Shown here: positions 1 through 29,964 of the stretch, piece after piece
Position numbering within the stretch: position 1 is the stretch's first letter
Layout of the letters: each line of letters opens with the position of its first letter
Virus record (IMG/VR): IMGVR_UViG_2778261393_000002
Reading direction: 5' to 3' (one strand)
DNA length: 29,964 nucleotides
Source: a virus
Lineage: Duplodnaviria; Heunggongvirae; Uroviricota; Caudoviricetes
Made by a program: the position numbers and the translations under genes
The notes under the pieces: model-generated
The model's input: only the letters and a program-made list of their open reading frames with translations
Database searches by the model: none
What the model was told of the DNA's origin: nothing

Positions 1-355
1 CTGCCCGGTAAATTTCTCACGAAACTGAATGCGGTTAAGGTCGGTAAGTGACAGGTTAATCATGGCGCACCTCCTGGCGAATACGGGCGGCGAATACCAT
101 CACGCAGCCAGCCGGAGATTGCTGGCGTGCTTCCTGTTCGTTGGTGGCCTCAATGGTAATCACGCGCGGCTGTGCCGTGCTCAGGGCGATAAAACGCCAG
201 ATGTATTTATTCAGGTTGTGCGAGTCCCGCCCTTGCGGGTGTGTGGTATGATTTCTCATAGCTACCTCGATACTGTTGCTATCGTTGGTGGTTAGAAGCC
301 CCGTTACTGCTCCAACAGTGCGGGGTTTCGTCGTTTCTGTGCCTTGCATCAACAA

Positions 356-439
356 GGTGTAAGACACAATGTAAAATAACGGTGTCTTACACGTCAACCC
401 TTCAAAATAATTTTTTTTCGTGTATATTGTCTTACACCA
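356..439 (+). promoter_or_regulatory. Operator-like triple motif and putative promoter upstream of small gene 459..638
   Basis: GGTGTAAGACAC at 356-367, with reverse-complement copies GTGTCTTACAC at 382-392 and TGTCTTACACC at 429-439. The third copy overlaps a TATATT -10-like hexamer at 423-428. AAGGAG SD at 447-452 precedes the ATG at 459. Confidence 0.4.
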
Positions 440-458
440 AAAACATAAGGAGTTAGAC

Positions 459-638
459 ATGGCAACAGGTCCAAAGAATGCAAAATCACAATCTGTAACT
501 GCACGTATTGCCCATGAAATTATTGAAGGCATGGAAAAAGTGAAAGAAGAAGGCGAAAGTACAGGACAGTTTATAAGCGCAGCCATGCGTGGCGAGATCA
601 AACGCCGCCAGCGCCGCCAGGCCAAAGAATCAGAATAA
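459..638 (+). CDS. Small basic protein, 59 aa, function unknown
   Basis: ATG at 459 is 7 nt downstream of AAGGAG. Translation MATGPKNAKSQSVTARIAHEIIEGMEKVKEEGESTGQFISAAMRGEIKRRQRRQAKESE has a basic C-terminal tail. Family not recognised. Confidence 0.5.
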   Translation: MATGPKNAKSQSVTARIAHEIIEGMEKVKEEGESTGQFISAAMRGEIKRRQRRQAKESE

Positions 639-647
639 AAACAACCT

Positions 648-664
648 GCGCCGTGGTGTGAGGA
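648..664. repeat. 17-bp direct repeat GCGCCGTGGTGTGAGGA, copy 1
   Basis: Exact 17-mer, 10 nt after the stop of ORF 459..638. It can pair with CCGGCGC at 668-674 to form a hairpin. Confidence 0.6.
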
Positions 665-695
665 ACTCCGGCGCATTGCTTTACAGGTACACAGA

Positions 696-890
696 ATGAC
701 CAACAAAGAATCAACCAATACACCATCACCGGCACGGAAAAGACGGCGCAGAAAGATAGAGCATGAATCAGAAAGATTCGCGCCATGTGCTTTTGCCCTT
801 GAGCAATTCCTTAAAGAGTACAGGCGCACAAAAATGGGGTCGCATACCTGGAAAACATCACGACATGGTGATGTTGAAGAGCAGAAATAA
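696..890 (+). CDS. Hypothetical small basic protein, 64 aa
   Basis: Open frame with ATG start and weak SD. Its stop is followed by the second copy of the 17-bp repeat. Coding status uncertain. Confidence 0.25.
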   Translation: MTNKESTNTPSPARKRRRRKIEHESERFAPCAFALEQFLKEYRRTKMGSHTWKTSRHGDVEEQK

Positions 891-899
891 CCACTATCA

Positions 900-916
900 G
901 CGCCGTGGTGTGAGGA
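900..916. repeat. 17-bp direct repeat GCGCCGTGGTGTGAGGA, copy 2
   Basis: Exact second copy, 252 bp from copy 1, again about 10 nt after a small-ORF stop codon (890). Confidence 0.6.
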
Positions 917-1561
917 TCCATGGCACAAAGAAGTATCCAAGAGAAAAATGATGGACGCACAGAAACTAGATATACTCACCTCCTTTCTGGAAGAACGTAA
1001 ACGAAAATGGGGGATAAAACCCCATCCTTCCACCAGAGAATTACCAAGAGCATCAACAGAGTGTTTTTTGCTTGAGGATTTCATCAAAAAGAGCAGCCCT
1101 GTTTTGTGCAGGAATAAGCGATACAAGTAATCATTACCCACTCCAGGCAACAGGGAAAAAATTCCGCTAAAGCTTTGCCCACCAGCCGCAAATGTGGCAT
1201 TGTTGGTGATGCTCATGCGTTGGGGATAACGTGTAGCTTGTGTTGAAGGGCCACCGTAGCGGGTGGCCTTTGTTTTGCCTGTTATCCGGCAATTGTGGCG
1301 CTTCGTCACACGGTTGATATAATCCCACTGCTCAGATTCATTTTTTGCGCAGTAGGTTAATTGTTCACAAAGGCGCTCCGGCAACGGGGCGCTTTTTGTT
1401 TTTACCCACCAGCACAATAAAAATCTTCATTTTCCATTTTTGTAAAATTTCATGCTTTCCGGACGGCTGACCATATATCATTTTTTAGCAGAAGATTTTG
1501 CCTTGCTGGTGGGTAGCTTCCCGGTTAACACGATGTACCGTATAATCAGCACTGCGAGTGG

Positions 1562-2140
1562 TTACTGAATACGCTCACCAAAGTAAAACTCATGCTGATA
1601 TTCACGTATCAGCCTTTTTTCTTCTTCCTCCAGCTCACGCTTTTTGCGCTTACATGCCTGTAGCTCCCTCCCCTTCTCGCTGGCACTTATCTGATATTGC
1701 TCTTTACGGCGGGAAAAATCCTGTAATGCGCCCCACGGGATACCATAAGCCCCCGTTTTTCTGATACCCGGTATCACATTTCTGAATACCCAGTTACTGA
1801 AACGATGGGCGAACGTGCCAGGCGTCGTTGCTTTGCGGCTACGGGCTATTAGTTTGTAGAAACCTGACTCGCATACAGTTCGCATTGTTTGATTTCCGCC
1901 AAGGGTGGGTATTAAACACTCCCCCTTTTCATCATCATCGAGACGGCGTAACGCAACCTTGTGATCAACAATTTCCAGCGCAGCGCACACGTCAACTGCA
2001 ACAAACCACGGATCGCCGTTCAGATACACCACGCGAACGTTCACACCATCAAAGCGCAGAACGACCAGATCACGAATATCACAGAATTTTTTTACTAGAC
2101 GAGCGTCACCTTTGCCCGTCACGGCAATATTTTTATTCAT
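1562..2140 (-). CDS. Bro-N domain protein, phage antirepressor-like
   Basis: 192-aa ORF. N-terminal region (VRVVYLNGDPWFVAVDVCAALEI ... ESGFYKLIARSRKATTPGTFAHRFSNWVFRNVIPGIRKTGAYG) has the conserved Bro-N pattern. C-terminus is a charged coiled-coil-like tail. Confidence 0.7.
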   Translation of the reverse strand: MNKNIAVTGKGDARLVKKFCDIRDLVVLRFDGVNVRVVYLNGDPWFVAVDVCAALEIVDHKVALRRLDDDEKGECLIPTLGGNQTMRTVCESGFYKLIARSRKATTPGTFAHRFSNWVFRNVIPGIRKTGAYGIPWGALQDFSRRKEQYQISASEKGRELQACKRKKRELEEEEKRLIREYQHEFYFGERIQ

Positions 2141-2158
2141 CGCTTTTTACCTCACATA

Positions 2159-2183
2159 CAAAAAACCCCGCATTGAGCGGGGC
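2159..2183 (-). terminator. Rho-independent terminator downstream of alpA
   Basis: Stem CCCCGC (2166-2171) and GCGGGG (2177-2182) with 5-nt loop, followed on the minus strand by a T-run (plus-strand AAAAAA at 2160-2165). Confidence 0.6.
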
Positions 2184-2199
2184 TGTGTTTATCTCCTGG

Positions 2200-2466
2200 T
2201 TATTGCTGTTTTGTTTTTTCCGGTTTCCATCCTGGGTGCCAATCGCCACGGATCCACGCCTGAATCTCCGAGAGACGATAGCCAGCGGCACGTTCACCAA
2301 TCTTAATACGTTTTGGGAACTTACCTGTCTTTTCCAGTTTCCAGCGTGTTGAATTTGCCAGCGTAGTAAGTGCCACGCATTCTTTTTCACGAATGACACG
2401 ATCAATATCCGGCATTGCAGTAAAATCTTTTTCATCAACAAGTGAATAAACTGACATATCAAACAA
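2200..2466 (-). CDS. alpA: AlpA-family phage transcriptional regulator, excisionase-like
   Basis: Translation contains DRVIREKECVALTTLANSTRWKLEKTGKFPKRIKIG, typical of AlpA/Vis-type winged-helix proteins. Sits immediately downstream of and overlapping the integrase stop. Exact start uncertain (M1, M4 or M18). Confidence 0.75.
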   Translation of the reverse strand: MFDMSVYSLVDEKDFTAMPDIDRVIREKECVALTTLANSTRWKLEKTGKFPKRIKIGERAAGYRLSEIQAWIRGDWHPGWKPEKTKQQ

Positions 2467-3700
2467 CCTCTTTACTCAGTTCAATAACGTTATTATTAAA
2501 TCCGGCTATCGTGTTAAGGTAATTAACCCACATATTAAGAACCTCAAGTTTTTTCTTTACATGCTTGCTTTTATTATAAACACCCGCCACACCTTTAACT
2601 TTATGACCAAGCAGAAGCTCTACAATATAAGGATCGGCACCCATATCGTTAAGCATTGTTGAAAATGTACGCCTGAAATCATGTATGCACCACAGACCAT
2701 TTACATCATGCCCTAGCCGCCTGCATATCCGGCTTGCTGCTCCTGTTATTGTCGCTCGCTTCAGTGATCTACCGATAACACAATCCCGGTGCTTTGTTTC
2801 CGCATAAAGATTAATAACCCATTGTTTTATTCCATCAGGGACTGGTCTTACAATAACCTCGCCGTTCTTGCTGTGCTCTTTTGGAACTGTCCAAATCCAG
2901 TTTTTTAAATCCCATTCTTCCCAAGTGGATAACCGCGCCTCCTGCTGACGGCAACCAAACACCAGGCAGATAACCATAATTCTTCGGTTATGTATTGATG
3001 AAAGGGTAAGTAAATTGTTGCCATAGGCATAAGACCATACGTCAGCGGCTTCATTAATACTCAGAACACGATCCCTTATGCCTGCTGAACGTCCAACATA
3101 ACTAACGTTAATATCACCGAATGGATCGCAACTAATGTATTGCCTGATACGGCAAAAACGTAACGCCTGTTTAATATCAAGAAAAATAGCACCAGACATA
3201 ACAGGAGCATTTTTTTTAATTCTGTCAAATACAGTAAGCCAGGTATGCAATTTGCACTGTTCTATAGCCATATCTCCGATATATGGAAAAATATGCTTTT
3301 CAAATCTTTTTATTAAATACTCATGCTGCTTTCTGGCTGTCCTGGCGTGATTATCGTACCAGTAAAGCACCGCATCCCTTACAGTTACAGGGCGCATGTT
3401 TTTTTCAGCTACAAGTTTTATTTGTCTGCGAGGATCCAGATTTTCCGCCAGCCATTCACGGCACTGGTCGCGTAATCTCCTGGCGGCTGCCAGAGACATA
3501 TCAGGATAACGCCCAAGGGTCAGCCATACCGGAGGGGCATCCCTGCCGCCAATACGATAGTAAAAAACGAAACTAATTCCCCCAACCACGCTTACACGAA
3601 CAGATAGCCCCCGCCCATCAGCCATGATTTTTTGTCTGTCCTGCGGCTTACCTGCAAGACTTTTCAGAAGTTTGTCAGTCAGTTTATTCTCGATAGCCAT
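2459..3700 (-). CDS. int: Tyrosine integrase, P4-like
   Basis: 413 aa from MAIENKL (start codon 3698-3700). Phage-integrase catalytic region visible (HDFRRTF ... LLGHK ... VYN). Paired with alpA as in P4-family elements. The listed ORF extends 24 codons further upstream to 3772. Confidence 0.85.
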   Translation of the reverse strand: MAIENKLTDKLLKSLAGKPQDRQKIMADGRGLSVRVSVVGGISFVFYYRIGGRDAPPVWLTLGRYPDMSLAAARRLRDQCREWLAENLDPRRQIKLVAEKNMRPVTVRDAVLYWYDNHARTARKQHEYLIKRFEKHIFPYIGDMAIEQCKLHTWLTVFDRIKKNAPVMSGAIFLDIKQALRFCRIRQYISCDPFGDINVSYVGRSAGIRDRVLSINEAADVWSYAYGNNLLTLSSIHNRRIMVICLVFGCRQQEARLSTWEEWDLKNWIWTVPKEHSKNGEVIVRPVPDGIKQWVINLYAETKHRDCVIGRSLKRATITGAASRICRRLGHDVNGLWCIHDFRRTFSTMLNDMGADPYIVELLLGHKVKGVAGVYNKSKHVKKKLEVLNMWVNYLNTIAGFNNNVIELSKEVV

Positions 3701-3718
3701 ATGTAGCCTACACGTCAA

Positions 3719-3772
3719 TTTGCAATACACACCCCATCCAAACGCCAACTTGCAATACACATTGCAATACAC
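3719..3772. repeat. Three direct copies of TTGCAATACAC upstream of the integrase start
   Basis: Copies at 3720-3730, 3750-3760 and 3762-3772. The last two are tandem with a 12-bp period. They lie about 20-70 bp upstream of the int start codon. Confidence 0.6.
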
Positions 3773-3849
3773 AAAACCGCGAAAAACACGAAAGGTAATG
3801 AACGGTCATCATAAATACAAAAAACGACATTCCAGACATATCAAGGGTT

Positions 3850-4716
3850 TTAGTGGAGTTGATGAATGGTGGCGACAACTACGGGGAGATAATAGACATA
3901 AATGGCGCGAACCACCGCCGACTGCAGTTGCGTGGCCTGCAGTGTGTCGAGCATCTTGAGACGCTCCATTACAGAATAAAACTGGTTGGCCCCGCGGGTC
4001 TGCCCGTCTTCCTGTGGCTGAAACACATGGATCATTCCCGGTCGTCCGGAAGGCAGTGTTGCCGTAATTCGTGTCCATTTACTGACACCGTAGCCGGGCC
4101 AGTCATCATCCTGAACATGGTAGGCCAGCGCTTTTCCGTGTCGGTTTATTTCCACCCCGGCACGCATAAAACGATCGCCGGTACCATAACCGGGTGTACT
4201 GACACGCTTCGGGCTGATGGTTTTGAATTTCGTCCGGAATAATGACGTGGATTCCGCATCCCATACGGGCTGGACAAAAATTTCACCGTTAAACGTATGG
4301 ACCCCCACCCCTTCACGAATGAATTCGGTAAACGAACGACGCCCTTCCACATCCATCGTACCAAACACCGGATCGCAGTATTCCATCCACGCCGCCTCAA
4401 CATCTTCAATAAAAGCATGTGAATCTGCTTCCGACATCCCCAGCCAGCGCCAGTTGGGACGGTAACTCAGACGAAACATGTGCCCGACAATATGATCCTT
4501 ATGAATTTCCACTGCATTCGATGCAATACCGTTGTTACGGACCAGCTCATCCGCGCGGGCGTTACCCAGATGAATGGAAGGTAAGAGCGCCACGTCGGCA
4601 CTTTCCGGTGCAGGCAGCCATTCTGCCATTTGCCCACCGAACCCGGAACCACCACCAGAATATCCCATGCTTTGCCGTAAAGGCTGCCCATGAATATCCA
4701 CCAGTTCCCCGTTCAC
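3850..4716 (-). pseudogene. B: Lambda-like portal protein (gpB), N-terminal fragment only
   Basis: 288-aa ORF co-linear with the lambda gpB N-terminus as I recall it (YSGGGSGFGGQ, LLP..GNARADELVRNNG, LFRTKFKTISPKRVSTP, IHVFQPQEDGQTRGANQFYSVMERLKMLDTLQATQLQSA). Similarity ends near residue 271 (about nt 3900). Lambda gpB is about 533 aa, so the C-terminal half is missing. Confidence 0.8.
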
Positions 4717-4925
4717 AGCCCCACTCCTGCCGGGCCACGACGCCGTCCGGATACACCCAGCGCACTTTCCAGCTCTTCAATATACTGACGCAGTTCACCA
4801 ATTGTCGCCCGCGAATACTGAACCTGACGCCCGTCCTTGCTGACGGAAACCACAGCACGTCCGATCATCAGTTCATGTAACGCCCGGCGGGCATCGCATA
4901 GCATTTCATGCGTATAAATCATCAC
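4713..4925 (-). CDS. W: Head-tail joining protein, lambda gpW-like
   Basis: 70 aa. ARRALHELMIGRAVVSVSKDGRQVQYSRATIGELRQYIEELE ... RRRGPAG matches the lambda gpW pattern. Position between terminase large subunit and portal as in lambda. Confidence 0.75.
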   Translation of the reverse strand: MMIYTHEMLCDARRALHELMIGRAVVSVSKDGRQVQYSRATIGELRQYIEELESALGVSGRRRGPAGVGL

Positions 4926-6845
4926 TTATCCTCCACTCAGAGCAGCCGCGATTTCTTCAATAGTCATTTCATCGTCGTCCTGTTCATCTCTTCTGGCGCG
5001 GGCCAGTGCATCCAGATCCAGTTGCCACCGCTGAACGGAAATGCGCAGCGCTGCATAGGCATACACCAGACAGTCCAGAGCTTCATTACGCCGTTTTCTG
5101 GCATCCCACTGGAGTTTCACCCGCCCGTTCACAACTTTTTCAACCAGCTCTTCTGCCACGAGTTGTTTAGCTTCAACATCAGAAAAAATGTCCGGGTTAT
5201 CCGGAAAACGGAAGGTATACGGTGCGACTTCACTGGCAGATACCACCGGCAGGGCAAAACGCGCATACAGCATTTCCTTGACGGTATCGGAACCCACCTC
5301 ACACAAAAACACCCCACGCTGGTTTCGCTTTTTTGGCATGGTGATCACCGGCTTGCCGTACACCGACGCCCCTTTGATGGGGAGCACAAAAAAAGTGCCG
5401 TGTTTTCTGGATCGCTGATACACAATGTCCTGGTCAATACCACCGGTATCCCAGCAGACGCGGGAAATGGAAATTTCAGTGCCATCTGCATGACGGTATT
5501 TTTTCCGGATCACGGCATCAACGCGTTTAAGGGTGTCCTCATCTTCCGGTCTCCCCATGATGATCTGCTTGTCAATCAGAAAAGCTTCTTCGCCAGGAGC
5601 CCAGCCCCAGACATAAATCTCATAACGGTTTTTCTGAGAGTCGATCCCTGCGGTCAGGTAAACCACCCGCAGGGGAACCTGCGCATCATAGTGGCAGACT
5701 TTTTCCAGCAATAACTCAAAGCTCAGTTTTTCTGCCACAGCCTCTTCATAAGGCTCCCCCAGCGTGGTGTTAATGAACGTCTTGACGCCATTCGGATCCT
5801 TCAGTGCATCAAGCCAGTCATAAACAATCTGTACCCAGGTGGTGAACGGGCTGTATGCCGTCCAGATGTGGTACGAGATTGAGCGCGGTGGCGGGATTTC
5901 CTCATCACCGGCGCTGTAAAATGTCAGACCGTCACGCGTCCACATCCCGGTATTGTCACAAATCCACCGCCCGTCGGTCTGGTCAAGTTCCGACTGACGG
6001 ATCGCGCAGCCATTATGTTCACACAGGTAATACACCGTCTCCGGCTTGCCCTTCTCCCATTTCAGGCCAAAGGTTGTCGCATCATCGCCAAACTTCAGAT
6101 ACTGGGCTTCACCACAATGAGGGCATGGCACATAAAACCGCATAAAATGTGCAGATTCGTTCGCGGCTTTTTCAATCTGGCAAAAACCTTTAATTTTGGG
6201 CGTTGAGCCGCGTATGGATTTAGGCCATACCGAACCTTCGATACGCTTATCGCCAAGCAGAGTTGGTGAACCTTCTTTTTCCACATCCGGTTCAAACGAG
6301 GAGAGTTCGTCATAGCAGACCACATCCACAGATTTTTCACGGTAGTTTTTGGCAGCAGCTCCGCCCAGACACCAGAATCCCACACCGGAGGAGAAACGTT
6401 TCAGGGTAAGCGTGTTGTCCCGATGTTTTCTGCCAAACCACGGAGCCAGCTCCAGTAATACAGGAACGTCTCTTATCGTTGGTTCGACATGGGATTTCAT
6501 AAAATCTTCTGCCGCAGAATCTGTCGGCTGAAAAAGCAGGCTGTTACGGGATTTGTGTTCAATAAAATAAGCCTCCACCCCCAACAGCATTTTGGTGTAA
6601 CCAACACGCGCCGATTTAATCAGATTAACGGTGCGGATCCGGTCATTCCCCATGCTGTTCATGATGGCAACCTGAAACGGCAGTGTTTCCCATTGCCCGG
6701 GAGTATATGAAGACTCTTTTGGCAGATAATAATGCTGATCAGCCCACTGAACTGTCGTCAGTGGTACCGGAATATTGAGAGATACAAGCCCTGTTGCTAT
6801 CGCACCGGCTGCATTAGCTGCCTTCTGTGCGTCTGAAATCATCAA
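4926..6845 (-). CDS. A: Terminase large subunit, lambda gpA-like
   Basis: 639 aa, co-linear with lambda gpA along the whole length ([94 protein letters not shown]). Confidence 0.95.
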
Positions 6846-7362
6846 TCCACCCGCCTACGTTCTCACCAGCTTTAGCTGCAACGTTGGAGGCTTTTGCGAT
6901 TTCAGTTTTCACCACATCAAGGTGTGACGGTGAAATATCCGGATATTTACGCTGTAATGTCAGCGGCACACGTACAAGTATCCCCGAAATCTCCTGTGCC
7001 ACACGTTGCAGAATGAAGGTAAACAATTCCGTTTCCAGTACCAGCCCTTCTTCGCGGGCATTTTTCAGTTCCTGTGCATCAGCCTGTGCTTTTGTGAGTC
7101 GGTAGCGCTCATAGTCAATGGTGCCGGGTTGTAAATCTGATTCCGCAGCCGCACGCAAATCCTCGGTCTCTTTGCGGAGTTTTTCGTTTTCAATATCGGC
7201 TTCGCGCTGCGCATACCACTGAATTGCCATGGCGGTATCAAATACAGATTCAACCCCCTTACTACCACCAGAGACACAAGAGAGCCCCTGAGACTGCCAG
7301 CGTTCAATCGTTCGTGGATCCACGTTGAAAATTTCCGCGAGCTTCTTTTTATTAACCTTCAT
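6814..7362 (-). CDS. nu1: Terminase small subunit, lambda Nu1-like
   Basis: Start taken at [12 protein letters not shown] (codon 7360-7362), matching the lambda Nu1 N-terminus MEVNKKQLADIF. Conserved stretch [27 protein letters not shown]. The 3' end overlaps the terminase large-subunit start. Confidence 0.9.
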
Positions 7363-7387
7363 AAAACATTTCCATATCAAATGCAGG

Positions 7388-7440
7388 GTCCGACATGGAA
7401 GTGCTCAAAAACGTCTTTTTCGGGCACTTTCATGTCGGAC
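7388..7440. repeat. 53-bp palindrome between cos and the Nu1 start
   Basis: Perfect 10-bp arms GTCCGACATG (7388-7397) and CATGTCGGAC (7431-7440) with partly self-complementary interior. Lies in the cosB-equivalent region. Confidence 0.6.
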
Positions 7441-7500
7441 CTTTTACGGATGTGATTGATGAAAAAACAATGAGTTATACACGAGAAGTACCGACACGCT

Positions 7501-7560
7501 TTTTCCCGAAAAATTTTCATAAATAGCGAAAATCCGCGCCGCTGCCGCCCCGTGGCAGAC
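7501..7560 (-). other. Cohesive end site (cosN/cosB-like)
   Basis: Minus-strand sequence GGGGCGGCAGCGGCGCGGATTTTCGCTATTTATGAAAATTTTTCGGG closely matches the lambda left end GGGCGGCGACCTCGCGGGTTTTCGCTATTTATGAAAATTTTCCGG as recalled. cosN analogue at about 7539-7550, upstream of Nu1. Confidence 0.75.
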
Positions 7561-7905
7561 CACCCCACCGGAAGGACCCGTACAAATAGAGTTATTATTA
7601 ATTACATTTACAGTAGGAATGATGTACATCATTGAAACACCATTCAGTCATATACCGACAGCATTCGGTGTTGCACTTCATAACTCTGCGACTACGGTTA
7701 TAAAAGCATTGGCTACTTTTGCCACCGGCAAATCTTCAATGGATTTCCCCTGCCGGTTTTTTATTTTCATCGATGCATAACATTGCTTTTACATCAATAG
7801 CAGCTATTGTCAGTAGTATGTTGTATCGATGCATGGGTGGTATTGGCGATCTTCGCCGACCGGTTCTGTGTAGCTCCCTATGACCGGTTTTTTTATTTCT
7901 AAGAT

Positions 7906-7940
7906 TATAGAAGTCCTTCACTGTATGAAGGACTTCTATA
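7906..7940. repeat. 35-bp perfect palindrome
   Basis: TATAGAAGTCCTTCA (7906-7920), loop CTGTA, TGAAGGACTTCTATA (7926-7940). 15-bp perfect arms. Preceded by a T-run (7889-7895). Confidence 0.7.
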
Positions 7941-8045
7941 ACGCTTCTTACTTTGTAATTTTCGCACCTTCCGGTAATTCCATAGGTTAAAAAAACCTCA
8001 TAATCTCTGACAATTTGATCCTACCCACGTAATATGGACACAGGC

Positions 8046-8912
8046 CTAAGCGAGGTTCTGGTTTTCAAATTGTTCCGGACTGAGGCCGCCACACCAACTG
8101 TGCCGCCGCCACCGATTGTAATCACATTCGATATAATTAAACACCGTTGCCCGCATTATTTCCCGGCTGATAAAGTGTTCTCCATGGATACATTCCACTT
8201 TCAGCGAATGAAAGAAGCTTTCCACGCAGGCATTATCGTAGCAGCAACCTTTTGCGCTCATACTTCCACGCAGATTATGCCGCTTCAGTTGCGCCTGATA
8301 ATCTGCTGAACAGTACTGGCCTCCACGGTCCGTGTGAACGATAACGTTCCAGGGCCTCTTACGCCGCCACAGCGCCATCTGCAGGGCATCGCAGGCCAGT
8401 TGCGCCGTCATGCGTGGCGACATTGACCAGCCAATAACGGCACGTGACCACAGGTCAATGACCACTGCCAGATACAGCCAGCCTTCATCTGTACGTAAGT
8501 ACGTGATGTCTCCTGCCCACTTCTGGTTCGGGCCACTGGCGTAAAAATCCTGCTCCAACAGATTTTCTGACACAGGCAGGCCGTGTGCGCGGTAGCTGAC
8601 CGGGCTGAACTTCCGGGAGGCCTTTGCCCTCAGTCCCTGACGGCGCAGGCTTGCCGCCACGGTTTTTTCGTTAAAGGGGTAACCCTGAGCACGCAGTTCA
8701 TCCGTCAGGCGTGGGGCACCGTAACGCTGTTTTGACCGGGTAAAAGCCGCGAGGACAACGCTGTCGCAGTGTTGGCGGAACTGCTGACGCGTGCTTATCC
8801 TTGTCCGCCGCTGACACCACGTATACCAGCCGCTGCGGGCCACCCGGAGCACGCGGCACATTGCTTTGATGCTGAACTCAGCCTGATGTTTTTCAATAAA
8901 GACATACTTCAT
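8046..8912 (-). CDS. insF: IS3 transposase OrfB
   Basis: 288 aa with DDE transposase/integrase core (WAGDITYL ... HTDRGGQY ... [11 protein letters not shown]). Matches IS3 InsF as remembered. Confidence 0.95.
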
Positions 8913-9217
8913 TTCAGGCGCTTCGCGAAGTATGTCGCGGCCTTTTGGAGGATAGCCAGCTCTTCATCCCGTTCTGCCAGCTGGCGTTTGAGACGTGCAA
9001 TCTCGGTAGACATCTCCAGTTCACGTTCAGAAGACGTCTGCTGATTTTGCTGTTTACTGCGCCAGTTGTAGAGCTGTGATTCATACAGGCTGAGTTCACG
9101 GGCTGCGGCAGTAACACCGATGCGTTCAGCAAGCTTCAGGGCTTCACTGCGAAATTCAGGCGAATGCTGTTTACGGGGTTTTTTACTGGTTGATACTGTT
9201 TTTGTCATGTGAGTCAC
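8909..9217 (-). CDS. insE: IS3 transposase OrfA (HTH)
   Basis: 102 aa ending in a leucine-zipper-like segment. Its stop overlaps the orfB ATG in the -1 frame, as expected for IS3-family programmed frameshifting. Confidence 0.95.
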
Positions 9218-9370
9218 CTCTGACTGAGAGTTTACTCACTTAGCCGCGTGTCCACTATTGCTGGGTAAGATCAATTATCATCCACACAGGATAAAGACAT
9301 CTGACCAGATTGCAGTATTAAAAGCTCTCATGCAGACTACGCACCCCATATCATATACAAGGTTATACTG

Positions 9371-9781
9371 ATGGCTCAGGTTGCCCTTTTTAAAGAAATA
9401 TTTGATCAAGTGCGGAAAGATTTAAACTGTGACCGATTTTACTCTGAACTAAAACGTCACAATGTCTCACATTACATTTACTATTTAGCCACAGGTAATA
9501 TTCACGTTGTATTGAAAAATGATAACGCAGTGTTAATAAAAGGACTTGAGGAGGTTGTGAATGTTAAATTTCGCAGAGACACGCGACTTATAGAAACTTA
9601 CTCTCATAAGTTGAAATCAAGAGAAATCACATTTCATGAATACAGGGAAAATCTGGCTAAGGCTGGAGTTTTCCGATGGGTTACAAATGTCCATGAACAC
9701 AAAAGGTATTACTATACCTTTGACAACTCATTATTGTTTACCGAAAGCATTCAGAACACGACACAATTTTTTCCACGCTAA
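9371..9781 (+). CDS. DUF1398 / YbcV-like prophage protein
   Basis: 136 aa ([47 protein letters not shown] ...) closely resembles DLP12 YbcV as recalled. Upstream of and co-oriented with bor. Confidence 0.7.
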
Positions 9782-10005
9782 ACCATATCGCCCGGTTTAA
9801 TCCCCCTCACTATCCGGCACTCCCACACAGGAGTTACCAGTCGGTACTGAGGACATAGTTAATCCGGGAATACAATGAAAATACAGCACATCTGGCATAC
9901 TTTAATAAACATTAAAAATATGAGATTTCAACTCATTGTTTAGGTTTTGTTTAAATTTCTACAAATACGATTCAACAACCTTAAAAACACAACGGGAATA
10001 ACACT

Positions 10006-10299
10006 ATGAAAAAAACGCTACTCACTTTCACGCTGGCCCTGCTTATCTCTGGATGTGCTCAACAGACGTTTACTGTTGAAAACCAACCGACAACAGTAAC
10101 ACCGAAGGAAACCATCACTCATCATTTCTTCGTTTCTGGAATTGGTCAGAAGAAAACTGTCGATGCAGCCAAAATTTGTGGTGGCGCAGAAAAAGTTGTT
10201 AAGACTGAAACCCAGCAAACATTCGTAAATGGATTGCTCGGTTTTATCACTTTCGGCATTTATACTCCGCTGGAAGCTCGGGTATATTGCTCACAATAA
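10006..10299 (+). CDS. bor: Bor lipoprotein (serum-resistance lipoprotein)
   Basis: 97 aa with signal peptide and lipobox LISGC. Sequence near-identical to lambda Bor/BorD as recalled. Convergent with the lysis genes as in lambda. Confidence 0.85.
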   Translation: MKKTLLTFTLALLISGCAQQTFTVENQPTTVTPKETITHHFFVSGIGQKKTVDAAKICGGAEKVVKTETQQTFVNGLLGFITFGIYTPLEARVYCSQ

Positions 10300-10307
10300 T
10301 ATCATAA

Positions 10308-10329
10308 GTTGCCCATCTCGATGGGCAAC
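10308..10329. terminator. Perfect 10-bp stem hairpin after bor
   Basis: GTTGCCCATC TC GATGGGCAAC at 10308-10329, 9 nt after the bor stop. No strong T-run, so terminator function is uncertain. Confidence 0.45.
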
Positions 10330-10616
10330 TCTATCTGCACTTGATGCGCAAATAACAACCTCCAAAAGAAAAATAGCAAAAGCAGACCGTGTCACATAAA
10401 GACGTGCAGTTACTTTCTTTTCTATTCCTTTCATAACAGACGGCTTTAAAAGAAGATTTATACGATCTGCCGAGGATTTTTCTCTGTACTCACTGATTCA
10501 TATTCTCCTCTTTGTTTGGTATAAAAACCGAACTCTTTCTCCAGTCGTTTTTCTTGTTCGGTAAGTCTAATAACAAGCTAACCGCAGGTTGGATTTACTG
10601 GCCTCATTAATGCCAA

Positions 10617-11162
10617 CTACACCACCACGCGCTCTTTCATCCAGCCATACACGAACGATTCATTAGCCTCACGTTTTTCTGCCAGTTCAAGGTAGCGATC
10701 TCCCTGCGTACAGTTTAGCGCTGTCAGAATCACCAACTCACCATCCCTGCCACGTTTTGACAAATAGGCGCGTAACGCATTAATGGTACGTGGGCCGATA
10801 CAACCATCTGCATCAATGTCCGGATACAACTCTCCTTTCTGGTTAAATACATTAAGCCAGCGCTGAAGCATTCTGGATGCCACTGACGGCCCCATGTTTA
10901 CGCCGGTATCACACAATTCAGCAGCGATCTCCGGAGACAGGCTCGCAACCTTGTGAAAACGTGGCCCGTACCAGTAGTCCGCTTCAAGAATTTCGAGGGC
11001 CTGCCCACGCGTCAGGTCACGAATATCCCCCTGATAACCGTGTGCACGGGCAACTTTTCCAGTAATGCCCCATTTAGTCGGACCACCTTTATCATCAGGG
11101 TGGTTGACGTAGCCGCCCTCTTTGCCAAGAACAGCATCAAAAATTTCATCTTTCGACTTCAT
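10617..11162 (-). CDS. Endolysin, GH108-type lysozyme with peptidoglycan-binding domain
   Basis: Start taken at MKSKDEIF (codon 11160-11162). Motif LGKEGGYVNHPDDKGGPTKWGIT is characteristic of the GH108 N-terminal domain. Follows two holin-like genes. Confidence 0.75.
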   Translation of the reverse strand: MKSKDEIFDAVLGKEGGYVNHPDDKGGPTKWGITGKVARAHGYQGDIRDLTRGQALEILEADYWYGPRFHKVASLSPEIAAELCDTGVNMGPSVASRMLQRWLNVFNQKGELYPDIDADGCIGPRTINALRAYLSKRGRDGELVILTALNCTQGDRYLELAEKREANESFVYGWMKERVVV

Positions 11163-11163
11163 C

Positions 11164-11442
11164 TCAGCGCCTTCGTAATACAAAGATTTTTGAAACGTTC
11201 CCACGAGCACGAACCACCAGCACGCAGAACAGCAGGTTAAAAAACACTTCCAGCCAGCCCGTTGCTAACGGGCGACCACACAGATAGCTGAGGGGCGCAA
11301 AGGCATACAGCAGCATCAGCAACCAGGCCAGCCATGACATCAGCGGTTTATGTCTGGAATCACGACGACGATAAAAAAAGAGCGTCAGCACGATAACCGT
11401 GCATAACGCCACATTCAGCAATCCGGGAAGGTTACTTAACAT
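11164..11442 (-). CDS. Holin or antiholin-like small membrane protein
   Basis: 92 aa from MLSNLPGLL with 2-3 predicted hydrophobic helices and a basic C-terminus. Located between a holin-like gene and the endolysin. Confidence 0.55.
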   Translation of the reverse strand: MLSNLPGLLNVALCTVIVLTLFFYRRRDSRHKPLMSWLAWLLMLLYAFAPLSYLCGRPLATGWLEVFFNLLFCVLVVRARGNVSKIFVLRRR

Positions 11443-11824
11443 TGCCGCCTCCTCCACCCCGCAGGCGGGAGAACAGGCCGGACACCAGCGATGCAATATC
11501 CTGCTGGTGGATGAACGAGAGAATCTTCACCGACACCACCGCCACCAGCACCGCACACAGAGCATCCGCCGATGTACCGTCATAACCTGTTTTTGATGCA
11601 ATCCAGGCTGACAGCACATGCGCACCCAGCACGCCAACGATAAACGACACCAGAAAATGCGCTGCCACACGCCAGGCAGATAGTGCCTGCGGCATTGTGG
11701 CCACAAACAGCGCCCCGGCAAATGCGCCAAACACAATCCCGAAATCCGTTCCGGTAAACAGCCCGAATACCGTCGCCCCGCCGAGCGCCGCAGCCGTGCC
11801 GGAACCGGATAAGGGTTCAGACAT
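11432..11824 (-). CDS. Putative holin, multi-TM membrane protein
   Basis: 131 aa from MSEPLSGSG (SD GGAG upstream) with several Gly/Ala-rich hydrophobic helices. First gene of the lysis cassette. Confidence 0.6.
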   Translation of the reverse strand: MSEPLSGSGTAAALGGATVFGLFTGTDFGIVFGAFAGALFVATMPQALSAWRVAAHFLVSFIVGVLGAHVLSAWIASKTGYDGTSADALCAVLVAVVSVKILSFIHQQDIASLVSGLFSRLRGGGGGNVK

Positions 11825-12003
11825 ACTTTTTCTCCTGTAAATAAAAAAGGGCCACTGTCGGCCCGTAAAAAAACAACACCCCGTCAAAGGCACCCGCAGA
11901 TACCTTTTGTGTGGTGTTATCTGATGTGATGTGCGCCGGACGTGGCGCGGATATAAAAAAGGCCCGCCGCAGCGAGCCTGTTTTCAATGAGTGCAAAATT
12001 CAA

Positions 12004-12747
12004 TTATTCTTGAGTAACACTTAAACTCATCTCATTGAATGCAGCCATCCTGTAACCTGCCGGTGTAACACCAAAATAACTCCTGAATACGCTGATAAAA
12101 TAAGATGTAAAATTATAGCCACACTGAGCAGCGATTCTGTTGATGGCGCAACGAGATTGATTCAACAGCATTGCTGCCATTCTCATTCTCTCTGTAAGCA
12201 ACAACTCACTGAAACAGGTGCCTTCTTCTTTCAGTCTTTTTTTTAACAAACTTTCACTGATACATAACCGCGAAGACACATCTCTCAGAGTCCAGTTTGC
12301 TGCAATGTCCGTACGAAACAATGCACTAAGCCTGTCACTAATATTGCCAATACACGCGGTCAGAAACGACGAAAACATTTTCTCTGATGAGAAAAACGCC
12401 AGACACGAAAAGGAAAGCATTTCCGCTAAATTGTCCGTATGAATCTTTTCCTCACAAAGATAATCAATCAGGATGCCCATCAATTCTGCCTTGGGAAAAC
12501 TCACGCAAAGATATCGTGGTATTTGCCGGACTAAAACTACATCCTGTTTTTCGTCTCCACACAACAGGTAACGGATAATTGTCGATTCACTGAGACTTAT
12601 TCGCCGAAAACATTCCGAAAAGGGCAATAACGATCCAGCTCCCCCCCTGACAAGAAGTGCACTACCACTTTCCAGAGAGAGCTCTTTTCCTTCAAAGAGC
12701 ACAACAAACGGGGAATGAACAAAAACAACAGAACAAGCTTCATTCAT
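12004..12747 (-). CDS. AraC-family transcriptional regulator, AppY/GadX-like
   Basis: C-terminal AraC HTH signature (SESLLKKRLKEEGTCFSELLLTERMRMAAMLLNQSRCAINRIAAQCGYNFTSYFISVFRSYFGVTPAGY). N-terminal CSVVF motif shared with DLP12 AppY as recalled. Start taken at MNEACSVVF. Confidence 0.8.
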   Translation of the reverse strand: MNEACSVVFVHSPFVVLFEGKELSLESGSALLVRGGAGSLLPFSECFRRISLSESTIIRYLLCGDEKQDVVLVRQIPRYLCVSFPKAELMGILIDYLCEEKIHTDNLAEMLSFSCLAFFSSEKMFSSFLTACIGNISDRLSALFRTDIAANWTLRDVSSRLCISESLLKKRLKEEGTCFSELLLTERMRMAAMLLNQSRCAINRIAAQCGYNFTSYFISVFRSYFGVTPAGYRMAAFNEMSLSVTQE

Positions 12748-12969
12748 ATCAATTGCCCTGACATTACTGGTCACAAGATAAGTATATATCGATTTACAAA
12801 AATACAAGCCGAAAGACCAGTATTCGCAACCACCAGCGCGTTTAACGTCCTGTACCGTTTTTCAGGCATAAAAAACCCGCTCAGTGGCGGGTTTAAGCTG
12901 TTTGGCGTAGTAACCACTCTTAACAGGATATTCAACTTTTTACGATCGTAAAGCGTTCGGGGAAAATTT

Positions 12970-13458
12970 TTAAAACCGTTCCAGAGTGCATACCATCGCA
13001 TCGGCGGGTAGTTTTTCCGTGAAGTCGACCTGACCGTGTTTATCGAAGTGGATCAGTAATGCGCATCCATCATTTTGGGTTGGGGTGTTTTGTGCTGCTG
13101 GTGGTTGTTTTTGGCTGAAATAACAGTCTTCCAGTTTTTCGAACACTTCCCACGCCTGATCGGTTTCCAGCATTTTGGCGTGACGGGCTGCTCCGCGTTC
13201 TGTCCAGAGGATGAGGTGCTTTGTACGCGGTGCAACTAAGTTACTTTGAGTAACCTTGTTCTTAAATTCCCGCAACTCAGCCCCTTCCAATTTGAAGTAG
13301 TGTTTCCCACAAACAAAACGCTCGGCATTGCGTGTATAGTTCACTTTGATGTTATTAGTTTCGGTGCCATAAAGTTGTGCCAAAAGCTCGGTAGTAATGA
13401 CAGGGATTTGGTTATGGGTGATCGGGGAAAGAGTTTCAACTGAGATTTGAATAGCCAT
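12970..13458 (-). CDS. ORF6N-domain DNA-binding protein, antirepressor-like
   Basis: 162 aa. N-terminus (ITTELLAQLYGTETNNIKVNYTRNAERFVCGKHYFKLEGAELREFK) fits the ORF6N/KilA-N-like pattern. SD AAGGA upstream. Confidence 0.6.
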   Translation of the reverse strand: MAIQISVETLSPITHNQIPVITTELLAQLYGTETNNIKVNYTRNAERFVCGKHYFKLEGAELREFKNKVTQSNLVAPRTKHLILWTERGAARHAKMLETDQAWEVFEKLEDCYFSQKQPPAAQNTPTQNDGCALLIHFDKHGQVDFTEKLPADAMVCTLERF

Positions 13459-13612
13459 AGGATGATCCTTTTTCTATGTGAATCATCACCACTGCTGACG
13501 CCAATCAGTATGGTGGTGAACTGTGCAGGGTTGGCGTAACCGGGAAAAAGGAACCGGCGCGGATCGCTCCGCCCCCACACAGCCCACCATTGAGATGTGA
13601 CAGTGCAAACGA

Positions 13613-13637
13613 CAATAAAAAAGACGCTGGCGCGTCT
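13613..13637 (-). terminator. tR'-like Rho-independent terminator downstream of Q
   Basis: Stem AGACGC (13622-13627) and GCGTCT (13632-13637) with 4-nt loop, then a U-run on the minus strand (plus-strand AATAAAAA 13613-13620). About 95 nt downstream of the Q stop, as expected for a late-promoter leader terminator. Confidence 0.5.
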
Positions 13638-13731
13638 GTTGTCGCCTTTTTCATCCGGGACGCCAATCCCGACGCCAGATTTTGCTGGCGCGTGAGGAAT
13701 ATAGCCCCGGACAATGTGTCTGGTCAAGCTC

Positions 13732-14127
13732 CTACATGATTCGTTCTACGTATCTGTCCATCTCCAGTCGGATATCAAGCATCATCAACATGCCATCAAT
13801 AACCCCTTCCGCTTTCTGCAGGCGCTTGCCAATACAGGTATCCGAACACCCATGCTTTCGTGCCAACCCCATAAAAGTCATTCCACCTACGTAATAATCC
13901 ACCAACAAATCGTGCAAATCCTGATTTTTCTTGTTCAACCGGGCCATACAGCCACAAATTATCATTGCATCATCATCAGAACACTGAGGGCGTGATTTCA
14001 CTTTCGGCGGGATTAATCCTTTAAAACCAGCAGCGATTGACGCCCATGACACATCTTCGTGATTGTTCGCAGCCCATGCTCCCCACCGCTCCATAACCTG
14101 CTGAATATCACGCACCATCGTTATCAC
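13732..14127 (-). CDS. Late-gene antiterminator Q (QuuD / phage 82 family)
   Basis: 131 aa ([60 protein letters not shown] ...) closely resembles DLP12 QuuD as recalled. Start may be M1 or M4. Confidence 0.8.
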
Positions 14128-14485
14128 CTGTAATTTCGTAAATCTTCACGCCCAACCGCCCACCAGGAACAGGCAGTCCGCGCACAATATTGATTTCATC
14201 AAACTGCTCGTCGTCTATAAGTAGTCCGGCATGCGTCAGCGCATCCAGTGGTGCCTTCAGGATATTGTCCAGGTCGCGGCGGCGCTTATCCGGTGGCTCT
14301 GCAATAATTTTTATTGCCAGCCTTCCGGACAGGTTTAATTTCAGTCGCTGCTGGCGAACAATAAGCGCCACATCACGGCGATAACGCTCACCGGCTTTTG
14401 ATACAAAATATGTGCTGCCACGACGTCGCCAGTAGGTATTCACCGTCGGCGGGTAAGGCAAAACAAATTCTATGCGTTCAGTCAT
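14108..14485 (-). CDS. rusA: Holliday junction resolvase RusA
   Basis: 125 aa with RusA pattern ([31 protein letters not shown] ... GGRLGVKI). Confidence 0.85.
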
Positions 14486-15616
14486 TCATGCTTTCCACTT
14501 CAGGACACCCGAATTTCTCGCGTGCATTAAAAAACGAATCAGCAACAACAGCTGGCTGCCGTGTTTTTCTTCAAAATCTTTTACCCCGGCGTGCAGTTCG
14601 TTATGACATTTACGGCACAGCGGAATAACAAACAAATCATCAGCCTTTGTTCCCATCCCTCCCTGACCGTGACCAATCAGGTGATGGGGATCGTCGGCTG
14701 GTTGACCACAACACGCACACGGCTGTGTCTTCACCCAGCGCGTATATTTCTCATTTACCCAACGGCGACGTTTAGGTCGCCTCATGAAAGATTCCGGAGA
14801 CTCCGGATCAACGGTGATGCATACCACCGTCTTTTCCTGTGATGGGTTTTGTTGCTGGTGGGCGTGAGGCAACGGTGCAAGATTTTTTGTGCGCTGTTTC
14901 AATATGCTGGTGGCGGTCTGCTCTCCCGGTACGATGTCGCTTTCGCGGTACACCGAGCAGTTTTTTTCCGCTGGTAATCCCAGCGAGCGACGTAATACCG
15001 CTTCCGGTAGCGCGTCCGCCACCTGATTGCGGACCGCCCACCAGGATAATTCAGCCAGAGATAATTCACGCTCCTGCGTACCGCTTATTGCGTGACCGAT
15101 GACGTCAATCATCCATGCTGACAGGTTTTGATGAGCAAGCTGCCCGAGTGATTCGGATGTCTGGTCACGCAACTGGTTGTCGCAGTGCCAGCACAACACC
15201 ATCGCGCCGGTACCGTAACGATGTATGACGATTTCACTGTGATGATAGTCACCATGAGGCCACTGGCAGGATTTGACATGACGCAACAGCCAGTCAGACA
15301 GTGCCCCAGCGCCGCCAGCAGCACGAATCACCCGCTCATCGCTGAAAAATGGCAGTAATGATTTATCCTCCGCCAGCGGCTGGCGAACGGCAGGGACGAC
15401 TCCGGACGGCAGACCGCGCATGCTTTTCGGTTCAGGCTCCACCAGCACTCGAGGGTTATGAAATACTTGCATGGATTCACGGCCCGGCCTAAGGACCACC
15501 AGCCCAAGTTCCGGTACCAGAACAGGTCGAAGTAATATCCGCACGTTACCTCCAGATCCGTTGCTGGTATGTGCGGGATGGGCGCGGTGGGCGTTCGGAA
15601 TAAGGGAGCCTGACAT
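14486..15616 (-). CDS. DUF968-domain protein, YdfU-like
   Basis: C-terminal Cys/His-rich domain (CACCGQPADDPHHL ... IPLCRKCHNELH) typical of DUF968 proteins in lambdoid nin regions. N-terminal start uncertain (M1 at 15616 overlaps the upstream ORF; alternative Met at 15472). Confidence 0.7.
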   Translation of the reverse strand: MSGSLIPNAHRAHPAHTSNGSGGNVRILLRPVLVPELGLVVLRPGRESMQVFHNPRVLVEPEPKSMRGLPSGVVPAVRQPLAEDKSLLPFFSDERVIRAAGGAGALSDWLLRHVKSCQWPHGDYHHSEIVIHRYGTGAMVLCWHCDNQLRDQTSESLGQLAHQNLSAWMIDVIGHAISGTQERELSLAELSWWAVRNQVADALPEAVLRRSLGLPAEKNCSVYRESDIVPGEQTATSILKQRTKNLAPLPHAHQQQNPSQEKTVVCITVDPESPESFMRRPKRRRWVNEKYTRWVKTQPCACCGQPADDPHHLIGHGQGGMGTKADDLFVIPLCRKCHNELHAGVKDFEEKHGSQLLLLIRFLMHARNSGVLKWKA

Positions 15617-15824
15617 AGATTATCCAGTGACGATAATCGAGGCTGAGGGCTTTCTTAATCTCGTATCCGCGTCTGCGATAGTTATGAATTAGCCATTCGG
15701 CCTGTTCTTCAGTACATGGGTCATGCTGGAACCAGTCAGATTTGAAAGTGCGGGAACGCCGCCCGCGCCTGCTGGCAAAGACGGCAGAATCATCAGAATT
15801 GTGTAATTTGGTATCGTGCGCCAT
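15546..15824 (-). CDS. Small prophage protein, possibly Rem-like
   Basis: Start taken at MAHDTKLH (92 aa), so that it does not overlap the terminator at 15895-15921. Positional analogue of rem between ydfU and hok in K-12 Qin. Weak SD. Confidence 0.3.
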   Translation of the reverse strand: MAHDTKLHNSDDSAVFASRRGRRSRTFKSDWFQHDPCTEEQAEWLIHNYRRRGYEIKKALSLDYRHWIIYVRLPYSERPPRPSRTYQQRIWR

Positions 15825-15894
15825 CGGTTGTCTCTGCTGGCGCAGCAGGTGCCAGTTGTTCAGGCTGGCGTGCGAATTGTAAACCAGAATGCCA

Positions 15895-15921
15895 GGAAAA
15901 AACAAAACCCGCCGAAGCGGG
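15895..15921 (-). terminator. Rho-independent terminator, UUCG-loop hairpin plus U-run
   Basis: Minus strand reads CCCGC UUCG GCGGG followed by TTTTGTTTTTT (plus 15895-15921). Confidence 0.5.
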
Positions 15922-16120
15922 TATGCTAAAACAAACTGAAAGTAATATACCGGACTTGTAAAGGAACGATAGAATAATTATTGGATTAAACCCTGACTCA
16001 ATCCAGATTTCATAGGCAACAACTACGGACTAATCATCACAGTCATGTTTGATAGGCTTAGTCCACATTGGGTGAGGGTTTACGGCGTTTTCACTAATAA
16101 TTTATCGTCCAAGCTATACA

Positions 16121-16513
16121 CTACTGCCCTGTTTTAACGAAGTTTTTAAAGGAAACAACTGCCTGATAGGGGTTTGGTTGACAGCCAAACATATTATCGC
16201 AAAAAGGCTTGATGAAAATTCTTGAGGATCCATCTTCATTTGGCATTTTACTCACTTGATAAGCGAGGAATGGACTATTTGGAGAGGGATTATAAGTGGA
16301 AATTAGCGTGTCTGTCGCCGTTTGAATTTTCCATGAGGAATTATTAGCCAACCAGAATTGCGCTCGTTTCCAATAAAAGTCACATTGCTTTTCATCATTA
16401 CATGTTAGTGGCTTCATTGCTTCTGCTTTCAACGCTGGATCGACCTTTGCTGCACACCCTCCCAACATTACTGTTGCAATCATTACACCTGCGACTAAAA
16501 CAAGTTTCTTCAT
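16121..16513 (-). CDS. Lipoprotein of unknown function (moron)
   Basis: 130 aa with signal peptide and lipobox (MKKLVLVAGVMIATVMLGGCAAK). Mature part has four Cys. Flanking DNA looks AT-rich by eye. Confidence 0.65.
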   Translation of the reverse strand: MKKLVLVAGVMIATVMLGGCAAKVDPALKAEAMKPLTCNDEKQCDFYWKRAQFWLANNSSWKIQTATDTLISTYNPSPNSPFLAYQVSKMPNEDGSSRIFIKPFCDNMFGCQPNPYQAVVSFKNFVKTGQ

Positions 16514-16656
16514 CTCCCTGCCCCATCAATAAAAGTTCGGTTCTCTAATAACTAGAGTTAATCAACGGAAAAAACGCCGAAGCGGGTTAAGTGCGGGTGC
16601 GTTGAGGATGCCTGACACATCAGAGGTGGCGAGGGATTTCTCCCCCGCCAGGTCTC

Positions 16657-16812
16657 TTACTCCTCAGGTTCGTAAGCTGTGAAGACAGCGACCTCCGTCT
16701 GGCCGGTTCGGATTCGTACCTCGCAGAGGTCTTTCCTCGTTACCAGTGCCGTCACAATGACGGTTAAACAGATGACGATCAGGGCGATTAACATCGCCTT
16801 TTGCTGCTTCAT
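16657..16812 (-). CDS. hokD: Hok/Gef-family type I toxin
   Basis: 51 aa MKQQKAMLIALIVICLTVIVTALVTRKDLCEVRIRTGQTEVAVFTAYEPEE with AAGGAG SD, matching HokD/RelF as recalled. An overlapping upstream frame (to 16869) is the mok-like reading frame. Confidence 0.85.
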   Translation of the reverse strand: MKQQKAMLIALIVICLTVIVTALVTRKDLCEVRIRTGQTEVAVFTAYEPEE

Positions 16813-17023
16813 AGCCTGCTTCTCCTTGCCTTTCGGCACGTAAGAGGCTAACCTAGATTTGCCGTTCATAGATTGAGCCTCAGATTAATGTTAAGCGTCT
16901 TGCAGGACGCGTAATGTTAACTGGGGCTTTTCTCTATCTGCCTTTGGTGTTCATGCCTGAGACAGATAGCCTCAAGCACCCGCAGCCATTCTACTTAACT
17001 CCCGTTACCTCGCCAATATAAAA

Positions 17024-17113
17024 TCAATCAGAAAGGCGATCCATAAGAACAACAGCAAGACAATAAATTGCCATTACAGCTGCAATAGCCAGCGCACATT
17101 TGAGAACCAGCAC
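17024..17113 (-). CDS. Candidate small hydrophobic peptide, 29 aa
   Basis: Perfect SD AGGAGG (plus 17119-17124), 5 nt spacer, GTG start (17111-17113). Translation (M)LVLKCALAIAAVMAIYCLAVVLMDRLSD is one transmembrane helix plus a short charged tail. Not in the supplied ORF track because it is under 60 aa. Confidence 0.3.
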   Translation of the reverse strand: MLVLKCALAIAAVMAIYCLAVVLMDRLSD

Positions 17114-17399
17114 GACAACCTCCTGTATTGGACGTACACCAGTCCTGATAAATATGAGGCTGTCTCATCATTGATGAGATACAACTATTGGGTATAGTTT
17201 CTGTGATTTTGTTCTGTAGAAATGGAACACAACAACCAGTCACCACCAGCACTTCTTTAAATACGCCAAGTCCGACGCAAGCTAACCTTCTAGTCCGCTT
17301 TGAGCGAGAAGCGGGCCTTTCGACAACCATATTTAGATGAATAGTGGGCTAGGAATACTTTAGCAATTACATTGCTAATATCAATATAAGTAGTAGATT

Positions 17400-17433
17400 C
17401 AAAAAAAATAAGCCACCTAAAAAGCATGGCTTA
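17400..17433 (-). terminator. Rho-independent terminator ending the AT-rich cargo cassette
   Basis: Stem TAAGCCA (17409-17415) and TGGCTTA (17427-17433), followed on the minus strand by an 8-nt U-run (plus-strand A-run 17401-17408). 13 nt after the stop of the 417-aa ORF. Confidence 0.6.
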
Positions 17434-17445
17434 ATTGCAAATAAA

Positions 17446-18699
17446 TTACATTTTATCAATTTCAGAAATGATCCTATCAATTTCATCAATGCTTGCTTGA
17501 ATTGTTAGATTATTTTTTATTATCTCAAGTAATTCTATTGCTCTTCTTTTGGGCCTTGATGACACCAGTTCTGAATTTGCTCTTTCATTCTCCACGAACA
17601 ACCGTGAGAGAGCCATCAATTGATTACTATTTAACACATCTAAAAATGGTTGAAGTACTAAATGTGCATCAGATCTTCCCCAGTAATTCCCCACCCAAAC
17701 AGTAAGTATTTCTTGATATACATCTTCAAATGCAATAGATGGAACATGAGGTCCAAATTGTATAAGTGCCTTGGCTGCTCTTTCTTCATCATTCCAGCCG
17801 TAAGATGTATCCTTAGCTTTAGCTAGCTGTTTAACCGCATGTCTGTATAAACTTGCCCTAGCAGCATCAGGTATAAATTTCACACCATTAACTTTTACTA
17901 AAGTCTCTAAAATTCTTATTTTTGCTCCTTTATCCTCACTTGTATCCGATTCGGGCTCCAGCATAAATGAGTGATATCTTTCCCCCGCTGTTTTTTTAAG
18001 GTCATCATTAGATCTTTCCCATGCTTGTTCAAACAACTTGCTAGCATTAACATAAGCAGGATTTTCCCCCTTAGTTATTAAATCCAATAAAAATCCAAAT
18101 GTTATTCTTATATCAGCTTGCTTAAATGCTCTTATTTGATCTTTAAGTAAGTCTATGCTCTCAATTGATAGTTCAGATTTTTTTATGGGTTCAAATAATC
18201 CAGATGGCGAATGTCCAGGGTCTGGCATATCAGATTCGAATAAATTCTTCTGGAGCATAAGAGCCAAAGCAAACACATCCTCAGACTCTACTTTACTATC
18301 ACTTGCATGGGCTGGAGAGGCATGGTTTCTCATCCAATTGATCATTTCTAATGATTTTCCAGCTTTCTTATGCAGAACCCCTAATTTGGTGGCTCCACTT
18401 ATTAGCACTAAATCATCTACACCTGACCATCTCTCGTTTATTGTTTCACCATCTTTATCATATTTTTTACGACCACTATCATCCTTTATTGCGGAAAGGA
18501 ATAAGTCTAAACCATAAGCCTCAATTCGCCGCCTAAGATTATGAATGGATGCATTCCATATATCTAAAAGAGCATGATCAGGGAAGCCAGAATCTAACAA
18601 CTTTCTAGCTTGCGAAAGGAATTCTATTTCAGTATTAACTGTTGCAGGAAAATTAGTTGTTGATGGCGAGCTTAATAAAACCGGGAGATTTTTTGACAT
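17446..18699 (-). CDS. Hypothetical protein, 417 aa (cargo gene B, candidate defence effector)
   Basis: Long uninterrupted ORF in an AT-rich segment with SD AAGGAAA upstream. No family recognised. Contains an R-x6-H motif (MRNHASPAH) of the kind seen in HEPN RNases. Confidence 0.8.
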   Translation of the reverse strand: MSKNLPVLLSSPSTTNFPATVNTEIEFLSQARKLLDSGFPDHALLDIWNASIHNLRRRIEAYGLDLFLSAIKDDSGRKKYDKDGETINERWSGVDDLVLISGATKLGVLHKKAGKSLEMINWMRNHASPAHASDSKVESEDVFALALMLQKNLFESDMPDPGHSPSGLFEPIKKSELSIESIDLLKDQIRAFKQADIRITFGFLLDLITKGENPAYVNASKLFEQAWERSNDDLKKTAGERYHSFMLEPESDTSEDKGAKIRILETLVKVNGVKFIPDAARASLYRHAVKQLAKAKDTSYGWNDEERAAKALIQFGPHVPSIAFEDVYQEILTVWVGNYWGRSDAHLVLQPFLDVLNSNQLMALSRLFVENERANSELVSSRPKRRAIELLEIIKNNLTIQASIDEIDRIISEIDKM

Positions 18700-19312
18700 T
18701 GAATTTCCTTTAAGTAAAAATTATAATCTATGTCTTTGTGAACAAATTTACACGATATTGTAACCTTGCAGGTGCAAGAAGTAGTGTTCAAATAAATACG
18801 TGAAGAGAAAAAATCCGCCATGACAAAGCTATACACTATTCCCAATTCTTAAAAAATTCAATATGTTTAAAAAATTAATTTTCAAAACTAGCATCCTAAT
18901 ACTCTAAACACACCTATATACAACTAAGGATATGAACAGTATCCTTTTATAGAAGGAGTCTGATCCCTACAGATTTAGAGATTTTAATGTTTGTTAACTT
19001 CCGCCTATGACACAGAGGTGCTGTTGCAGCCCTAAAAACCTTATGTTTTGTTCAAGTCAGAGCTATACGACGCATCGTCGAATTCAATGCCCAAGCAACG
19101 GATTGTGCTTGCCAGTTTCTTATGGTTCAACAGAGGTTCAATGATTAGTATGCTGTAAAGCAAATCTTCGAGACAAAACTTCTCTACCCCCCATGAAAAA
19201 TTTCGGTTGAATTGCCTGGGTGATGTGTGCCGGATAGCTCCAACTCGAGACTGAAGCATGAAGTCTTTACTATGAAAATTAGCAGACTGTATACGCAGCC
19301 TGCTAGTTTATG

Positions 19313-20434
19313 TTAGAGCTTATAAAGTTCAATTAATCTGGATTTTTCTCTGTCAAATTCTTCATCAAGATTTGAGAAGTCTGGAAGTGTAACCATTAAA
19401 TCCTTAAGTTGATGAATAACATTCCAGACATCGTAATGAATAAAGGGATTTAAGCCAATTACATTCCCCTCATCATTATTTTTAGATTTCCCTACACCAC
19501 ACAATTTGATGAATTTGTTGATTGCAGTTGTTTCATTCCAGTCCGAGACAAAAAGAAGCAAGGCAGATACAGCCAAAAGGGGGTTATTTTTTTTAACAGC
19601 GGATATACCCCTGATTTTCCTAAAAAGAAATTCGTGATGCCTGGTTATTTTTTGTGCAACTCTTATCGTTGCTTCATATTTTTCTTTAAGCAACCTTCTA
19701 TCATAAACCTGATAACCTCGATCTCGTGCTACTAATCGATGTGCTTGTTTAGTAAATGTGGTACTATTCACAAGATTATAGAAAACAGAATTATTTTCAT
19801 TAGTCATGTCGATCATCAATGATGGATATTTGAATCTTAACGAACGATACACTTCATCGTTTATATCAAACCAGGATTTATTTTTCCTCTCTTCATCTAC
19901 AATATATTTACTTTCTCCCTTACGGGAATACATGCTGGCCCTTATTAGATTGATCATGTGAGGGCTATAGTTAACAGAAAAAGTGCCTGACTGGCGTAAT
20001 TCTGTAAACCATTGCCGCATGTTTCGAATATCTTCCTGATTGAACTCATCATGTTCAATACCTCTACATACAAGCTCGCGAATTATACTTGTAATCTCAG
20101 AACCTGAGGTGCCGAATTTTATAAAACCATCCCTTGATGAATCTATTTGCTTATCATTACCACTGTAATGATCGCAAAATACTTTGTGTGCATCAGTTCC
20201 GTCTTTTGTTCTAAACGAAAAATGAGATTGGCTGACTATCTTATTTGTTCTTTTCGAATAACCTTCTGAAACAACAATCGCACCGCTTACATTGCAAATT
20301 GGGCACTCTGCATCAAAGGCAACAAATTCCTTGAAATCACTGAAATTGAGTGCGTTATCTGATGAGTAATGGTTTAACAATTGAACCATGTCCAATTCCT
20401 TTTTGAATGTACGAGAATAGACCGTAATTGCCAT
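19313..20434 (-). CDS. Hypothetical protein, 373 aa (cargo gene A)
   Basis: Start taken at MAITVYS (codon 20432-20434) with SD AAGGGAG 7 nt upstream. No family recognised. N-terminal Cys/His cluster (ECPICNVSG ... HKVFCDHY). Confidence 0.8.
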   Translation of the reverse strand: MAITVYSRTFKKELDMVQLLNHYSSDNALNFSDFKEFVAFDAECPICNVSGAIVVSEGYSKRTNKIVSQSHFSFRTKDGTDAHKVFCDHYSGNDKQIDSSRDGFIKFGTSGSEITSIIRELVCRGIEHDEFNQEDIRNMRQWFTELRQSGTFSVNYSPHMINLIRASMYSRKGESKYIVDEERKNKSWFDINDEVYRSLRFKYPSLMIDMTNENNSVFYNLVNSTTFTKQAHRLVARDRGYQVYDRRLLKEKYEATIRVAQKITRHHEFLFRKIRGISAVKKNNPLLAVSALLLFVSDWNETTAINKFIKLCGVGKSKNNDEGNVIGLNPFIHYDVWNVIHQLKDLMVTLPDFSNLDEEFDREKSRLIELYKL

Positions 20435-20635
20435 TTGAACTCCCTTCATCATAATTTTGGTTGTATGAAATATTATCGCATAAAGATACTAATGAGCCAG
20501 TAATATAACTAGAAACGACTTTTTGTGGTTCAGCGAACTAGACGTCCGCTCCTGGCACAAAGCGGACAACCACGCTAGCTCTACCCTGTGCCACAAAATG
20601 TCAATTTGCATCTGAACTAATGCACTTTAATCTCG

Positions 20636-21058
20636 TCACTTCAATAAATACCGAACATCACCCTGATAAAACGACAATATGCGCTGCATAACTTCACTCT
20701 TCCGGCACTCGCGACAGATTATGTTCTGACGCCTGTCGTAGCGACGTATTTCTCCGTCAGGTAATGACCAGATAAGGTCCGGATCAACCGCAGATGGTTT
20801 CTTCAGCTTTGCCCTTGAGAGCTTTTTACGGGCATTTTGCCAGTCCTTACGCGCCTGTTCAGACGGGAATAACCCGTAACCAGAGTTGTATACATCGCCG
20901 CTGGCAACCAGCTCTCTTGCGAGAACGCTCATCAGATATCTTGTCGCACCTGTCTTGACTTCCAGTTGCCGTAACGTCTCACGCCCACTCTGGCGTACGA
21001 GTTCAACAACCTGTCCTTTAATTTTTTCCCGCTCTTCTTGTGTAAAAACTTTTGCCAC
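20636..21058 (-). CDS. Hypothetical prophage protein, 140 aa
   Basis: Basic protein with a C-terminal CxxC-like segment (IICRECRK), immediately downstream of the replication gene. Family not recognised. Confidence 0.55.
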   Translation of the reverse strand: MAKVFTQEEREKIKGQVVELVRQSGRETLRQLEVKTGATRYLMSVLARELVASGDVYNSGYGLFPSEQARKDWQNARKKLSRAKLKKPSAVDPDLIWSLPDGEIRRYDRRQNIICRECRKSEVMQRILSFYQGDVRYLLK

Positions 21059-21098
21059 AAGCCCTCCTGAAAATTACCTCATGACCAGAAATTAACAC

Positions 21099-22175
21099 TT
21101 ACCCCCTGAAGCCCGGCGGAATTTCGTTATCCGGTTCAGAAATATGATTCACACAACGCTGGTTGTTCGTGCCGCTTACCGGGAGCAACCAGGGGTTCTC
21201 AAAATTCCGGTCCGGTCCAAAAAACGTCGTCGCTCGCTGAACAAATTCCGTTCCCGTTTTCCCGGTAGCCGCCAAGTATCTTGCGTAACGCCTCACGCCA
21301 TCCAGCATGGCCTCTGGTGGCACCCCCTCGCGTAATCTGGCCTTCCAGGCACTGAAAGCTGATTTCTTCGGGTTTGCTCCGGCACGCAACGGGTACTCCC
21401 GCCAGACCTGTTCGAACACATCCGGATAATCCACTCGTCCCACAGACTGCCCGGTGTTTTCCGGGACTACCCGATCGGCTTCCCGCTGAATGGCGGAATC
21501 GGCTTCGGGCTGCTGCAGTTGGTGTGATTGCTCCAGCCTTGCGGTCATCACCTGCTGCACAGCGCCCGAATCGGCTTTCAGCGCATACGCTGAATCGGCT
21601 TCCGGTGTCGTGCCTGCTGGCTGACCAAGATTGACGGTCTGAACATCCCCTGCCTGGTTCGTGGCGTTTTTTACGCCATGGACCATAGTGTTTTGATCTT
21701 CTTGATCTGTATCTTTATCTGTATCTTTATCTGTCGTGACTCGTCGTGACATGTGCGTGACATTTCGTGACGCGCCGTGACAATCGCCATTTTGTTCCCG
21801 CTTTCTTTCCCTCTCTCGCTGCGCCCTCTTGCGCTCTGCAGGAGATTTTGCGGTTTGCGAAATATTGCCGTTGTCCTCTTTAAGCACCTGGCGTTTTTCC
21901 CATCCAGTGATTAAATCACCATCAAGTACCCGCCCCTGCATCGTCTGCAAAATTGAATCAATTACCTCTTCTGTCACGTCGAGCGCACTTGCCAAATCTT
22001 CTGTCGTGACATCAATGTGACCTCGCGTGACATTTCGTGACGCGCTCACCAGGAGGTGGATATACACTGCCATCACTGTTGCAATTGGCTGCCCTGACAC
22101 CCTGGCAATTGTTCGCCACTTAGGGTCATTTGGCATGTCATGCCATAATCTGAGCCAGGCGTTAGCCATACTCAC
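21099..22175 (-). CDS. Putative phage replication initiation protein with internal origin repeats
   Basis: 358 aa in the O-gene position (after cro and YdaT-like). N-terminal helix-rich domain and an acidic/low-complexity middle (DKDTDKDTDQEDQ). The coding DNA contains two iteron clusters. Confidence 0.55.
   Translation of the reverse strand: MSMANAWLRLWHDMPNDPKWRTIARVSGQPIATVMAVYIHLLVSASRNVTRGHIDVTTEDLASALDVTEEVIDSILQTMQGRVLDGDLITGWEKRQVLKEDNGNISQTAKSPAERKRAQRERERKREQNGDCHGASRNVTHMSRRVTTDKDTDKDTDQEDQNTMVHGVKNATNQAGDVQTVNLGQPAGTTPEADSAYALKADSGAVQQVMTARLEQSHQLQQPEADSAIQREADRVVPENTGQSVGRVDYPDVFEQVWREYPLRAGANPKKSAFSAWKARLREGVPPEAMLDGVRRYARYLAATGKTGTEFVQRATTFFGPDRNFENPWLLPVSGTNNQRCVNHISEPDNEIPPGFRG
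21690..21781. repeat. Iteron cluster 1: five phased CGTGAC repeats plus adjacent tandem repeats
   Basis: CGTGAC at 21735, 21745, 21756, 21766 and 21776 (10-11 bp spacing), preceded by tandem ATCTTTATCTGT x2 and GATCT motifs (21690-21730). Confidence 0.65.
22005..22044. repeat. Iteron cluster 2: four phased (C/T)GTGAC repeats
   Basis: Repeats at 22005, 22015, 22026 and 22036. The 19-mer CGTGACATTTCGTGACGCG at 22026-22044 is an exact copy of 21756-21774. Confidence 0.65.
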
Positions 22176-22240
22176 CTCTTCTGATACCGAATCTTTTTAC
22201 TCACGAGTTGCCGGAAGCGATTCGATATGGCTATTGTCAG

Positions 22241-22666
22241 TCAATGTACTGCCACAGCATTTCCTGCCGGGCCACCACGGTTCATCTGATTGAAACCGGC
22301 GATTGCCACTGCGACAAAATCATCAGCGTCTCTCACCAGCCGCTCCCGCGTCTCCACCAGCTCCCGAAAATAAGCTGAACTGTGGCTGCGCATTCTGGCC
22401 ACCAGCAAAGGTGGCATTGCCTTTTCGATCGCTGGTAACAACGCCTGAATTTTTTCAACTGCATCAGGGGTGTCTTTCTCTATCCAGCGGAAAATTTTCT
22501 GGGTATTGCGAGCCAGGGCGTCCGGATGGCTGTCGTCGTACAGTTCAGGAAACGTCATACCCAACTCAAAATAAGCCTGGGTTATTCCAGCTGCCGGAAC
22601 TTTTTCGCCATCAGGACGTGCCCAGGCATTCATCGCCATGCGGATGTGTTCATGCTTGATTTTCAT
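22241..22666 (-). CDS. YdaT-like protein (cII-position gene)
   Basis: Start taken at MKIKHEHI, which matches the N-terminus of Rac YdaT as recalled. Directly downstream of and overlapping the Cro-like gene. Confidence 0.6.
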   Translation of the reverse strand: MKIKHEHIRMAMNAWARPDGEKVPAAGITQAYFELGMTFPELYDDSHPDALARNTQKIFRWIEKDTPDAVEKIQALLPAIEKAMPPLLVARMRSHSSAYFRELVETRERLVRDADDFVAVAIAGFNQMNRGGPAGNAVAVH

Positions 22667-22892
22667 GAATCCCCCCTTGGTTAGAAGGCGGATTATGATC
22701 AGAACCGGGAATGACAACCGTCGGTATGTGTAACTCATATTTGAGCGCCCCGGCAGTGACTGCCTGAATTAGCAACGCCCATTTCCACGGAACGTCTTCC
22801 CCCCACATGCTGACTGTGGTTTTTGACGTTCCTAGAGCGGCGGCTGTTTTAACAACTCCGCCAAAATAGCCTAATACTTCTGATTTTTTCAT
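22650..22892 (-). CDS. Cro/DicC-like (YdaS-family) HTH regulator
   Basis: 80 aa from MKKSEVLGYFGG (SD GGAG upstream). Divergent from the CI-like repressor across a 91-bp intergenic region. Confidence 0.65.
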   Translation of the reverse strand: MKKSEVLGYFGGVVKTAAALGTSKTTVSMWGEDVPWKWALLIQAVTAGALKYELHIPTVVIPGSDHNPPSNQGGIHENQA

Positions 22893-22983
22893 GATTCGCT
22901 CCATAAAACTGAACGCCAAAAGTTTAATAATCAAAACCAAAGAAAGTCAAGAAACAAAACCATCTGTGTTTTAAAATCAAAAC

Positions 22984-23622
22984 ATGAACAAGCAAACAAT
23001 ATCTGAACGCATAACCCAACGTATGCATGCGCTAAACTTGAAAGGCAAAGACCTTGTCAATGCCACTGGCGCATCAAAAGGCTCCGTAAGTCAATGGATG
23101 AACGGTGGAGGAGCGCCGTCCTCGCGTTACATAAGCTCACTGGCAAAGATATTGAAAGTAAACGAAAATTGGCTTCTTAATGGAGGAGAGTTAAATACAG
23201 GTGATTCGCTTGATCTATCTTTACCGCCGATAAAAACGGTTCCGCTACTATCACTTCAGCAGGCAGCAAGCTGGAGTGATTATATGAAAAATTCCTCAAT
23301 AACCTCTTGTGTGCAGCTTGTCGGAGAAATCCCGGCCAATACCTTTGCTGTTGTTCTAGAGAGTGACAGTATGTCGACATCTGGTGGTGGAGTTTCCATC
23401 CCAAATGGTTCAACAGTTTTTGTTGATCCCGATCGAATCGTACAACCAGGAAATATTGTCCTTGCCTTACCCAAAGGGACCACAACGCCTGTCATTCGCA
23501 AACTGGAGATAGAAGGGCCGGATATTCTTTTAGTCCCCACGAATCCTCGCTACCCTTCAATTATGCTGGATGATCTATCTTGCATATTGGGAGTATGCTT
23601 TAAAATTCAACAAGATATTTAA
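22984..23622 (+). CDS. CI-like repressor with N-terminal HTH and C-terminal S24 (LexA-like) peptidase domain
   Basis: 212 aa. N-terminal XRE-type HTH (LKGKDLVNATGASKGSVSQWMNG). C-terminal peptidase region with SDSMS serine and a downstream Lys (VIRKLE). Confidence 0.85.
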   Translation: MNKQTISERITQRMHALNLKGKDLVNATGASKGSVSQWMNGGGAPSSRYISSLAKILKVNENWLLNGGELNTGDSLDLSLPPIKTVPLLSLQQAASWSDYMKNSSITSCVQLVGEIPANTFAVVLESDSMSTSGGGVSIPNGSTVFVDPDRIVQPGNIVLALPKGTTTPVIRKLEIEGPDILLVPTNPRYPSIMLDDLSCILGVCFKIQQDI

Positions 23623-23914
23623 CCAACCTCATCTATTTGATTAACTGTATGCCATCGTAGTGATGGCGTAACAGCTGCCTGCTTAAAATGTTTTGATAAA
23701 AAAACATTGACCTTAAATGTTCATTTTCCTAAACTTCATTCATTCCCTCACCCCGCCCCACAGAATGCAGGGCAATACTTCGAGTTACCAGGCAGTGGTC
23801 AGGGGTTAAGTAGCCAGCCCGAGGCGTAAGAACATGACGGCAGGGTTCAACTTTAATAACTATGCAGCAGGTTTTTGTTCCGCTACCCCGGCGTTAAGGG
23901 GAAATGAGGTCAGC

Positions 23915-24070
23915 ATGGATACTATCGATCTTGGCAACAACGAATCTCTGGTATACGGCGTGTTTCCCAACCATGACGGAACGTTCACCGCGATGACGTA
24001 TACCAAAAGCAAAACGTTTAAAACCGAAACTGGCGCACGTCGCTGGCTGGAAAGAAATTCAGGTGAGTGA
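23915..24070 (+). CDS. YdfA-like small protein
   Basis: 51 aa MDTIDLGNNESLVYGVFPNHDGTFTAMTYTKSKTFKTETGARRWLERNSGE. First gene after the repressor as in the Qin dicB operon. Alternative upstream start at 23834. Confidence 0.5.
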   Translation: MDTIDLGNNESLVYGVFPNHDGTFTAMTYTKSKTFKTETGARRWLERNSGE

Positions 24071-24071
24071 T

Positions 24072-24200
24072 ATGGATTTCGACGCAATCATGAAAAAGGC
24101 TTACGAAGAATACTTCGAAGGCCTTGCCGAAGGCGAAGAAGCTCTCAGCTTCGGTGAGTTTAAACAGGCGCTTTCCAGTTCGACAAAATCTATCGACTAA
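24072..24200 (+). CDS. YdfB-like small protein, 42 aa
   Basis: ATG at 24072 with SD AGGTGAG. MDFDAIMKKAYEEYFEGLAEGEEALSFGEFKQALSSSTKSID. Under 60 aa, so absent from the ORF track. Confidence 0.5.
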   Translation: MDFDAIMKKAYEEYFEGLAEGEEALSFGEFKQALSSSTKSID

Positions 24201-24211
24201 CGGGGTTAAAG

Positions 24212-24370
24212 ATGGAATTTAAAGATTTACCTCCAGACACTCAGAAAATCGCCGCAGAAACACTGAAATCTCTCATTTTGAACGGGGAGACAGAAAAGGT
24301 AGAGCCAGCTAAAAAACTGGCTCAAGAAATCAGAGAAGCCTTTATTGCTCTTTATCAGTCTTCTCCATAG
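24212..24370 (+). CDS. YdfC-like small protein, 52 aa
   Basis: ATG at 24212. MEFKDLPPDTQKIAAETLKSLILNGETEKVEPAKKLAQEIREAFIALYQSSP. Position matches ydfC in the Qin dicB operon. Confidence 0.45.
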   Translation: MEFKDLPPDTQKIAAETLKSLILNGETEKVEPAKKLAQEIREAFIALYQSSP

Positions 24371-24527
24371 CGGCTTGTTTTTCTTCTTTTAATATATTGC
24401 GAATTGTAATAACTGAATTAGCCGCCTCTGAAGGGGATGACATTTTGCCAGCCCGAATTAACTCAACTGTTAAGTTCAAAGCTGCAACAGATGGATAGGT
24501 AAATGGGTTAATTAACTTGTCTGACAT
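24342..24527 (-). CDS. Hypothetical small protein, 61 aa, convergent with ydfC-like gene
   Basis: ATG preceded by a perfect GGAGG SD (ATGGAGGATAAAATG). MSDKLINPFTYPSVAALNLTVELIRAGKMSSPSEAANSVITIRNILKEEKQAAMEKTDKEQ. Overlaps the ydfC-like 3' end by 29 nt. Confidence 0.3.
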   Translation of the reverse strand: MSDKLINPFTYPSVAALNLTVELIRAGKMSSPSEAANSVITIRNILKEEKQAAMEKTDKEQ

Positions 24528-24857
24528 TTTATCCTCCATTGAGGTTCTGGGTTAAAAATGGAGACCAACATGCTGCCACATGTGGTCGTGCGCCGGACAC
24601 GGATAAGAATCCGGCACTGACAGTTTACTGAAAGGATATATCCCTGAAAAGTCAGGGCATAACGCGAAAGCGCACGGCGAAGTTCGTCTCACTGTACGGT
24701 GTCGTTAAATTTAATTCGACCGTGCGCTTCCGGTTGTGGCACTCCGCGAAATGGCGCGGCGGTACGTATGGCGGGGTTATTCCTTCCCCCTGTTGAGGAC
24801 ACCGGGTTGTCAGGTTGACCATACGCCTGAGTGACAACCCCGCTGCAACAACCCATG

Positions 24858-24911
24858 TTGATTACCTTTTGGCGGCATCAGTTTCATTGCTGGCTGATGT
24901 CCGTCCTTTTT
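24858..24911 (+). ncRNA. dicF: DicF-like small RNA
   Basis: TTTGGCGGCATCAGTTTCATTGCTGGCTGATGTCCGTCCTTTTT resembles the K-12 DicF sequence as I recall it (TTTGGCGGTATCAGTTTTACTCCGTGACTGCTCTGCCGCCC). Has a 3' hairpin (CATCAG/CTGATG) and T-run. Position between ydfC and dicB as in Qin. Boundaries approximate. Confidence 0.45.
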
Positions 24912-24916
24912 AAAGT

Positions 24917-25076
24917 GAATTTTGTGATGCGGTGAATGCGGCTCAGCGCACGCGGAACAGTTAAAAAGGCCAGTTGACTTCCGTATTGGTTCTTATGGGT
25001 GGGTTCTCTGTATCCGGCGTTAATTGTTAACTAGTTAACGTCACCTGGAGGCACCAGGCACCGCATCACAAAATTC
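24917..25076. repeat. 18-bp perfect long-range inverted repeat enclosing a 14-bp palindrome, upstream of dicB
   Basis: GAATTTTGTGATGCGGTG (24917-24934) and CACCGCATCACAAAATTC (25059-25076), 124 bp apart. GTTAACTAGTTAAC palindrome at 25026-25039. Confidence 0.7.
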
Positions 25077-25094
25077 ATTGTTGAGGACGCGATA

Positions 25095-25277
25095 ATGGAA
25101 ACGTTATTACCAAACGTCAATACGTCTGAAGGTTGTTTTGAAATTGGTGTCAGAATCAGTAACTCTGTATTTACTGAAGATGCCATTAATAAGAGAAAAC
25201 ACGAACGGGAGCTATTAAATCAAATATGCATTGTTTCAATGCTGGCCCGTTTACGCCTGATGCAAAAAGGACGCTGA
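25095..25277 (+). CDS. dicB: Cell-division inhibitor DicB
   Basis: 60 aa METLLPNVNTSEGCFEIGVRISNSVFTEDAINKRKHERELLNQICIVSMLARLRLMQKGR, near-identical to K-12 DicB as recalled. Confidence 0.85.
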   Translation: METLLPNVNTSEGCFEIGVRISNSVFTEDAINKRKHERELLNQICIVSMLARLRLMQKGR

Positions 25278-25279
25278 CA

Positions 25280-25483
25280 ATGAATACAGCATTTGCTCTC
25301 GTTCTGACAGTTTTTCTTAATACAGGCGAACCAGTCGATCTTGTTATTGGTATACATGACTCAATGAAAGAATGCATGGCTGCCGCAGCGGAACAGAAAA
25401 TTCCCGGCAACTGTTATCCGGTTGATAAAGTTATTCGCATGGACAATAACGAAATCCCGGCAGGACTTAAAACAGCACCATAA
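25280..25483 (+). CDS. ydfD: YdfD-like small membrane protein
   Basis: Start taken at MNTAFALVLTVFL. AAAEQKIPGNCYPVDKVI matches YdfD as recalled. Immediately after dicB. Confidence 0.7.
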   Translation: MNTAFALVLTVFLNTGEPVDLVIGIHDSMKECMAAAAEQKIPGNCYPVDKVIRMDNNEIPAGLKTAP

Positions 25484-25563
25484 TTAATATCCGGTTTCAT
25501 TTTTATATGCCAGCAATGGCAGGGATTTGTTCACCCTTAAATCTGTAATGAGGTTAAAACAAA

Positions 25564-28002
25564 ATGAGTAAAGTCTTTATTTGCGCCGCCATTCCGGACG
25601 AACAGGCAATAAAGGAAGAAGGTGCAGTCGCTGTAGCCACTGCCATTGAAGCCGGCGACGAACGCCGCGCCCGTGCCAAATTTACCTGGCAATTCCTGGA
25701 GCAATATCCGGCTGCTCAGGACTGCGCTTATAAATTTCTTGTTTGCGAGGATAAACCCGGCATGCCCCGCCCTGCCATCAACTCCTGGGATACCGAATAT
25801 ATGCTGGAAAACCGCTGGGATGAAGAGTCAGCCTCTTTTGTCCCGATCGAACCAGAATCCGATCCGATGAACGTCAATTTTGACAAGCTGTCCCTTGAAG
25901 TACAGAACGCGGTCCTGGTTAAGTTCGGTACATGTGAAAACATCACCGTTGATATGGTGATTAGTGCACAGGAATTGTTGCAGGAGGACATGGCAACATT
26001 CGACGGGCATATCGTTGAGGCATTGATGAAAATGCCTGAAGTTAACGTCATGTATTCAGAACTAAAGCTGTTCGCCATCGGGTGGGTTAAACATAAATGT
26101 AAGCCGGGTGCAAAATGGCCTGAGATCCAGACAGAATTACGCACCTGGAAAAAACGTCGCGAAGCCGAACGCAAAGAAACCGGGAAATACACGTCTGTTG
26201 TTGATCTTGCCCGCGCCAGAGTCAACCGGCAGCACACTGAAAACTCAGCAGGAAAAATCAACCCCGCCACTGCCGCCATTCGTCGCGAATACAAGCAGAC
26301 ATGGAAAACGCTGGATGAAGAACTGGCCTACGCTCTGTGGCCTGGCGATATTAATGCCGGAAACATTGACGGCAGCATCCATCGCTGGGCAAAAAATGAA
26401 GTTATCGACAAAGATCGCGAAGACTGGAAGCGCATTTCCGCATCAATGCGCAAACAACCCGATGCCGTCCGCTACGACCGTCAGACTATTTTTGGCCTTG
26501 TCCGTGAGCGTCCGATCGACATTCACAAAGATCCCGTGGCACTGAACAAATACATCACTGAATACCTGGCGACAAAGGGCGTGTTTGAGGATGAAGAAAC
26601 AGACCAGAACACTGCTGATATTCTCCAGCCGTCAGCAGCACAAACTGATGCAGTGGAAACTGAAGTATCTGATACCCAAAAAAATGAAAGCACGCTGGAA
26701 ACTGAACCATCTGTAGAGCGTGAGGGGCCGTTCTACTTCCTTTTCACCGATAAGGATGGCGAAAAATATGGTCGTGCAAACAAACTTTCTGGTCTGAATA
26801 AGGCGCTGGCTGCAGGGGCTACTGAAATCACGAAAGAAGAATATTTTGCCCGCAAAAACGGCACATACTCAGGTTCACAACAAAATACTGGTGCATCTGA
26901 CACGATCGCACAACCAGAGCCGGTAAAAGTTACCGCTGACGAAGTAAACAAAATTATGCAGGCAGCCAATATCAGCCAGCCTGACGCCAATAAGTTGCTT
27001 GCTGTATCACGTGGTGAATTTGTTGCAGGGATTAGCGACCCGAATGATCCGAAATGGGTGAAGGGGATTGAAACCCGCGATTCAGTGAATCAGAACCAGC
27101 AAGAAACGGAACAGAACGACCAGAAAGCGGAACAAAACAGCCCAAATGCGCAACAGGAGCCGGAAAAAGCCTGCACCGCCTGCGGTCAGACCAGCGGCGG
27201 CAACTGCCCTGATTGTGGTGCGGTGATGGGCGACGCAACGTATCAGGAAACCTTTAATGAAGAAAATCTGGATGAATCTCAGGAAAAAGATCCGGAGGAA
27301 ATGGAAGGCGCTGAACATCCACACAAGGAGAATGCTGGCAGCTATCAGGACCACGCCAGCGATAGCGAAACTGGCGAGACGGCAGATCCCTTAATTGCGG
27401 TGAACGGTCATCACGTTATCACATCCACCAGCAGAGTGTGGTACCACCTGATGATCGACCTTGAAACGATGGGTAAAAAAAGTAATGCCCCCATCGTGGT
27501 TATTGGTGCTGTGTTCTTCGATCCGCAGACCGGGGAAATCGGGCCAACATTTTATATCGTTATCAGCCTGGTTGACGCTATGGACACGGGTGCTGTTCCT
27601 GATGGTTCCACCATCGAATGGTGGCTTGCTCAGTCCAGCGAAGCCAGATCTGCAATTTTAGTTGATCAGGTAAAACTGGTTGACGCTCTTATTCAATTTC
27701 GGGAATTCATCAATGAGTACTCGGATGAAAAATTCGTTCAGGTATGGGGCAATGGTGCAACTTTCGACAACACTATTTTACGAACCTCGTACGAACGCCT
27801 GAACATCCCCTGCCCGTGGCGTTACTACAACGATCGCGATGTACGTACAATCGTTGAACTGGGAAAAACTATCGGCTTCGATGCCAGAACAGTTATTCCA
27901 TTTGAAGGCGTGCGCCACCATGCGCTGGATGATGCCCGTCACCAGGCGAAATACGTTACAGCCACGATACAAAAACTGATCCCGAATCAGGCTGATTTTT
28001 AA
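25564..28002 (+). CDS. Large prophage exonuclease with C-terminal DEDDh-type 3'-5' exonuclease domain and a CxxC..CxxC zinc ribbon
   Basis: 812 aa. C-terminus has DnaQ-like motifs (MIDLETMG ... WGNGATFDN ... HHALDDARHQAKY). Zinc-ribbon-like CTACGQTSGGNCPDCG. Sits in the exo/recombination position between dicB and xis-int. Confidence 0.75.
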   Translation: MSKVFICAAIPDEQAIKEEGAVAVATAIEAGDERRARAKFTWQFLEQYPAAQDCAYKFLVCEDKPGMPRPAINSWDTEYMLENRWDEESASFVPIEPESDPMNVNFDKLSLEVQNAVLVKFGTCENITVDMVISAQELLQEDMATFDGHIVEALMKMPEVNVMYSELKLFAIGWVKHKCKPGAKWPEIQTELRTWKKRREAERKETGKYTSVVDLARARVNRQHTENSAGKINPATAAIRREYKQTWKTLDEELAYALWPGDINAGNIDGSIHRWAKNEVIDKDREDWKRISASMRKQPDAVRYDRQTIFGLVRERPIDIHKDPVALNKYITEYLATKGVFEDEETDQNTADILQPSAAQTDAVETEVSDTQKNESTLETEPSVEREGPFYFLFTDKDGEKYGRANKLSGLNKALAAGATEITKEEYFARKNGTYSGSQQNTGASDTIAQPEPVKVTADEVNKIMQAANISQPDANKLLAVSRGEFVAGISDPNDPKWVKGIETRDSVNQNQQETEQNDQKAEQNSPNAQQEPEKACTACGQTSGGNCPDCGAVMGDATYQETFNEENLDESQEKDPEEMEGAEHPHKENAGSYQDHASDSETGETADPLIAVNGHHVITSTSRVWYHLMIDLETMGKKSNAPIVVIGAVFFDPQTGEIGPTFYIVISLVDAMDTGAVPDGSTIEWWLAQSSEARSAILVDQVKLVDALIQFREFINEYSDEKFVQVWGNGATFDNTILRTSYERLNIPCPWRYYNDRDVRTIVELGKTIGFDARTVIPFEGVRHHALDDARHQAKYVTATIQKLIPNQADF

Positions 28003-28063
28003 TGTTCAACCGTCGCCAGTTGTAGTTGGTATTCTGCAACTGGCGCGTTCCGGAGTGATAACC

Positions 28064-28333
28064 ATGAGCGAACAGTACCTGATAACGCTCGATGAGTGGA
28101 AACCCAAACGGTTCAGTCTCCCAATAACAAACACTACCCTGGTGAAATACGGAAAACTTGGATACATCGTACCAAGACCACAAAAAATTCGTGGACGTTG
28201 GCTGATAGATCGCCGGGCAGTATTTGTTGGACCTGGTGAAACGGGAATTGCGCCGGAAATTCATACTGGCGATGATGATGCACTGAAGGAGATTTTAACT
28301 CATGTCACCGAGGCCACGAAAAAACAGCACTGA
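28064..28333 (+). CDS. xis: Excisionase
   Basis: 89 aa from MSEQYLITLDEWKPKRF (ATG 28064, SD GGAG 8 nt upstream). Overlaps the int start, typical xis-int arrangement. Confidence 0.7.
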   Translation: MSEQYLITLDEWKPKRFSLPITNTTLVKYGKLGYIVPRPQKIRGRWLIDRRAVFVGPGETGIAPEIHTGDDDALKEILTHVTEATKKQH

Positions 28334-29420
28334 CGTAGCCGGTCTTTACGAAAAGTTTGATCGCAGAACTGGCAGAGTTTACTACCAGTATAAAAACCCT
28401 GTGACTGGAAAATTTCACGGACTCGGAACAGACAAAGGCAAAGCTGAAAGAATCGCTTCCACAGCCAATCAGCGAATAGCTGCAGCAGAAGCCGAATATT
28501 TCATGCGCAAAATTGATGAAAGTCCATCAGCAACAAAACGTCGGGGTATCAGATTAAAGGCATGGGTTGATCGATATCTGAAAATACAGGACACGCGACT
28601 GAAAAATGGAGATATTGCAGCTACAACTCACAAAGAAAAAACTCGAATGGCTGCATACCTGGTTTCCCGTCTGGGAAACCACCCATTGAAAGAACTGGAA
28701 GTAAGAGACTTTGCATTAATACTGGATGAGTGGCTGGATAAAGACATGGTCAGCACAGCGAGAGTAAATCGTGGATTATGGGTTGATATTTATAAAGAAG
28801 CACAGCATGCAGGGGAAGTTCCTCCTGGATGGAATCCTCCGGAGGCTACCCGTAAACCGATCCCTAAAGTAACCAGAGCCAGACTCACCCTGGAAGACTG
28901 GCAAAAAATTTACAACGCAACGCCTGAAAAACACTTTATCCGTAACGCAATGCTTCTTGCGATTGTTACTGGTCAGCGCCGTGATGACATTTGCCATATG
29001 CGTTTTTCAGATGTGTGGAACGAACACCTGCATATTACCCAGGGAAAAACTGGAATGCGTCTGGCGTTACCGCTGACGCTACGCTGTGATGCCATTGGGA
29101 TATCGCTAAAAGAAGTGATTGATGGATGCAGGGACAGAATATTGAGTCCATACCTGATTCATAGTCGGCACCAAAAACAACCAAAACCAATGAGTAAAGA
29201 CAACCTGAGCGATTACTTTGCCAAAGCGCGGGAGCTGGCTGGAATAATTCCACCAGCAGGAAAAACTCCGCCAACATTTCATGAACAACGTTCTCTATCA
29301 GAACGGCTGTACCGTGCACAGGGTATCGATACAAAAACATTACTGGGACATAAAGTCCAGGCAACCACCGATCGTTATAACGATACTCGTGGTCAGGAAT
29401 GGGTTAAATTGGTTGTTTGA
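28302..29420 (+). CDS. int: Lambda-type tyrosine integrase
   Basis: 372 aa, co-linear with lambda Int as recalled (LAIVTGQRRDDICHMRFSDV, EQRSLSERLY, LLGHK, RYNDTRGQEW). Confidence 0.9.
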   Translation: MSPRPRKNSTDVAGLYEKFDRRTGRVYYQYKNPVTGKFHGLGTDKGKAERIASTANQRIAAAEAEYFMRKIDESPSATKRRGIRLKAWVDRYLKIQDTRLKNGDIAATTHKEKTRMAAYLVSRLGNHPLKELEVRDFALILDEWLDKDMVSTARVNRGLWVDIYKEAQHAGEVPPGWNPPEATRKPIPKVTRARLTLEDWQKIYNATPEKHFIRNAMLLAIVTGQRRDDICHMRFSDVWNEHLHITQGKTGMRLALPLTLRCDAIGISLKEVIDGCRDRILSPYLIHSRHQKQPKPMSKDNLSDYFAKARELAGIIPPAGKTPPTFHEQRSLSERLYRAQGIDTKTLLGHKVQATTDRYNDTRGQEWVKLVV

Positions 29421-29465
29421 CGAAATAAATACAGCTGAAAAATGTTGATATTACTTTGCTAGTGT

Positions 29466-29488
29466 AAAAACCCCGGCATCAACCGGGG
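29466..29488 (-). terminator. Rho-independent terminator
   Basis: Stem CCCCGG (29471-29476) and CCGGGG (29483-29488) with 6-nt loop, then a U-run on the minus strand (plus-strand AAAAA 29466-29470). 9 nt after the stop of the 155-aa minus-strand gene. Confidence 0.6.
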
Positions 29489-29496
29489 TTCGGAGA

Positions 29497-29964
29497 CTAA
29501 TCTTGATCAGGTTCCTGCTTAGAATAATGTTTTCCAACAATAAATGCCGTAACCAATGCAACAAGATCTATTGAAACGAGAGTTCCGGCAAGAACTGTCT
29601 CCCCCATGACGCCAAAGACAGTGGCAGCTAAGATGATCAATATTGCCAACCAAAAAGCCTTTGTTTGACCATCTCTGGCAATATCAATGCTATCAGCCAC
29701 TGTTTTATGGCGATGAGCCTGCTCTTTTTCGGTCAACTCAACAAGTCGATTTGCAAGCCCTGGCACCAGTTGATCATACTTTTTAAGCATTGAAGGTGGC
29801 GGAACAGGCCCCTGAAAATGCTGGCAAACAATAGCCCGCACCTGCGGACTATCCAAAACCCTGTTTAAGACCTCTGGATTTTCGATTACTCGAGAAACCA
29901 GTTCATTATCCTTTTGTTCTTCACAAGTGAGTTTGGTGTTCTCACTTTCTTTTTGATCTGGCAT
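29497..29964 (-). CDS. Membrane protein, DUF2335-like
   Basis: 155 aa; start codon is the last three bases of the window. Hydrophilic N-terminal region then two C-terminal hydrophobic helices (AFWLAILIILAATVFGVMGETVLAGTLVSIDLVALVTAFIVG). Confidence 0.5.
   Translation of the reverse strand: MPDQKESENTKLTCEEQKDNELVSRVIENPEVLNRVLDSPQVRAIVCQHFQGPVPPPSMLKKYDQLVPGLANRLVELTEKEQAHRHKTVADSIDIARDGQTKAFWLAILIILAATVFGVMGETVLAGTLVSIDLVALVTAFIVGKHYSKQEPDQD

Follow-up and report, generated by a model that had tools for sequence, protein, structure and literature searches.

The int-alpA-bro module at one end of the analysed DNA (a 29,964-nucleotide viral sequence, IMGVR_UViG_2778261393_000002, hereafter the window) is the integrase end of an approximately 11-kb satellite that lies inside a lambda-like prophage, whose portal gene it splits. 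Positions 1-3908 very probably correspond to that end of a ~10.8-kb Gram-negative phage-inducible chromosomal island (PICI) which carries the integration, Bro and regulatory functions, the island being inserted inside a lambdoid prophage portal gene, at the site group B:Phage_portal_2:241. [quoted passage not shown] This class, including the exact insertion site seen here, was published and catalogued in 2023 (Tommasini, Mageeney & Williams, PMC10111431) and is thus already known.

Insertion of the satellite into the portal gene

The helper portal gene appears in the window as an N-terminal half of the lambda B type (3909-4716, minus strand). It is collinear with lambda gpB and matches Pfam Phage_portal_2 (2.7e-59) over profile positions 2-242 of 354 only, and its reading frame continues into the satellite until a stop at 3850. 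The crossover core GCGCCAT (3902-3908, minus strand), listed as the identity block "gcgccat" in the supplement of PMC10111431, is the int-proximal att junction and marks the boundary between satellite and helper. The sequence-only reading had drawn the right edge of the module at 3772 and had placed the element directly next to the prophage; both positions need correction, as the boundary is the core and the element sits within the portal gene.

The remaining portal half was found 10.8 kb away in near-identical genomes, behind the same GCGCCAT core. The locus in CP057879.1 (L007) is 99.9% identical to window positions 1-13700 and reaches 7.5 kb further left. The core is common to attL and attR in the window and L007, and in silico excision joining both cores produced an in-frame portal (...LQSAVVRAMYAATIES...) collinear with lambda gpB (...LQSAIVKAMYAATIES...). 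The attP contains nothing to replace the part of the portal that is lost. Across the junction, the window and L007 show the same attL and attR sequences as those published for Eco10760.11, Eco13983.11 and Eco8720.11 (B_Phage_portal_2_241). In addition, int, alpA, the replication genes and nu1-A-W-B' all lie on the minus strand, so that the satellite is co-oriented with the late gene and late operon it interrupts.

The exact integrase protein is indexed in 188 blocks of a public assembly collection, from which 25 contigs were read and eight places are shown. Both portal halves flank the element in six of these eight places, with element sizes of 10.66-11.24 kb; the remaining two are one off-target insertion and one rearrangement. 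L003-L007 and L009 each contain the two halves together with the shared core, and the halves also flank the element in L001 and L002. In E. coli relatives with approximately 85% identity, the portal gene of complete lambdoid prophages is split likewise. L008 is a second copy of the satellite in CP057879.1, inserted in cstA, and L010 has a rearranged attR flank.

Because the window ends before the left-hand 7 kb and the second att site, we infer the completeness of the satellite in the window's own genome from the 99.9% identical relative. With one junction visible in the window and a portal frame that simply ends, the same DNA might be read as an ordinary chromosomal PICI or P4-like island abutting a prophage remnant, the portal having been cut by an unrelated deletion without any embedding. 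We consider this very improbable: the portal halves flank the element in L001-L007 and L009 and rejoin in frame at the shared 7-bp core, the att sequences are those of the catalogued HE-PICI group, and no tRNA or chromosomal att target was found near the element.

The hallmarks of P4 also bear on this question. The sequence-only reading had proposed a possible satellite or PICI-like element, on the ground that int and alpA form the core of P4-family satellites and Gram-negative PICIs. The Arm-DNA-bind_3 integrase and the AlpA/Vis-like protein do resemble those of satellite P4, whose helper, however, is P2-like, whereas the helper here is lambdoid. Rfam detected no C4/CI (CI/seqA) immunity RNA or isrK in positions 1-4000, and neither a P4 alpha-type primase nor any Sid/Psu/Delta-type annotation occurred among the Pfam and PHROG matches of the L007 satellite genes. 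Neither an abutting P4-like island nor a P4-type satellite in general is favored by these results, and we rejected the latter. The PICI half of the proposal stood: with AlpA, Rpp, cos and a lambdoid helper, the element is of the PICI type.

The integration module and the satellite genes beyond the window

The satellite tyrosine integrase (413 aa; 2459-3700, minus strand) is of the P4/Arm-DNA-bind_3 type (Pfam Arm-DNA-bind_3, 1.2e-18; Phage_integrase, 6.5e-14). Its open reading frame spans 2459-3772, with the ATG at 3700 as the likely start: the 413-aa product from this ATG is exactly the protein called in public genomes, and a GTG start would lengthen the frame by 72 nt that overlap the arm-type repeats. 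The integrase is directly followed, as had been noted from the sequence, by AlpA (85 aa; 2200-2457, minus strand; Pfam Phage_AlpA, 3.8e-15; phrog_2790), a member of a family of excisionases and transcriptional activators. The alpA ATG lies 1 nt past the int stop codon. A promoter-like site within the 3' end of int (2652-2624) could drive alpA independently of late read-through.

The arm-type repeats (3719-3773, minus strand) comprise the doubled motif tgTGTATTGCaatgTGTATTGCa at 3751-3773 and a third half-site at 3722-3729. The doubled TGTATTGC motif at 3751-3773 is the downstream arm copy and starts +132 nt from the attP centre. In the upstream copy, located in L007, the half-sites start at -98 and -86 and end at about -79. 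The published HE-PICI motif tgTGTATTGCantgTGTATTGCa occurs 81±2 upstream and 132±2 downstream of the attP centre and is unique to the HE-PICI integrase clade (PMC10111431); the element here thus carries the motif at both expected places, ~81 bp upstream and ~132 bp downstream.

Only part of the element had been thought to lie in the window, and indeed about 7 kb of satellite in L007 extends beyond its left end. A leftward search for primase or replicase and capsid-redirecting genes had been recommended. On L007 it revealed DUF4222, an AAA_25 helicase-primase, a single-stranded DNA-binding protein (SSB), gpE-like capsid and gpD-like decoration proteins and a homologue of RppC, the PICI packaging-redirection protein (PDB 6HLK; E 4.8e-34). 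A scaffold-like 141-aa ORF is also present. L007 further has a cos site belonging to the satellite, beyond which comes the C-terminal portal half. Ordinary chromosomal genes or a decayed island, which would have spoken against a satellite, were not encountered in L007. The features of a Gram-negative PICI are therefore all in place in a 10.8-kb element free of tail and lysis genes, with int and alpA in the window and the helicase-primase, SSB, RppC homologue and cos in L007. These leftward genes support the suggestion of a satellite or PICI-like element.

The gpE-like major capsid and gpD-like decoration proteins would also suit a capsid-forming PICI (cf-PICI), which makes its own capsids and steals tails alone. 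This is extremely improbable here, since Rpp and cos are the hallmark of those PICIs which commandeer the helper's terminase and capsid machinery, and genes for a portal, a prohead protease, a large terminase or head-tail connectors are absent from the 10.8-kb element. The int-alpA pair is contiguous with phage late genes and could in principle be the prophage's own integration module. The chance of this is close to nil: the prophage already has a lambda-type integrase (Arm-DNA-bind_1; 28302-29420) at its other end, and AlpA beside an inward-facing int is a PICI signature nearly absent from prophages (PMC10111431, Table 1).

The embedded satellite was then compared with known systems. The HE-PICIs of B:Phage_portal_2:241 (Eco10760.11, Eco13983.11, Eco8720.11 and Eco14386.11; PMC10111431) share with it the target codon in a lambda-B-type portal gene, the gcgccat block, the ~11-kb size, the doubled TGTATTGC arm motif and the four-zone order. 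As judged on att flanks, size, arm motif and zone order, no difference from these entries was established. Eco567.11capE of E. coli NRG857c, the founding and sole experimentally studied HE-PICI (PMC10111431), is likewise a helper-embedded Gram-negative PICI: it lies within a lambdoid late gene and in the same orientation, and its attP lacks a replacement sequence. It differs in targeting not the portal gene but the capsid gene E (E:Phage_cap_E:80), where the identity block is 10 bp long, and it was reported without terS (PMC10111431), whereas an RppC homologue is encoded in the element here. The model Gram-negative PICI, EcCICFT073 (Fillol-Salom et al. 2018, PMC6092414; Rpp structure 6HLK/6HN7), shares int-alpA, the replication module, cos, Rpp, the capsid homologues, a size of ~11 kb and lambdoid helpers. 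By contrast, it lacks the HE-PICI doubled arm motif, and its described integration site is separate from the helper prophage, so that it acts on the helper only in trans.

The Bro zone and a candidate repressor switch

Downstream of alpA, we recovered the strong terminator, Bro-N protein, divergent small gene and operator-like repeats (356-438) described in the sequence-only reading. The intrinsic terminator between alpA and bro (2164-2184, minus strand) has an 8-bp stem with six GC pairs, followed by a T-run. The Bro-N domain protein (192 aa; 1562-2140, minus strand; Pfam Bro-N, 5.6e-16; phrog_2593 "anti-repressor", 2.5e-77) occupies the "Bro zone" of the satellite, which varies even between genomes with identical integrase. 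Convergent with bro is a rightward unit of small genes that ends in two terminator-like hairpins (1246-1271 and 1369-1396, plus strand). This unit contains the YlcI/YnfO-family gene discussed below and a 64-aa ORF (696-890, plus strand; phrog_21027, 1.6e-28), whose identical protein occurs in L009. The coding status of a 60-aa ORF (948-1130, plus strand) is uncertain because it had no family match in Pfam, NCBIfam or PHROG. On the left, an Icd-like gene (67 aa; 56-259, minus strand; NF033153 phage_ICD_like, 1.7e-19; phrog_6196, 1.9e-45) is the first of the leftward operon toward the replication and late genes. Of the next satellite gene, the first 21 codons fall within the window before it is cut off at the left end (1-63, minus strand; phrog_340, 5.6e-23). 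This gene starts with an ATG at 63 that overlaps the stop codon of the Icd-like gene, and in L007 it encodes 70 aa (gene 13638-13850).

The YlcI/YnfO-family gene (459-638, plus strand; NCBIfam YlcI_YnfO_N, 7.3e-19) is transcribed divergently from the Icd-like gene and encodes a 59-aa predicted ribbon-helix-helix (RHH) protein. The RHH (Arc/MetJ/CopG) pattern was defined as an N-terminal beta-strand, a helix, a G-x-S/T/N turn and a second helix, with a dimer on repeated operators. The divergent promoter region (349-438) carries three operator-like copies, namely O1 (356-367), O2 (382-393) and O3 (428-438). The repeat GGTGTAAGACA itself matches at 356-366 (plus strand), 383-393 (minus strand) and 428-438 (minus strand); none of 100 shuffles reached three copies. 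The repeats overlap promoter-like hexamers of both strands, with a leftward site at 397-368 and rightward sites at 349-377 and 401-428. In eight satellite alleles the three-operator layout is kept at constant positions, and the operator sequence and the beta-strand residues of the protein vary together, a correlative observation. Because the operators hold their positions yet co-vary with its beta-strand, the 59-aa protein is a candidate operator-binding repressor for Gram-negative PICIs. This proposal is our own addition and does not come from published work.

HE-PICIs share this switch layout with PICI-like elements inserted elsewhere and with an element showing P4-like features; one such element (L012; Ogr_Delta, Zn-ribbon/Toprim primase) also has Icd-like and YlcI-like genes. 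Of 5426 complete E. coli genomes, 865 carry the divergent Icd-like/YlcI module with at least 80% of a 645-bp query covered. More tentatively, and at somewhat less than an even chance, YlcI/YnfO may be the master repressor of Gram-negative PICIs: an RHH protein that would use three operators, fixed at roughly -100, -75 and -30 relative to the ATG of its gene, to shut the leftward Icd-like/replication/late promoter and to autoregulate its own, with operator/beta-strand co-variation giving an immunity-type specificity.

The helper prophage and the proposed satellite cycle

The adjoining prophage had been described as carrying packaging genes and a cos site, which holds. Upstream of the truncated portal gene, its late operon includes gpW (4713-4925), TerL (gpA; 4926-6845) and Nu1 (6814-7380), all on the minus strand. 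Alignment with the lambda left end placed the cos region at ~7440-7549 (minus strand). Because cosN is here the variant GGGCGGCAGCGG, followed by CGCTATTTATGAAAATTTT, a search for the exact lambda cosN pattern gave no match. The helper also encodes a CI-like repressor, Q and lysis genes.

The following cycle is modelled on published work on the relative 11capE and EcCICFT073 as regards read-through, excision, replication and packaging. In the lysogen, the RHH protein on its three operators would repress the leftward promoter of the Icd-like/replication/late operon and autoregulate its own promoter, which would hold the satellite quiet. Upon helper induction, Q-antiterminated late transcription would proceed through nu1-A-W-B' into int-alpA and past the alpA terminator. 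Int and AlpA would then excise the satellite, so that the helper portal gene would be repaired only late in the cycle. The satellite circle would replicate via its own helicase-primase and SSB, the Rpp homologue and the satellite cos would divert the helper terminase onto satellite DNA, and the gpE- and gpD-like proteins would contribute to capsids. In the studied relatives, AlpA is the activator of EcCICFT073 (PMC6092414), and for 11capE excision was measured after replication of the helper or composite, while virions were not obtained (PMC10111431).

An IS3-family insertion between the lysis genes and cos of the helper late region (8046-9217) could impair late expression of the helper. Lambda Q-modified polymerase is resistant to terminators, and the insertion is oriented along late transcription. 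The insertion nevertheless raises the possibility of a true HE-PICI by descent whose composite is now inert, a satellite "abandoned" in a crippled helper as a genomic fossil. Such a reading would fit the rearranged attR flank of L010 and the report that many HE-PICI helpers look truncated and that virions were not recovered (PMC10111431). We regard it as unlikely, given that int, alpA and bro are intact, as is every satellite ORF downstream of them, that the core and arm sites are intact too, and that the integrase is 100% conserved in many genomes. Moreover, the second copy in cstA of CP057879.1, the same genome as L007, points to recent transposition by Int.

The embedded satellite mainly confirms that HE-PICIs are common and easily missed. 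To annotators and pipelines, such a locus looks like an island "beside" a prophage whose portal gene is truncated, when the satellite really holds an essential helper gene hostage until excision. The practical value thus lies in correct annotation, as a split portal is no ground for scoring a prophage as defective. If the RHH/three-operator switch is the satellite repressor, it would fill a gap in the regulation of Gram-negative PICIs, for which the activator AlpA alone is known, and such a role, if true, would give the uncharacterised YlcI/YnfO family a function.

An embedded satellite and its gene content

At the left end of the window, the sequence-only reading had described int, AlpA, a terminator and Bro-N, and all four were present on the minus strand: a tyrosine integrase ORF (2459-3772; Pfam Arm-DNA-bind_3, 1.2e-18; Phage_integrase, 6.5e-14), AlpA (2200-2457; Phage_AlpA, 3.8e-15), a terminator (2184-2164) whose 8-bp stem includes 6 GC pairs ahead of a T-run, and a Bro-N protein (1562-2140; Bro-N, 5.6e-16; phrog_2593, 2.5e-77). 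The integrase likely starts at the ATG at 3700 and has 413 aa, the form that public genome annotations report; the longer frame, which starts with a GTG at 3772, would overlap arm-type repeats. On the minus strand, 1 nt separates the int stop codon from the alpA ATG, and a promoter-like site at 2652-2624, within the 3' end of int, might drive alpA independently. The divergent small gene with operator-like repeats was recovered as well: a YlcI/YnfO-family gene of 59 aa (459-638, plus strand; NF041551, 7.3e-19) stands opposite an Icd-like gene (56-259, minus strand; NF033153, 1.7e-19), with three repeat copies between them. A 453-aa frame at 56-1417 (minus strand) is probably spurious, its real part being only the last 67 codons, the Icd-like gene. 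It encodes an odd, Cys/Ser-rich sequence antisense to family-supported small genes, has no family match on record, and is not kept in five comparison loci (L005, L006, L008, L009 and L010); in L003, L004 and L007 gene callers give a 342-aa product. Separately, a 42-nt repeat with core GCGCCGTGGTGTGAGGA occurs at 634-675 and 886-927 (76% identical), just after the stops of the plus-strand ORFs 459-638 and 696-890, which points to either a duplicated cassette junction or an RNA element common to both.

Rightward of int come a lambda-type portal gene, which is truncated, then gpW, TerL, Nu1 and a cos region (~7440-7549, minus strand) that aligns with the lambda left end. The helper cosN is a variant, GGGCGGCAGCGG, so a pattern search for the exact lambda cosN near nu1 did not find it. 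The element had been placed next to a prophage with packaging genes and a cos site. The packaging genes and cos stood, but adjacency gave way to a split gene: the portal ORF matched only positions 2-242 of the 354 in Pfam Phage_portal_2, which suggested insertion rather than mere adjacency. In the window the int-proximal junction reads ggttcGCGCCATttatgtc on the minus strand (core 3902-3908). The far junction was found in L007 (CP057879.1), which is 99.9% identical to window 1-13700 and reaches 7.5 kb past the window's left end; there the extension ends with cataaGCGCCATgtatgcc, followed by the portal C-terminal half. When both GCGCCAT copies were joined in silico, the ORF read through without a break and stayed collinear with lambda gpB at the joint (LQSAVVRAMYAATIES versus LQSAIVKAMYAATIES in lambda); excision would be expected to yield the junctions attB ...GTTCGCGCCATGTATGCC... 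and attP ...CATAAGCGCCATTTATGTC... Six of the eight places listed for the identical integrase share this pair of junctions, the element measuring 10.66-11.24 kb. The window thus holds the 3.9 kb nearest the integrase of a satellite that sits inside the portal gene of its helper and has the same orientation as the late operon nu1-A-W-B. The insertion breaks the portal gene and supplies no replacement sequence, and with this geometry the gene could be restored exactly. This embedding is the key correction to the first reading, whose satellite interpretation of the int-alpA-bro module is supported.

Near-identical copies and the missing left part

A public assembly collection lists the exact 413-aa integrase in 188 indexed blocks. 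Primase/replicase and capsid-redirecting genes were to be sought leftward, and the L007 extension carries replication, capsid and packaging genes. It encodes DUF4222 and an AAA_25 helicase-primase (phrog_906 and phrog_3228), SSB, a Phage_cap_E capsid protein with an HDPD decoration protein, a 141-aa ORF similar to the C-terminal end of head proteases or scaffolds, and a 146-aa homologue of RppC ('redirecting phage packaging'; PDB 6HLK, E 4.8e-34), directly upstream of which lies the satellite's own cos site, GGGCGGCAGACG...CGCTATTTATGA. As had been recognized, the window contains only part of the element, with 7 kb and the second att site outside it; that the satellite of the window genome is complete is therefore inferred from its 99.9% identical relative. 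To the left of the window we would expect the satellite genes for replication and late functions, then the doubled motif, taaGCGCCATgtatgcc and the portal C-terminal half with gpC after it.

Two E. coli loci of ~85% identity (L001 and L002) carry an ~11-kb island between two annotated portal-gene halves of an otherwise complete lambdoid prophage. Its order is int, AlpA, Bro-N, YlcI/YnfO, Icd-like, DUF4222, primase, SSB, major capsid, decoration protein, HTH protein and 'terminase small subunit'. The exact satellite variant was absent from complete RefSeq E. coli genomes (best match: 75% coverage, 87% identity). Genome CP057879.1 holds, beside the embedded copy, a second satellite copy with identical integrase (L008, 9793-20620) inside the chromosomal cstA, where the CstA profile match starts at position 174. 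Its attL ATCCCCAT and attR GCGCCAT have only CCAT in common. This copy is an off-target integration, and it suggests recent integrase activity. Its chromosomal flank, ybdN-ahpF, matches E. coli at no more than 99.4% identity, which makes the host E. coli or a very near relative. In L010 (CP056940.1) the int-side junction is the portal gene and the far junction, GCGCCATGcagtacgccgatcagg... from ~20591 onward, is not portal sequence; this far end is a rearrangement or deletion.

The published class, the helper and a proposed mechanism

Tommasini, Mageeney & Williams (2023, PMC10111431) have described this configuration under the name helper-embedded PICI (HE-PICI). In that study 491 HE-PICIs mapped to 14 lambda-type late-gene sites, among them B:Phage_portal_2:241, for whose subgroup the supplement tabulates the identity block 'gcgccat'. 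The supplementary attL/attR flanks of entries such as Eco10760.11, Eco13983.11 and Eco8720.11 equal the window plus L007 across the junction. With class, insertion site and att sequences thus in print, this part of the finding is already known. According to the same paper, HE-PICIs alone carry a doubled motif, tgTGTATTGCantgTGTATTGCa, with one copy 81+/-2 bp upstream and the other 132+/-2 bp downstream of the attP centre. In our reconstructed attP the downstream copy begins at +132 (window 3751-3773); the upstream half-sites begin at -98 and -86, so that this copy ends at about -79. The satellite also follows the four-zone order of HE-PICIs (Integration, Bro, Replication, Late), and the window integrase may belong to the HE-PICI clade, which has indirect support.

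Other readings were weighed against this assignment. A P4-like element was rejected: Pfam and PHROG matches included no Sid/Psu/Delta-type annotation, there was no CI/C4-type RNA, and the helper is lambdoid. An Rfam search of the satellite part at gathering and E<=1 thresholds found no immunity RNA, so repression by RNA, as reported for the Bro zones of some PICIs, does not apply here. A cf-PICI was rejected since genes for portal, protease, connectors and large terminase are missing from the satellite. Nor is int-alpA the prophage's own integration module, as the helper encodes a lambda-type integrase of its own (28302-29420) besides a CI-like repressor (22984-23622), Q (13732-14127) and lysis genes. 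The circular 10,790-bp record NZ_CP148328.1 (L016, 1-10790), annotated as plasmid pZ1323HEC0475-3, contains int, an HTH protein, YlcI/YnfO, Icd-like, DUF4222, primase and a protease-capsid fusion. It is not an excised copy of our HE-PICI but a distinct PICI that lacks the HE-PICI arm motif; likely it is another satellite caught as an excised circle or episome.

The helper carries several further loci. An IS3-family insertion (8046-9217, minus strand; orfA 8909-9217, HTH_Tnp_1; orfB 8046-8912, rve) sits between the lysis genes and cos, with DUF1398/bor on one side and cos-nu1 on the other, and may influence late transcription entering the packaging genes and the satellite. L004, L005 and L007 have this insertion; L003, L006, L009 and L010 lack it. 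Directly downstream of Q, at 13509-13704 (minus strand), Rfam matched C4 antisense RNA (74 bits), isrK (79 bits) and c4-a1b1 targets (52 bits), upstream of an ORF6N/KilA-N-type gene (12970-13458, minus strand). Together they look like a P1/Gifsy-type antisense-controlled antirepressor module belonging to the helper, not the satellite. An AraC-family regulator (HTH_18/HTH_AraC; 12004-12807, minus strand) is cargo between this Q/antirepressor region and the holin genes. A sok antitoxin RNA at 16807-16981 (minus strand, 110 bits) indicates a hok/sok type I toxin-antitoxin locus, and two large ORFs without a Pfam match (17446-18699, 417 aa, and 19313-20452, 379 aa, both minus strand), in a low-GC stretch (0.32-0.39) of the early region, may be accessory or defence cargo.

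For portal-241 HE-PICIs, a mechanism may be drawn from the relative 11capE and from EcCICFT073. Q-modified late transcription of the helper would run through B', the N-terminal half of the portal gene, into int-alpA and beyond the alpA terminator. Int and AlpA would then excise the satellite, which would delay the helper's portal supply. The satellite would replicate from its own replicon and be packaged via its own cos site and Rpp. Rpp reportedly redirects the terminase of the helper so that it acts on the cos site of the PICI (Fillol-Salom et al. 2019), and PDB 6HLK and 6HN7 bear entry names and titles in line with this redirection role. In 11capE, excision follows excision and replication of the whole composite (PMC10111431), and in EcCICFT073 AlpA is a helper-dependent activator needed for induction (Fillol-Salom et al. 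2018, PMC6092414).

The small predicted RHH gene and its putative operators

The region between the Icd-like and YlcI genes contains three copies of GGTGTAAGACA, at 356-366 (plus), 383-393 (minus) and 428-438 (minus), a copy number reached in 0 of 100 shuffles. The copies overlap promoter-like hexamers on both strands: the putative operators O1 (356-367) and O2 (382-393) flank a leftward promoter-like site at 397-368, and O3 (428-438) overlaps a rightward one. The 59-aa protein, with a predicted ribbon-helix-helix (RHH) fold, has 105 homologues, named YlcI/YnfO or unnamed, and our literature search found no functional work on this family.

We compared eight alleles (window, L001, L002, L009, L012, L013, L014 and L016). 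In all eight, the three repeats lie at about -100, -75 and -30 from the ATG, and the promoter elements are conserved, CGTCAA beside the middle site and GTATA(T/C)TG ahead of the proximal site. The repeat sequence varies together with the beta-strand of the protein: SVTARIA or SLTARIP goes with a GGTGTAAGACA-like repeat, ALKARVP with GGTGTGG(T/C)CCAC, QVSVRLP with GGTGAACACCAC, TIAARVP with GGTGTTAAACACC, MTTVRIP with GGTGTATTTCA and QLNARFP with GGTATTCAC. In L009 the Icd-like N-terminus is unchanged though the operators differ, which makes the predicted RHH protein the better candidate for binding them. In the simplest model, which is correlative, this candidate repressor would repress the replication and late operon and autoregulate.

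Some interest attaches to the model for two reasons: a global repressor of Gram-negative PICIs was stated to be unclear (Fillol-Salom et al. 2018, PMC6092414), and the divergent Icd-like/YlcI module, counted where at least 80% of the 645-bp query was covered, occurs in 865 of 5426 complete E. coli genomes. The predicted RHH protein with its putative three-operator switch is the one part that goes beyond the published HE-PICI description, and it is the remaining new lead.

Follow-up and report, generated by a model that had tools for sequence, protein, structure and literature searches.

A stretch of viral DNA of 29,964 nt, called the window in what follows, carries near its first position three copies of a short repeat, the last of them just before a gene for a 59-residue protein, and the arrangement raises the question of which protein reads the copies and which promoters are controlled through them. 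The earlier note on this DNA took the array for the operators of a repressor-controlled switch. Comparison with related loci supports that reading, inasmuch as the three boxes are fixed on conserved promoter hexamers and their variable cores change together, and it is quite likely, as far as sequence comparison can tell, that the boxes are operators of the 59-residue protein itself, acting as an autoregulated repressor on the replication operon of a phage satellite.

By its gene content the region is the right end of a phage satellite of the helper-embedded PICI type, with a layout as described by Tommasini et al. (PMC10111431): int, alpA and Bro-N zones are found together with an interrupted lambdoid late gene, and the replication zone lies outside the window. 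Portal, gpA and Nu1 sequences adjoin the integrase gene, and the uninterrupted portal of other E. coli strains matches the window from 3897 at 100% identity, which places the junction at ~3897 and indicates that the island's insertion site is the portal gene of a lambdoid prophage. The features of the locus, by position, are:

62-259, minus strand: icd-like gene, 66 aa (NF033153, 69.6 bits), the first gene of the leftward operon
244-337, plus strand: probable ~80-nt cis-antisense RNA opposite the icd-like leader and its ribosome-binding site, with an extended -10 TGgTATGAT (244-252), a predicted start near 259, a first stem-loop at 268-284 and a second, terminator-like one at 295-329 that a T-rich tail follows as far as 337
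356-367: box 1, GGTGTAAGACAC, its core inverted relative to boxes 2 and 3 in the window
368-397, minus strand: P-left, predicted sigma-70-type promoter, -35 TTGACG (397-392), 18-nt spacer, -10 TACATT (373-368)
381-392: box 2, GGTGTCTTACAC, found by repeat finder and by direct reading
401-428, plus strand: P-right, predicted promoter, -35-like TTCAAA (401-406), 16-nt T-rich spacer, -10 TATATT (423-428)
427-438: box 3, TTGTCTTACACC, a direct copy of box 2 (10/10 over 428-437)
459-638, plus strand: small YlcI/YnfO-family gene, 59 aa, with AAGGAG at 447-452 and ATG at 459
696-890 and 948-1130, plus strand: two small ORFs that form a short rightward operon with the ylcI-like gene
1562-2140, minus strand: Bro-N antirepressor-like gene (Pfam; PHROG anti-repressor families)
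2200-2466, minus strand: alpA (Pfam)
2459-3772, minus strand: tyrosine integrase gene (Pfam)
past the integrase gene (3772-4716 for the portal junction): lambda-family portal fragment, terminase gpA and Nu1 (profile matches)

The rightward operon ends at terminator-like hairpins (1246-1271 and 1369-1396), and its ORF at 696-890 matches phrog_21027, to which PHROG assigns no function. A 42-nt direct repeat (634-675 and 886-927, plus strand; 76% identical, core GCGCCGTGGTGTGAGGA) recurs behind two stop codons, that of the ylcI-like gene and that of the small ORF after it; a role in translational coupling, in processing or in structure is conceivable. The interval between alpA and the Bro-N gene contains a hairpin that is rich in GC and ends in a U-tail (GCCCCGCTCAATGCGGGGTTTTTT; 2158-2185, minus strand); it is also a weak Trp_leader match and looks like an intrinsic terminator or attenuator within the alpA-bro transcription unit. 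In the related island H1/L001, where the replication zone was seen, the leftward operon runs on from the icd-like gene into DUF4222 and a primase-like gene with DUF927. The RefSeq Icd-like coding sequence of that island (NZ_AP027709.1, 11993-12400) is 136 aa long, runs through the operator region and overlaps the ylcI start, and the window has a long stop-free frame of the same kind (56-1417, minus strand); since ATG 259 with its GAGGT Shine-Dalgarno sequence (66 aa) is the more plausible start, the start in the database is probably wrong. The helper prophage region further contains an IS3-family transposase with rve domains (8046-8912, minus strand), an AraC-family regulator (12004-12807, minus strand), a GH108 endolysin (10617-11210) and a DUF968/HNH gene (14486-15616). 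Two outside candidates for comparison were set aside: the PerC-like repressor that the EcCIMP1 paper reports is unrelated to the 59-residue protein, and a CFT073 region taken for EcCICFT073 proved to be a lambdoid prophage.

The repeat array is real and well above chance. At one mismatch or fewer the 11-mer GTGTCTTACAC has three matches in the whole window (357-367, 382-392 and 427-437), all within 82 bp, against a mean of 0.30 in 100 dinucleotide shuffles, and allowing two mismatches adds background matches only. An inverted pair with a 14-bp spacer had been reported, and the repeat finder recovers it as 11-nt arms at 357-367 and 382-392 that are 100% complementary and 14 nt apart; the third copy likewise lies over the -10-like hexamer as described, sharing the last two bases of TATATT, and the well-signalled gene, 59 codons to 638, does follow directly downstream. 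The copies hold up as copies, but reverse complementarity between the 12-mers is not exact, and the unit shared by all three is an 11-mer with the dyad frame GTG-N5-CAC.

What lies beneath the boxes is apparently two divergent promoters rather than one, the promoters and start sites in the window being consensus-scan predictions. Box 1 abuts the P-left -10 (TACATT) and covers the predicted P-left start site (expected near 361; that of P-right near 435), box 2 sits in the first part of the P-left -35/-10 spacer and touches the last base of the -35, and box 3 overlaps the last 2 nt of the P-right -10 together with the predicted start site. The claim that the array covers the promoter of the small gene is therefore to be kept for box 3 only, boxes 1 and 2 being placed on the divergent leftward promoter, which is predicted to drive the icd-like gene and the replication genes past the window edge. 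Repeated sub-sites over the promoter to be regulated are a mark of ribbon-helix-helix (RHH) operators, and here the -35, spacer, -10 and +1 are each overlapped or abutted.

This arrangement recurs in relatives of the locus. Through relatives of the small protein about 180 related loci were fetched (13 from GTDB species genomes, 80 from IMG/VR, 80 from metagenomes and 5 from exact-protein look-ups), and promoters and positions were counted over the 102 unique upstream regions among them. Three boxes stand at the same places in every one of the ~180 loci: box 3 is fixed at -32 from the ylcI-like ATG (102 unique upstream regions), box 2 lies at -77 in nearly all loci, and box 1 at -99 to -111, two classes having it at about -110 and the others at -99 to -104. 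In the M12/T14 and Q12/N14 classes (e.g. L006 and L010; classes are named here by residues 12 and 14 of the small protein) boxes 1 and 2 are ~33-34 bp apart as against 22-26 bp, so that box 1 is displaced by about one helical turn and comes to stand ~11 nt from the leftward -10. The promoter hexamers are conserved with the boxes. The P-left -35 reads TTGA(C/A/G)(G/A) in 101/102 unique regions and is followed 17-18 nt downstream by TAnnnT in 100/101; the P-right -10 is TATACT, TATATT, TATAGT or TATAAT in 87/102, with a class-weighted consensus of GtGTATAcTG after the T-tract, and the class-weighted consensus of the whole region is GTG-N4-cCAC.TCAA ... T-tract ... GtGTATAcTG....cCACC.

From this geometry repression appears likelier than activation. 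Occupation of boxes 1 and 2 would obstruct RNA polymerase at P-left and keep the icd-like/replication operon silent, and occupation of box 3 would shut the promoter of the small gene itself, giving negative autoregulation only at higher protein levels. The third box opens with CTG or TTG in place of GTG, since two of its bases are shared with the -10, its core sometimes deviates as well, and it resembles boxes 1 and 2 less than these resemble each other; it is therefore usually a weaker copy and probably the weakest site, so that the replication promoter would be shut earlier than that of the small gene. Single-linkage clustering on box 3 alone merged two classes owing to the frequent degeneracy of this box, and class was then set by the protein together with boxes 1 and 2.

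An unlikely alternative, though one with arguments of its own, is that the small RHH protein binds the boxes and yet does not act simply as a repressor, being instead one part of a Cro/Mnt-like switch or an activator of P-left, in which case its main role might be timing in induction rather than quiescence of the island. At immI of phage P22 the RHH protein Mnt is a repressor of one promoter and an activator of its divergent partner, and a box that falls within a promoter spacer might in principle serve activation instead of repression; here every locus has a P-left spacer of 17-18 nt that encloses box 2, and the 18 nt of the window are non-optimal. Published work on Gram-negative PICIs moreover finds their induction to depend on an activator, AlpA, and reports no repressor (PMC6092414). 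Against activation, boxes 1 and 3 overlap or abut -10 hexamers and cover predicted start sites, which is the classical geometry of steric repression. To our knowledge no RHH protein activates from inside a spacer.

If the 59-residue protein is a repressor acting through these boxes, protein and boxes should be matched to each other, and the comparison of loci bears directly on this. The GTG-N5-CAC frame is constant, and the core varies by lineage with all three boxes of one locus sharing the same core. At least 12 core types occur among the related loci: TCTTA, TGGCC, AAATA, AATGC, AATCG, AACAC, ACGGA, TCGGA, TCAGC, GA(A/C)TC, TT(A/G)AA and CTAAC. Some classes have perfect 11-bp palindromes (GTGGAATCCAC, GTGTCGGACAC and GTGTTAAACAC) and other cores are asymmetric; whether box 1 is inverted or direct also depends on the class. 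Palindromic cores together with both orientations of box 1 fit a symmetric dimer and speak against RNA pairing between boxes. The class-specific boxes are also confined to their place, with 306 occurrences in operator regions and 2 in the other ~560 kb of fetched sequence. That three separate sites change in concert requires a matching reader encoded by the island.

In the small protein, positions 12 and 14 are the most variable of the N-terminal part (2.5 and 2.7 bits) and are polar or charged, N7, K9, S10 and R16 are invariant, and positions 13, 15 and 17 are hydrophobic or small (V/L/I/A-like), an alternation as expected for a strand with one DNA-facing side. The residue pair at 12 and 14 maps one-to-one to the box core, and the class-by-box matrix is diagonal with the sole exception of two classes whose boxes are 1 nt apart. 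The pairs and their boxes are:

S12/T14 (the window protein): GTGTCTTACAC
A12/K14 or S12/K14: GTGTGGCCCAC
M12/T14: GTGAAATACAC
Q12/V14: GTGAATGCCAC
Q12/N14: GTGAATCGCAC
Q12/S14 (with L11): GTGAACACCAC
K12/S14: GTGACGGACAC
R12/D14: GTGTCGGACAC
K12/E14: GTGTCAGCCAC
K12/Q14: GTGGA(A/C)TCCAC
T12/A14: GTGTT(A/G)AACAC
Q12/A14 (with T11): GTGCTAACCAC

Such co-variation is what would be expected of an RHH protein whose alternate outward strand residues set base specificity. A rarer form of the protein stands somewhat apart: in L071, L089, L091 and ~29 similar loci a 100-aa S12/T14 variant ends in a C-terminal helical extension that replaces the basic EIKRRQRR tail, its boxes are degenerate (GTGTAAGTAAC, GTGGCTTACAT and TTGTCTTACAC, plus an extra partial box), and two copies can be found within one genome. 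Several islands can occur in one genome, at up to 6 places in E. coli. Only two pairs of loci from the same genome were available; the class differs in one pair and is the same in the other.

Since the boxes lie less than 100 bp from the N-terminal codons and are inherited with them, part of the co-variation could be linkage, and four observations of decoupling or prediction argue for function beyond a shared descent of boxes and strand codons. The correspondence was used prospectively, the box being predicted from residues 12/14 for three proteins previously unexamined, and the look-ups agreed with the rule: the T12/A14 proteins of Edwardsiella tarda and Yersinia have GTGTT(A/G)AACAC boxes, the same as the E. 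coli T12/A14 locus, and a Q12/V14 protein with other residues at 13 and 15 has GAATGCCAC boxes. The remainder of the protein does not follow the class, residues 17-52 being up to 94% identical between classes and down to 44% inside a class. Box class appears decoupled, too, from every other gene within ~2.5 kb, the replication initiator lying partly beyond that distance. The breakpoints of these exchanges fall at ~-160 by pairwise alignment, and in one pair at ~+120; one locus, L015, is a mosaic with a class-G-like left flank, class-A boxes and strand, and class-D-like helices.

These mosaics also bear on the very unlikely possibility that something else reads the boxes, be it AlpA, Bro-N, the Icd-like protein, a primase or initiator for which the boxes would be iterons, or a host protein, and that the match to the N-terminus is linkage. 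The boxes do adjoin the N-terminal codons and would be co-inherited with them, PHROG families that match the Icd-like protein are labelled "transcriptional repressor", and repeated short boxes are in principle possible iterons. In L048, however, AlpA is 100% and Bro-N 99.5% identical to the window proteins, and the boxes are of a different type (GTGTGGCCCAC). The 2.4-kb left flanks, with the icd-like and next genes, and the 2.6-kb right flanks are 97-99% identical between loci of different class (left: L050 vs L142 98.9%, L083 vs L130 97.2%, L079 vs L169 97.8%; right: L016 vs L132 99.2%, window vs L048 96.8%). A host factor would not explain at least 12 island-specific core types, and, with regard to iterons, there are only three boxes, tied to promoter hexamers, and their type is independent of the 2.4-kb left flank, the full primase/initiator gene lying beyond it. 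The variable positions of the small protein are, moreover, exactly the alternate outward-facing residues of the strand. The near-identical flanks around different box classes point to the small protein as the specificity reader, and of the binders that the earlier note had put forward it is the one that is retained, with residues 12 and 14 co-varying with the core, while AlpA and Bro-N are effectively excluded as specificity readers by the L048 comparison.

The 59-residue protein belongs by profile to the YlcI/YnfO family (NCBIfam NF041551, 67.5 bits against a cut-off of 30, residues 9-50), whose name its RefSeq homologues carry, and is predicted to be an RHH DNA-binding protein. Structure prediction, run as monomer only on database homologues, gives the strand-helix-helix fold of the RHH (MetJ/Arc/CopG) superfamily, the strand falling at about residues 10-17 and the two helices at 19-28 and 35-58, and assignment to the superfamily draws on this predicted fold and on the co-variation pattern. 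In sequence searches, Pfam gave no family for the protein at E<=1, DUF3950 (the domain of K-12 YlcI/YnfO) and every curated RHH family included, and a profile search of PDB sequences returned chance matches only and no relative. A weak hhalign match to Arc (probability 11%, E 0.0028, 24 columns) sets residues 12, 14 and 16 on Gln9, Asn11 and Arg13 of Arc, the Arc sequence having been checked against 1arq. These three Arc residues are the ones that contact bases in the Arc-operator structure. Other proteins named along with the evidence for the small protein as reader are MazE6, AmrZ, HicB, omega (1irq, 2bnw), NikR and ORF56, as well as Arc (1arq).

The family is small: in a set of 1.84 billion representatives the profile finds only 90 clusters (50% identity) at E<=0.001, and these clusters contain at least 35 further combinations of residues 11, 12 and 14. 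The ylcI (L176, 6252-6446) and ynfO (L177, 4757-4990) genes of E. coli K-12 encode distant paralogues with the same strand-helix-helix pattern (TTRNIRFP...) and adjoin the Nu1-like nohD and nohA genes in cryptic prophages. The three-box array was not seen on inspection of the 200 nt upstream of either gene, where a different inverted repeat, CGTCA-N13-TGACG, is found.

With the small protein as the probable repressor, the recognition may be pictured as follows. One RHH dimer would bind each 11-bp GTG-N5-CAC box with its two-stranded sheet in the major groove, the dyad frame with its palindromes in some classes being consistent with a symmetric dimer; the outward-facing residues 12 and 14, Ser and Thr in the window protein, would read the variable core, and the invariant Arg16 may contact the constant GTG/CAC flanks. 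A box of 11 bp is long for a single RHH sheet, so that the stoichiometry and the reader of GTG/CAC are uncertain.

Action at the level of RNA after the fashion of P4, where seqA/seqB/seqC and CI RNA pair with the transcript to cause termination, can be set aside as scarcely credible, since for all that the element is P4/PICI-like with an icd-like gene, that such islands can encode C4/isrK-type immunity RNAs (PMC10111431) and that box 1 of the window is complementary to boxes 2 and 3, in several classes the three boxes all run in the same direction, as direct repeats, and cannot pair with one another, box 2 lies upstream of both predicted starts and hence outside both predicted transcripts, and a GTG-N5-CAC dyad that is a perfect 11-bp palindrome in some classes is expected of a dimeric protein. 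No P4-type immunity RNA was recognised, Rfam giving no C4 or isrK match at E<=1 over 1-6000 or at E<=10 over 150-480; matches at lax thresholds, to miRNA models on the inverted repeat and to Trp_leader on a terminator, were rejected as chance.

An RNA of another kind does probably lie beside the array. The plus-strand element between box 1 and the icd-like start is a probable cis-antisense RNA, and it has no Rfam match at the same thresholds and ranges. Compensatory changes occur in 15/18 pairs, with many G.U pairs possible on the plus strand only, and the summed MFE over 111 sequences is -3862 kcal/mol for the plus strand vs -2875 kcal/mol for the minus strand. A TAnnnT hexamer stands 42-43 nt upstream of a conserved GGTTAGA in 112/119 unique loci vs a background of 3.8%, and it is kept across several codon combinations of the icd-like N-terminus. 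The element belongs to the same swappable module, but its hairpin type is not linked to box class.

As a mechanism, autoregulation by an RHH repressor that acts on divergent promoters is conventional and of the classical kind; what appear to be undescribed so far are the family, its role in satellites and its many swappable specificities, and the library of papers that was searched has no description of the boxes, of YlcI/YnfO-family function or of the whole system. The more far-reaching reading, which is possible but somewhat doubtful, is that this is the missing immunity or master-repressor module of many enterobacterial satellites, with dozens of specificities, an antisense back-up and release by antirepressor. 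The replication operon would then be kept silent until helper induction, exchangeable specificities would allow satellites to reside together without cross-regulation, the cis-antisense RNA on the icd-like leader would serve as back-up, and derepression may come via a helper- or island-encoded (Bro-N/Ant-like) antirepressor. Gram-negative satellites have been described as unidirectionally transcribed and without a clear global repressor (PMC6092414), so a divergent regulatory module in them would be of some consequence, and the uncharacterised family that gives K-12 ylcI and ynfO their name would acquire a testable function. The cassette of ~280 bp, operators together with recognition strand, appears to be swapped between otherwise near-identical islands, and its at least 12 matched protein/operator pairs form a natural table of RHH-DNA specificity and a source of small orthogonal repressors; if the reading is true, the table of residues 12/14 and cores is a ready-made recognition code for the engineering of orthogonal RHH repressors.

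The systems nearest to this one in function and layout are Arc/Mnt at P22 immI, CopG with antisense RNAII in the copy-number control of plasmid pMV158, and omega of pSM19035. Arc and Mnt are likewise small autoregulating RHH repressors, with operators in the spacer and over the -10/+1 of closely spaced divergent promoters, and the alternate strand residues with which Arc reads bases align with 12/14/16 of the 59-residue protein in the weak hhalign register. They differ in having no detectable common sequence family with it (hhalign probability 11%), in being two proteins with different operators where here one protein faces three similar 11-bp boxes, and in controlling ant rather than a satellite icd-like/replication operon. 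CopG (with RNAII, and in the same connection CopB/CopA of R1) is co-transcribed with rep and acts on one pseudo-symmetric element, whereas the repressor proposed here is divergently transcribed and has three separate boxes, and its antisense RNA is predicted only. Omega binds contiguous heptads cooperatively, unlike the present boxes, which are 22-46 bp apart and tied to promoter elements.

Two further systems are alike in logic rather than in fold. In lambdoid immunity (CI/Cro with OR/OL) the recognition element and its operators are exchanged jointly between near-identical genomes, as they appear to be here, and many immunity types result; those regulators are helix-turn-helix proteins, whereas the present case involves a predicted RHH protein, a cassette of ~280 bp and a satellite, with no Cro-type second regulator identified. 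The master repressors Stl/Rpr of the Gram-positive PICIs are unrelated to the 59-residue protein in fold and size, and inactivation by a helper protein belongs to their side of the comparison, but they share with it the position of a divergent regulator between the integration genes and the satellite replication operon.

Follow-up and report, generated by a model that had tools for sequence, protein, structure and literature searches.

The attP of phage lambda holds five arm-type sites, P1, P2 and P'1-P'3, which the N-domain of Int binds and of which integration and excision make different use. The directionality factors of lambda, P2 and KplE1 have their sites on a single arm, flanked by the arm-type sites on the outside and by the core on the inside.

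For helper-embedded PICIs (HE-PICIs), Tommasini, Mageeney and Williams (2023; NAR Genom Bioinform 5:lqad036; PMC10111431) described 491 elements at 14 sites in lambda-type late genes. Among those sites is B:Phage_portal_2:241 with the identity block 'aaggcgat'. A doubled motif, tgTGTATTGCantgTGTATTGCa, was reported to occur twice per attP in the same orientation, at 81 ± 2 nt from the centre on one side and at 132 ± 2 nt on the int side. As its binding partners, that study proposed either AlpA or the arm domains of Int.

The locus described here belongs to this family. The window, i.e. the whole stretch of 29,964 nt that was analysed (IMG/VR record IMGVR_UViG_2778261393_000002, Caudoviricetes), contains an HE-PICI satellite; it occupies site B:Phage_portal_2:241 within the portal gene of a lambda-like prophage. 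As in the published elements of this site, the gene order is int-alpA-Bro, and the insertion lies in a lambda-family portal gene, with a Pfam match that extends to profile position 242. Read in reverse complement, window positions 3750-3774 give TGTGTATTGCAATGTGTATTGCAA, matching the published tgTGTATTGCantgTGTATTGCa; from the attP centre to the near edge of this motif the distance is about 132 nt. The tandem pair was already published in 2023. In contrast to the four half-sites of the paper, the window holds an exact single extra copy 30 nt nearer to int, as do 22 of 22 relatives. A fifth copy is mentioned neither in the text of PMC10111431 nor in the legend of its Supplementary Figure 4. The present analysis contributes this fifth copy, conserved across the portal group, and the observation that the layout, though not the sequence, is common to P4 and an hpt PICI. 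The outcome adds one site and two comparisons to the 2023 description and leaves the current understanding unchanged.

Repeats and satellite genes in the window

The 11-mer TTGCAATACAC was found on the plus strand at 3720-3730, 3750-3760 and 3762-3772; no fourth exact copy was detected in the window. Read in the sense of int, it is GTGTATTGCAA. The start-to-start spacing is 30 nt from 3720 to 3750 and 12 nt from 3750 to 3762. A sequence-only reading of this DNA had reported three copies at 3720, 3750 and 3762, the last two in tandem, just upstream of the int start. The exact scan agrees with this description, and the distances to the int ATG (3700, minus strand) were measured as 20-72 nt. Three exact 11-mers, all within 53 nt, compare with 0.014 expected under a uniform model for 2 x 29,964 nt. 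Allowing up to two mismatches, seven matches were obtained in the window, four of them outside the cluster, versus 11.85 from shuffles; the extra matches are at or below chance. The 8-mer TGTATTGC also occurs exactly at 3136-3143 (plus strand), in opposite orientation and 557 nt into int. It is kept in the portal group, but probably represents a chance match because it sits in coding sequence.

The two copies in tandem form the doubled candidate arm motif on the minus strand. Half-site 1 (3762-3772) is the core-proximal one, and half-site 2 (3750-3760) follows at a distance of 12 nt. The doubled motif is abutted by a flank of 13 nt (3773-3785, minus strand), which reads TTTTCGCGGTTTT in int sense. 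The single extra copy (3720-3730, minus strand) is located 30 nt int-ward of the pair.

The int gene (2459-3700, minus strand) encodes a tyrosine integrase with the domains PF13356, PF22022 and PF00589, in the order N-terminal arm DNA-binding, central and catalytic. The match to PF13356 (Arm-DNA-bind_3) covers residues 7-93 with an E-value of 1e-18; the N-terminus reads MAIENKL. This N-terminal domain matches the solved N-domains of the CP4-like integrases 3JTZ and 3JU0. The alpA gene (2200-2457, minus strand; PF05930, E-value 3.8e-15) encodes an excisionase/regulator of the AlpA family. Its ATG is separated from the int stop codon by 1 nt (junction TGATATG). A Bro-N gene follows after alpA (1562-2140, minus strand).

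On the other side of the repeats, the helper portal gene, a member of the lambda B family that the satellite interrupts, is represented by its 5' part at 3893-4716 on the minus strand. This part matches profile positions 2-242 of 354 of PF05136, and after ...RAIY, near 3893, its frame no longer follows lambda B. The genes int, alpA and Bro-N, the portal fragment, gpW, the large terminase and Nu1 are all encoded on the minus strand. Hence int and alpA are adjacent and have the same orientation as the interrupted helper late gene. No tRNA was found in the window, and Rfam returned no RNA family in the repeat region. In the helper prophage, Rfam matches above the gathering score were obtained at 13509-13704 and 16807-16981 (minus strand), namely C4 antisense RNA with its a1/b1 targets, isrK and the sok antitoxin RNA.

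The satellite portion inside the window amounts to 3.9 kb; the far end of the element lies beyond the window edge. In the nearest public contig (IMGVR_UViG_2778261276_000011; L007/L208) Int is identical, and positions 4165-7526 of the window are matched with 100% identity. Between the two sequences 184 positions differ, 182 of them between 141 and 900 in a 'dynamic zone' with YlcI-like and Bro genes. At 11417-14010 of L007 the capsid gene of the satellite (Phage_cap_E) breaks off at about residue 203 and continues directly into the lambda tail genes L, K (JAB/NlpC) and I. This deletion removed the satellite far arm together with the helper genes from the 3' half of portal through tail gene M, and left the satellite stranded. 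In the window, an element of the IS3 family (orfA/orfB) was detected at 8046-9217, just upstream of the helper Nu1/terminase genes. The IS3 copy is thus placed between the helper late promoter region and the head genes leading into the satellite. Given the loss of the far arm in the nearest contig and the IS3 insertion upstream of Nu1, the copy in the window may be a stranded remnant as well.

Attachment-site arms in related elements

Elements with a match of about 81% to the window were found in E. coli strains 48 (L001) and SCU-106 (L002), where they split the portal genes of two different lambdoid prophages. Beside int lies the 5' half of portal, with its 3' half at the opposite end of the satellite. 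With a size of 10.7-11.8 kb, these satellites carry int, alpA, Bro-N, Icd-like, primase or helicase, SSB, capsid, decoration and small terminase genes. A further relative (L003), whose Int is 53% identical, interrupts the major capsid gene instead of portal.

In L001 and L002 exactly five copies with at most one mismatch were detected in 30-40 kb, all on one strand: three on the int side and a distal tandem pair. The distal pair consists of TCGCAATACAC plus TTGCAATACAC or CTGCAATACAC and lies past the final gene, near the distal end of the element. The 13-nt flank TTTTCGCGGTTTT was not found beside this other-arm pair. A distal pair was also met in further loci (L008, L009, L013 and others). 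Where IMG/VR loci of the portal group show the second pair, it is always located 10.0-10.6 kb downstream of the int ATG; for L026 a single exact copy was the only one at this distance. Thus, in complete relatives of three target-site groups, each arm carries a repeated motif that differs from the core sequence and keeps a fixed distance to the crossover; the window comprises the int-side arm only.

The sequence-only reading had pointed to the upstream regions of homologous int genes and to the other end of the element as places where the motif should recur. Both were confirmed. The int-side pair is present in each of the 79 IMG/VR relatives for which upstream sequence is available (53 different sequences), in the E. 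coli relatives and in a Kosakonia element whose Int is 51% identical; the tandem pair at the other end is found in the complete homologous elements. Some variation was observed among the insertion-site groups. In the capsid-site group the pair is located at -35/-23, usually with a one-mismatch copy, TGTGTTGC, on the core side, which one subgroup lacks. The protease-site group carries TGCATTGC further upstream. In one protease-site HE-PICI (L083, about 9956-9987) the pair is replaced by a triple tandem at -45, -33 and -21 from the ATG. Repeats of GTGGGATAA in L005 were considered as arm sites and rejected; they look like origin iterons, and L005 reaches neither the core nor the far arm.

The attP core was rebuilt from the junctions of L001 (8760-8774 and 20590-20606) and L002 (4800-4815 and 15515-15530). 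It reads CATAAA-N5-TTTATG and lies within the portal codons A-I-V-K-A-M-Y. The identity blocks of the relatives are AAAGCCAT or AAGGCGAT; the block of L002 is 'aaggcgat', the B_Phage_portal_2_241 identity block in the supplement of PMC10111431. By alignment to these relatives, the attL core of the window was placed at 3897-3909 (no strand assigned), with the P-side hexamer CATAAA followed by the predicted crossover ATGGCGCG at 3902-3909, the point at which the portal frame leaves lambda B. The crossover block of the window reads CGCGCCAT and not AAGGCGAT, following the portal allele of the host phage. N5 always equals this allele, with TGGCT in L001, TCGCC in L002 and TGGCG in the window. This match suggests that each satellite carries the overlap sequence of its last-used portal allele.

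Between the centre of the pair in the window and the centre of the block (3905.5) 144 nt were measured, and about 132 nt (131.5) from the near edge. In the portal, capsid E and protease C groups the centre of the int-side pair is 143-146 nt and that of the distal pair 87-92 nt away from the identity block. The region with the repeats is the int-side arm of attL. As the repeats mark an arm of the attachment site, they define the end of the element and are needed to predict excision and restoration of the portal gene. Furthermore, the motif provides a precise signature to find and delimit HE-PICIs.

The third copy at 3720-3730 is specific for the portal-site (B:241) group, whose Int is at least 89% identical to that of the window. 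All 22 IMG/VR loci of this group, as well as L001 and L002, carry a single copy at this position. It is exact throughout, 30 nt away from the pair and at -28 to -31 relative to the ATG. Thus, the layout of the portal group is 3+2 sites. Twelve unique sequences were aligned; they represent three lineages in which int and its upstream DNA are about 81% identical to the window. Neither the pair, nor the 13-nt flank (12 of 12), nor the single copy shows any change, whereas variation and indels occur in the 18-nt spacer and in the 17-20 nt before the ATG. This contrast with the spacer and leader indicates selection on the sites, the single copy included.

Candidate binding proteins of the repeats

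The repeats are probably arm-type sites for the N-terminal arm domain of the satellite Int, located on the int-side arm of attL; this prediction is made from sequence comparison. The sequence-only reading had named arm-type Int sites of attL/attP or AlpA sites as candidates. Such a role is supported by the position on the int-side arm of attL and by PF13356 in Int. We infer Int as the binding partner, in preference to AlpA, from the layout of the sites, i.e. equal pairs on both arms at the outer positions. No published result on binding by the Int N-domain or on a requirement for the sites was found for HE-PICI Int in a literature search.

Int protomers bound at the core (about 3897-3909) would also reach the pair at 3750-3772 and, in a complete element, would contact the co-oriented pair of the other arm too. 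The arms would fold into a recombination complex, either for integration or, with AlpA as directionality factor, for excision, which would restore the portal gene. In the portal group the extra copy at 3720-3730 would make the layout 3+2. Since the int start codon is no more than 72 nt away from any of the three sites, their occupation would probably also lower the expression of int-alpA, an effect shown for P4 Int and for IntS of KplE1. IntS of KplE1 represses its own promoter via an arm-type site at the -10 box, and P4 Int represses Pint via DNA binding at similar positions (both PMC2951348). By analogy, autoregulation of int through the sites is plausible, but a scan of 3600-4000 gave no sigma-70 consensus promoter on which it could act. 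The int genes of HE-PICIs may instead be read through from helper late transcription (PMC10111431). Two further candidate elements of the region were discarded: a weak terminator-like hairpin at 3791-3777 is not kept in the E. coli relatives, and an IHF site near 3862 (plus strand), matching 12 of 13 consensus positions by eye, is not conserved in relatives.

Binding of AlpA to the repeats, bending the arms in excision or controlling int-alpA transcription, is the main alternative, though an unlikely one. AlpA was named as a possible binder in PMC10111431, and Fillol-Salom 2018 cites an earlier suggestion that AlpA controls int expression in P4-like phage. The protein (PF05930) is 59-100% identical across the sampled HE-PICI groups that have the motif, and its helix-turn-helix is nearly identical. 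In the hpt PICI with a different motif AlpA is far more diverged (33%). However, covariation cannot separate Int from AlpA, because both are conserved with the motif and both diverge in the hpt PICI. Between the portal and the capsid group, identity is 63% for the Int arm domain and 67% for AlpA; towards the hpt PICI it is 55% and 33%, respectively.

The direct coupling of int and alpA is in line with AlpA as a regulator, as with 1 nt from stop to ATG a promoter upstream of int would serve alpA too. In the capsid- and protease-site groups, however, the pair stops about 15 nt short of the int ATG. This leaves no room for an activated downstream promoter, so that the pair cannot serve as an upstream activator site of int there. 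For EcCICFT073 it was reported that AlpA activates PalpA, but not Pint (PMC6092414). In P4, which has the same layout, the repeats are annotated as attP arm repeats. For its AlpA homologue Vis, an action on int via mRNA binding was suggested (Piazzolla 2006, discussed by Panis 2010, PMC2951348). Literature on PDB 8C3T, an AlpA-family protein, contained nothing relevant.

The layout of the sites also differs from that of directionality factors. Sites of such factors are known on one arm, inside the arm-type sites, whereas the motif forms equal tandem pairs at the outer positions of both arms. Thus, the arm domain of Int is preferred as the binding partner of the repeats.

It is improbable that the repeats are promoter elements or sites of a host or helper-phage factor without a role in recombination. 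They are located directly upstream of int, TTGCAA within the motif corresponds to 4 of 6 positions of the -35 consensus by direct reading, and 'some unknown DNA binding protein' was left open in PMC10111431. Nevertheless, no -10 hexamer at 16-18 nt was found for any of the copies, and a scan of 3600-4000 revealed no sigma-70 consensus promoter. When the arms of several groups were compared visually in int sense, no conserved -35/-10 pair was seen. Against this explanation stand also the second pair at the far end of the element, past the last gene, and the distances to the crossover, which are fixed among groups with different target genes. The motif is unlike an IHF site (PMC10111431).

A recent local duplication or a coding function of the repeats, within a plus-strand ORF of 111 aa at 3624-3959 that covers them with a repeated NLQYT, is highly improbable: the repeats are invariant across lineages of about 81% identity, the motif recurs about 10 kb away on the other arm, and the ORF, which is antisense to the int start and the portal fragment, is rejected because flank indels of 1-3 nt break its frame.

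Comparison with lambda, KplE1, P4 and hpt PICI

As in lambda attP, five sites are present in the portal group, split 2+3, with a distance of roughly 50-150 nt to the core in lambda. The three-site arm is the int-side arm in the satellite, where int is transcribed away from att, and the arm domain (PF13356) belongs to another Pfam family than that of lambda Int.

The attachment region of KplE1 (CPS-53; Panis et al. 2010, PMC2951348) resembles the window in that int is transcribed away from attL. Hence the arm-type sites, predicted ones in the case of the window, are located in the regulatory region of int in both elements. KplE1 differs in having an integrase of another lineage, TorI as directionality factor and a tRNA target. 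Moreover, its sites and promoter were mapped experimentally, whereas the binding sites of the window are predicted.

The layout of paired sites is shared with P4 (Pierson and Kahn 1987; NC_001609). Its 'attP arm sequence repeat' 12-mers form co-oriented pairs with a 12-nt period on both arms. The pair centres are 134 and 75 nt away from the core, compared with 144 and 88 nt here. The int-side pair of P4 is located 16 nt upstream of the int ATG, and extra copies were noted, one overlapping the int start and one within int. P4 also has an Int with an arm-binding N-domain and a partner of the AlpA/Vis family. In contrast, the motif is GGGGGCAT in P4 and TGTATTGC here, the P4 target is not a phage portal gene, and the single copy at the start of P4 int is inverted. 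The integrase of the window had been called P4-like in the sequence-only reading. For domain architecture and attP layout this holds, but not for the sequence, as Int is 23% identical to P4 Int. The AlpA of the window is 34% identical to Vis. These low identities indicate a design common to P4 and the satellite rather than the same element.

A doubled motif was also identified in an hpt PICI of E. coli KSC9 (L087), which encodes capsid, protease, portal and terminase genes. Here GTATATCACTCG/GTGTATCACTCG occurs with a 12-nt period on both arms (L087 17138-17161 and 32643-32666), and the TATCACTC pairs are about 154 and 78 nt away from the core of this element. Thus, the layout is not restricted to HE-PICIs; only the sequence of the motif is.

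From these comparisons, 3720-3730 may be a functional fifth Int arm site specific for the portal group, with 3+2 subsets serving integration, excision and int repression, added to an ancestral P4-type layout; we regard the chances of this assignment as even. Its second part, held jointly with the first at the same level, is that the two pairs with their 12-nt period would be ancestral, while the sequences differ by lineage: GGGGGCAT in P4, TATCACTC in the hpt PICI and TGTATTGC in HE-PICIs. If this is true, the layout stayed constant while the core specificity moved to many phage late genes. By analogy, the systems compared suggest a general design, in which constant arms and an arm domain are combined with an exchangeable core specificity. 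Such a constant-arm design could explain how this integrase clade is retargeted to new phage late genes.

Follow-up and report, generated by a model that had tools for sequence, protein, structure and literature searches.

The first 3901 nucleotides of the window, by which we mean the whole 29,964-nt stretch of DNA analysed here, are very probably the integrase-proximal end of a satellite of about 10.8 kb, a portal-site helper-embedded PICI (HE-PICI) carried by a lambdoid prophage resident at potB. The abrupt junction in the portal gene is the left attachment site of this satellite, which is inserted site-specifically into the portal gene of its helper. Judged from its flanks and gene directions, the insertion is conservative, site-specific and co-oriented with the late operon. 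HE-PICIs were described by Tommasini, Mageeney & Williams 2023 (NAR Genom Bioinform 5:lqad036, PMC10111431), whose 491 mapped examples fall at 14 sites in cognates of lambda late genes. The window belongs, as a further isolate, to their site group B:Phage_portal_2:241 and is in this sense already known; since the site group, the att core and the potB helper were catalogued in 2023 (PMC10111431), it is one more instance and brings no new biology. The features of the window are collected in Table 1.

Table 1. Features of the satellite, the junction and the helper prophage (positions in the window)
Feature	Position (nt)	Strand	Basis or remark
Satellite part in the window (integration and Bro zones)	1-3901	-	Comparison with relatives
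Icd-like cell-division-inhibitor gene	56-331	-	NF033153
YlcI/YnfO family gene	420-638	+	NF041551; opposite orientation
Bro-N domain protein (anti-repressor-like), satellite Bro zone	1562-2140	-	Pfam
GC-rich hairpin and T-run between alpA and the Bro-N gene	2164-2184	-	Candidate terminator/attenuator; pattern match only
alpA (Phage_AlpA regulator/excisionase-type)	2200-2466	-	Pfam; overlaps int stop
Tyrosine integrase, 413 aa, P4-type	2459-3700	-	Pfam Arm-DNA-bind_3 and Phage_integrase
Doubled motif tgTGTATTGCaatgTGTATTGCaa (written TGTATTGCAATGTGTATTGC for 3752-3771)	3750-3773	-	Presumed arm-type Int binding site
Helper portal N-terminal fragment (lambda B cognate)	3850-4716	-	Annotated start ATG 4668
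attL identity block	3897-3908	-	Reads GCGCCATTTATG in gene orientation; intact-portal flank comparison
gpW	4713-4925	-	Pfam
gpA terminase	4926-6845	-	Pfam
Nu1	6814-7380	-	Pfam
Helper excisionase	28055-28333	+	Confirmed with integrase; lambda-type
Helper lambda-type integrase	28302-29420	+	Confirmed

The split portal gene and its attachment sites

The ORF at nt 3850-4716 matches Pfam Phage_portal_2 at profile positions 2-242 of 354 and aligns with lambda gpB (residues 18-279). Its last portal-derived residue is A271, equivalent to A276 of lambda gpB, and its final 17 codons and stop (IYVYYLPVVVATIHQLH, then the stop) are satellite DNA. The earlier note on this DNA, made from the letters alone, had seen portal similarity end near residue 271, about nt 3900, which is accurate because A271 is indeed the last portal residue. 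The breakpoint was to be placed by comparison with intact prophages, and this was achieved: in megablast and blastn searches of complete E. coli genomes, nt 3897 is the exact point from which the window is 99.9-100% identical to E. coli N61 over its intact lambdoid portal/terminase region. The ATG of the integrase, nt 3700, is 197 bp from the break. An unrelated module of P4-type int, alpA and Bro-N genes had been noticed within about 200 bp of the break and co-oriented with the late genes; Pfam confirms these genes, all on the minus strand.

The element is bounded by a 12-bp repeat, GCGCCAT(T/G)TATG, in genomes whose identity to the window reaches 99.9%. attB and attR carry GCGCCATGTATG where attL carries GCGCCATTTATG, the contexts being ...GGTTC GCGCCATTTATG TCTATT... 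for attL, ...TTTCATAA GCGCCATGTATG CCGCC... for attR and ...GGTTC GCGCCATGTATG CCGCC... for attB. Because the att sites differ by this single T/G, we infer that strand exchange took place within the 7-bp GCGCCAT, nt 3902-3908, centred on nt 3905. The target codons are R-A-M of the window-type portal, at about position 241 of Pfam Phage_portal_2, and correspond to K275-A276-M277 of lambda gpB. The window ends inside the satellite, and attR and the distal half of the portal gene are therefore deduced from near-identical genomes.

Portal nt 1-1100 lie on the left flank of the element and nt 1089 to the end on its right flank, so that no portal base is lost. Joining the two flanks of one relative (L003) in silico yields a portal ORF of 507 aa with one substitution relative to N61. 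Thus the gene is not truncated and fused, as had been proposed; it is split around a 12-bp repeat, and excision in silico restores the ORF. The search for att core repeats or tRNA fragments at the junction returned the att core at nt 3897-3908 and no tRNA gene in the window. No tRNA or tmRNA att target was found in the window or in the related loci L001, L007 and L008, and no tRNA is involved in the insertion.

A diagnostic doubled motif of the HE-PICIs, tgTGTATTGCantgTGTATTGCa, flanks the attP centre at distances of about 132 bp on the downstream and about 81 bp on the upstream side (PMC10111431). The doubled motif of Table 1 starts 132 bp downstream of the crossover centre and is the single match in the window, against 0.01 expected by chance. 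An upstream doubled copy with one mismatch, in its first half, occurs at about -100 to -77 at the attR end in L003, L004, L007 and L012. A third, single copy sits within the direct-repeat copy at nt 3712-3731.

The attP core covaries with the portal codons of the helper, being GCGCCAT for the window type (R-A-M) and AAGGCGAT for the type found in E. coli EC28 (K-A-M). The comparison was made between window nt 3897-3908 and L001 nt 22420-22440 and 11530-11545, for elements whose integrases are 89% identical. The satellite core thus tracks the codon usage of the helper, since attP and target of the EC28-type element both read AAGGCGAT.

Relatives of the composite and the probable mobility of the element

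By an exact-protein index, the integrase of the window occurs unchanged in 188 index blocks of public assemblies, out of which ten places (L003-L012) were fetched. The element lies within the Nu1-gpA-gpW-portal late operon in nine of the ten, the remaining one, L008, being an off-target copy. Both portal flanks are seen in seven of these nine loci (the right flank of L010 falls outside the fetched DNA). The flanks are otherwise at least 99.5% identical to N61 in six of the seven, and the left flank of L004 is 97.5% identical. Every relative with a readable right flank has the distal half of the portal gene, followed directly by the protease gene C in L003. L007 (CP057879.1) is 99.89% identical to window nt 1-12000, gapless and collinear to the first base of the window. 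The claim that all head and tail genes beyond the portal are absent consequently holds inside the window only. These genes are displaced by about 10.8 kb, past the left edge, where the near-identical genomes continue with the remainder of the portal gene and with gene C.

The element recurs identically in many independent assemblies and several helper backgrounds, and prophages exist that have an empty site and are otherwise 100% identical. The exact composite is absent from 5,426 RefSeq complete E. coli genomes, none of which covers at least 80% of window nt 1-8000; that search yielded diverged EC28-type relatives only. The window-type composite is present in at least 25 GenBank contigs, finished chromosomes included, and the source lineage seems under-represented in the RefSeq complete E. 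coli set. A host other than E. coli, suspected on account of the absence, was rejected in view of the chromosomal flank of L008, which is 99.8% identical to E. coli. EC28 itself contains an 81%-identical relative of the int module in a complete element of about 11 kb at the same portal codon. The host is a different lambdoid prophage, with a portal gene about 71% identical at the DNA level; past the element it continues with the second half of the portal gene, the protease and the whole set of head and tail genes.

A second copy of the satellite, 98.5-99.5% identical, resides in cstA of the same CP057879.1 genome as L007 (L008 nt 9796-20621, with a chromosomal flank 99.8% identical to E. coli). 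Its junctions read ..GATCCCCATTTATG.. at attL and ..AAGCGCCATAAACAG.. at attR. This copy is inserted at a degenerate core (CCCAT) and shares only CCAT and the element side. Off-target chromosomal copies of HE-PICIs have been reported (PMC10111431), and L008 fits the off-target integration expected when the primary site is occupied. To judge from its junctions, the cstA copy indicates activity of the integrase. Neither cstA nor the closest genomes (CP057879 and others) were found in the searched part of the published table (PMC10111431).

An immobile relic, that is, a real insertion that permanently inactivates the portal gene and domesticates the prophage with no excision-coupled switch, is conceivable and yet unlikely. 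The IS3 in the late region of this helper (nt 8046-9217) would agree with it, as would the record of the model system, in which excision, replication and transfer were measured for 11capE, an element of the capsid-gene site, and no virions were recovered even from the 11capE/50icd pair (PMC10111431). On the other hand int, alpA and both att cores are intact, and the integrase sequence is identical across the 188 index blocks. These facts, together with the several distinct helpers, the on-target and off-target copies in one genome and the otherwise identical empty-site prophages, argue for recent mobility.

The earlier note had proposed a deletion or insertion that created a composite of two elements. 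The composite and the insertion stand, and the deletion gives way to conservative integration flanked by a 12-bp repeat. Decay of a cryptic prophage, in which a deletion took the distal portal and the head and tail genes and left an integrase island abutting the stump, is very improbable and was rejected, although no head or tail gene follows the portal fragment inside the window. In seven of the nine relatives that lie within a prophage, the element of about 10.8 kb is immediately followed by the portal half missing from the window, with the 12-bp repeat and without the loss of a base. The protease gene is present in both L003 and EC28, the full head and tail set in EC28, and the collinearity between window and L007 extends as far as nt 1 of the window.

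An assembly error at the junction had been named as what would refute the proposal, and a chimera made of a prophage contig and an unrelated island would be such an error. The abruptness of the junction is all that would speak for it, and it has next to no credibility: the same junction recurs in many independent assemblies, in finished chromosomes and in the attL/attR alignments of the searched part of the published supplement, and the site of the break is a genuine att core whose arm motifs have the right spacing.

Gene content and class of the satellite and its helper

The element measures 10.65-10.8 kb in close relatives, and judged from L007 about 6.9 kb more of it, comprising the replication and late zones and attR, lies beyond the left edge of the window. 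The gene order in the relatives is int, alpA, Bro-N, small ORFs including the YlcI/YnfO and Icd-like genes, DUF4222, an AAA_25 primase/helicase and SSB. These are followed by a lambda-E-type major capsid homologue (Phage_cap_E), a gpD-type decoration homologue (HDPD), a 141-aa protein weakly similar to the C-terminus of a protease, a Nu1-like small terminase-type protein and lastly a 61-aa ORF. Tail, lysis, portal and large-terminase genes are absent from the element in the gene calls of close relatives. By this layout the element is a Gram-negative PICI, and not P4 or a capsid-forming PICI.

Over its full length, the integrase of the window shares 53% identity with the 11capE integrase; to the portal-site integrase of EC28 it is 89% identical. 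The YlcI/YnfO gene holds the same place in the EC28 and 11capE elements. The long ORF at nt 56-1417 is probably non-coding apart from its Icd-like C-terminus; PADLOC, Pfam and NCBIfam scans gave no function for nt 56-1084. Within the Bro zone, nt 640-1560 are gene-poor and strongly A-rich on the plus strand, and two strong terminator-like hairpins are found on that strand (nt 1246-1271 and 1369-1396). P4-type immunity RNA (C4/isrK) is absent from the satellite part at the Rfam gathering threshold, and at E<=1 nt 1-4000 gave only a chance-level match to Trp-leader. As no Rfam family matches, a regulatory RNA of the satellite, if any, is not of the known C4/isrK type.

At the level of sequence, every feature that defines membership in the HE-PICIs was found. 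The element is inside a helper late gene, with the attR side supplied by genomes up to 99.9% identical, and int, alpA and the primase are co-oriented with the interrupted gene, on the minus strand with Nu1-A-W-B'. The integrase is assigned to the 11capE clade by its 53% identity over 413 aa and by the searched part of the published table, in which elements having this att belong to the clade. The doubled motif is present, starting at +132. The four zones follow in order, Integration and Bro in the window, Replication and Late in L003-L012. The site group is identified by the profile end at 242 of 354, by 'gcgccat' and by an identical attR, as given in the searched part of the published supplement.

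That part of the supplementary table lists 'gcgccat' and 'aaggcgat' as identity blocks of the group B_Phage_portal_2_241, and places Eco14386.11.B_Phage_portal_2_241 in the helper Eco14386.58.potB (PMC10111431). The published attR alignment, ...tcttttcataaGCGCCATgtatgccgccacgattgaatcc... in the section searched, is identical to the attR found here (PMC10111431). Within the same portion of the source, the published group and the element of the window agree in target codon, 'gcgccat', attR, size of about 10.8 kb, potB helper, doubled motif and gene order, and nothing of substance differs.

The founding HE-PICI, 11capE in the helper 50icd of E. coli NRG857c (site E:Phage_cap_E:80), resembles the element in its integrase and in the order int-alpA-(Bro zone with YlcI/Icd-like)-DUF4222-primase-SSB-capsid-decoration. 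It differs in its target, the major capsid gene with the core aacccaagca, and in its HEPN/DUF262 cargo, which was not seen in the relatives of the window element. PICIs of the EcCICFT073 type (Fillol-Salom et al. 2018, 2019) often carry a capsid-gene homologue, as stated in PMC10111431, and share the int-alpA-primase layout, the small size and the lambdoid cos helpers (PMC10111431). However, they occupy chromosomal sites and contact the helper in trans only, whereas the present element lies within the helper portal gene. A cf-PICI has portal, large terminase, protease and head-tail connector genes of its own; the relatives offer only capsid-E and decoration-D homologues, a weakly protease-like protein and a Nu1-like one.

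Like P4, the element combines an integrase of the P4 family with a regulator of the alpA type and has a Bro-network gene downstream. The element is without Psu, Sid, Delta and a tRNA target, and its helper is lambdoid and not P2-like; Pfam and PHROG gave no match to Psu, Sid, Delta, epsilon or the alpha-primase. The designation as a P4-like or generic island was accordingly replaced by that of a PICI-type satellite, the P4 type applying to the integrase only. A conventional P4-like or tRNA-targeting island beside the prophage, as the Arm-DNA-bind_3 architecture of the integrase followed by alpA might suggest, can be dismissed almost entirely on gene content and att site, since neither the window nor the related loci contain a tRNA or tmRNA, the att core lies inside the portal ORF, and lambda-type capsid E, decoration D and Nu1-like genes take the place of Psu, Sid and Delta.

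The helper is, as proposed at the outset, a lambdoid prophage with its own int-xis at the other end (nt 28055-29420). In the related genome BCE049 it adjoins potC, corresponding to the potB site. IS3-family transposase ORFs at nt 8046-9217 (minus strand) lie between helper Nu1 and the DUF1398/bor genes in the orientation of the late operon. The same IS is found in N61, L004, L005 and L007, and not in L003 or L006. It might be polar on late transcription or impair read-through in this helper.

Several other helper regions were recognized. At the Rfam gathering level, nt 13509-13704 (minus strand), which lie upstream of the antirepressor/Q region, contain the C4 antisense RNA with its a1/b1 target and isrK, and nt 16807-16981 (minus strand) the sok antitoxin RNA of a hok/sok module. 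Two large genes at nt 17446-18699 and 19313-20452 (both minus strand), between the helper replication/Ren-like genes and hok/sok, lie in a stretch of markedly low GC content (32-39% versus about 50%). They match only PHROG families of unknown function (phrog_27609 and phrog_12525), with no Pfam, NCBIfam or PADLOC match, and may be moron or defence cargo.

Proposed excision and restoration of the portal gene

The published 11capE experiments and their authors' model (PMC10111431) provide the steps of a mechanism for the present composite. Upon SOS induction the whole composite would excise from potB and replicate. Late transcription of the helper would then read via Nu1-A-W-B' into int and alpA. 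A consensus promoter and terminator scan of nt 3700-3900 gave no convincing int promoter or terminator, and the lack of a convincing terminator between the portal fragment and int supports such read-through. The satellite would next excise and rebuild the intact portal gene. The predicted junctions are ..TTTCATAAGCGCCATTTATGTCTATT.. for attP (satellite attP TTCATAAGCGCCATTTATGTCTATT) and ..GGTTCGCGCCATGTATGCCGCC.. for the restored portal attB; the attR predicted left of the window is ..TTTCATAAGCGCCATGTATGCCGCCACG.., with the remaining portal sequence and gene C beyond it. Portal synthesis, and with it the assembly of the helper procapsid, would be put off until the satellite has been released for replication and packaging. 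The gpE, gpD and Nu1 homologues of the satellite probably bias capsid assembly and packaging toward it.

The N-terminal portal fragment, which has 257 portal residues and a satellite tail of 17 residues, might also act by itself. Made from the late transcript before excision, it could be a dominant-negative protein that disrupts the initiation of procapsids, whether of the helper or of lambdoid phages that superinfect. We consider this improbable. The 81%-identical element of EC28 has a satellite-encoded tail of equal length, ending at the same stop position; this agreement may simply reflect DNA-level constraints of the att site. If the proposal were true, the embedded satellite would be an anti-phage device in addition to a timing switch.

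An analogy is offered by the skin element of B. subtilis sigK and by phage phi10403S of Listeria comK, where an element splits a gene, and precise excision restores the gene at a set developmental time. The split gene is the host's in those systems and the helper phage's here.

The satellite inserted into the helper portal gene explains an apparently broken prophage, in which the portal is reversibly split by a hyperparasite and not degraded. For this reason the labels 'portal pseudogene' and 'defective prophage', as given by annotation pipelines, are misleading here. With helper-embedded satellites, the excision of the satellite is coupled in cis to the morphogenesis of the helper, which is unusual as a mode of regulation.

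Follow-up and report, generated by a model that had tools for sequence, protein, structure and literature searches.

A complete phage-21-type cos site in an Escherichia coli prophage whose portal gene is very probably interrupted by a helper-embedded satellite

Among lambda-like phages, natural variation in cosN is common at base pairs 7–12 (Feiss et al. 2015, PMC4669245), with the N15 site differing at positions 9 and 12 and that of Gifsy-1 at positions 8, 9 and 11 (PMC4669245). The mutation C11G produces no phenotype, the symmetric change G2C lowers yield ~10-fold, and the CG dinucleotides flanking the nicks are conserved, as is cosQ (PMC4669245). The lambda and N15 terminases are without cosN specificity, and neither the lambda-specific nor the 21-specific terminase packages DNA of the other phage (PMC4669245).

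Two described satellite systems bear on the locus presented here. Some Gram-negative PICIs of the cos type encode Rpp, EcCICFT073 being an example (Fillol-Salom 2019); in the scheme reviewed by Murialdo and Feiss (PMC9026076), Rpp pairs with the small terminase (TerS) of the helper as a heterodimer, keeps it off the phage cosB and guides terminase to the cos of the island. Helper-embedded PICIs (HE-PICIs) sit within a late gene of the helper itself, and the site B:Phage_portal_2:241, with the identity block 'aaggcgat', is entered in the supplementary table of Tommasini, Mageeney and Williams (2023, PMC10111431). The capsid-gene island 11capE is the one case in which excision on helper induction, with restoration of the late gene, has been demonstrated by experiment (PMC10111431); a truncated appearance is noted for many HE-PICI helpers, and particles were not recovered from the model composite (Tommasini et al., PMC10111431).

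The window analysed here is the whole 29,964-nucleotide stretch of IMG/VR virus record IMGVR_UViG_2778261393_000002. We consider that it very probably carries the complete cos of a phage-21-like E. coli prophage whose portal gene is interrupted by an HE-PICI at B:Phage_portal_2:241, with the window ending inside the island. The cos is of the lambda family and complete (cosQ, cosN, I2 and a cosB with R3, I1, R2 and R1), occupies 7364–7579 on the minus strand and has intact terminase genes directly downstream, confirming the position at which an earlier note, made from the sequence alone, had recognised a lambda-like cos; cosQ itself falls beyond the end coordinate given there, 7560. Subsites were placed by aligning the window to the annotated phage 21 head-operon record M81255 and transferring its features; all of the phage 21 subsites map, with 13–16 of 15–16 bases identical:

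7573–7579, minus strand: cosQ heptamer GGGTCCT, the packaging-termination signal, overlapping the R4/cosQ feature of M81255
7539–7550, minus strand: cosN cohesive-end 12-mer GGGCGGCAGCGG, a 12-nt 5' overhang if nicked in the lambda fashion
7507–7521, minus strand: I2, TATGAAAATTTTTCG, between cosN and cosB, 14/15 against phage 21 I2
7486–7501, minus strand: R3, the cosB TerS (gp1) binding box nearest cosN, 15/16 against phage 21 R3
7465–7479, minus strand: I1, the IHF site, 13/15 against phage 21 I1
7428–7443, minus strand: R2, an inverted cosB TerS box and left arm of the palindrome, 16/16 against phage 21 R2
7387–7441, no strand: palindrome of 55 bp, comprising R2, a spacer and R1
7385–7400, minus strand: R1, a cosB TerS box and right arm of the palindrome, 13/16 against phage 21 R1
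7364–7378, minus strand: I0, transferred from M81255

The start codon of TerS (ATG) follows at 7362. All subsites follow one another in the order, orientation and spacing found in phage 21 (M81255, OL657228), with an R2/R1 palindrome in both, and BLASTN of window positions 6800–7640 against a phage collection returned the phage 21 cos and gene 1 as its best match (87.4% over 754 nt, E = 0). The cosB is of the complex kind, with three TerS boxes, R2 inverted relative to R3 and R1, and the IHF site between R3 and R2. Since the linear phage 21 genome record starts at the base aligned to window position 7550, the left cohesive end is fixed there; CG dinucleotides flank the 12-mer at 7551–7552 and 7537–7538 and are identical in lambda and phage 21. 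In a four-way alignment of the window, phage 21, lambda and a PICI cos, CGGGTCCTT..CC was invariant at cosQ, as were the blocks CG-GGGCGGC (the hyphen marking the nick), CGC and, within I2, CTATTTATG. The distance from cosQ to the top-strand nick is 22 nt, as in phages mEp460 and PhiR40_1, compared with 23 nt in lambda and phage 21. Further departures from phage 21 are the cohesive end (GGGCGGCAGCGG here, GGGCGGCGACCT there), a cosQ–cosN segment of another type and 1 nt shorter, and the nuclease half of the large terminase (TerL), which is only ~72% identical.

With lambda the locus shares the cosQ heptamer, the left half of cosN, the flanking CGs, I2 and the R3-I1-R2-R1 plan with its R2/R1 hairpin, whereas its R-box sequences and TerS specificity are 21-type. 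The strong conservation relative to lambda that the earlier note had described is therefore true of cosQ, the left half of cosN and I2, but not of the cosB boxes and TerS, which are of the phage 21 type. Aligned to lambda, as proposed in that note, the site keeps the family plan, but cosN differs at 4 of 12 positions and DNA identity over 6800–7640 is ~64%.

The exact pattern GGGCGGNNNNNNCGCGG occurs once in the window, and a search within the window for a second cos found none. In the INPHARED phage collection no virion genome pairs a GGGCGGCAGCGG cosN with a 21-type cosB, the best match being phage 21 at 87%. Among complete E. coli genomes, 22 of 5,426 carry at least 80% of the window cos region, the strains listed coming mostly from cattle or farm sources. 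A scan of GTDB species representatives for CCACGGGGCGGCAGCGGCGCGG gave four matches only, in an Arthrobacter and in MAGs of Myxococcales, Spirochaetota and Gemmatimonadota, which we took as chance, the organisms being unrelated.

A repeat search resolved the palindrome into inverted arms at 7387–7411 and 7417–7441, each of 25 nt and 88% complementary. Folded as single-stranded DNA, it reaches −19.8 kcal/mol (z = −7.1), a value that 0 of 200 shuffles equal. The palindrome, reported previously as 53 bp at 7388–7440, is thus real, but it is not the extra structural feature for which it was taken: it is canonical cosB architecture, formed by the inverted TerS boxes R2 and R1, and because the homologous segments of phage 21 (−19.3 kcal/mol, z = −7.2) and lambda (−18.5 kcal/mol, z = −5.3) form hairpins of similar energy at the homologous position, nothing has been added. 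That a separate functional element, such as a terminator or regulatory hairpin, was inserted into cosB is hardly credible. The strength of the predicted hairpin and the extension of its arms a few bases beyond the annotated R boxes would suit such an element, but the R2/R1 hairpins of phage 21 and lambda are equally strong, on the phage coding strand the stem is not followed by a T-run, and the only terminator-like match nearby (7400–7370) is a different, weak stem of 12 pairs, from a promoter and terminator scan around cos whose hits were no commoner than in shuffles.

The genes that would act on this site are the first of the late operon:

6814–7362, minus strand: TerS, homologue of phage 21 gene 1 and lambda Nu1, 182 aa, intact (Pfam Phage_Nu1, E = 2.6e-83)
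4926–6842, minus strand: TerL, homologue of phage 21 gene 2 and lambda A, 638 aa, intact (Pfam GpA_ATPase and GpA_nuclease complete)

TerS is 94% identical to phage 21 gp1 with 182/182 aa aligned, and across residues ~1–26, the N-terminal DNA-binding region, a single difference separates the two (K7 here, R in phage 21). It matches PDB chains 6HN7_B (E = 1.4e-37), the TerS chain of an RppC–TerS complex, and 1J9I. TerL aligns end to end with phage 21 gp2 over 636 aa at 82% identity, ~92% in the N-terminal half and ~72% in the C-terminal nuclease half. The stretches LTAGIDSQ and RRNEALDC are identical in that alignment; we take them to surround the nuclease-centre residues of lambda gpA. Both subunits are full length against phage 21 with complete Pfam domains, bearing out the earlier claim that they are intact, and the possible frameshift it had allowed for appears in neither.

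Judged by sequence, the window cos is phage-21-type and not lambda-type. R boxes with 13–16 of 16 bases in common with those of phage 21 are paired here with a 21-type N-terminal winged helix-turn-helix of TerS, and the packaging specificity predicted from the two together is that of phage 21. Because terminase of one of these two specificities does not package DNA of the other (PMC4669245), a helper phage of the lambda type would be of no use, and lambda terminase is not expected to initiate packaging at this cos.

The cohesive end departs from the GGGCGGCGACCT of lambda and phage 21 at positions 8, 9, 11 and 12, with positions 1–7 identical. One reading of these four substitutions, two of which (11 and 12) lie beside the bottom-strand nick, is that they abolish nicking and that the site is a fossil; a change at a third of the cohesive-end positions, and the scarcity of the allele among lambda/21-like cos sites in IMG/VR (2 of the first 120 sampled), point that way. 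We consider this most improbable. All of the changes fall in bp 7–12, where mutations including C11G are without measurable effect (PMC4669245), and the left half of cosN, both flanking CGs and cosQ are intact. The exact 20-mer core ACGGGGCGGCAGCGGCGCGG is kept base for base in 69 IMG/VR contigs and also in Salmonella phage Fels-1, with which the cohesive end and its immediate flanks (CCACG-GGGCGGCAGCGG-CGCGG) are identical. To the right of it the 69 contigs differ, with at least four unrelated types of cosB flank and small-terminase gene: one 21-type, one Fels-1-type and two more. Among 103 sites whose cosB is 21-type the allele is in the minority, being present at 17. Two sister alleles, GGGCGGGAGCGT and GGGCGGGAGCGG, are carried by phages cdtI, Tritos, PhiR40_1 and mEp460, and the database entries for cdtI and Tritos start exactly at the cohesive-end base. 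The cosQ–cosN segment, GGTGGGGTGG(C/T)CTGCCACG, with its 22-nt spacing, is that of mEp460 and PhiR40_1, although the cosB regions and small terminases of these two phages, and of Fels-1, cdtI and Tritos, are unrelated to those of the window. The cos of E. coli N61 matches at 100% over 278 nt and belongs to a prophage with an intact portal gene and full head and tail sets. We therefore argue from the tolerance of these positions (PMC4669245), the recurrence of the allele amid unrelated flanks and its presence in the intact N61 prophage that this cosN, a naturally occurring allele, is probably a working one rather than a product of decay. The earlier note had named mutations at the nicking positions as something that would refute its reading; the four changes found are all in the tolerant half, between intact CGs.

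Downstream of TerL, the portal gene breaks off and satellite DNA begins:

3902–4668, minus strand: portal gene B, N-terminal 256 codons, matching positions 2–242 of 354 of the Pfam Phage_portal_2 profile
1–3901, minus strand: right end of the helper-embedded PICI, running off the window (Pfam Arm-DNA-bind_3, Phage_integrase, Phage_AlpA and Bro-N)
2459–3700, minus strand: P4-type tyrosine integrase of the island, co-oriented with the late operon
2200–2457, minus strand: AlpA of the island (Pfam Phage_AlpA)
1562–2140, minus strand: Bro-N protein of the island (Pfam Bro-N)
56–1084, minus strand: 342-aa island ORF, no assigned function

The portal ORF is indeed truncated, as first reported, its Phage_portal_2 match stopping at 242 of 354. 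The attR core GCGCCAT (phage strand; window 3902–3908) ends the portal fragment, 99.9% identity to the intact N61 portal gene ceases at window position 3897, and the chimeric ORF reads on into island DNA as far as a stop codon whose last base is 3850. Its product passes at the junction from QSAVVRA to IYVYYLPVV and then terminates; the intact portal protein reads VVRAMYAATIE. A 288-aa version of this junction protein, with a GTG start, is on record exactly in 268 blocks of an assembly collection, in which the 272-aa version of the portal fragment, from the annotated ATG, is not on record. GCGCCAT matches the Arg-Ala-Met codons of the helper, so the att core of the island here matches its target sequence.

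In this arrangement the island resembles the HE-PICI at B:Phage_portal_2:241, a comparison that covers its first 3.9 kb, within the window. Integrase and AlpA lie at the island end, co-oriented, as is the Bro-N zone, with the interrupted late gene; insertion is at profile position ~241 (the fragment matching to 242), at the KAMYAA/RAMYAA codons; and the island brings no replacement portal sequence. The portal gene of E. coli EC28, although only ~70% identical to that of the window, is split at the same codon by a 10.9-kb island. That island encodes an integrase, a helix-turn-helix regulator (at the position of AlpA in relatives), Bro-N, an Icd-like protein, DUF4222, a primase, an SSB, a major capsid protein, a decoration protein and a small terminase, and is flanked by the repeat ...ATCGCCTT. 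The att identity block differs between the two, GCGCCAT here compared with AAGGCGAT at the published site and in EC28.

The closest relative found, L207 (CP057584.1), aligns gap-free with the window as far as position 1 (99.73% over 12,140 nt), and its island of ~11 kb indicates what may lie beyond. Past the point at which the window ends it encodes DUF4222, an AAA_25 protein and an SSB, followed by a capsid-E homologue, a decoration protein and ORFs of 141, 146 and 61 aa. Its attL reads TTCATAA-GCGCCAT-GTATGCC, after which come the C-terminal half of the portal gene (AMYAATIES...; AMYAATIESTLD) and the S49 protease gpC. Of the elements expected to flank the island, attR lies in the window, and attL and the C-terminal half of the portal gene are seen in L207 and EC28. 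Across relatives L200–L211 a replication zone (DUF4222, the AAA_25-domain protein and SSB) and a late zone (capsid E, decoration protein and Rpp) recur, no primase domain being detected in the replication zone; none of the complete RefSeq E. coli genomes in the collection holds the whole composite. The published att site, the insertion at the same codon as in EC28 and the resumption of the portal gene past the L207 island together identify the truncation, on comparative grounds, as a site-specific integration junction (attR) and not a deletion. The description of the locus as a prophage lacking morphogenesis genes is consequently not supported, as the break is such a junction and the window ends inside the island.

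The L207 island has a cos of its own, outside the window: cosQ GGGTCCT, a spacing of 22 nt, a cosN of CG-GGGCGGCAGACG-CG, and then GCTATTTATGA. The right half of this cosN (GGGCGGCAGACG) differs from that of the helper at two positions. The 146-aa ORF that follows matches RppC (PDB 6HLK; E = 4.8e-34), so that the L207 island, like cos-type Gram-negative PICIs with Rpp such as EcCICFT073 (PMC9026076), has cosQ and cosN and then an RppC homologue. By the same comparison, the Nu1 homologue of the window (6814–7362) would be the helper TerS captured by Rpp; unlike EcCICFT073, the island sits in the portal gene of its helper and not at a chromosomal site.

Since the L207 island carries its own cos next to an RppC homologue, the roles assigned in the earlier note, in which the prophage might be packaged in trans by a helper phage, are probably inverted: the likelier role for the prophage is that of helper, not of a relic dependent on one, and the embedded island would be what is packaged in trans. 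On the lambda and phage 21 paradigm, TerS dimers would bind R3, R2 and R1 and IHF would bend the DNA at I1, thereby positioning TerL on cosN to make nicks 12 bp apart and leave 5' overhangs of GGGCGGCAGCGG. By analogy with the published system and with the 99.7%-identical relative, late transcription would read into the island, and excision of the island would restore the portal gene. By analogy also, its RppC-like protein would capture helper TerS and redirect terminase from the prophage cos to that of the island. Sequence alone establishes the layout of the locus, the integrity of both terminase genes, the junction in the portal gene and the repeated occurrence of the cosN allele elsewhere. 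That the site is nicked, that the island excises, that DNA is packaged and that this genome has head and tail genes we infer, and it is by extrapolation from relatives that the prophage may be complete.

A different account would have an orphan cos and terminase in a decayed prophage whose head and tail genes were truly lost and which would be mobile only through a 21-specific helper acting in trans. Within the window no head or tail gene was found except gpW, an IS3 has inserted in the late operon, and the truncated appearance of many HE-PICI helpers (PMC10111431) is in keeping with loss. We nonetheless judge decay improbable. What interrupts the portal gene is a site-specific junction at an att site already published, rather than a deletion; L207, at 99.73% identity, resumes the C-terminal half of the portal gene and gpC past its island; N61 has the identical cos and the IS3 together with a full morphogenesis set; and the early region is still there in the window, its genes including those for a cI-like repressor, Cro and Q, lysis functions and a lambda-type integrase. 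Against our own reading there also stand the 22-nt cosQ–cosN spacing and the lack of an INPHARED virion genome with both this cosN allele and a 21-type cosB. Little in the preferred reading, of an interrupted helper prophage, is new, as the cos architecture is textbook and the missing morphogenesis genes are explained by a type of satellite published in 2023. It offers a caution, that a truncated portal gene beside an integrase in a late operon is better taken for an HE-PICI junction than for prophage decay, and a natural example in which the cos and TerS of a helper can be studied jointly with a satellite cos and its Rpp redirector.

Where cosB is 21-type, the right half of cosN is linked to the type of segment that lies upstream of cosN. 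Canonical sites read GGGTCCTTTCCGG(C/T)GATCC...GTTACG, with 23 nt from cosQ to the nick, and variant sites GGGTCCTTCCGGTGGGGTGG(C/T)CTGCCACG, with 22 nt, a form that matches mEp460 and PhiR40_1. The diverged TerL nuclease half (at least 99.7% identical to the window, ~72% to phage 21) accompanies 12/12 variant loci and 0/43 canonical loci, the latter being those that cover the TerL gene, all with a 21-type nuclease half. It is doubtful that this reflects co-adapted nicking and termination, and with it a second cosN/cosQ specificity class within the phage 21 packaging group, although, if true, TerL co-adaptation could affect how the satellite cosN GGGCGGCAGACG competes for the same terminase. 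We rejected the co-segregation as proof of co-adaptation: 11 of the variant loci are 98–100% identical to the window and amount to one lineage, and the same cosN allele stands beside small-terminase genes unrelated to Nu1, with the large terminase of cdtI, the sole one compared from a phage with a related allele, only 25% identical to the window TerL. Locus L285 and genome L211 pair a window-type TerL with GGGCGGGAGCGT, which again points to tolerance in the right half.

The rest of the window is apparently a coherent lambdoid prophage, with its late operon on the minus strand and three further features that could be placed:

4713–4922, minus strand: gpW head-completion/head-tail joining gene (Pfam gpW, E = 4e-25), so annotated in E. 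coli N61
8017–9273, minus strand: IS3 element within the late operon, outside cos and 437 bp upstream of cosQ, with transposase Pfam domains
28302–29420: lambda-type integrase

The remaining genes comprise DUF1398, Bor, an endolysin, two holins, an AraC-family regulator, an ORF6N protein, Q, RusA, DUF968, Cro, a cI-like S24 repressor and a RecE-like exonuclease. The IS3, whose position in the late operon could reduce late expression, begins TGATCCTACCCACG... and ends ...GCTGGGTAAGATCA; these ends were located by reading the sequence, the repeat search not having found the IS3 terminal inverted repeats. An 'IS3-like element IS3 family transposase' is annotated at the same place in N61.

The terminase large subunit (TerL) encoded in the window departs unevenly from that of phage 21, its ATPase half being about 92% identical, in contrast to about 72% for the nuclease half. 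Among loci with a 21-type cosB, this nuclease allele and the variant cosQ-to-cosN segment co-segregated perfectly (12/12 versus 0/43), with the variant loci forming a single lineage. Two loci, L211 (about position 4591) and L285, have cosB, TerS and TerL as in the window and the cohesive end GGGCGGGAGCGT. They thus share the window TerL but carry a different end, linking one terminase lineage to two cosN right halves. Resemblance of L211 to the window starts at window position 7591, a mosaic boundary just upstream of cosQ. The features considered here are as follows.

Features of the window and of compared loci
1-3908: right end of the PICI satellite embedded in the helper, encoding integrase, AlpA, Bro-N and a 342-aa ORF
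3902-3908: att identity block, compared with L207 (CP057584.1) 19050-19075 and with L005 11520-11535 and 22425-22445
4926-5880: C-terminal (nuclease) half of TerL
8017-9273, oriented as the late genes: IS3 element of the late operon, between the Bor/DUF1398 genes and cos
12004-13458: AraC-family regulator (267-aa ORF) and ORF6N-domain protein, between the Q antiterminator and holin genes
17446-18699 and 19313-20452, minus strand: two large early-region ORFs (417 and 379 aa)
L207 17945-18514, outside the window, about 5.8-6.4 kb past window position 1: the satellite's own cos and an RppC homologue

In Fels-1-type cos sites (Fels-1 itself, L133, L129 and others), the cosN 12-mer is identical to that of the window, and AGGTACT stands in place of the cosQ heptamer GGGTCCT, 22 nt ahead of cosN. 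AGGTACT represents natural cosQ variation; among lambda-like phages, such variation was described as 'not apparent' (Feiss et al. 2015, PMC4669245).

The satellite cos in L207 is ordered as cosQ GGGTCCT, 22 nt, cosN GGGCGGCAGACG and then the RppC homologue, which matched PDB 6HLK (E = 4.8e-34). Satellite and helper cohesive ends differ at positions 10 and 11. The PICI interrupts portal gene B between the codons of ...VVRA|MYAA, the published site B:Phage_portal_2:241, and the resulting 288-aa chimeric portal/island junction ORF occurs in 268 blocks of public assemblies. The att identity block varies by helper, reading GCGCCAT in the window versus AAGGCGAT in EC28, an E. coli with an island at the same portal codon. 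This difference follows the target portal codons (Arg-Ala versus Lys-Ala), so that the att core of each island matches the portal sequence of its own helper.

The IS3 element is common to E. coli N61, EC11 and others, indicating an old insertion within the lineage. The AraC-family regulator and ORF6N-domain protein look like cargo ('moron') genes of the late operon leader. No Pfam match was found for the 417- and 379-aa early-region ORFs, and in N61 other genes occupy their place.

Follow-up and report, generated by a model that had tools for sequence, protein, structure and literature searches.

Between the antiterminator gene Q and the holin genes of an Escherichia coli lambdoid prophage, two independent units probably lie side by side: an IsrK/C4/antirepressor cassette, and an accessory module (moron) with a gene for an AraC/XylS-family regulator, most likely an activator of acid resistance. 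The original prediction had instead treated the two protein genes of this region, one coding for an ORF6N protein and the other for the AraC-family regulator, as joint cargo of the late operon. The finding is real, and both the regulator family and the prophage slot are already known from other prophages; the architecture of the locus, the boundaries of its modules, the integrity of its genes, and the family placement and distribution of the regulator were established directly in this analysis.

Prophage setting

Both open reading frames were found where they had been predicted, on the minus strand in the late region of the prophage, and their location in the slot from Q to the holins is confirmed by their coordinates and by Pfam matches to Q, the holins and the endolysin. 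Within the window, that is, the whole stretch of 29,964 nucleotides that was analysed, the slot is delimited by the following genes:

13732-14115, minus strand: Q antiterminator gene, QuuD type, 127 aa (Pfam PF06530, 176 bits; RefSeq start)
10617-11824, minus strand: lysis cassette (Pfam Phage_holin_8, Phage_holin_3_7, Glyco_hydro_108 and PG_binding_3; RefSeq coordinates)
11432-11824 and 11164-11442, minus strand: the two holin genes (Pfam)
10617-11162, minus strand: GH108 endolysin gene (Pfam)

The Q protein shares 82% identity with QuuD of K-12 and distantly matches the Q21 structures 6p18/6jnx. Regarding the cargo found elsewhere between Q and the holin, it comprises stx in phiSTEC1589-Stx1c, in line with what had been stated for Stx phages, gogA in Gifsy-1 and psrA in Sakai Sp4, where Q is ECs_1084 and psrA is ECs_1087. 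As psrA of O157 Sakai is also located downstream of Q, this architecture was already known. The annotation of the prophage records an IS3 insertion, a shortened ORF6N gene and frameshifted genes. A tRNA search of the window found none, and its 30 kb contain no annotated effector or pch gene; the tail-fibre end of the prophage, the usual site for effectors, lies outside the window.

The IsrK/C4/ORF6N cassette

The region 12970-13727 reads as a phage regulatory cassette formed by a promoter, IsrK (a1/b1) with its terminator, a C4 antisense RNA and an antirepressor gene, with three Rfam-scoring RNA elements occupying the spacer between Q and the ORF6N gene:

13698-13727, minus strand: sigma-70 promoter-like site TTGACC-18-TATATT, equivalent to PisrK, 5 nt past the Q stop codon (promoter scan)
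13704-13652, minus strand: c4-a1b1 element overlapping IsrK (Rfam RF03163, 52.2 bits; GA 46.7)
13691-13617, minus strand: IsrK-type sRNA (Rfam RF01394, 79.4 bits; GA 50)
13637-13622, minus strand: intrinsic terminator ending IsrK (hairpin of -9.3 kcal/mol)
13509-13594, minus strand: C4-type antisense RNA, counterpart of Gifsy-1 'orf45' (Rfam RF01695, 74 bits; GA 45)
13504-13498, minus strand: predicted C4 target site UUGGCGU in the ORF6N leader (exact 7-nt complementarity to C4 positions 58-64)
13474-13466, minus strand: predicted C4 target site GAAAAAGGA over the Shine-Dalgarno sequence (exact 9-nt complementarity to C4 positions 43-51)
12970-13458, minus strand: ORF6N-domain antirepressor gene of the AnrP/Ant type, 162 aa (Pfam ORF6N, 77 bits; cut-off 27.8)

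The promoter-like site is the only one reported by the promoter scan between 11400 and 14300, and both its -35 and -10 elements are conserved with PisrK of Gifsy-1. It is the only candidate for the late promoter (pR'), its position alone suggesting that it could be loaded with Q. In Gifsy-1, the Q upstream of such a PisrK-type cassette is unrelated, and in SA31-1 the cassette is found away from any Q. Downstream of quuD in DLP12 of K-12 there is no IsrK or C4 element, so that DLP12 gives no indication of whether a QuuD-type Q has PisrK as its cognate late promoter. An intrinsic terminator does follow Q, as had been proposed under the name of a tR'-like terminator, but it is that of the IsrK sRNA.

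The closest known arrangement is the antQ-PisrK-isrK-orf45-anrP region of Gifsy-1, whose isrK-orf45-anrP locus, a homologue of the present cassette, has been described previously (PMC4825925). Both have a Q gene, the promoter, a 75-77-nt IsrK with its terminator, a C4-like region, an ORF6N antirepressor, cargo and a holin, and the spacer is ~85% identical to that of Gifsy-1. Besides these similarities, there are differences, as the upstream Q is unrelated and the antirepressor lacks its C-terminus here. In Gifsy-1, an upstream small open reading frame is translationally coupled to the antirepressor through an AUGA overlap (PMC4825925); in the present prophage, the small frame at 13608-13486 stops 28 nt before the ORF6N start codon at 13458, with no translational coupling. 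In addition, a homologue of isrJ was sought after the ORF6N gene and none was found.

In its build, the cassette is like the c4-ant operon of phage P1, whose mechanism is well established. The immI operon of P1/P7 (c4, icd, ant) resembles the present cassette in having C4 and c4-a1b1 elements before an antirepressor gene, as well as a complementarity at two sites that occurs both upstream of C4 and downstream at the ribosome-binding site; it differs in that no icd-like gene is present here and that the antirepressor belongs to the ORF6N type. The C4 RNA is predicted to fold with a minimum free energy of -43.5 kcal/mol (z = -3.8), and both of its target motifs recur in IsrK. Moreover, the C4 loop and the 9-mer site covary, as the loop, target and IsrK motifs of STEC719 and Gifsy-1 differ from those found here but match one another, a comparison of three sequences only, read by eye. 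The global RNAduplex energies of C4 with the ORF6N leader or with IsrK were no stronger than in shuffled controls, so the information lies only in the exact complementarities, which are short, and in the way they covary.

As for the ORF6N protein, it aligns with positions 1-163 of 187 of phrog_2379, annotated as 'anti-repressor', and shares 60% identity with STM2616 of Gifsy-1. Rather than being a DNA-binding moron that accompanies the regulator, as first proposed, it is thus the antirepressor of the IsrK/C4 cassette, and in most other genomes the AraC module is not accompanied by it. Compared with the 188-aa protein of STEC719, the last 26 aa are lost through an in-frame deletion of 72 bp that lies between CGGTTT repeats, and the gene is marked as a pseudogene by PGAP. 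Without this conserved C-terminal segment, the antirepressor is probably inactive or weakened; however, the shortened frame is open in all twelve genomes with the full arrangement, so its activity may persist. This correction matters for annotation, because the gene is part of a lysis-lysogeny control element that has been damaged, rather than of conversion cargo.

The AraC module and its expression

The segment 12004-12894 is probably a self-contained moron, with the terminator T2 upstream and T3 and T4 downstream:

12870-12894, minus strand: intrinsic terminator T2, where the Q/IsrK/C4/ORF6N module meets the AraC cargo (hairpin of -12 kcal/mol and U-run)
12775-12807, minus strand: conserved block 5' of the AraC gene, weak promoter candidate (read from the sequence)
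12004-12747, minus strand: AraC/XylS-family regulator gene, 247 aa, WP_001345622.1 (Pfam HTH_18 and HTH_AraC)
11960-11979, minus strand: intrinsic terminator T3, directly 3' of the AraC stop codon (hairpin of -15.5 to -16.8 kcal/mol, z = -4.4)
11849-11864, minus strand: intrinsic terminator T4, just 5' of the holin ribosome-binding site (terminator prediction)

Among the traits of a moron, the module possesses its own terminator, T3, and the AraC gene has a GC content of 41.7%, against 53.7% in the adjoining lysis genes; compared with 46.4% for the whole window, the regulator is AT-rich, as originally described, but only moderately. It also has a fixed junction, as STEC719 shares the series Q-IsrK-C4-ORF6N-T2 and carries other cargo beyond it, the homology stopping just past T2. 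SA31-1, STEC307 and W13-16 have this terminator in their AraC modules as well, the same AraC gene and T2 being located there behind three different Q types, and the AraC gene lies downstream of Q and upstream of the holin in all five genomic contexts examined. The recurrence of the regulator behind three Q types shows that regulators of this kind, and not only toxins, generally land in the slot.

Regarding its expression, the promoter candidate of the AraC gene consists of TTGTAT (12807-12802) and TATACT (12786-12781), which are separated by a spacer of 15 nt that weakens it, and its score is below the threshold of the promoter scan. The block at 12775-12807 is present in seven loci, including those of homologues that are 82-92% identical, and the region upstream of the gene is conserved no better than the coding sequence. 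In the lysogen, the regulator would be made from this weak, or an activator-dependent, promoter of its own, and upon induction Q-modified RNA polymerase would also transcribe it on its way to the holins, passing T1 to T4. The use of the candidate promoter is thus a prediction, and the dependence of the regulator on Q is plausible. As terminators are located on both sides of the gene, a strict coupling to Q is not the most likely mode of expression in the lysogen.

A minor chance is left to the model of the original prediction, in which the ORF6N and AraC genes form, like stx, a pR' cargo that depends on Q antitermination, the host being rewired only during induction. Both genes share their orientation with Q and the holins and are located between the sole promoter-like site (13727-13698) and the lysis genes, T1 to T4 would stop unmodified RNA polymerase, and the AraC gene has only a weak promoter candidate of its own, all of which agrees with this model. 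However, the ORF6N and AraC genes belong to separate modules that are distributed differently, and the former is part of a phage regulatory circuit and, moreover, shortened. A regulator made minutes before lysis would also have little chance to benefit the lysogen, and PatE and PsrA, which are related to it, act in lysogens without induction (PMC10877973).

Family placement, distribution and integrity of the regulator

The open reading frame at 12004-12807 likely has its real start codon at 12747, and the resulting protein of 247 aa is identical to RefSeq WP_001345622.1, an accession with no mention in the searchable literature. It scores 51.3 bits with HTH_18 (cut-off 33.6) and 49.6 bits with HTH_AraC (cut-off 26.6), and its C-terminal domain of ~100 aa has two helix-turn-helix motifs, as in AraC/XylS factors. 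By sequence, the regulator is placed in the clade of GadX, GadW, YdeO, AppY, PatE and the Psr proteins, with which it is collinear including the N-terminal domain of ~140 aa, and it is orthologous to none of the named members (PatE, YdeO, GadW, GadX, PsrA and AppY). Searched for the closest characterised regulator, as the original prediction had proposed, BLASTP gave as the best pairwise match the PatE candidate, ECs_0287 of the Sakai prophage Sp1, equated with PatE (Z0321) by its position, with 39% identity over 234 aa that include the N-terminal domain. It is followed by YdeO (36.5%), GadW (36%), PsrA (35%) and AppY (30%), each over ~230 aa, and the alignments with these five proteins extend over 230-242 aa, while the match to GadX is confined to the C-terminal 132 aa. 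Thus, the relationship to AppY and GadX that had been claimed stands as far as the clade is concerned, but the nearest studied proteins are others. The NCBIfam model of YdeO is the best one, being collinear with residues 2-230 at model positions 2-228 of 253 (E = 8e-43), though the equivalog cut-offs are missed by far (147 against 348 bits for YdeO and 98 against 500 bits for GadX).

The DNA-binding domain has its best PDB match by sequence in that of GadX (3mkl; E = 2e-22), and its model (pLDDT 80-95) superposes on this structure with a TM of 0.91-0.93 and an rmsd of 1.0 Å. Only this comparison can be used, because the AlphaFold (AF2) model was obtained from an alignment of eight sequences and is weak, with a mean pLDDT of 65 and values below 50 for residues 71-133; the full-length model compared to Rns, CsvR and ToxT (TM of about 0.40) gives little information beyond family membership. 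K169 of the regulator, in the first recognition helix, aligns with K170 of AppY, a lysine invariant across the clade and required for DNA binding, as seen by the K170E phenotype (PMC10057817), and the SESLLKKRLK motif is near-invariant.

Concerning the relatives themselves, PatE is likewise a prophage-borne AraC/XylS regulator of 247 aa, activating gadE, gadBC and hdeAB (PMC10877973); its candidate differs, at 39% identity, in being located at the end of the Sp1 remnant beside IS fragments, outside the Q-holin slot. PsrA of O157:H7 (ECs_1087, Sp4) is encoded on the same strand downstream of Q and ahead of the late genes; however, in Sp4, psrA is followed by the ileZ-argN-argO tRNAs, with pchA nearby. 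PsrA and PsrB, which both drive gadE (PMC10877973), are 90% identical to each other, a closeness not shared by the present regulator with its 35% identity to PsrA; PsrB was sought in Sakai Sp10 and not found there. AppY, from the DLP12 prophage of K-12, directly activates gadE, gadY, slp and others (PMC10057817), and its gene neighbours ompT at the right end of DLP12, also outside the slot. YdeO, GadW and GadX are core genes of the K-12 chromosome, whereas the present regulator is horizontally acquired cargo. The review on these proteins speaks of 'six additional Psr homologs' (PMC10877973), of which the regulator may be one. To the group of AppY, PatE and PsrA/B, the regulator adds a divergent, uncharacterised member, with at most 39% identity to any studied protein.

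Activation of gadE or hdeA is common to AppY, PatE and PsrA/B (PMC10877973; PMC10057817), and by analogy the regulator is predicted to activate acid-resistance promoters of the gadE/hdeA type. It would bind AT-rich sites in acid fitness island promoters such as those of gadE and hdeA, thereby increasing acid resistance, with pleiotropic effects as for AppY and Psr, although its DNA targets and regulon are so far only predicted. AppY, PatE and PsrA/B are known to take over GadE, the master regulator of acid resistance in the host, and in this way change survival in acid as well as motility, the formation of biofilms and type III secretion. As an intact AraC-family gene in the Q-to-holin slot, the regulator is a reasonable candidate for lysogenic conversion, as suggested originally. 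If it is another gadE activator, it would be a routine addition to the prophage regulators, and if its targets differ, a new example of phage rewiring host regulation. The sub-cut-off NCBIfam scores, together with an N-terminal domain of 20-30% identity to its characterised relatives, indicate that the regulon could differ. A small chance is given to a regulator sub-lineage restricted to E. coli, whose N-terminal domain would sense gut signals and whose regulon would extend beyond the GAD island, possibly with co-switching linked to Q. Should Q be loaded at the IsrK promoter, making it the late promoter as well, its read-through of the terminator of IsrK would co-activate C4, the antirepressor and the host regulator, which, if true, would tie a feedback loop of prophage induction to host stress physiology.

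Of 5426 complete E. coli genomes, 65 (1.2%, or ~1%) carry the AraC gene, and among the carriers listed most are livestock-associated, which sampling bias may affect: isolates with the main allele are mostly from ruminants and farms, and porcine ETEC is the source of a sister allele that is ~92% identical. Homologues at 82% and 42% identity are each located ~200 nt after a Q gene, while among deposited phage genomes no close homologue was found (best 40.5%). Control of phage functions by the AraC protein, be it the antirepressor cassette, lysis timing or superinfection immunity, has a slim chance. The gene adjoins a lysis-lysogeny control cassette within the late operon, and its PHROGs family, phrog_1450, is listed with unknown function; but its neighbours differ across carriers, with unrelated Q, ORF6N and endolysin types, making a fixed phage target unlikely. 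Moreover, the characterised members of the clade all act on host promoters, and one relative (39%) is chromosomal, adjoining an HdeA-family gene. A defence-system reading of the locus was dropped, as PADLOC gave no match to the regulator and the ORF6N domain only weakly matched one candidate system.

Lastly, it is unlikely that the region is decaying prophage debris with the AraC gene as a silent passenger without current function: besides the IS3 insertion, the shortened ORF6N gene and the frameshifted genes of the prophage, this reading could draw on the IS66 element that disrupts the ORF6N gene of UTAK-5, on the rarity of the AraC gene and on a few apparently disrupted alleles among the 65 carrier genomes (H50 and H65), but the 247-aa frame is annotated as intact in nearly all of them and the DNA-contact residues are conserved. 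The AraC gene is intact and under purifying selection, with a dN/dS of 0.30-0.33 relative to homologues that are 82% and ~85% identical, so that the objection of a pseudogene does not hold.

The AraC-family regulator and the slot between Q and the holins

The regulator is a genuine and intact lysogenic-conversion candidate in the slot between the Q antiterminator gene and the holins of an E. coli lambdoid prophage, where a 1.9-kb stretch around the AraC and ORF6N genes matches the VG35A2 chromosome at 100% identity. The original prediction had placed an ORF6N and an AraC-family reading frame here, and both are present, at exactly matching coordinates and with domains above the Pfam curated cut-offs. 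Its interpretation is partly supported: conversion candidacy is upheld for the intact AraC gene, but not ORF6N as co-cargo.

Features of the late region, in transcriptional order
DUF968 and RusA genes (-), first in the order
13732-14115 (-), Q antiterminator (PF06530; 82% identical to K-12 QuuD)
13691-13617 (-), IsrK-type sRNA (Rfam RF01394, above gathering threshold)
within 13509-13704 (-), c4-a1b1 element overlapping IsrK (RF03163, above gathering threshold)
13594-13509 (-), C4 antisense RNA after IsrK (RF01695, above gathering threshold)
12970-13458 (-), ORF6N gene
12894-12870, T2, intrinsic terminator upstream of the AraC gene
12004-12747 (-), AraC-family gene
11979-11960, T3, intrinsic terminator downstream of the AraC gene
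11864-11849, T4, likewise downstream, before the holin ribosome-binding site
starting at 11824 (-), two holins
after the holins (-), GH108 endolysin
opposite strand, Bor and DUF1398 genes

The AraC gene most likely begins with the ATG at 12747, and its 247-aa product is then the same as RefSeq WP_001345622.1; the TTG at 12807 is merely the mechanical start of the reading frame. The frame is intact and its dN/dS is 0.30-0.33 against natural homologues of 82% and ~85% protein identity, which disposes of the possibility that the regulator is a pseudogene. The GC content is 41.7%, compared to 53.7% in the lysis genes.

Regarding its family, the regulator matches YdeO best among the NCBIfam models, in a full-length alignment (E = 8e-43), and scores far under the equivalog cut-offs of YdeO and GadX. 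Over ~230 residues, it is 39% identical to ECs_0287 (an AraC-family gene of Sakai prophage Sp1, taken as PatE/Z0321 from position only), 36.5% to YdeO, 36% to GadW, 35% to PsrA (ECs_1087) and 30% to AppY, while the alignment with GadX is confined to the DNA-binding half. The sequence of this domain matches that of the GadX domain with a solved structure, and its model compares with that structure at TM 0.91-0.93 and an rmsd of 1.0 Å. The AppY lysine whose K170E change abolishes DNA binding (PMC10057817) is invariant across the clade, being K169 here. The N-terminal half is poorly modelled and only 20-30% identical to characterised relatives. Judging from these identities, the scores below cut-off, the conserved DNA-binding domain and the divergent N-terminal half, the regulator is a distinct paralogue inside the GadX/GadW/YdeO/AppY/PatE/Psr clade and an orthologue of none. 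The proposed kinship with AppY and GadX therefore holds for the clade, but the regulator is nearer to PatE, YdeO and GadW than to AppY. Several gut-isolated lambda-like phages (Lambda_ev series, records H142-H152) carry a 37%-identical AraC-family gene, annotated as hypothetical, at ~43.5-44.2 kb near the right genome end.

The IsrK/C4 cassette and the ORF6N antirepressor

The order of the cassette is the Gifsy-1 layout PisrK-isrK-orf45-anrP, and the 273-nt spacer between Q and ORF6N is ~85% identical to that of Gifsy-1 in Salmonella, whereas the two Q proteins are unrelated. IsrK starts 7 nt past the -10 of a promoter at 13727-13698, and what had been read as a tR'-like terminator is the terminator ending IsrK. 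The ORF6N gene is, by homology, an antirepressor, as its product matches phrog_2379 'anti-repressor' (E = 3e-78) and is 60% identical to STM2616, which comes after the Q antiterminator STM2617 and isrK in Gifsy-1 and is taken as AnrP from position, AnrP having been named under the SL1344 tag SL2578 (PMC4825925). AnrP translation in Gifsy-1 is turned on both by transcription running past the IsrK terminator and by IsrK acting in trans, and AnrP then increases the expression of Q (PMC4825925).

The C4 loop UCCUUUUUC is a perfect complement of GAAAAAGGA, a stretch that spans the Shine-Dalgarno sequence of ORF6N, and another C4 site, ACGCCAA, is complementary to UUGGCGU further upstream; both target motifs recur in IsrK. 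The leader site, C4 loop and IsrK site (13466-13474, 13544-13552 and 13645-13652, with equivalents in comparison loci L012 and L014) changed together to other matching sequences in STEC719 and Gifsy-1, as compared by eye in three sequences, the ribosome-binding-site motif being GAAAAAGGA in the window, GUAACCA in STEC719 and AUCACC in Gifsy-1. This joint change suggests an immunity switch of the P1 C4/ant type in which each phage has its own pairing, as in P1/P7 heteroimmunity.

The ORF6N protein lacks its last 26 residues, including a C-terminal motif conserved in 182-188-aa homologues, owing to an in-frame loss of 72 bp between two CGGTTT repeats. It spans positions 1-163 of the 187-position phrog_2379 profile. 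PGAP calls the gene a pseudogene, and the truncated allele is present in each of the 12 genomes that have the whole arrangement. This would fit a lost or weakened function, in keeping with a domesticated prophage. Instead of a conversion partner of the AraC gene, ORF6N belongs to an unrelated and damaged antirepressor cassette.

Exchange and distribution of the AraC unit

The AraC gene lies between Q and the holins in every context examined, and its neighbours vary.

Contexts of the AraC gene
SA31-1 and STEC307, 273-aa lambda-type Q directly upstream
W13-16, 121-aa Q, then two opposite-strand genes, upstream
UTAK-5, as in the window, plus an IS66 element within the truncated ORF6N allele
STEC307, DNA methyltransferase genes inserted after the AraC gene

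For the homologues of 82% and 42% identity, too, a Q gene lies ~200 nt upstream. STEC719 shares Q, spacer, ORF6N and T2 with the window, but its homology stops immediately past T2, where unrelated cargo (OB-fold protein, methyltransferase, tRNAs) follows. Given these varying neighbours and this break, the AraC unit behaves as an exchangeable moron with T2 as its left junction. T2 (AAACCCGCC..GAGCGGGTTTTTT; window 12870-12894) recurs joining different upstream modules to different cargo (also at L008 5872-5891 in SA31-1 and in comparison loci L012 and L009), and looks like a recombination linker. In STEC307 (L010 4251-5000), a DNA methyltransferase gene begins right at the AraC stop codon, in place of T3, and the allele is 99.7% identical, yet its upstream 60 nt matches the 82% lineage, indicating recombination at the gene start.

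Equivalent slots are occupied by stx1 in phiSTEC1589-Stx1c, by gogA in Gifsy-1 and, most relevantly, by psrA in Sakai Sp4, so this architecture is already documented for this protein clade, prophage-borne GAD-type AraC regulators being well known. Of 5426 complete E. coli genomes, 65 have the gene, in each case on the chromosome: 42 carry alleles of at least 95% identity and come largely from cattle, farms or meat, and 23 carry alleles of ~92% and are largely porcine ETEC (both as sampled). All named members of its cluster are E. coli, and deposited phage genomes hold no homologue above 41% identity.

Predicted expression and function

The promoter at 13727-13698 is the only sigma-70-like site from Q to the holins and begins 5 nt past the Q stop codon, the expected place of pR'. 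However, the promoter-IsrK-C4-ORF6N cassette also follows the unrelated Q of Gifsy-1, and SA31-1 has a second IsrK-C4-ORF6N copy (L008 10295-10494) in the early nin/hok region, far from Q, so the cassette is mobile within phage genomes. In SA31-1-type phages, T2 lies ~80 nt after the lambda-type Q gene and probably serves as tR'. For these reasons, Q-dependence of the AraC gene in the window, with this putative late promoter as first step, is a reasonable inference only. Q-modified polymerase would presumably read through all four terminators, making AraC co-expression on induction plausible.

Unmodified polymerase from upstream would stop at the IsrK terminator and T2, so that expression in the lysogen would need an own promoter. 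The sole candidate, TTGTAT-15-TATACT (12807-12781), is under the scan threshold and kept in seven loci, in a region conserved no better than coding sequence. Its TATACTTA is similar to the -10 that sigma-S prefers, which is a lead only.

GadX, GadW, YdeO, AppY, PatE, PsrA and PsrB all converge on gadE, hdeA and the acid fitness island (PMC10877973; PMC10057817). A 39%-identical relative, P0014, is found in a non-phage setting (L019 4001-4729), ~1.1 kb from an HdeA-family gene (5834-6094) and adjoined by LysR and phenolic-acid-decarboxylase genes. From the targets of every characterised relative and this neighbourhood, the regulator would be expected to activate gadE/hdeA-type promoters and make the host more acid-resistant, and it might also affect motility or type III secretion.

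Between the genes for the small terminase and for DUF1398/Bor sits an IS3-family insertion (~8046-9208) whose transposase is made by programmed frameshifting. RefSeq also annotates other genes of the prophage as frameshifted, and it may therefore be defective. The window also holds (16657-16981, -) a hokD-type toxin reading frame (16657-16869) with a sok antisense RNA (RF01794, 110 bits, 16981-16807).

Follow-up and report, generated by a model that had tools for sequence, protein, structure and literature searches.

Analysis of the window, by which we mean the whole stretch of 29,964 nucleotides, identified a lipoprotein gene carried on a 665-bp moron cassette that has recombined into the hok/sok terminator hairpin of a Rac/Qin-type lambdoid prophage. 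The product is a putative periplasm-facing outer-membrane protein that would alter the cell envelope, and its most likely effect, suggested here tentatively from genomic context, is the exclusion of other phages. The lipoprotein features of the protein, its predicted structure and the moron status of the gene are considerably more secure. Prophage lipoprotein morons are a known kind of element, and to our knowledge only a handful of small families (Cor, Llp, Bor, and Ltp) account for those whose function has been proven. The family described here is uncharacterized and unrelated to the known ones. Its E. coli member has a confident predicted fold and occurs in roughly one sequenced E. coli strain in 20, while the family as a whole includes more than 1000 sequence clusters, with phages repeatedly placing the gene behind the repressor or beside the tail-tip gene. 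The features of the locus are summarized in Table 1.

Table 1. Features of the lipoprotein cassette and the adjoining hok/sok unit, in window coordinates.
Feature	Position	Strand	Basis
Lipoprotein precursor gene, 130 aa, ATG start, stop codon 16121-16123	16121..16513	-	ORF list; phrog_16082; purifying selection
Signal peptide, residues 1-19 (MKKLVLVAGVMIATVMLGG)	16457..16513	-	Read from sequence
Lipobox L-G-G-C codons (putative lipidated Cys20, 16454-16456)	16454-16465	-	Read from sequence
Mature domain, residues 20-130 (111 residues), predicted	16124..16456	-	AlphaFold2
Leader, 61 nt, from truncated hok terminator to ATG, with GGGG/GGGAG Shine-Dalgarno region	16514..16574	-	
3' untranslated part of cassette, 198 nt, GC 0.37	15923..16120	-	
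Terminator hairpin ACCCGCTTCGGCGGGT, followed by T-run	15922-15907	-	Terminator scan
Distal junction: intrinsic terminator, intact, with stem ACCCGC/GCGGGT and loop TTCG, followed by TTTTGTTTTTT	15897..15922	-	
Proximal junction: hok terminator remnant, ACCCGCTTCGGCG then TTTTTT	16569..16587	-	Alignment with UTI89 empty site
hok/sok unit directly upstream: hokD, mok-like ORF, 5' tac, 3' fbi	16593..16981	-	Pfam, Rfam, fold
hokD CDS	16657-16812	-	Pfam HOK_GEF, E 3e-23; coordinate transfer from 99.9% identical annotated genome
mok-like ORF overlapping hokD	to 16869	-	
sok	16807-16981		Rfam, 110 bits
fbi element, 3' (CCTCAACGCACCCGC)	16593-16607	-	

The N-terminus of the protein, MKKLVLVAGVMIATVMLGGC, consists of a basic n-region, a hydrophobic core and the lipobox L17-G18-G19-C20 (MLGGC20), in agreement with the first-pass annotation, which had described the 130-residue product as a lipoprotein with a clear lipobox. 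The precursor can be written as MKK-LVLVAGVMIATVM-LGGC20 and carries a signal for SPase II (lipobox pattern tested, [LVI][ASTVI][GAS]C), with Cys20 as the residue that would be lipidated and become the first of the mature protein. Five cysteines are present in total (positions 20, 38, 44, 105, and 111), of which the last four belong to the mature domain beyond the lipid cysteine, the number that the same annotation had given. Asp at position +2 is the Lol avoidance signal in Enterobacteriaceae; the +2 residue here is Ala rather than Asp, and judged from its sequence the lipoprotein is probably located in the outer membrane. The gene had also been called AT-rich, and the GC content of the ORF is indeed 0.402 (GC3 0.366) and that of the whole cassette 0.39, compared with 0.535 in the left flank (DUF968 side), 0.523 in the hok region and 0.464 in the window. 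The protein is identical to RefSeq WP_000737634.1, labelled "hypothetical protein", and the CDS is annotated in the same way in NZ_CP005930 and in phage ON470583. An identity as o-spanin was rejected, since the gene does not belong to the lysis cassette and its product is globular without being rich in proline.

The empty site was found in UTI89, where hokD adjoins a 92-aa gene that precedes DUF968/ydfU, and the same arrangement was observed in many other genomes. Two window segments, 15601-15922 and 16569-17000, map to one uninterrupted UTI89 sequence and overlap there by 19 bp, leaving a window surplus of 665 bp. These 19 bp correspond to the terminator hairpin of hok, ACCCGCTTCGGCGGGTTTT, and the cassette lies between the hok mRNA body and its terminator. 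It is inserted between genes that are adjacent in relatives, has a GC content of 0.39-0.40 against 0.52-0.54 in the flanks, and ends in a terminator of its own (the hairpin and T-run at 15897-15922), though this is the hok terminator re-used. The hokD/92-aa-gene intergenic site (window 15923-16574; loci L003, L004, and L018) is variably empty or loaded across E. coli prophages, and is a recurrent cargo slot because other cargo is found there elsewhere, namely rem in a Qin-like prophage and, in strain 720632, a doc-family toxin gene behind a small unannotated ORF. The full region is carried by about 250 of 5426 complete E. coli genomes (~4.6%), and thousands have the flanks only. In the Pantoea phage loci, a near-identical hairpin (AACCCGCTTCGGCGGGTTTTT) precedes the gene together with a conserved 45-nt leader, and the arrangement in E. 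coli would most simply have arisen by recombination between look-alike terminators. The earlier description of the gene as a lipoprotein moron is thus strongly supported by the empty site, the mapped junctions, the cargo found in the slot, the foreign GC content and the occurrence of relatives in other phage slots. A role in the hok/sok system itself was rejected, as the empty site shows that hok works without the lipoprotein. The insertion in the hok terminator represents a clean case of cargo hitching onto an existing, constitutively transcribed unit.

Both elements reported by the first-pass annotation to bracket the gene, hok and a terminator hairpin, were recovered by the Pfam and Rfam matches and the terminator scan. 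The lipoprotein gene starts 143 nt past hokD, and the intact terminator lies 199 nt past its stop. This distal terminator (folding energy -13.1 kcal/mol, z -3.5) matches the UTI89 sequence and is the original hok terminator of the empty site. At the proximal junction, two G are gone from the right stem arm and the hairpin is not formed (-5.5 kcal/mol, z -0.1). Proximal truncation combined with an intact distal copy was observed in 55 of the 56 gene-bearing E. coli loci from IMG/VR viral contigs. The hok mRNA body is unaltered, the 5' tac pairing with fbi in the minimum-energy fold (z -8.3). In the hok mRNA (16569-16607, minus strand) the tac-fbi pairing is therefore kept while the terminator is truncated by the insertion, and hok transcripts should now be ~650 nt longer, which may bear on the 3' processing by which hok mRNA is activated. 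The last 45 nt of the leader align gap-free to the leader that accompanies the gene in Pantoea phages, and ~70 nt of the 3' untranslated part are absent from some E. coli copies. An Rfam scan of the 3' untranslated part and the leader gave no match at gathering score.

The hok promoter is constitutive, and the genes of the nin region all lie in the antiterminated early rightward transcript. Because the upstream hairpin is crippled and the next good terminator is found past the lipoprotein gene, the hok/sok unit is the likely source of read-through transcription into this gene. In the lysogen, transcription would come mainly from such read-through and stop at the intact distal terminator, and in the lytic cycle the early rightward transcript would cover the gene as well. 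A consensus scan from hok to the ATG identified no sigma-70-like site. The 45-nt Pantoea leader contains TGATAGGAT, an extended -10-like element kept across three insertion contexts (L006 7900-8000; L076; L077 3880-3982), where the window has AGTTATTAG (TATTAG), without the final T. These differences could mean that the gene is silent or decaying cargo, intact but effectively unexpressed, with the promoter-like element of the Pantoea copies degenerate in the window; the lack of a sigma-70-like site upstream and a Shine-Dalgarno GGGAG that abuts the ATG are consistent with this. We nevertheless find it very improbable, as the E. coli copies, from ~250 genomes and 55 viral contigs, have an intact ORF with 95-100% identity, read-through from hok should be possible past the truncated upstream terminator, and selection on the family is strongly purifying, as described below.

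The protein matches phrog_16082 over its full length (E 2.6e-84, residues 1-130 of 130) and phrog_4186 more weakly (E 2.2e-8); among 83 relatives scanned, all 83 match the former and 74 the latter. A profile search retrieved 1141 cluster representatives at E <= 0.001, 532 of them at E <= 1e-10. Homologues with 66-85% identity were identified in Enterobacter, Pantoea, and Phytobacter, and these together with the Citrobacter group gave dN values of 0.06-0.25 with saturated dS. Omega was 0.04-0.05 in the two close-homologue pairs for which it was computable and 0.17-0.36 in four distant pairs, which indicates that the family is under strong purifying selection. The mature domain is conserved, with ~45% identity between E. 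coli and Burkholderiales members, and the signal peptides diverge freely among homologues. A strict lipobox is present in 123 of the 147 top-listed family representatives, the others being mostly lipobox variants or N-terminally truncated fragments. Position +2 in these 123 members is occupied by Ala in 97 cases, by V, N, S, T, C, G, L, or Q in the others and by Asp in none, and exactly four cysteines beyond the lipid cysteine are found in 106. C38, C44, and C105 do not vary across the family, and the conservation of C111 exceeds 90%; the conserved polar positions include D45, R50, N58, S59, K62, D68, and T73. A C-terminal PDZ domain of the DegP/DegS/RseP type was identified in 12 of the 83 scanned relatives (~15% of the top representatives). 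The PDZ-fused chromosomal relatives are ~230 aa in length, as exemplified by L011 6001-6834, where the gene is located behind der and yfgM-like genes.

The first-pass annotation did not recognize the family, and this was justified by the database searches. Pfam and NCBIfam scans of the lipoprotein gave no match, nor did PADLOC models at E <= 0.1. In the Pfam scan of the 83 diverse relatives the core domain was likewise unmatched and only PDZ was found, on the longer forms. Searching PDB sequences returned noise with the single sequence, and with the profile matched only DegP/DegQ/DegS/RseP through the PDZ columns. The literature search, by accession and otherwise, found no paper on the family, and all sources call the protein hypothetical. 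A close-alignment scan of species-representative genomes gave no confirmed locus, and scans of viral contigs with distant members gave few loci or none; tblastn with distant members against isolated phage genomes returned only two E. coli phages already known, and a word-index search with wide alignment added little. The lipoprotein is thus the E. coli member of a family that has no name and no close characterized relative, although its fold is of a common class.

AlphaFold2 predicted the mature domain with a pLDDT of 84 from 12 sequences, and with a pLDDT of 94.1 and a pTM of 0.82 from 91 diverse sequences (91-94 over the five models). Both runs gave the same beta-alpha-beta4-alpha topology, predicted as beta(36-38), alpha(41-58), beta(63-66), beta(70-73), beta(80-91), beta(97-106), and alpha(115-128). 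The cysteines form two CxxxxxC motifs (C38/C44 and C105/C111), each placed at a strand-to-helix turn in the model. Structure prediction had been suggested earlier as a check on the gene; it yielded this confident fold, but no Foldseek match to a known exclusion protein, as nothing was retrieved from PDB or BFVD at E <= 0.001. The nearest resemblances are to Francisella Flpp3 (DUF3568) and the N-domain of BamC, with 11-13% identity, Foldseek E values of ~0.01-0.04 and no corresponding Pfam match. Since KA1 and START/Bet v 1 domains score similarly, this resemblance reflects fold class rather than family membership.

Phage regions make up 10 of the 12 distinct neighbourhoods of relatives examined, and at least four kinds of slot are used; because of this the family can be said to behave as mobile cargo with a self-contained function. 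The slot directly behind cI is the position of rexAB in lambda. Citrobacter-type relatives (43-47% identity) are found 46-73 bp downstream of a CI-type HTH-S24 repressor gene on the same strand, and the cI-linked relatives have three different repressor alleles (L012-14 and L082-83; L080; L010). Relatives in L015, L017, and L087 are located in other immunity or early regions. The Pantoea-type relatives (76-85% identity) occur in lambda-like tail-tip modules by gpI/gpJ (L077/78, L075, and L006/76) in three arrangements, K-I-gene-J, gene-lipoprotein-I-J, and ant-gene-x-x-I-J, in which "gene" is the family member. The L086 relative is found in a phiJL001-like tail module and the Phytobacter copy in a prophage remnant, while the stand-alone L085 copy and one PDZ fusion are chromosomal with no phage genes nearby. 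In two unrelated phages a second, different small lipoprotein gene adjoins the family member (L075 4374-4784, phrog_890; L015 6662-6997, phrog_10370).

Slots behind cI and beside the tail-tip gene are typical for superinfection-exclusion genes. In T5, llp adjoins pb5 (PMC9586334), and cognate exclusion proteins are encoded downstream of gpJ homologues (PMC8594841). The known exclusion lipoproteins are encoded beside receptor-binding genes and work on the receptor from its periplasmic side (PMC9586334, PMC8594841). The gene for Ltp is part of a lysogeny module (PMC3952083), and genes downstream of cI are expressed by lysogens (PMC7067206). The first-pass annotation had suggested superinfection exclusion of the Cor or Llp kind. 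The placement of the relatives favors this indirectly, though in repeated instances; the homology does not, as the Cor PHROG covers the signal peptide only and Llp, which is in the PDB, was not matched. On virulence, the other role that it had named, the results speak neither way.

The window protein resembles Llp in being a phage-encoded, disulfide-containing lipoprotein expected at the inner leaflet of the outer membrane, and relatives of its gene adjoin a receptor-binding or tail-tip gene as llp adjoins pb5 (PMC9586334). Mature Llp, however, has 61 residues and one disulfide, whereas the window protein has 111 residues, four cysteines and a helix-grip-like predicted fold; Llp was outside the top fold matches and gave no PDB sequence match, and the E. 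coli gene is located in the nin region and not by a receptor-binding gene. Cor (phi80, N15, T1, and HK022; phrog_1119) is likewise a prophage lipoprotein encoded by a lysogenic-conversion gene in a small independent cassette, but the likeness to phrog_1119 is restricted to the signal peptide and lipobox (E 0.0071, residues 1-44 against profile positions 1-39 of 78), and Cor differs from the window protein in size and predicted fold. The window lipoprotein is twice the size of Llp and Cor. Ltp of the Streptococcus thermophilus phage TP-J34 is a lipoprotein of the lysogeny module that is expressed from the prophage and excludes superinfecting phages (PMC3952083), comparable to the cI-linked relatives; it is, however, a surface-exposed and unrelated protein of a Gram-positive host, and no search revealed any similarity to the window protein.

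On this background the following mechanism is proposed. The precursor would be exported via Sec, lipidated and cleaved at Cys20, as expected from sequence rules, and would leave a compact alpha/beta domain of 111 residues facing the periplasm, stapled by two predicted disulfides. From its contexts, the lipoprotein may then modify the cell envelope to the benefit of the phage, by binding from the periplasm to a component that is located in the outer membrane or spans the envelope and on which other phages depend to adsorb or to bring in their DNA. Superinfecting phages would thereby be excluded, and progeny would be kept from adsorbing to lysed cells. The logic would be that of T5 Llp and phi80/T1 Cor, achieved by an unrelated and larger fold. 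Several observations speak against exclusion. No proven exclusion protein resembles the lipoprotein in sequence or closely in structure, PADLOC gave no match, and the E. coli gene is not linked to a receptor-binding gene. The chromosomal L085 copy and the PDZ-fused members point to a housekeeping periplasmic role of the ancestral domain, and such strong conservation of the mature domain across distant hosts is unusual for the partner of a fast-evolving receptor.

This conservation would fit exclusion better if the target is a conserved machine. The family might accordingly block phage entry by binding a conserved envelope machine (e.g., a TonB/Tol-dependent step, BAM, or Lpt) and not a receptor loop that varies, with the chromosomal PDZ-fused forms representing the ancestral host function; we regard this specific version as unlikely. 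If it were true, this structurally distinct family, with at least 1100 clusters at 50% identity, would constitute a class of superinfection exclusion that is new and acts broadly.

The same conservation also fits a conserved target of another kind. The lipoprotein could be a periplasmic inhibitor, immunity or adaptor protein that binds a periplasmic enzyme or toxin and neutralizes or modulates it, and thereby protects or tunes the host; candidates would be peptidoglycan hydrolases, effectors of type VI or bacteriocin kind, and proteases of the HtrA/Prc type. Small disulfide-stapled lipoproteins are typically immunity or inhibitor proteins, a type that the window protein fits, and the PDZ domains of DegP/DegS/RseP type, to which chromosomal relatives are fused, recognize protein C-termini in the periplasm. 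A stand-alone chromosomal copy also exists, and D45, R50, N58, S59, K62, D68, and T73 suggest a single conserved binding surface. An effector or toxin gene adjoins the lipoprotein gene in none of the contexts examined, however, the lysozyme-inhibitor and immunity families of Pfam and NCBIfam were unmatched, and the repeated sites behind cI and beside gpJ are more typical of phage-versus-phage functions. A role of this kind is in our view a doubtful prospect, and a housekeeping-type periplasmic adaptor would make the protein an ordinary hypothetical lipoprotein.

Lambda Bor (PF06291) shares with the window protein the character of an outer-membrane lipoprotein moron of lambdoid prophages, and lambda keeps lom beside gpJ, a placement also seen for relatives of the window gene. 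The lipoprotein could by analogy be a Bor/TraT-type factor in host fitness or virulence that would, by lysogenic conversion, provide resistance to serum, adhesion or tolerance of stress, and avian-pathogenic and extraintestinal E. coli are common among the best matches. The Pfam model Lambda_Bor nevertheless misses the window lipoprotein, while it matches the genuine Bor encoded by the prophage itself at 10006-10299 (E 1.3e-30), which served as positive control. The family is moreover mostly environmental, with a wide distribution among environmental Proteobacteria and in plant-associated Pantoea, for which serum resistance has no relevance, and only ~4.6% of complete E. coli genomes carry the gene. 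A Bor/TraT-type function is on these grounds distinctly improbable. The Bor homologue, a 97-aa protein encoded on the plus strand, is located near the lysis genes, and since it is present besides the window lipoprotein, the prophage carries two different lipoprotein morons.

Exclusion of other phages, if it is the true function, would represent a new structural class of envelope-level phage resistance. It would bear on host-range prediction and phage therapy, and the target would provide a handle on how phages cross the envelope.

Further cargo was observed in the window. Two large AT-rich genes (GC 0.30-0.38), at 17446-18699 and 19313-20452 on the minus strand, encode proteins of 417 and 379 aa that match phrog_27609 and phrog_12525, respectively, and neither was matched by Pfam or PADLOC. 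They are located between DUF977 and hok, where related prophages have QueH, or RES and Lit exclusion genes, and are possibly an undescribed pair of defence cargo genes. A gene for an AraC-family regulator (HTH_18/HTH_AraC; 12004-12807, minus strand), situated between the Q region and the lysis genes, is probably another moron. Finally, an IS3-family transposase gene (rve, HTH_21; 8046-9217, minus strand) was identified as an insertion in the late region, with the lysis genes on one side and the packaging genes on the other.

Follow-up and report, generated by a model that had tools for sequence, protein, structure and literature searches.

In the Sakai prophage Sp5 of E. coli O157:H7, the hokW-sokW locus has been reported to be a working toxin-antitoxin pair, which depends on RNase III and Hfq and is switched on by prophage induction, with an approximate doubling of phage release (Toxins 2021, PMC8621323). 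More generally, hok genes have been found to be enriched in prophages, and the chromosomal hokA, hokB, and hokC have been reported to lack the capacity for post-segregational killing (bioRxiv 10.1101/2025.08.07.668861). In K-12, the hok loci except hokB have been inactivated by insertion elements or by rearrangements that removed canonical components (PMC12214031, PMC2654758), and an intact homologue of hokD has been described in another strain (PMC7232551).

Here, we examined a stretch of 29,964 nucleotides of viral DNA (hereafter, the window), for which an initial annotation had reported a hok/mok locus at 16570-17030. Those limits suit the cassette that we could delimit, as the −35 element of its promoter begins at 17016 and its U-run ends at 16569; the strand, which had been left unstated, is the minus strand. 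In particular, positions 16568-17016 of the minus strand hold a complete hok/mok/sok type I toxin-antitoxin cassette of the hokD/hokW type within a lambdoid prophage, and we regard it as very likely that this cassette works according to the scheme of its family. This reading is built on what is observed below, namely, the sequence elements, the alternative pairings predicted for the mRNA, with the covariation that accompanies them, the lack of relBE, and the frequency of the cassette among genomes. The feature is a standard prophage hok/sok cassette, already characterized and already known, and it carries little weight as a discovery, since complete hokD-type cassettes in lambdoid prophages have already been described and tested (hokW-sokW); our analysis supplies exact coordinates for each regulatory element of the window copy.

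Hok and Mok reading frames

The Hok peptide and the overlapping mok-like frame had both been annotated as intact, and our analysis agrees. The hok toxin gene (16812 to 16657, minus strand) encodes 51 amino acids, 100% identical to HokD of K-12, whereas the mok frame (16869 to 16657, minus strand) encodes 70 amino acids and constitutes an N-terminal extension of hok, in frame with it. Both match the Pfam family HOK_GEF (PF01848; 3e-23 for mok), and hok matches the NCBIfam Hok family with a score below the curated cutoff. Mok is 89% identical to the annotated Mok of an Sp5-like Stx2 phage, and its Shine-Dalgarno sequence, GAGG (16881 to 16878), is located 8 nucleotides ahead of the mok AUG. The toxicity of RelF, the product of K-12 hokD, is said to be established, reportedly through the work of Gerdes in 1986. 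At the Tyr47 codon of hok (16671 to 16674, minus strand), the sequence reads directly as UACG, which is, by its letters, the motif at which A-to-I editing by TadA has been reported for the hokD mRNA (PMC12214031).

Absence of relBE and comparison with the K-12 locus

As had been pointed out in the initial annotation, no RelE- or RelB-like open reading frame occurs upstream of hok. A tblastn search of the window with RelE and RelB of K-12 gave no match upstream of the gene, the frames of 100, 417, and 379 amino acids between hok and the DUF977 gene showed no Pfam family, and the 29-amino-acid frame in the same interval, searched in PHROGs and NCBIfam, showed no family in these two collections; a search of this interval for a pair of short open reading frames was likewise empty. 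The sole match of the tblastn search, a stretch at 2272-2457 (27% identical over 62 amino acids, E value of 0.019), lies 14 kb from hok and was rejected as due to chance, and the open reading frame at that position has no family match in PHROGs or NCBIfam.

The locus had also been considered to differ in architecture from the relBE-hokD operon of K-12, and the comparison bears this out. The gene order in K-12 is relB, relE, hokD, rem, ydfU, in which relB and relE directly precede hokD on the same strand, an arrangement that the window lacks. Homology to K-12 is restricted to window positions 16569-16826, a segment that extends between the hok ribosome-binding site and the terminator and is 98.1% identical in DNA sequence, and it ends at 16826, i.e., 14 nucleotides upstream of the hok ATG. 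In the three-way alignment, the identity with K-12 starts at AGGAGAAGCAGGCTATG, corresponding to the hok ribosome-binding site, upstream of which K-12 carries the end of relE instead. Furthermore, an Rfam scan of the K-12 locus detected no sok element. K-12 has lost the 5′ half of the cassette, with relE sequence in its place, and its relBE-hokD arrangement is a truncated minority form. What did not hold is the novelty that had been implied for the window, since the window carries the complete majority form and K-12 a rearranged relic, already present in the literature (PMC12214031, PMC2654758).

Promoter and predicted folding of the hok mRNA

The absence of relBE had led to the expectation that hok would depend on its own promoter, and the consensus scan detected a putative one on the minus strand at 17016 to 16988, with −35 TTGGCG and −10 TAGAAT separated by a 17-nucleotide spacer. 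Phage HannyBb and seven related loci keep the same promoter, which persists even beside upstream DNA of unrelated sequence. By analogy with the described systems, transcription would start approximately 7 nucleotides downstream of it, at about 16981, which is also where position 1 of the Rfam sok model falls; the full-length mRNA to the U-run (16568 to 16981, minus strand) would thus measure approximately 414 nucleotides, and its predicted fold has a minimum free energy of −164.3 kcal/mol, with a z score of −7.8.

In this fold, we could recognize on the minus strand the elements that are typical of the family, namely, tac GGGUGCUUGAGG (16970 to 16981) at the 5′ end of the mRNA, ucb AAGCCCCAG (16921 to 16929; consensus pairs at columns 72-77/121-126), dcb (16876 to 16883), which includes the mok Shine-Dalgarno sequence and is seen also in the consensus leader fold, and fbi CCUCAACGCACCC (16595 to 16607), which is complementary to tac with one bulged C and is supported by covariation as well as by folding. 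In the full-length molecule, nucleotides 1 to 12 (tac) are predicted to pair with nucleotides 375 to 387 (fbi) with probabilities of 0.97 to 1.0, and ucb (16929 to 16921) with the region of the mok Shine-Dalgarno sequence (16883 to 16876). When the last 45 nucleotides are removed, the predicted fold changes: tac, at the 5′ end of the mRNA, re-pairs with ucb, and the mok start region adopts a hairpin (nucleotides 101 to 138) whose apical loop contains ACGGC, complementary to the predicted 5′ end of Sok. Hence, the alternative ucb-dcb and tac-ucb pairings that would switch the mok start region are present as predictions.

For the comparison of these pairings among copies, a genome scan with a single Hok query provided 53 loci from Escherichia, Shigella, Kluyvera, Photorhabdus, Pantoea, Citrobacter, and others. 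The tac-fbi helix is retained across 14 distinct tac/fbi combinations, with compensatory changes at 3 of its 12 pairs (U-A to C-G at pair 4 and G-C to A-U at pairs 11 and 12) in a comparison of Escherichia, Kluyvera, Photorhabdus, Pantoea, and Citrobacter, from which R1 was left out because the automatic search had misplaced its fbi. In two K-12-type loci (L009 and L030), neither tac nor a matching duplex was detected. The consensus fold of 14 leaders comprises 31 pairs, eight of which show compensatory changes, including pairs of the 5′ hairpin and of ucb-dcb, where covariation was found at consensus pair 77/121. The covariation between tac and fbi argues that the position of tac at the very 5′ end is under selection.

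The Sok antisense RNA

A Sok-like antisense RNA had likewise been expected, and a putative promoter antisense to the hok leader was indeed identified by homology on the plus strand at 16826 to 16854, with −35 TTGCCT (16826-16831), a 17-nucleotide spacer, and −10 TAACCT (16849-16854). The 30-nucleotide oligonucleotide YO-597 of the hokW-sokW study, which spans the sok −35 element, the spacer, and four bases of the −10 element, matches window positions 16824-16853 at 30 of 30 positions; among the oligonucleotides of that study compared with the window, two are exact and a third has 3 mismatches in 50. The wild-type −10 element of the Sp5-like copy is also TAACCT, and its mutation to GAGCCG in sokW ("promoter-less") was reported to abolish protection by the antitoxin (PMC8621323). 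The promoter keeps its position in all 14 aligned loci (TTGCCT or TTGACC, 17 nucleotides, TAnnCT), and it agrees with the consensus at only 7 of 12 positions, which is why a simple consensus scan does not list it. Like the hok terminator, it was missed by that scan, and the two elements were located through homology and folding.

The predicted Sok RNA (16861 to 16935, plus strand; approximately 71 to 75 nucleotides), whose start we infer from the promoter spacing only, would fold into a 9-nucleotide single-stranded 5′ tail and a long hairpin followed by UUUUCUCU (−31.5 kcal/mol). It is complementary to nucleotides 47 to 121 of the hok mRNA, a segment that spans the mok Shine-Dalgarno sequence and AUG; for sokW, 71 complementary nucleotides were reported (PMC8621323). 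Moreover, the Rfam family sok (RF01794), which models the strand of the hok leader, of which Sok is a partial complement, matches positions 16981 to 16807 on the minus strand with 110 bits (gathering score of 59), similar to the 113.5 bits of the Sp5-like phage, the score of the R1-type plasmid being 87.2 bits.

Proposed mechanism

It is possible to propose how the cassette would operate, taking the transcription starts, the 3′ processing, the dependence on RNase III and Hfq, the toxicity, and the biological role by analogy from hok/sok of R1 and hokW-sokW of Sp5. The hok mRNA would be transcribed from its own promoter, starting near 16981, and in the full-length molecule the pairing of tac with fbi and of ucb with the mok ribosome-binding site would make it both untranslatable and closed to Sok. 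Trimming of the 3′ end past fbi would allow tac to re-pair with ucb, and this pairing would free the mok start region, which would fold into a hairpin with an apical loop able to base-pair with the 5′ end of Sok. The latter, an antisense RNA of approximately 73 nucleotides transcribed from its own promoter inside mok, would pair across the mok start, so that translation of mok and the coupled translation of hok would be blocked and the duplex marked for cleavage. Once the supply of Sok stopped, Hok would be made and the inner membrane damaged. The role of the system could be prophage maintenance or, by analogy with the induced Sp5 prophage, earlier lysis after induction.

Upstream spacer and variable cargo slot

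Upstream of the cassette, a conserved and unannotated spacer of approximately 310 bp (17001-17314) is found beside hokD in 1,745 of 5,426 genomes. An Rfam scan of 16950-17460 with E values up to 5 returned only the edge of the sok model, and the fold of the 301-nucleotide spacer (z score of −0.9) gave no evidence of a structured RNA. The spacer region holds an unannotated open reading frame for a hydrophobic peptide of 29 amino acids, MLVLKCALAIAAVMAIYCLAVVLMDRLSD (17113 to 17024, minus strand), with a GTG start and AGGAGG 5 nucleotides upstream of it. The frame is intact in seven copies, including that of phage HannyBb, and frameshifted in one, and its substitutions are synonymous or conservative; it could encode a small membrane protein or a second toxin-like peptide.

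Beyond the spacer, the slot between the DUF977 gene and hokD (window positions 17314-20600) carries a different cargo in every genome examined (L001, L002, and L059 to L063), i.e., relBE, ydfV, and flxA in K-12, RES and Lit in strain KV7, and elsewhere a methyltransferase with SMEK or several unknown genes. The window carries at this place a low-GC island (35% G+C) with the genes for the 417- and 379-amino-acid proteins; a HEPN-like domain was recognized in the former, and no structural match was found for the latter. The relBE genes of K-12 are one alternative among many for the slot upstream of hok, which appears as a site where toxin or defense cargo is swapped (relBE in K-12, RES and Lit in KV7, and the HEPN-like protein here). 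The left boundary of the slot falls at a hairpin near 17290-17313, whose outer arm is still complementary in some genomes despite differing flanking DNA.

Since the 417-amino-acid gene, the 29-amino-acid frame, and hok all lie on the minus strand, and the stop codon of the 29-amino-acid frame lies 8 nucleotides before the hok −35 element, hok might be expressed mainly by read-through from one of these upstream genes, as in K-12. We consider this improbable. A hairpin with a U8 run directly follows the 417-amino-acid gene, on account of which its transcription can be argued to stop before the spacer, and the hok promoter is kept even beside unrelated upstream DNA. In addition, the folding scheme requires tac at the very 5′ end of the transcript, a position for which the tac-fbi covariation indicates selection. 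Transcription of hok from its own promoter is the reading that we prefer.

Terminator and lipoprotein-like gene

Downstream of fbi, the weak terminator-like hairpin with a U-run that had been noticed at about 16571-16587 proved to be real (16569 to 16587, minus strand). Folding and the comparison of copies identify it as a degenerate remnant of the hokD intrinsic terminator, with a 3-bp stem (CGC/UUCG/GCG) followed by U6, that folds no better than shuffled sequence (z score of −0.12). The canonical terminator, ACCCGCUUCGGCGGGUUUUU, occurs in K-12 and in most other copies, with a hairpin of −12.8 kcal/mol in K-12 hokD. In particular, the sequence that follows fbi is AACCCGCUUCGGCGGGUUUUU in most hokD-type copies and AACCCGCUUCGGCGUUUUUUCCG in the window, in strain KV7, and in phage vB_EcoS-689R5.

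A second, intact hokD-type terminator (15904 to 15922, minus strand; −13.1 kcal/mol, z score of −3.5) is located 665 nucleotides downstream of the remnant, beyond a lipoprotein-like gene, and a 19-nucleotide direct repeat (D3) is found at both terminator sites, flanking an inserted cassette of 665 bp (15923 to 16568, minus strand). The gene in this cassette (16513 to 16121, minus strand) encodes 130 amino acids with a signal peptide ending in LGGC and belongs to phrog_16082, of unknown function. Past 15904, the sequence of the window is the one that directly follows hokD in L008 and L010, two loci without the interruption. It follows from this continuity and from the D3 repeats that the cassette sits inside the hokD terminator, which explains why the latter is degenerate. 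The lipoprotein cassette was found in 255 of 5,426 genomes at 95 to 100% identity, and strain KV7 and phage 689R5 share the identical junction with the window, which brings the separate records of it to at least three.

With the terminator degenerate, the normal 3′ end and the activating 3′ trimming may not form as in R1. Moreover, in the consensus scan, the interval from the U-run to the start of the lipoprotein gene was free of promoter-like sites, which makes read-through from hok into this gene plausible from the sequence. A tentative and rather unlikely extension of this idea is that the insertion turns the hok mRNA into a hok-plus-lipoprotein transcript of approximately 1.1 kb, with the hok promoter, which is constitutive, and the locked and highly stable mRNA used as an expression platform for a downstream gene expressed in the lysogen; if so, fbi would lie inside the transcript and the timing of Hok activation would be changed. 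Since the Sp5-like phage has another gene, for an unrelated periplasmic protein, directly after fbi and without a terminator, such a design could be a recurrent one.

The same observations bear on a further alternative, i.e., that the cassette, for all its intact sequence, functions in an altered way or is silenced, with hok transcripts running approximately 665 nucleotides on to the terminator at 15904-15922, fbi internal, trimming abnormal, and the hok promoter serving mainly the lipoprotein gene. The remnant that folds no better than its shuffles, the intact terminator copy downstream, the lack of a promoter-like site in the scanned interval before the lipoprotein gene, and the gene that follows fbi without a terminator in the Sp5-like phage are all in its favor. 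However, the tac-fbi pairing is independent of a nearby 3′ end, so that the locked state would still form, and endonucleolytic cuts could substitute for exonucleolytic trimming. Moreover, hokW is functional although it too has no terminator (PMC8621323), the junction is fixed in the three or more records mentioned above, and the lipoprotein cassette is conserved at 95 to 100% identity in its 255 genomes. We would give this alternative roughly one chance in a handful, and we retain the reading of a cassette that works according to the scheme of its family.

Prophage context and distribution

Within the lambdoid prophage that makes up the window, the genes ahead of the hok region encode a lambda-type integrase, a CI-like S24 repressor, YdaT, and DUF977, and those that follow it encode DUF968, an ORF6N antirepressor (accompanied by C4 and isrK RNAs), an AraC-type regulator, an endolysin, an IS3-family transposase, the large terminase, and a second integrase. 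The cassette is positioned between the replication genes (DUF977 and YdaT) and the DUF968/Q region. Rfam matches at 13509-13704 and 12970-13458, both on the minus strand, correspond to the C4 antisense RNA (74 bits), its a1/b1 target (52 bits), and isrK (79 bits), and they adjoin the ORF6N antirepressor gene; together they make up an antirepressor immunity module of the P1/P7 type, carried here by a lambdoid prophage. The AraC-family regulator (12004-12807, minus strand) lies in a low-GC patch, the IS3-family transposase (8046-9217, minus strand) in the late region, and the second integrase, of the tyrosine type (2459-3772, minus strand), beyond the terminase. The prophage looks rearranged or defective.

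Among 5,426 complete E. coli genomes, 4,020 (approximately 74%) contain at least 80% of the cassette (16569-17000), mostly at 95 to 99% identity, and 1,165 (approximately 21%) contain the relE-hokD junction of K-12, which corrects the expectation centered on K-12. In addition, at least 80% of the cassette is present in 74 phage records, including Stx-converting phages (93% identity), in which it is annotated as MokW, host killer, or RelF.

The inactivation reported for the hok loci of K-12 (PMC2654758, PMC12214031), together with the degraded appearance of the host prophage (the IS3-family transposase, here at 8046-8912, and the second integrase at 2459-3772), could suggest that the locus is a decaying relic without selected function, like the K-12 copies. 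Against this, every element of the window cassette is intact and 93 to 100% identical to copies in inducible phages and in the 4,020 genomes, and the cassette shows no frameshift, IS element, or promoter lesion. We regard a relic as very improbable, and a complete cassette that works as in its family is the interpretation that we carry into the comparison below.

Comparison with known systems

The hokD (relF) gene of the Qin relBE-hokD operon in K-12 encodes a Hok protein identical to that of the window, in the same prophage neighborhood, with DUF968 (YdfU) and Q downstream. However, the window has a hok promoter, tac, ucb, a mok start, and a sok promoter, none of which occurs at the K-12 locus; the end of relE lies 71 nucleotides upstream of hokD in K-12, and no relE occurs in the window. 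Conversely, K-12 hokD retains the full terminator, which is degenerate in the window.

The hok/sok system of R1 (parB) shares with the window the order of the elements and the predicted folding scheme. In the alignment with the K-12 and R1 loci, the tac, mok Shine-Dalgarno, sok −10 and −35, and hok Shine-Dalgarno blocks of the window align with those of R1. However, the two Hok proteins are 39% identical, the mok frame of R1 is different from that of hok, whereas in the window the two are in frame, and the Sok hairpin of the window has a 16-nucleotide insertion relative to R1. R1 hok/sok is located on a plasmid and the window cassette in a prophage.

Another relative is the chromosomal locus hokC/mokC/sokC (gef), whose Hok is 82% identical to that of the window, whose mok is likewise in frame, and whose tac-fbi pair is the same. 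The hokC leader is shorter (approximately 150 nucleotides compared to 169 in the window) because it lacks the insertion in the Sok hairpin, the terminator is different, and hokC occupies a fixed chromosomal site rather than a prophage.

Finally, Sp5, the Sakai prophage with hokW-sokW (PMC8621323), is an element of the same type as the window prophage and carries the same cassette, with an identical sok promoter. A DNA identity of 93% over 416 bp was measured between the window cassette and the corresponding one of an Sp5-like Stx2 phage (L004). The two differ at the C terminus of Hok (FTAYEPEE in the window and FVDYESEK in HokW), in the first mok codons and the 5′ end of Sok, and in the downstream gene, which encodes a YgiW-like periplasmic protein in the Sp5-like phage and a lipoprotein in the window. 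A near-identical cassette in a lambdoid prophage or phage characterizes the hokW-sokW subgroup, and this is what the window carries.

Follow-up and report, generated by a model that had tools for sequence, protein, structure and literature searches.

A 29-codon ORF beside hok/sok in lambdoid prophages of Escherichia and Shigella and its predicted single-helix membrane product

The mRNAs of the type I toxin genes hok, tisB and zorO have long, locked leaders. A different kind of short hydrophobic peptide is represented by AcrZ, MgtS, KdpF and CydX, single-helix membrane proteins of ~30 residues that modulate larger membrane proteins; they are encoded by chromosomal core or regulon genes and have known partners. 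Small ORFs are also found in the nin and early-right regions of lambdoid phages, and we know of no described nin gene with the sequence of the ORF considered here. This ORF of 29 codons adjoins a hok/sok locus in the window, a stretch of 29,964 nucleotides of a Caudoviricetes record in IMG/VR (IMGVR_UViG_2778261393_000002). Coordinates are collected in Table 1.

Table 1. Coordinates of the 29-codon ORF and of the features around it in the window
Feature	Position	Strand	Remarks
29-codon micro-protein gene	17024..17113	-	GTG start, TGA stop at 17026-17024; predicted product MLVLKCALAIAAVMAIYCLAVVLMDRLSD
Shine-Dalgarno AGGAGG	17119..17124	-	5 nt before GTG; from sequence
-10-like hexamer CATATT	17151..17156	-	Part of conserved TTGAAT/G - 17 nt - CATATT
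-35 position	17174..17179	-	TCTCAT here (poor); TTGAAT or TTGAAG in 45/52 unique relatives with aligned CATATT
17-bp perfect palindrome TCTCATCATTGATGAGA	17163..17179		Derived state; overwrites -35
Non-coding segment upstream of the ORF	17114..17314	-	87-99% identity with one relative group, replaced in others
hok promoter TTGGCG-17-TAGAAT	16988..17016	-	Predicted; Rfam hok/sok model begins at 16981
hok mRNA leader / sok antisense region	16807..16981	-	Rfam RF01794, 110 bits
mok with hok	16657-16869 (mok), 16657-16812 (hok)	-	hok HokD-type, 51 aa; PGAP name in relatives hokD
Terminator-like hairpin, then U8	17401..17432	-	Right after the 417-aa cassette gene; -9.9 kcal/mol, z = -1.9
AT-rich cassette ORFs, 417 and 379 aa	17446-18699 and 19313-20452	-	GC 0.32-0.40

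The ORF lies on the minus strand, in the same direction as hok; its strand had been left unstated in the first-pass annotation of this DNA. Read from 17124 to 17024, this strand presents AGGAGG, the spacer TTGTC (17118–17114), GTG, 28 more codons and TGA. The hydrophobic 29-codon ORF with a perfect Shine-Dalgarno (SD) sequence, a 5-nt spacer and a GTG start is present in the sequence and in the ORF list just as it was first described. The peptide has a GRAVY of 1.81 over its 29 aa, and its best 19-residue Kyte-Doolittle window, at residues 6–24, scores 2.7. Its predicted layout is a single transmembrane helix (approximately residues 2–24) followed by an acidic C-terminal tail of five residues, DRLSD, and the hydropathy fits one helix plus this short tail, in agreement with the earlier description of a single helix and a short charged tail. 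The placing of the ORF between hok and an AT-rich cassette also holds, with the hok coding sequence on one side and a GC content of 0.32–0.40 over 17300–20600 on the other.

Four instances of the combination of AGGAGG, 4–9 nt, a start codon and an ORF of 20 codons or more were counted in the window, whereas Markov shuffles gave 1.2 ± 1.1. The SD-plus-ORF pattern alone is not beyond chance, so the case for the ORF as a gene rests on comparative evidence. Two samples of loci were used for this purpose. The first comprises 137 loci that were located by a pattern inside the ORF, and are thus ascertained through it. Start, frame and stop are kept in 136 of these, the remaining one ends at a contig edge, and the C-terminus is altered in a few. 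The second sample, drawn to offset this ascertainment, was anchored on the hok promoter only and contains 149 usable loci. The ORF is present in 101 of them and intact in every one of the 101, while in the other 48, which have the same hok promoter, it is gone by deletion. In 44 cases one deletion joins the stop codon of the cargo gene queH to the last six codons of the ORF, and the remaining four have other junctions inside the ORF. The gene is therefore dispensable, being deleted in loci whose hok promoter is the same. No copy decayed in place was seen among the ~240 copies checked in both samples. Absence from close homologues had been counted in advance as an argument against the ORF, as had frameshifting; absence is thus observed in the form of deletion, and neither a frameshift nor a nonsense mutation was seen. 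After the recurrent deletion itself, of ~390 bp (locus L139 8911–9622 and 43 similar IMG/VR loci), a mini-frame, MDHLSD, remains downstream of an AAGGAG site.

Among the ORF-anchored loci there are 32 haplotypes, with 10, 10 and 19 variable sites at codon positions 1, 2 and 3, respectively, and a pooled pN/pS of 0.36. Relative to the window form, dN/dS is 0.10 for sequences of the L009 type, 0.23 for a copy on the Shigella virulence plasmid pINV and 0.11–0.22 for the core of a divergent form from E. coli O111; synonymous differences in the deep comparisons amount to 0.4–0.8 per site and are near saturation, and all of these selection statistics are drawn from 28 codons, which is few sites. When all six frames were compared over 84 nt, the frame of the ORF was the only one free of stop codons in all representatives, and it had the lowest pN/pS. 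The ORF contains no indels, whereas its flanks show indels of 14, 11 and 1 bp. Nearly all of 32 distinct leaders have AGGAGG, AGGAGA or GGGAGG as their SD.

These observations bear directly on the possibility that the ORF is not a gene, and that the DNA is instead conserved as upstream elements of the hok promoter or as a recombination anchor by the neighbouring cargo site, the open frame being incidental. Besides the chance-level frequency of the SD-plus-ORF pattern, such a reading could draw on the fact that PGAP usually makes no call here, that the segment flanks a recombination-prone cargo site and that it is deleted in a third of relatives. However, substitutions are concentrated at synonymous sites, neither an indel nor a stop codon interrupts any of the ~240 copies while the flanks do carry indels, and only one frame of the six is open. 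The start codon and SD are retained, the start being even improved to ATG in the pINV copy, and the segment is conserved where hok is absent. The comparative data strongly disfavour an incidental frame, which would be a most improbable explanation. Conservation in related prophages, the check that the first-pass annotation had put forward, is borne out in that frame, start and stop are intact in every copy that has the ORF. The comparisons confirm the ORF as a real gene, the predicted protein sequence of which is under purifying selection.

A related possibility is that translation of the ORF matters rather than its product, through ribosome coupling into hok or through termination control within the ORF. 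Its stop codon is only 7 nt upstream of the −35 of the hok promoter, and a terminator-like hairpin with a U-rich run is found inside it (17089–17070). This hairpin is lost in L009-type sequences, though, and was rejected as a conserved element, and the spacing between the ORF and hok differs by 33 nt in the O111 form. Moreover, the low dN/dS shows conservation of the encoded amino acids themselves, for which a pure leader would have no need. A role confined to the act of translation is thought very unlikely.

Of 5426 complete E. coli genomes, 2518 have a match to the segment that contains the ORF (17002–17330), and in 1665 the match covers 80% of the segment or more; identity is 85–99%, and a genome may contain up to five matching places. 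About a third of E. coli genomes have the gene in a prophage. The segment is also found in four sequenced coliphages (Tritos, Evi, mEp460_ev081 and HannyBb), in genomes of E. albertii, E. ruysiae and Shigella, and in more than 120 IMG/VR contigs. No annotation lies under any of the E. coli matches listed for the segment, and for the RefSeq genomes closest to the window, as far as the matches listed go, the ORF was rightly called unannotated. This does not extend to other records: the exact peptide is deposited in GenBank as GCZ25347.1 and variants of it as OSK45992.1 and ACT39199.1, under the names hypothetical or membrane protein, and for one variant there is a 'MULTISPECIES: hypothetical protein [Enterobacteriaceae]' record, seen on 650 contigs. 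Three short MAG contigs (L011, L012 and L014), labelled Collinsella, Candidatus Scatousia and Haemophilus, contain the E. coli prophage segment and are most likely binning contaminants.

At the protein level, Pfam, NCBIfam and PHROGs gave no family match, only sub-threshold hydrophobic noise (ATP synthase c, E about 0.01–0.1; phrog_19319, E = 0.74). The search for protein homologues was run with a 41-aa upstream-extended translation in place of the 29-aa query. A family profile built from 13 members was searched against 1.84 billion representative proteins and returned 17 matches, all of them small proteins from E. coli that share the same core, ALA-[IV]-x-AV-x-x-[IV]-YCL-x-V-x-LM-[DE]-RL. Conservation in the family does not extend to Cys6 of the window peptide. 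Divergent members include MLAALKGFVAILAVVAIYCLVVVLMDRLSD, MLIIKGVLAIVIVVAIYCLVVTLWERLSD and an EHEC form, MSDDISLAMEGALAVVAVVGVYCLVVFLMDRLGN; a tblastn search of phages with the divergent EHEC form found no match. This EHEC form, from E. coli O111:H- 11128, has 34 aa and was called by PGAP as a hypothetical protein (WP_001278454.1). It has a GGAGG site and is located directly upstream of the hokD promoter, within a run of tiny early-operon ORFs. The window and O111 forms have ~50% amino-acid identity, and both are found immediately upstream of the hok promoter. In the same O111 genome (L199 23630–23707) there is an unannotated hydrophobic ORF of 25 aa, MNWPEAFAITGVAMAIAFLVYVICR, with a GGAGG site; its ATG overlaps the stop codon of a DUF551 gene, and 41 nt separate it from the 34-aa homologue downstream.

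The pair formed by the O111-type ORF and hok is also present on an IncY (P1-like) plasmid, where the ORF has a PGAP entry (WP_077779993.1). Neither this entry nor WP_001278454.1, GCZ25347.1 or ACT39199.1 has a function or family name attached to it, and the peptide strings of the family were not found in the literature searched. The locus is absent from the Rac region of K-12, and there is no homologue of the ORF at hokW of phage 933W. The family is, on this evidence, uncharacterised and confined to lambdoid prophages of Escherichia and Shigella, together with prophage fragments on Shigella pINV and a P1-like plasmid. It constitutes a new family of predicted small membrane proteins.

The genomic context of the ORF is that of a border. 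It closes a variable cargo site on the right-hand side, lies between a DUF977 gene of the replication module and hok/sok, and has the direction of the phage early-right operon. The cargo between the DUF977 gene and the ORF in relatives includes SIR2, QueH and ParA-like genes as well as plus-strand genes of no known function. In the window, a non-coding gap of 330 nt upstream of the ORF is followed by the AT-rich two-gene cassette. Neither cassette ORF has a match in Pfam or PADLOC, and the cassette could be a candidate for an undescribed defence or accessory system. The segment directly upstream of the ORF tolerates 14-bp and 1-bp indels and is therefore non-coding. A 100-codon ORF in another frame (17028–17330) was rejected as spurious, as relatives have 14-bp and 1-bp indels there. 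Directly downstream of the small ORF, on the same strand, is a complete hok/sok locus, with no terminator between the two. The terminator-like hairpin and U8 after the last cassette gene imply that the small ORF would need its own promoter or antiterminated read-through.

Two further observations concern the surroundings of the ORF. In E. coli B (L007 2573–2932, C3029) the DUF977 gene has been cut down to 119 aa by a deletion and overruns the start of the ORF in another frame; the 29-codon ORF is intact in this copy, which is annotated in the REL606 and BL21 GenBank records, and the promoter-like site described below is gone. Elsewhere on the minus strand of the window (13509–13704), Rfam matches at the gathering level to C4 antisense RNA (74 bits), the a1/b1 target (52 bits) and isrK (79 bits) adjoin the Q-like antiterminator region, which indicates a putative P1/P7-type C4-controlled module in this lambdoid prophage.

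A promoter-like site precedes the ORF in most contexts. Homology among otherwise unrelated upstream flanks starts at TTGAA(T/G)-17-CATATT, and the CATATT hexamer is invariant while 16 different spacers occur. This −10 is located at −43 from the start codon in 51 of 62 unique contexts. A transcription start is predicted near 17144, with a leader of ~35 nt. The conserved arrangement looks like the phylogenetic footprint of a weak sigma-70-type promoter. The O111 form is found without it, so that an 'own promoter' may not be a general property of the family.

In the window copy the −35 position is occupied by the palindrome. The first-pass annotation had noted this 17-bp palindrome but misplaced it: the repeat is real, and it lies 50 nt upstream of the GTG (Table 1), not 40 nt upstream at 17151–17167. 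Only 14 of the 137 ORF-anchored loci have the perfect palindrome, and the others read TTGAATCA(A/C)TGA(T/C)GAGA. Compared with the common quasi-palindrome, TTGAATCAATGATGAGA, it shows three adjacent substitutions, and its left arm is now the exact complement of the right. A three-base change of this type is typical of a hairpin-templated mutation (quasi-palindrome correction) and does not point to a conserved operator. A function of the palindrome as operator or terminator was rejected, as the perfect form is derived and most copies lack it.

The architecture of the ORF had originally been compared to that of type I toxin peptides. A new toxin of this type would be a membrane-depolarising peptide with an mRNA checked by a cis- or divergently encoded antisense RNA, and would form a second module beside hok/sok. 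In its size, single hydrophobic helix and strong SD the ORF does resemble TisB, ZorO, Ibs and Fst, and with its promoter-like site it makes up a compact module that occurs both with and without hok. This part of the comparison stands. The other part is not supported, in that no conserved antisense promoter or terminator and no locked mRNA were found and no known toxin family was matched in Pfam, NCBIfam or PHROGs. In addition, the ends of the peptides are acidic, not basic (DRLSD in the window form, MSDDISLAME in the O111 form), and the O111 homologue is part of a run of small early-operon ORFs, not a stand-alone module. An origin from Hok was also considered and rejected; there is no Pfam match to the Hok/Gef family (PF01848) at E <= 10, and BLASTP did not align the peptide with HokD at E <= 100. 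Only five residues follow its helix, in contrast to the Cys-containing periplasmic domain of Hok/Gef.

Two sites on the plus strand could in principle give rise to an antisense or divergent RNA. The first, TTAACT-18-TAAAAT (16995–17024), would start an RNA antisense to the ORF. However, only 26 of 62 contexts have its −10, contexts that lack hok are without it, and there is no terminator after the site. A search for an overlapping antisense RNA had been proposed for this ORF and, when run, returned nothing better than this −10; no conserved antisense promoter or terminator was found at the ORF, and a search of Rfam at a permissive threshold gave nothing besides hok/sok. The second site is divergent (TTGATG-16-TATAGT, 17171–17198) and retains its −10 in 45 of 62 contexts, which would suit a divergently encoded antitoxin. 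It would drive a plus-strand RNA of ~115 nt, 17205–17320, to a hairpin at 17293–17316 (GUCCGCUUU...AAGCGGGC, then CUUUCG). A role of this RNA as a regulator of the ORF gained no support: its fold has a z of +0.6 and the 10-nt repeat that gives it complementarity to the start region does not co-vary. The divergent site may serve plus-strand cargo genes in other phages.

The mRNA of the ORF was also inspected for structures that would hide the SD. In folding with alifold, the 3' end of the ORF offers a partner for the SD, CUUUCUG, in 51–56 of 56 sequences. However, the pairing shows one-sided changes only, contains three G-U pairs and is not present in the single-sequence MFE fold. The fold of the mRNA has a z of −0.16 compared with shuffles, and the short predicted leader is open, with the SD exposed. 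Two leader hairpins, GGAC...GTCC and CUG...CAG, are not kept across leader variants. No conserved leader hairpin, no compensatory changes and no stable conserved structure hiding the SD were found in the mRNA. An exposed strong SD, a constitutive-type promoter and the lack of an antitoxin would be hard to square with a potent toxin present in up to five places per genome. The type I toxin reading is weakened by these features but not refuted; on balance it seems unlikely.

The icsP regulatory region of the Shigella virulence plasmid pINV has been heavily studied. A copy of the ORF that starts with ATG, MLVLKGTLAIAAVMTIYCLIVVLMERFSD, is found there on pINV plasmids (135 records) and on related E. 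coli plasmids. Its DNA is 77.7% identical over window positions 17213–16929, and it is followed by the hok promoter and ~55 nt of a truncated hok leader. The icsP start codon is 291 bp downstream of this copy, which lies at approximately −288 to −199 from the icsP transcription start site (TSS) and is intact on every Shigella virulence plasmid examined (L137 5001–5090, from pWR501, NC_002698.1 220153–220239; also L138 and L202). In strain M90T (CP037924) the ATG of the copy is at about 90997 on the minus strand. A published dRNA-seq table of TSSs for pWR100 of this strain lists icsP starts at 90709 and 90726, then one at 91318 on that strand, and nothing on the other strand between 90219 and 91397 (PMC7132871 supplement 4). 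Under the conditions used for this table, the sole usable TSS map, the pINV copy has neither a TSS of its own nor an antisense TSS, and this lack of a start on either strand also speaks against a toxin with an RNA antitoxin.

The pINV copy is likewise relevant to a possible partnership with Hok, in which the micro-protein would modulate Hok in the membrane (by dampening, enhancing or targeting it) or transcription of the ORF through the hok promoter would tune hok expression. Two forms as different as those of the window and O111 are both positioned immediately upstream of the hok promoter, and an ORF-hok pair has moved together to the P1-like plasmid. The hok promoter is directly downstream in 120 of the 137 ORF-anchored loci, and no terminator separates the ORF from hok. 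However, adjacency alone explains this co-occurrence, and each is also found without the other: the ORF without hok in 14–17 loci, and the hok promoter without the ORF in 48 of 149 loci and, for hokW, in 933W. On pINV the ORF is kept beside only a stump of the hok leader. A dedicated partner of Hok is considered improbable.

The explanation favoured here, with moderate confidence, is that the ORF is a true gene and encodes a 29-residue micro-protein that would span the membrane once, probably as an accessory factor. Its function is deduced from size, hydrophobicity and position only. Transcription would start from the weak sigma-70-type promoter TTGAAT-17-CATATT, the −35 of which would have been lost in the window copy to the palindrome-forming mutation; antiterminated read-through from the early-right promoter could replace or add to this. 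Against an own promoter are the pINV copy, for which the M90T TSS map has no start at the predicted promoter, the degenerate −35 of the window and the O111 form without the site. The open AGGAGG/GTG site would allow efficient translation, the helix would insert into the inner membrane, and the micro-protein would most probably act as an accessory factor of the 'moron' type that binds or perturbs a membrane component. A self-contained RNA-controlled toxin is unlikely. It is doubtful, too, that the product serves as a companion of hok/sok (an RNA-independent membrane effector or a modulator of Hok) or is the founding member of a new family of type I toxins.

Small membrane proteins are systematically missed by annotation, and the present family is widespread, clearly under purifying selection and without a literature. 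At a prophage site with exchangeable cargo, the ORF is also the fixed right-hand border and therefore a useful landmark for mining this hotspot. If it were a companion of hok or a new toxin after all, the pINV copy could be an overlooked player at the intensively studied icsP locus. If the micro-protein is inert, on the other hand, this would still show that a type I toxin should not be named from a toxin-like appearance alone (short, hydrophobic and with a strong SD).

Compared with known systems, the ORF shares with the type I toxins Hok/Gef, TisB, ZorO, ShoB, Ibs, DinQ and Ldr a length in their range (19–51 aa), one hydrophobic helix and a prophage or mobile-element context, and it directly adjoins a true hok/sok locus. 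Unlike them, it has no sequence relationship to these toxins, no demonstrable RNA antitoxin and no long structured leader, its flanks are acidic rather than basic, and one lineage of the family (O111) is embedded in an operon. AcrZ, MgtS, KdpF and CydX resemble it in having ~30 residues, a single helix, a strong SD and a conserved motif in and just after the helix. No toxicity is required for their function, and the product of the ORF is assumed to be of the same type. In contrast to these proteins, the ORF is prophage-borne and dispensable, and the profile search found no homology to them. The third comparison is with the small ORFs of the lambdoid nin and early-right regions and with morons. 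Unlike the products of most nin ORFs, that of the present ORF is predicted to be embedded in the membrane, and it has no PHROG match. The ORF nevertheless resembles this group in its location between the replication genes and the Q antiterminator, its orientation, its mosaic distribution and possibly a promoter of its own, and the O111 form is set, like nin-region ORFs, in a string of tiny ORFs that includes another hydrophobic one of 25 aa.
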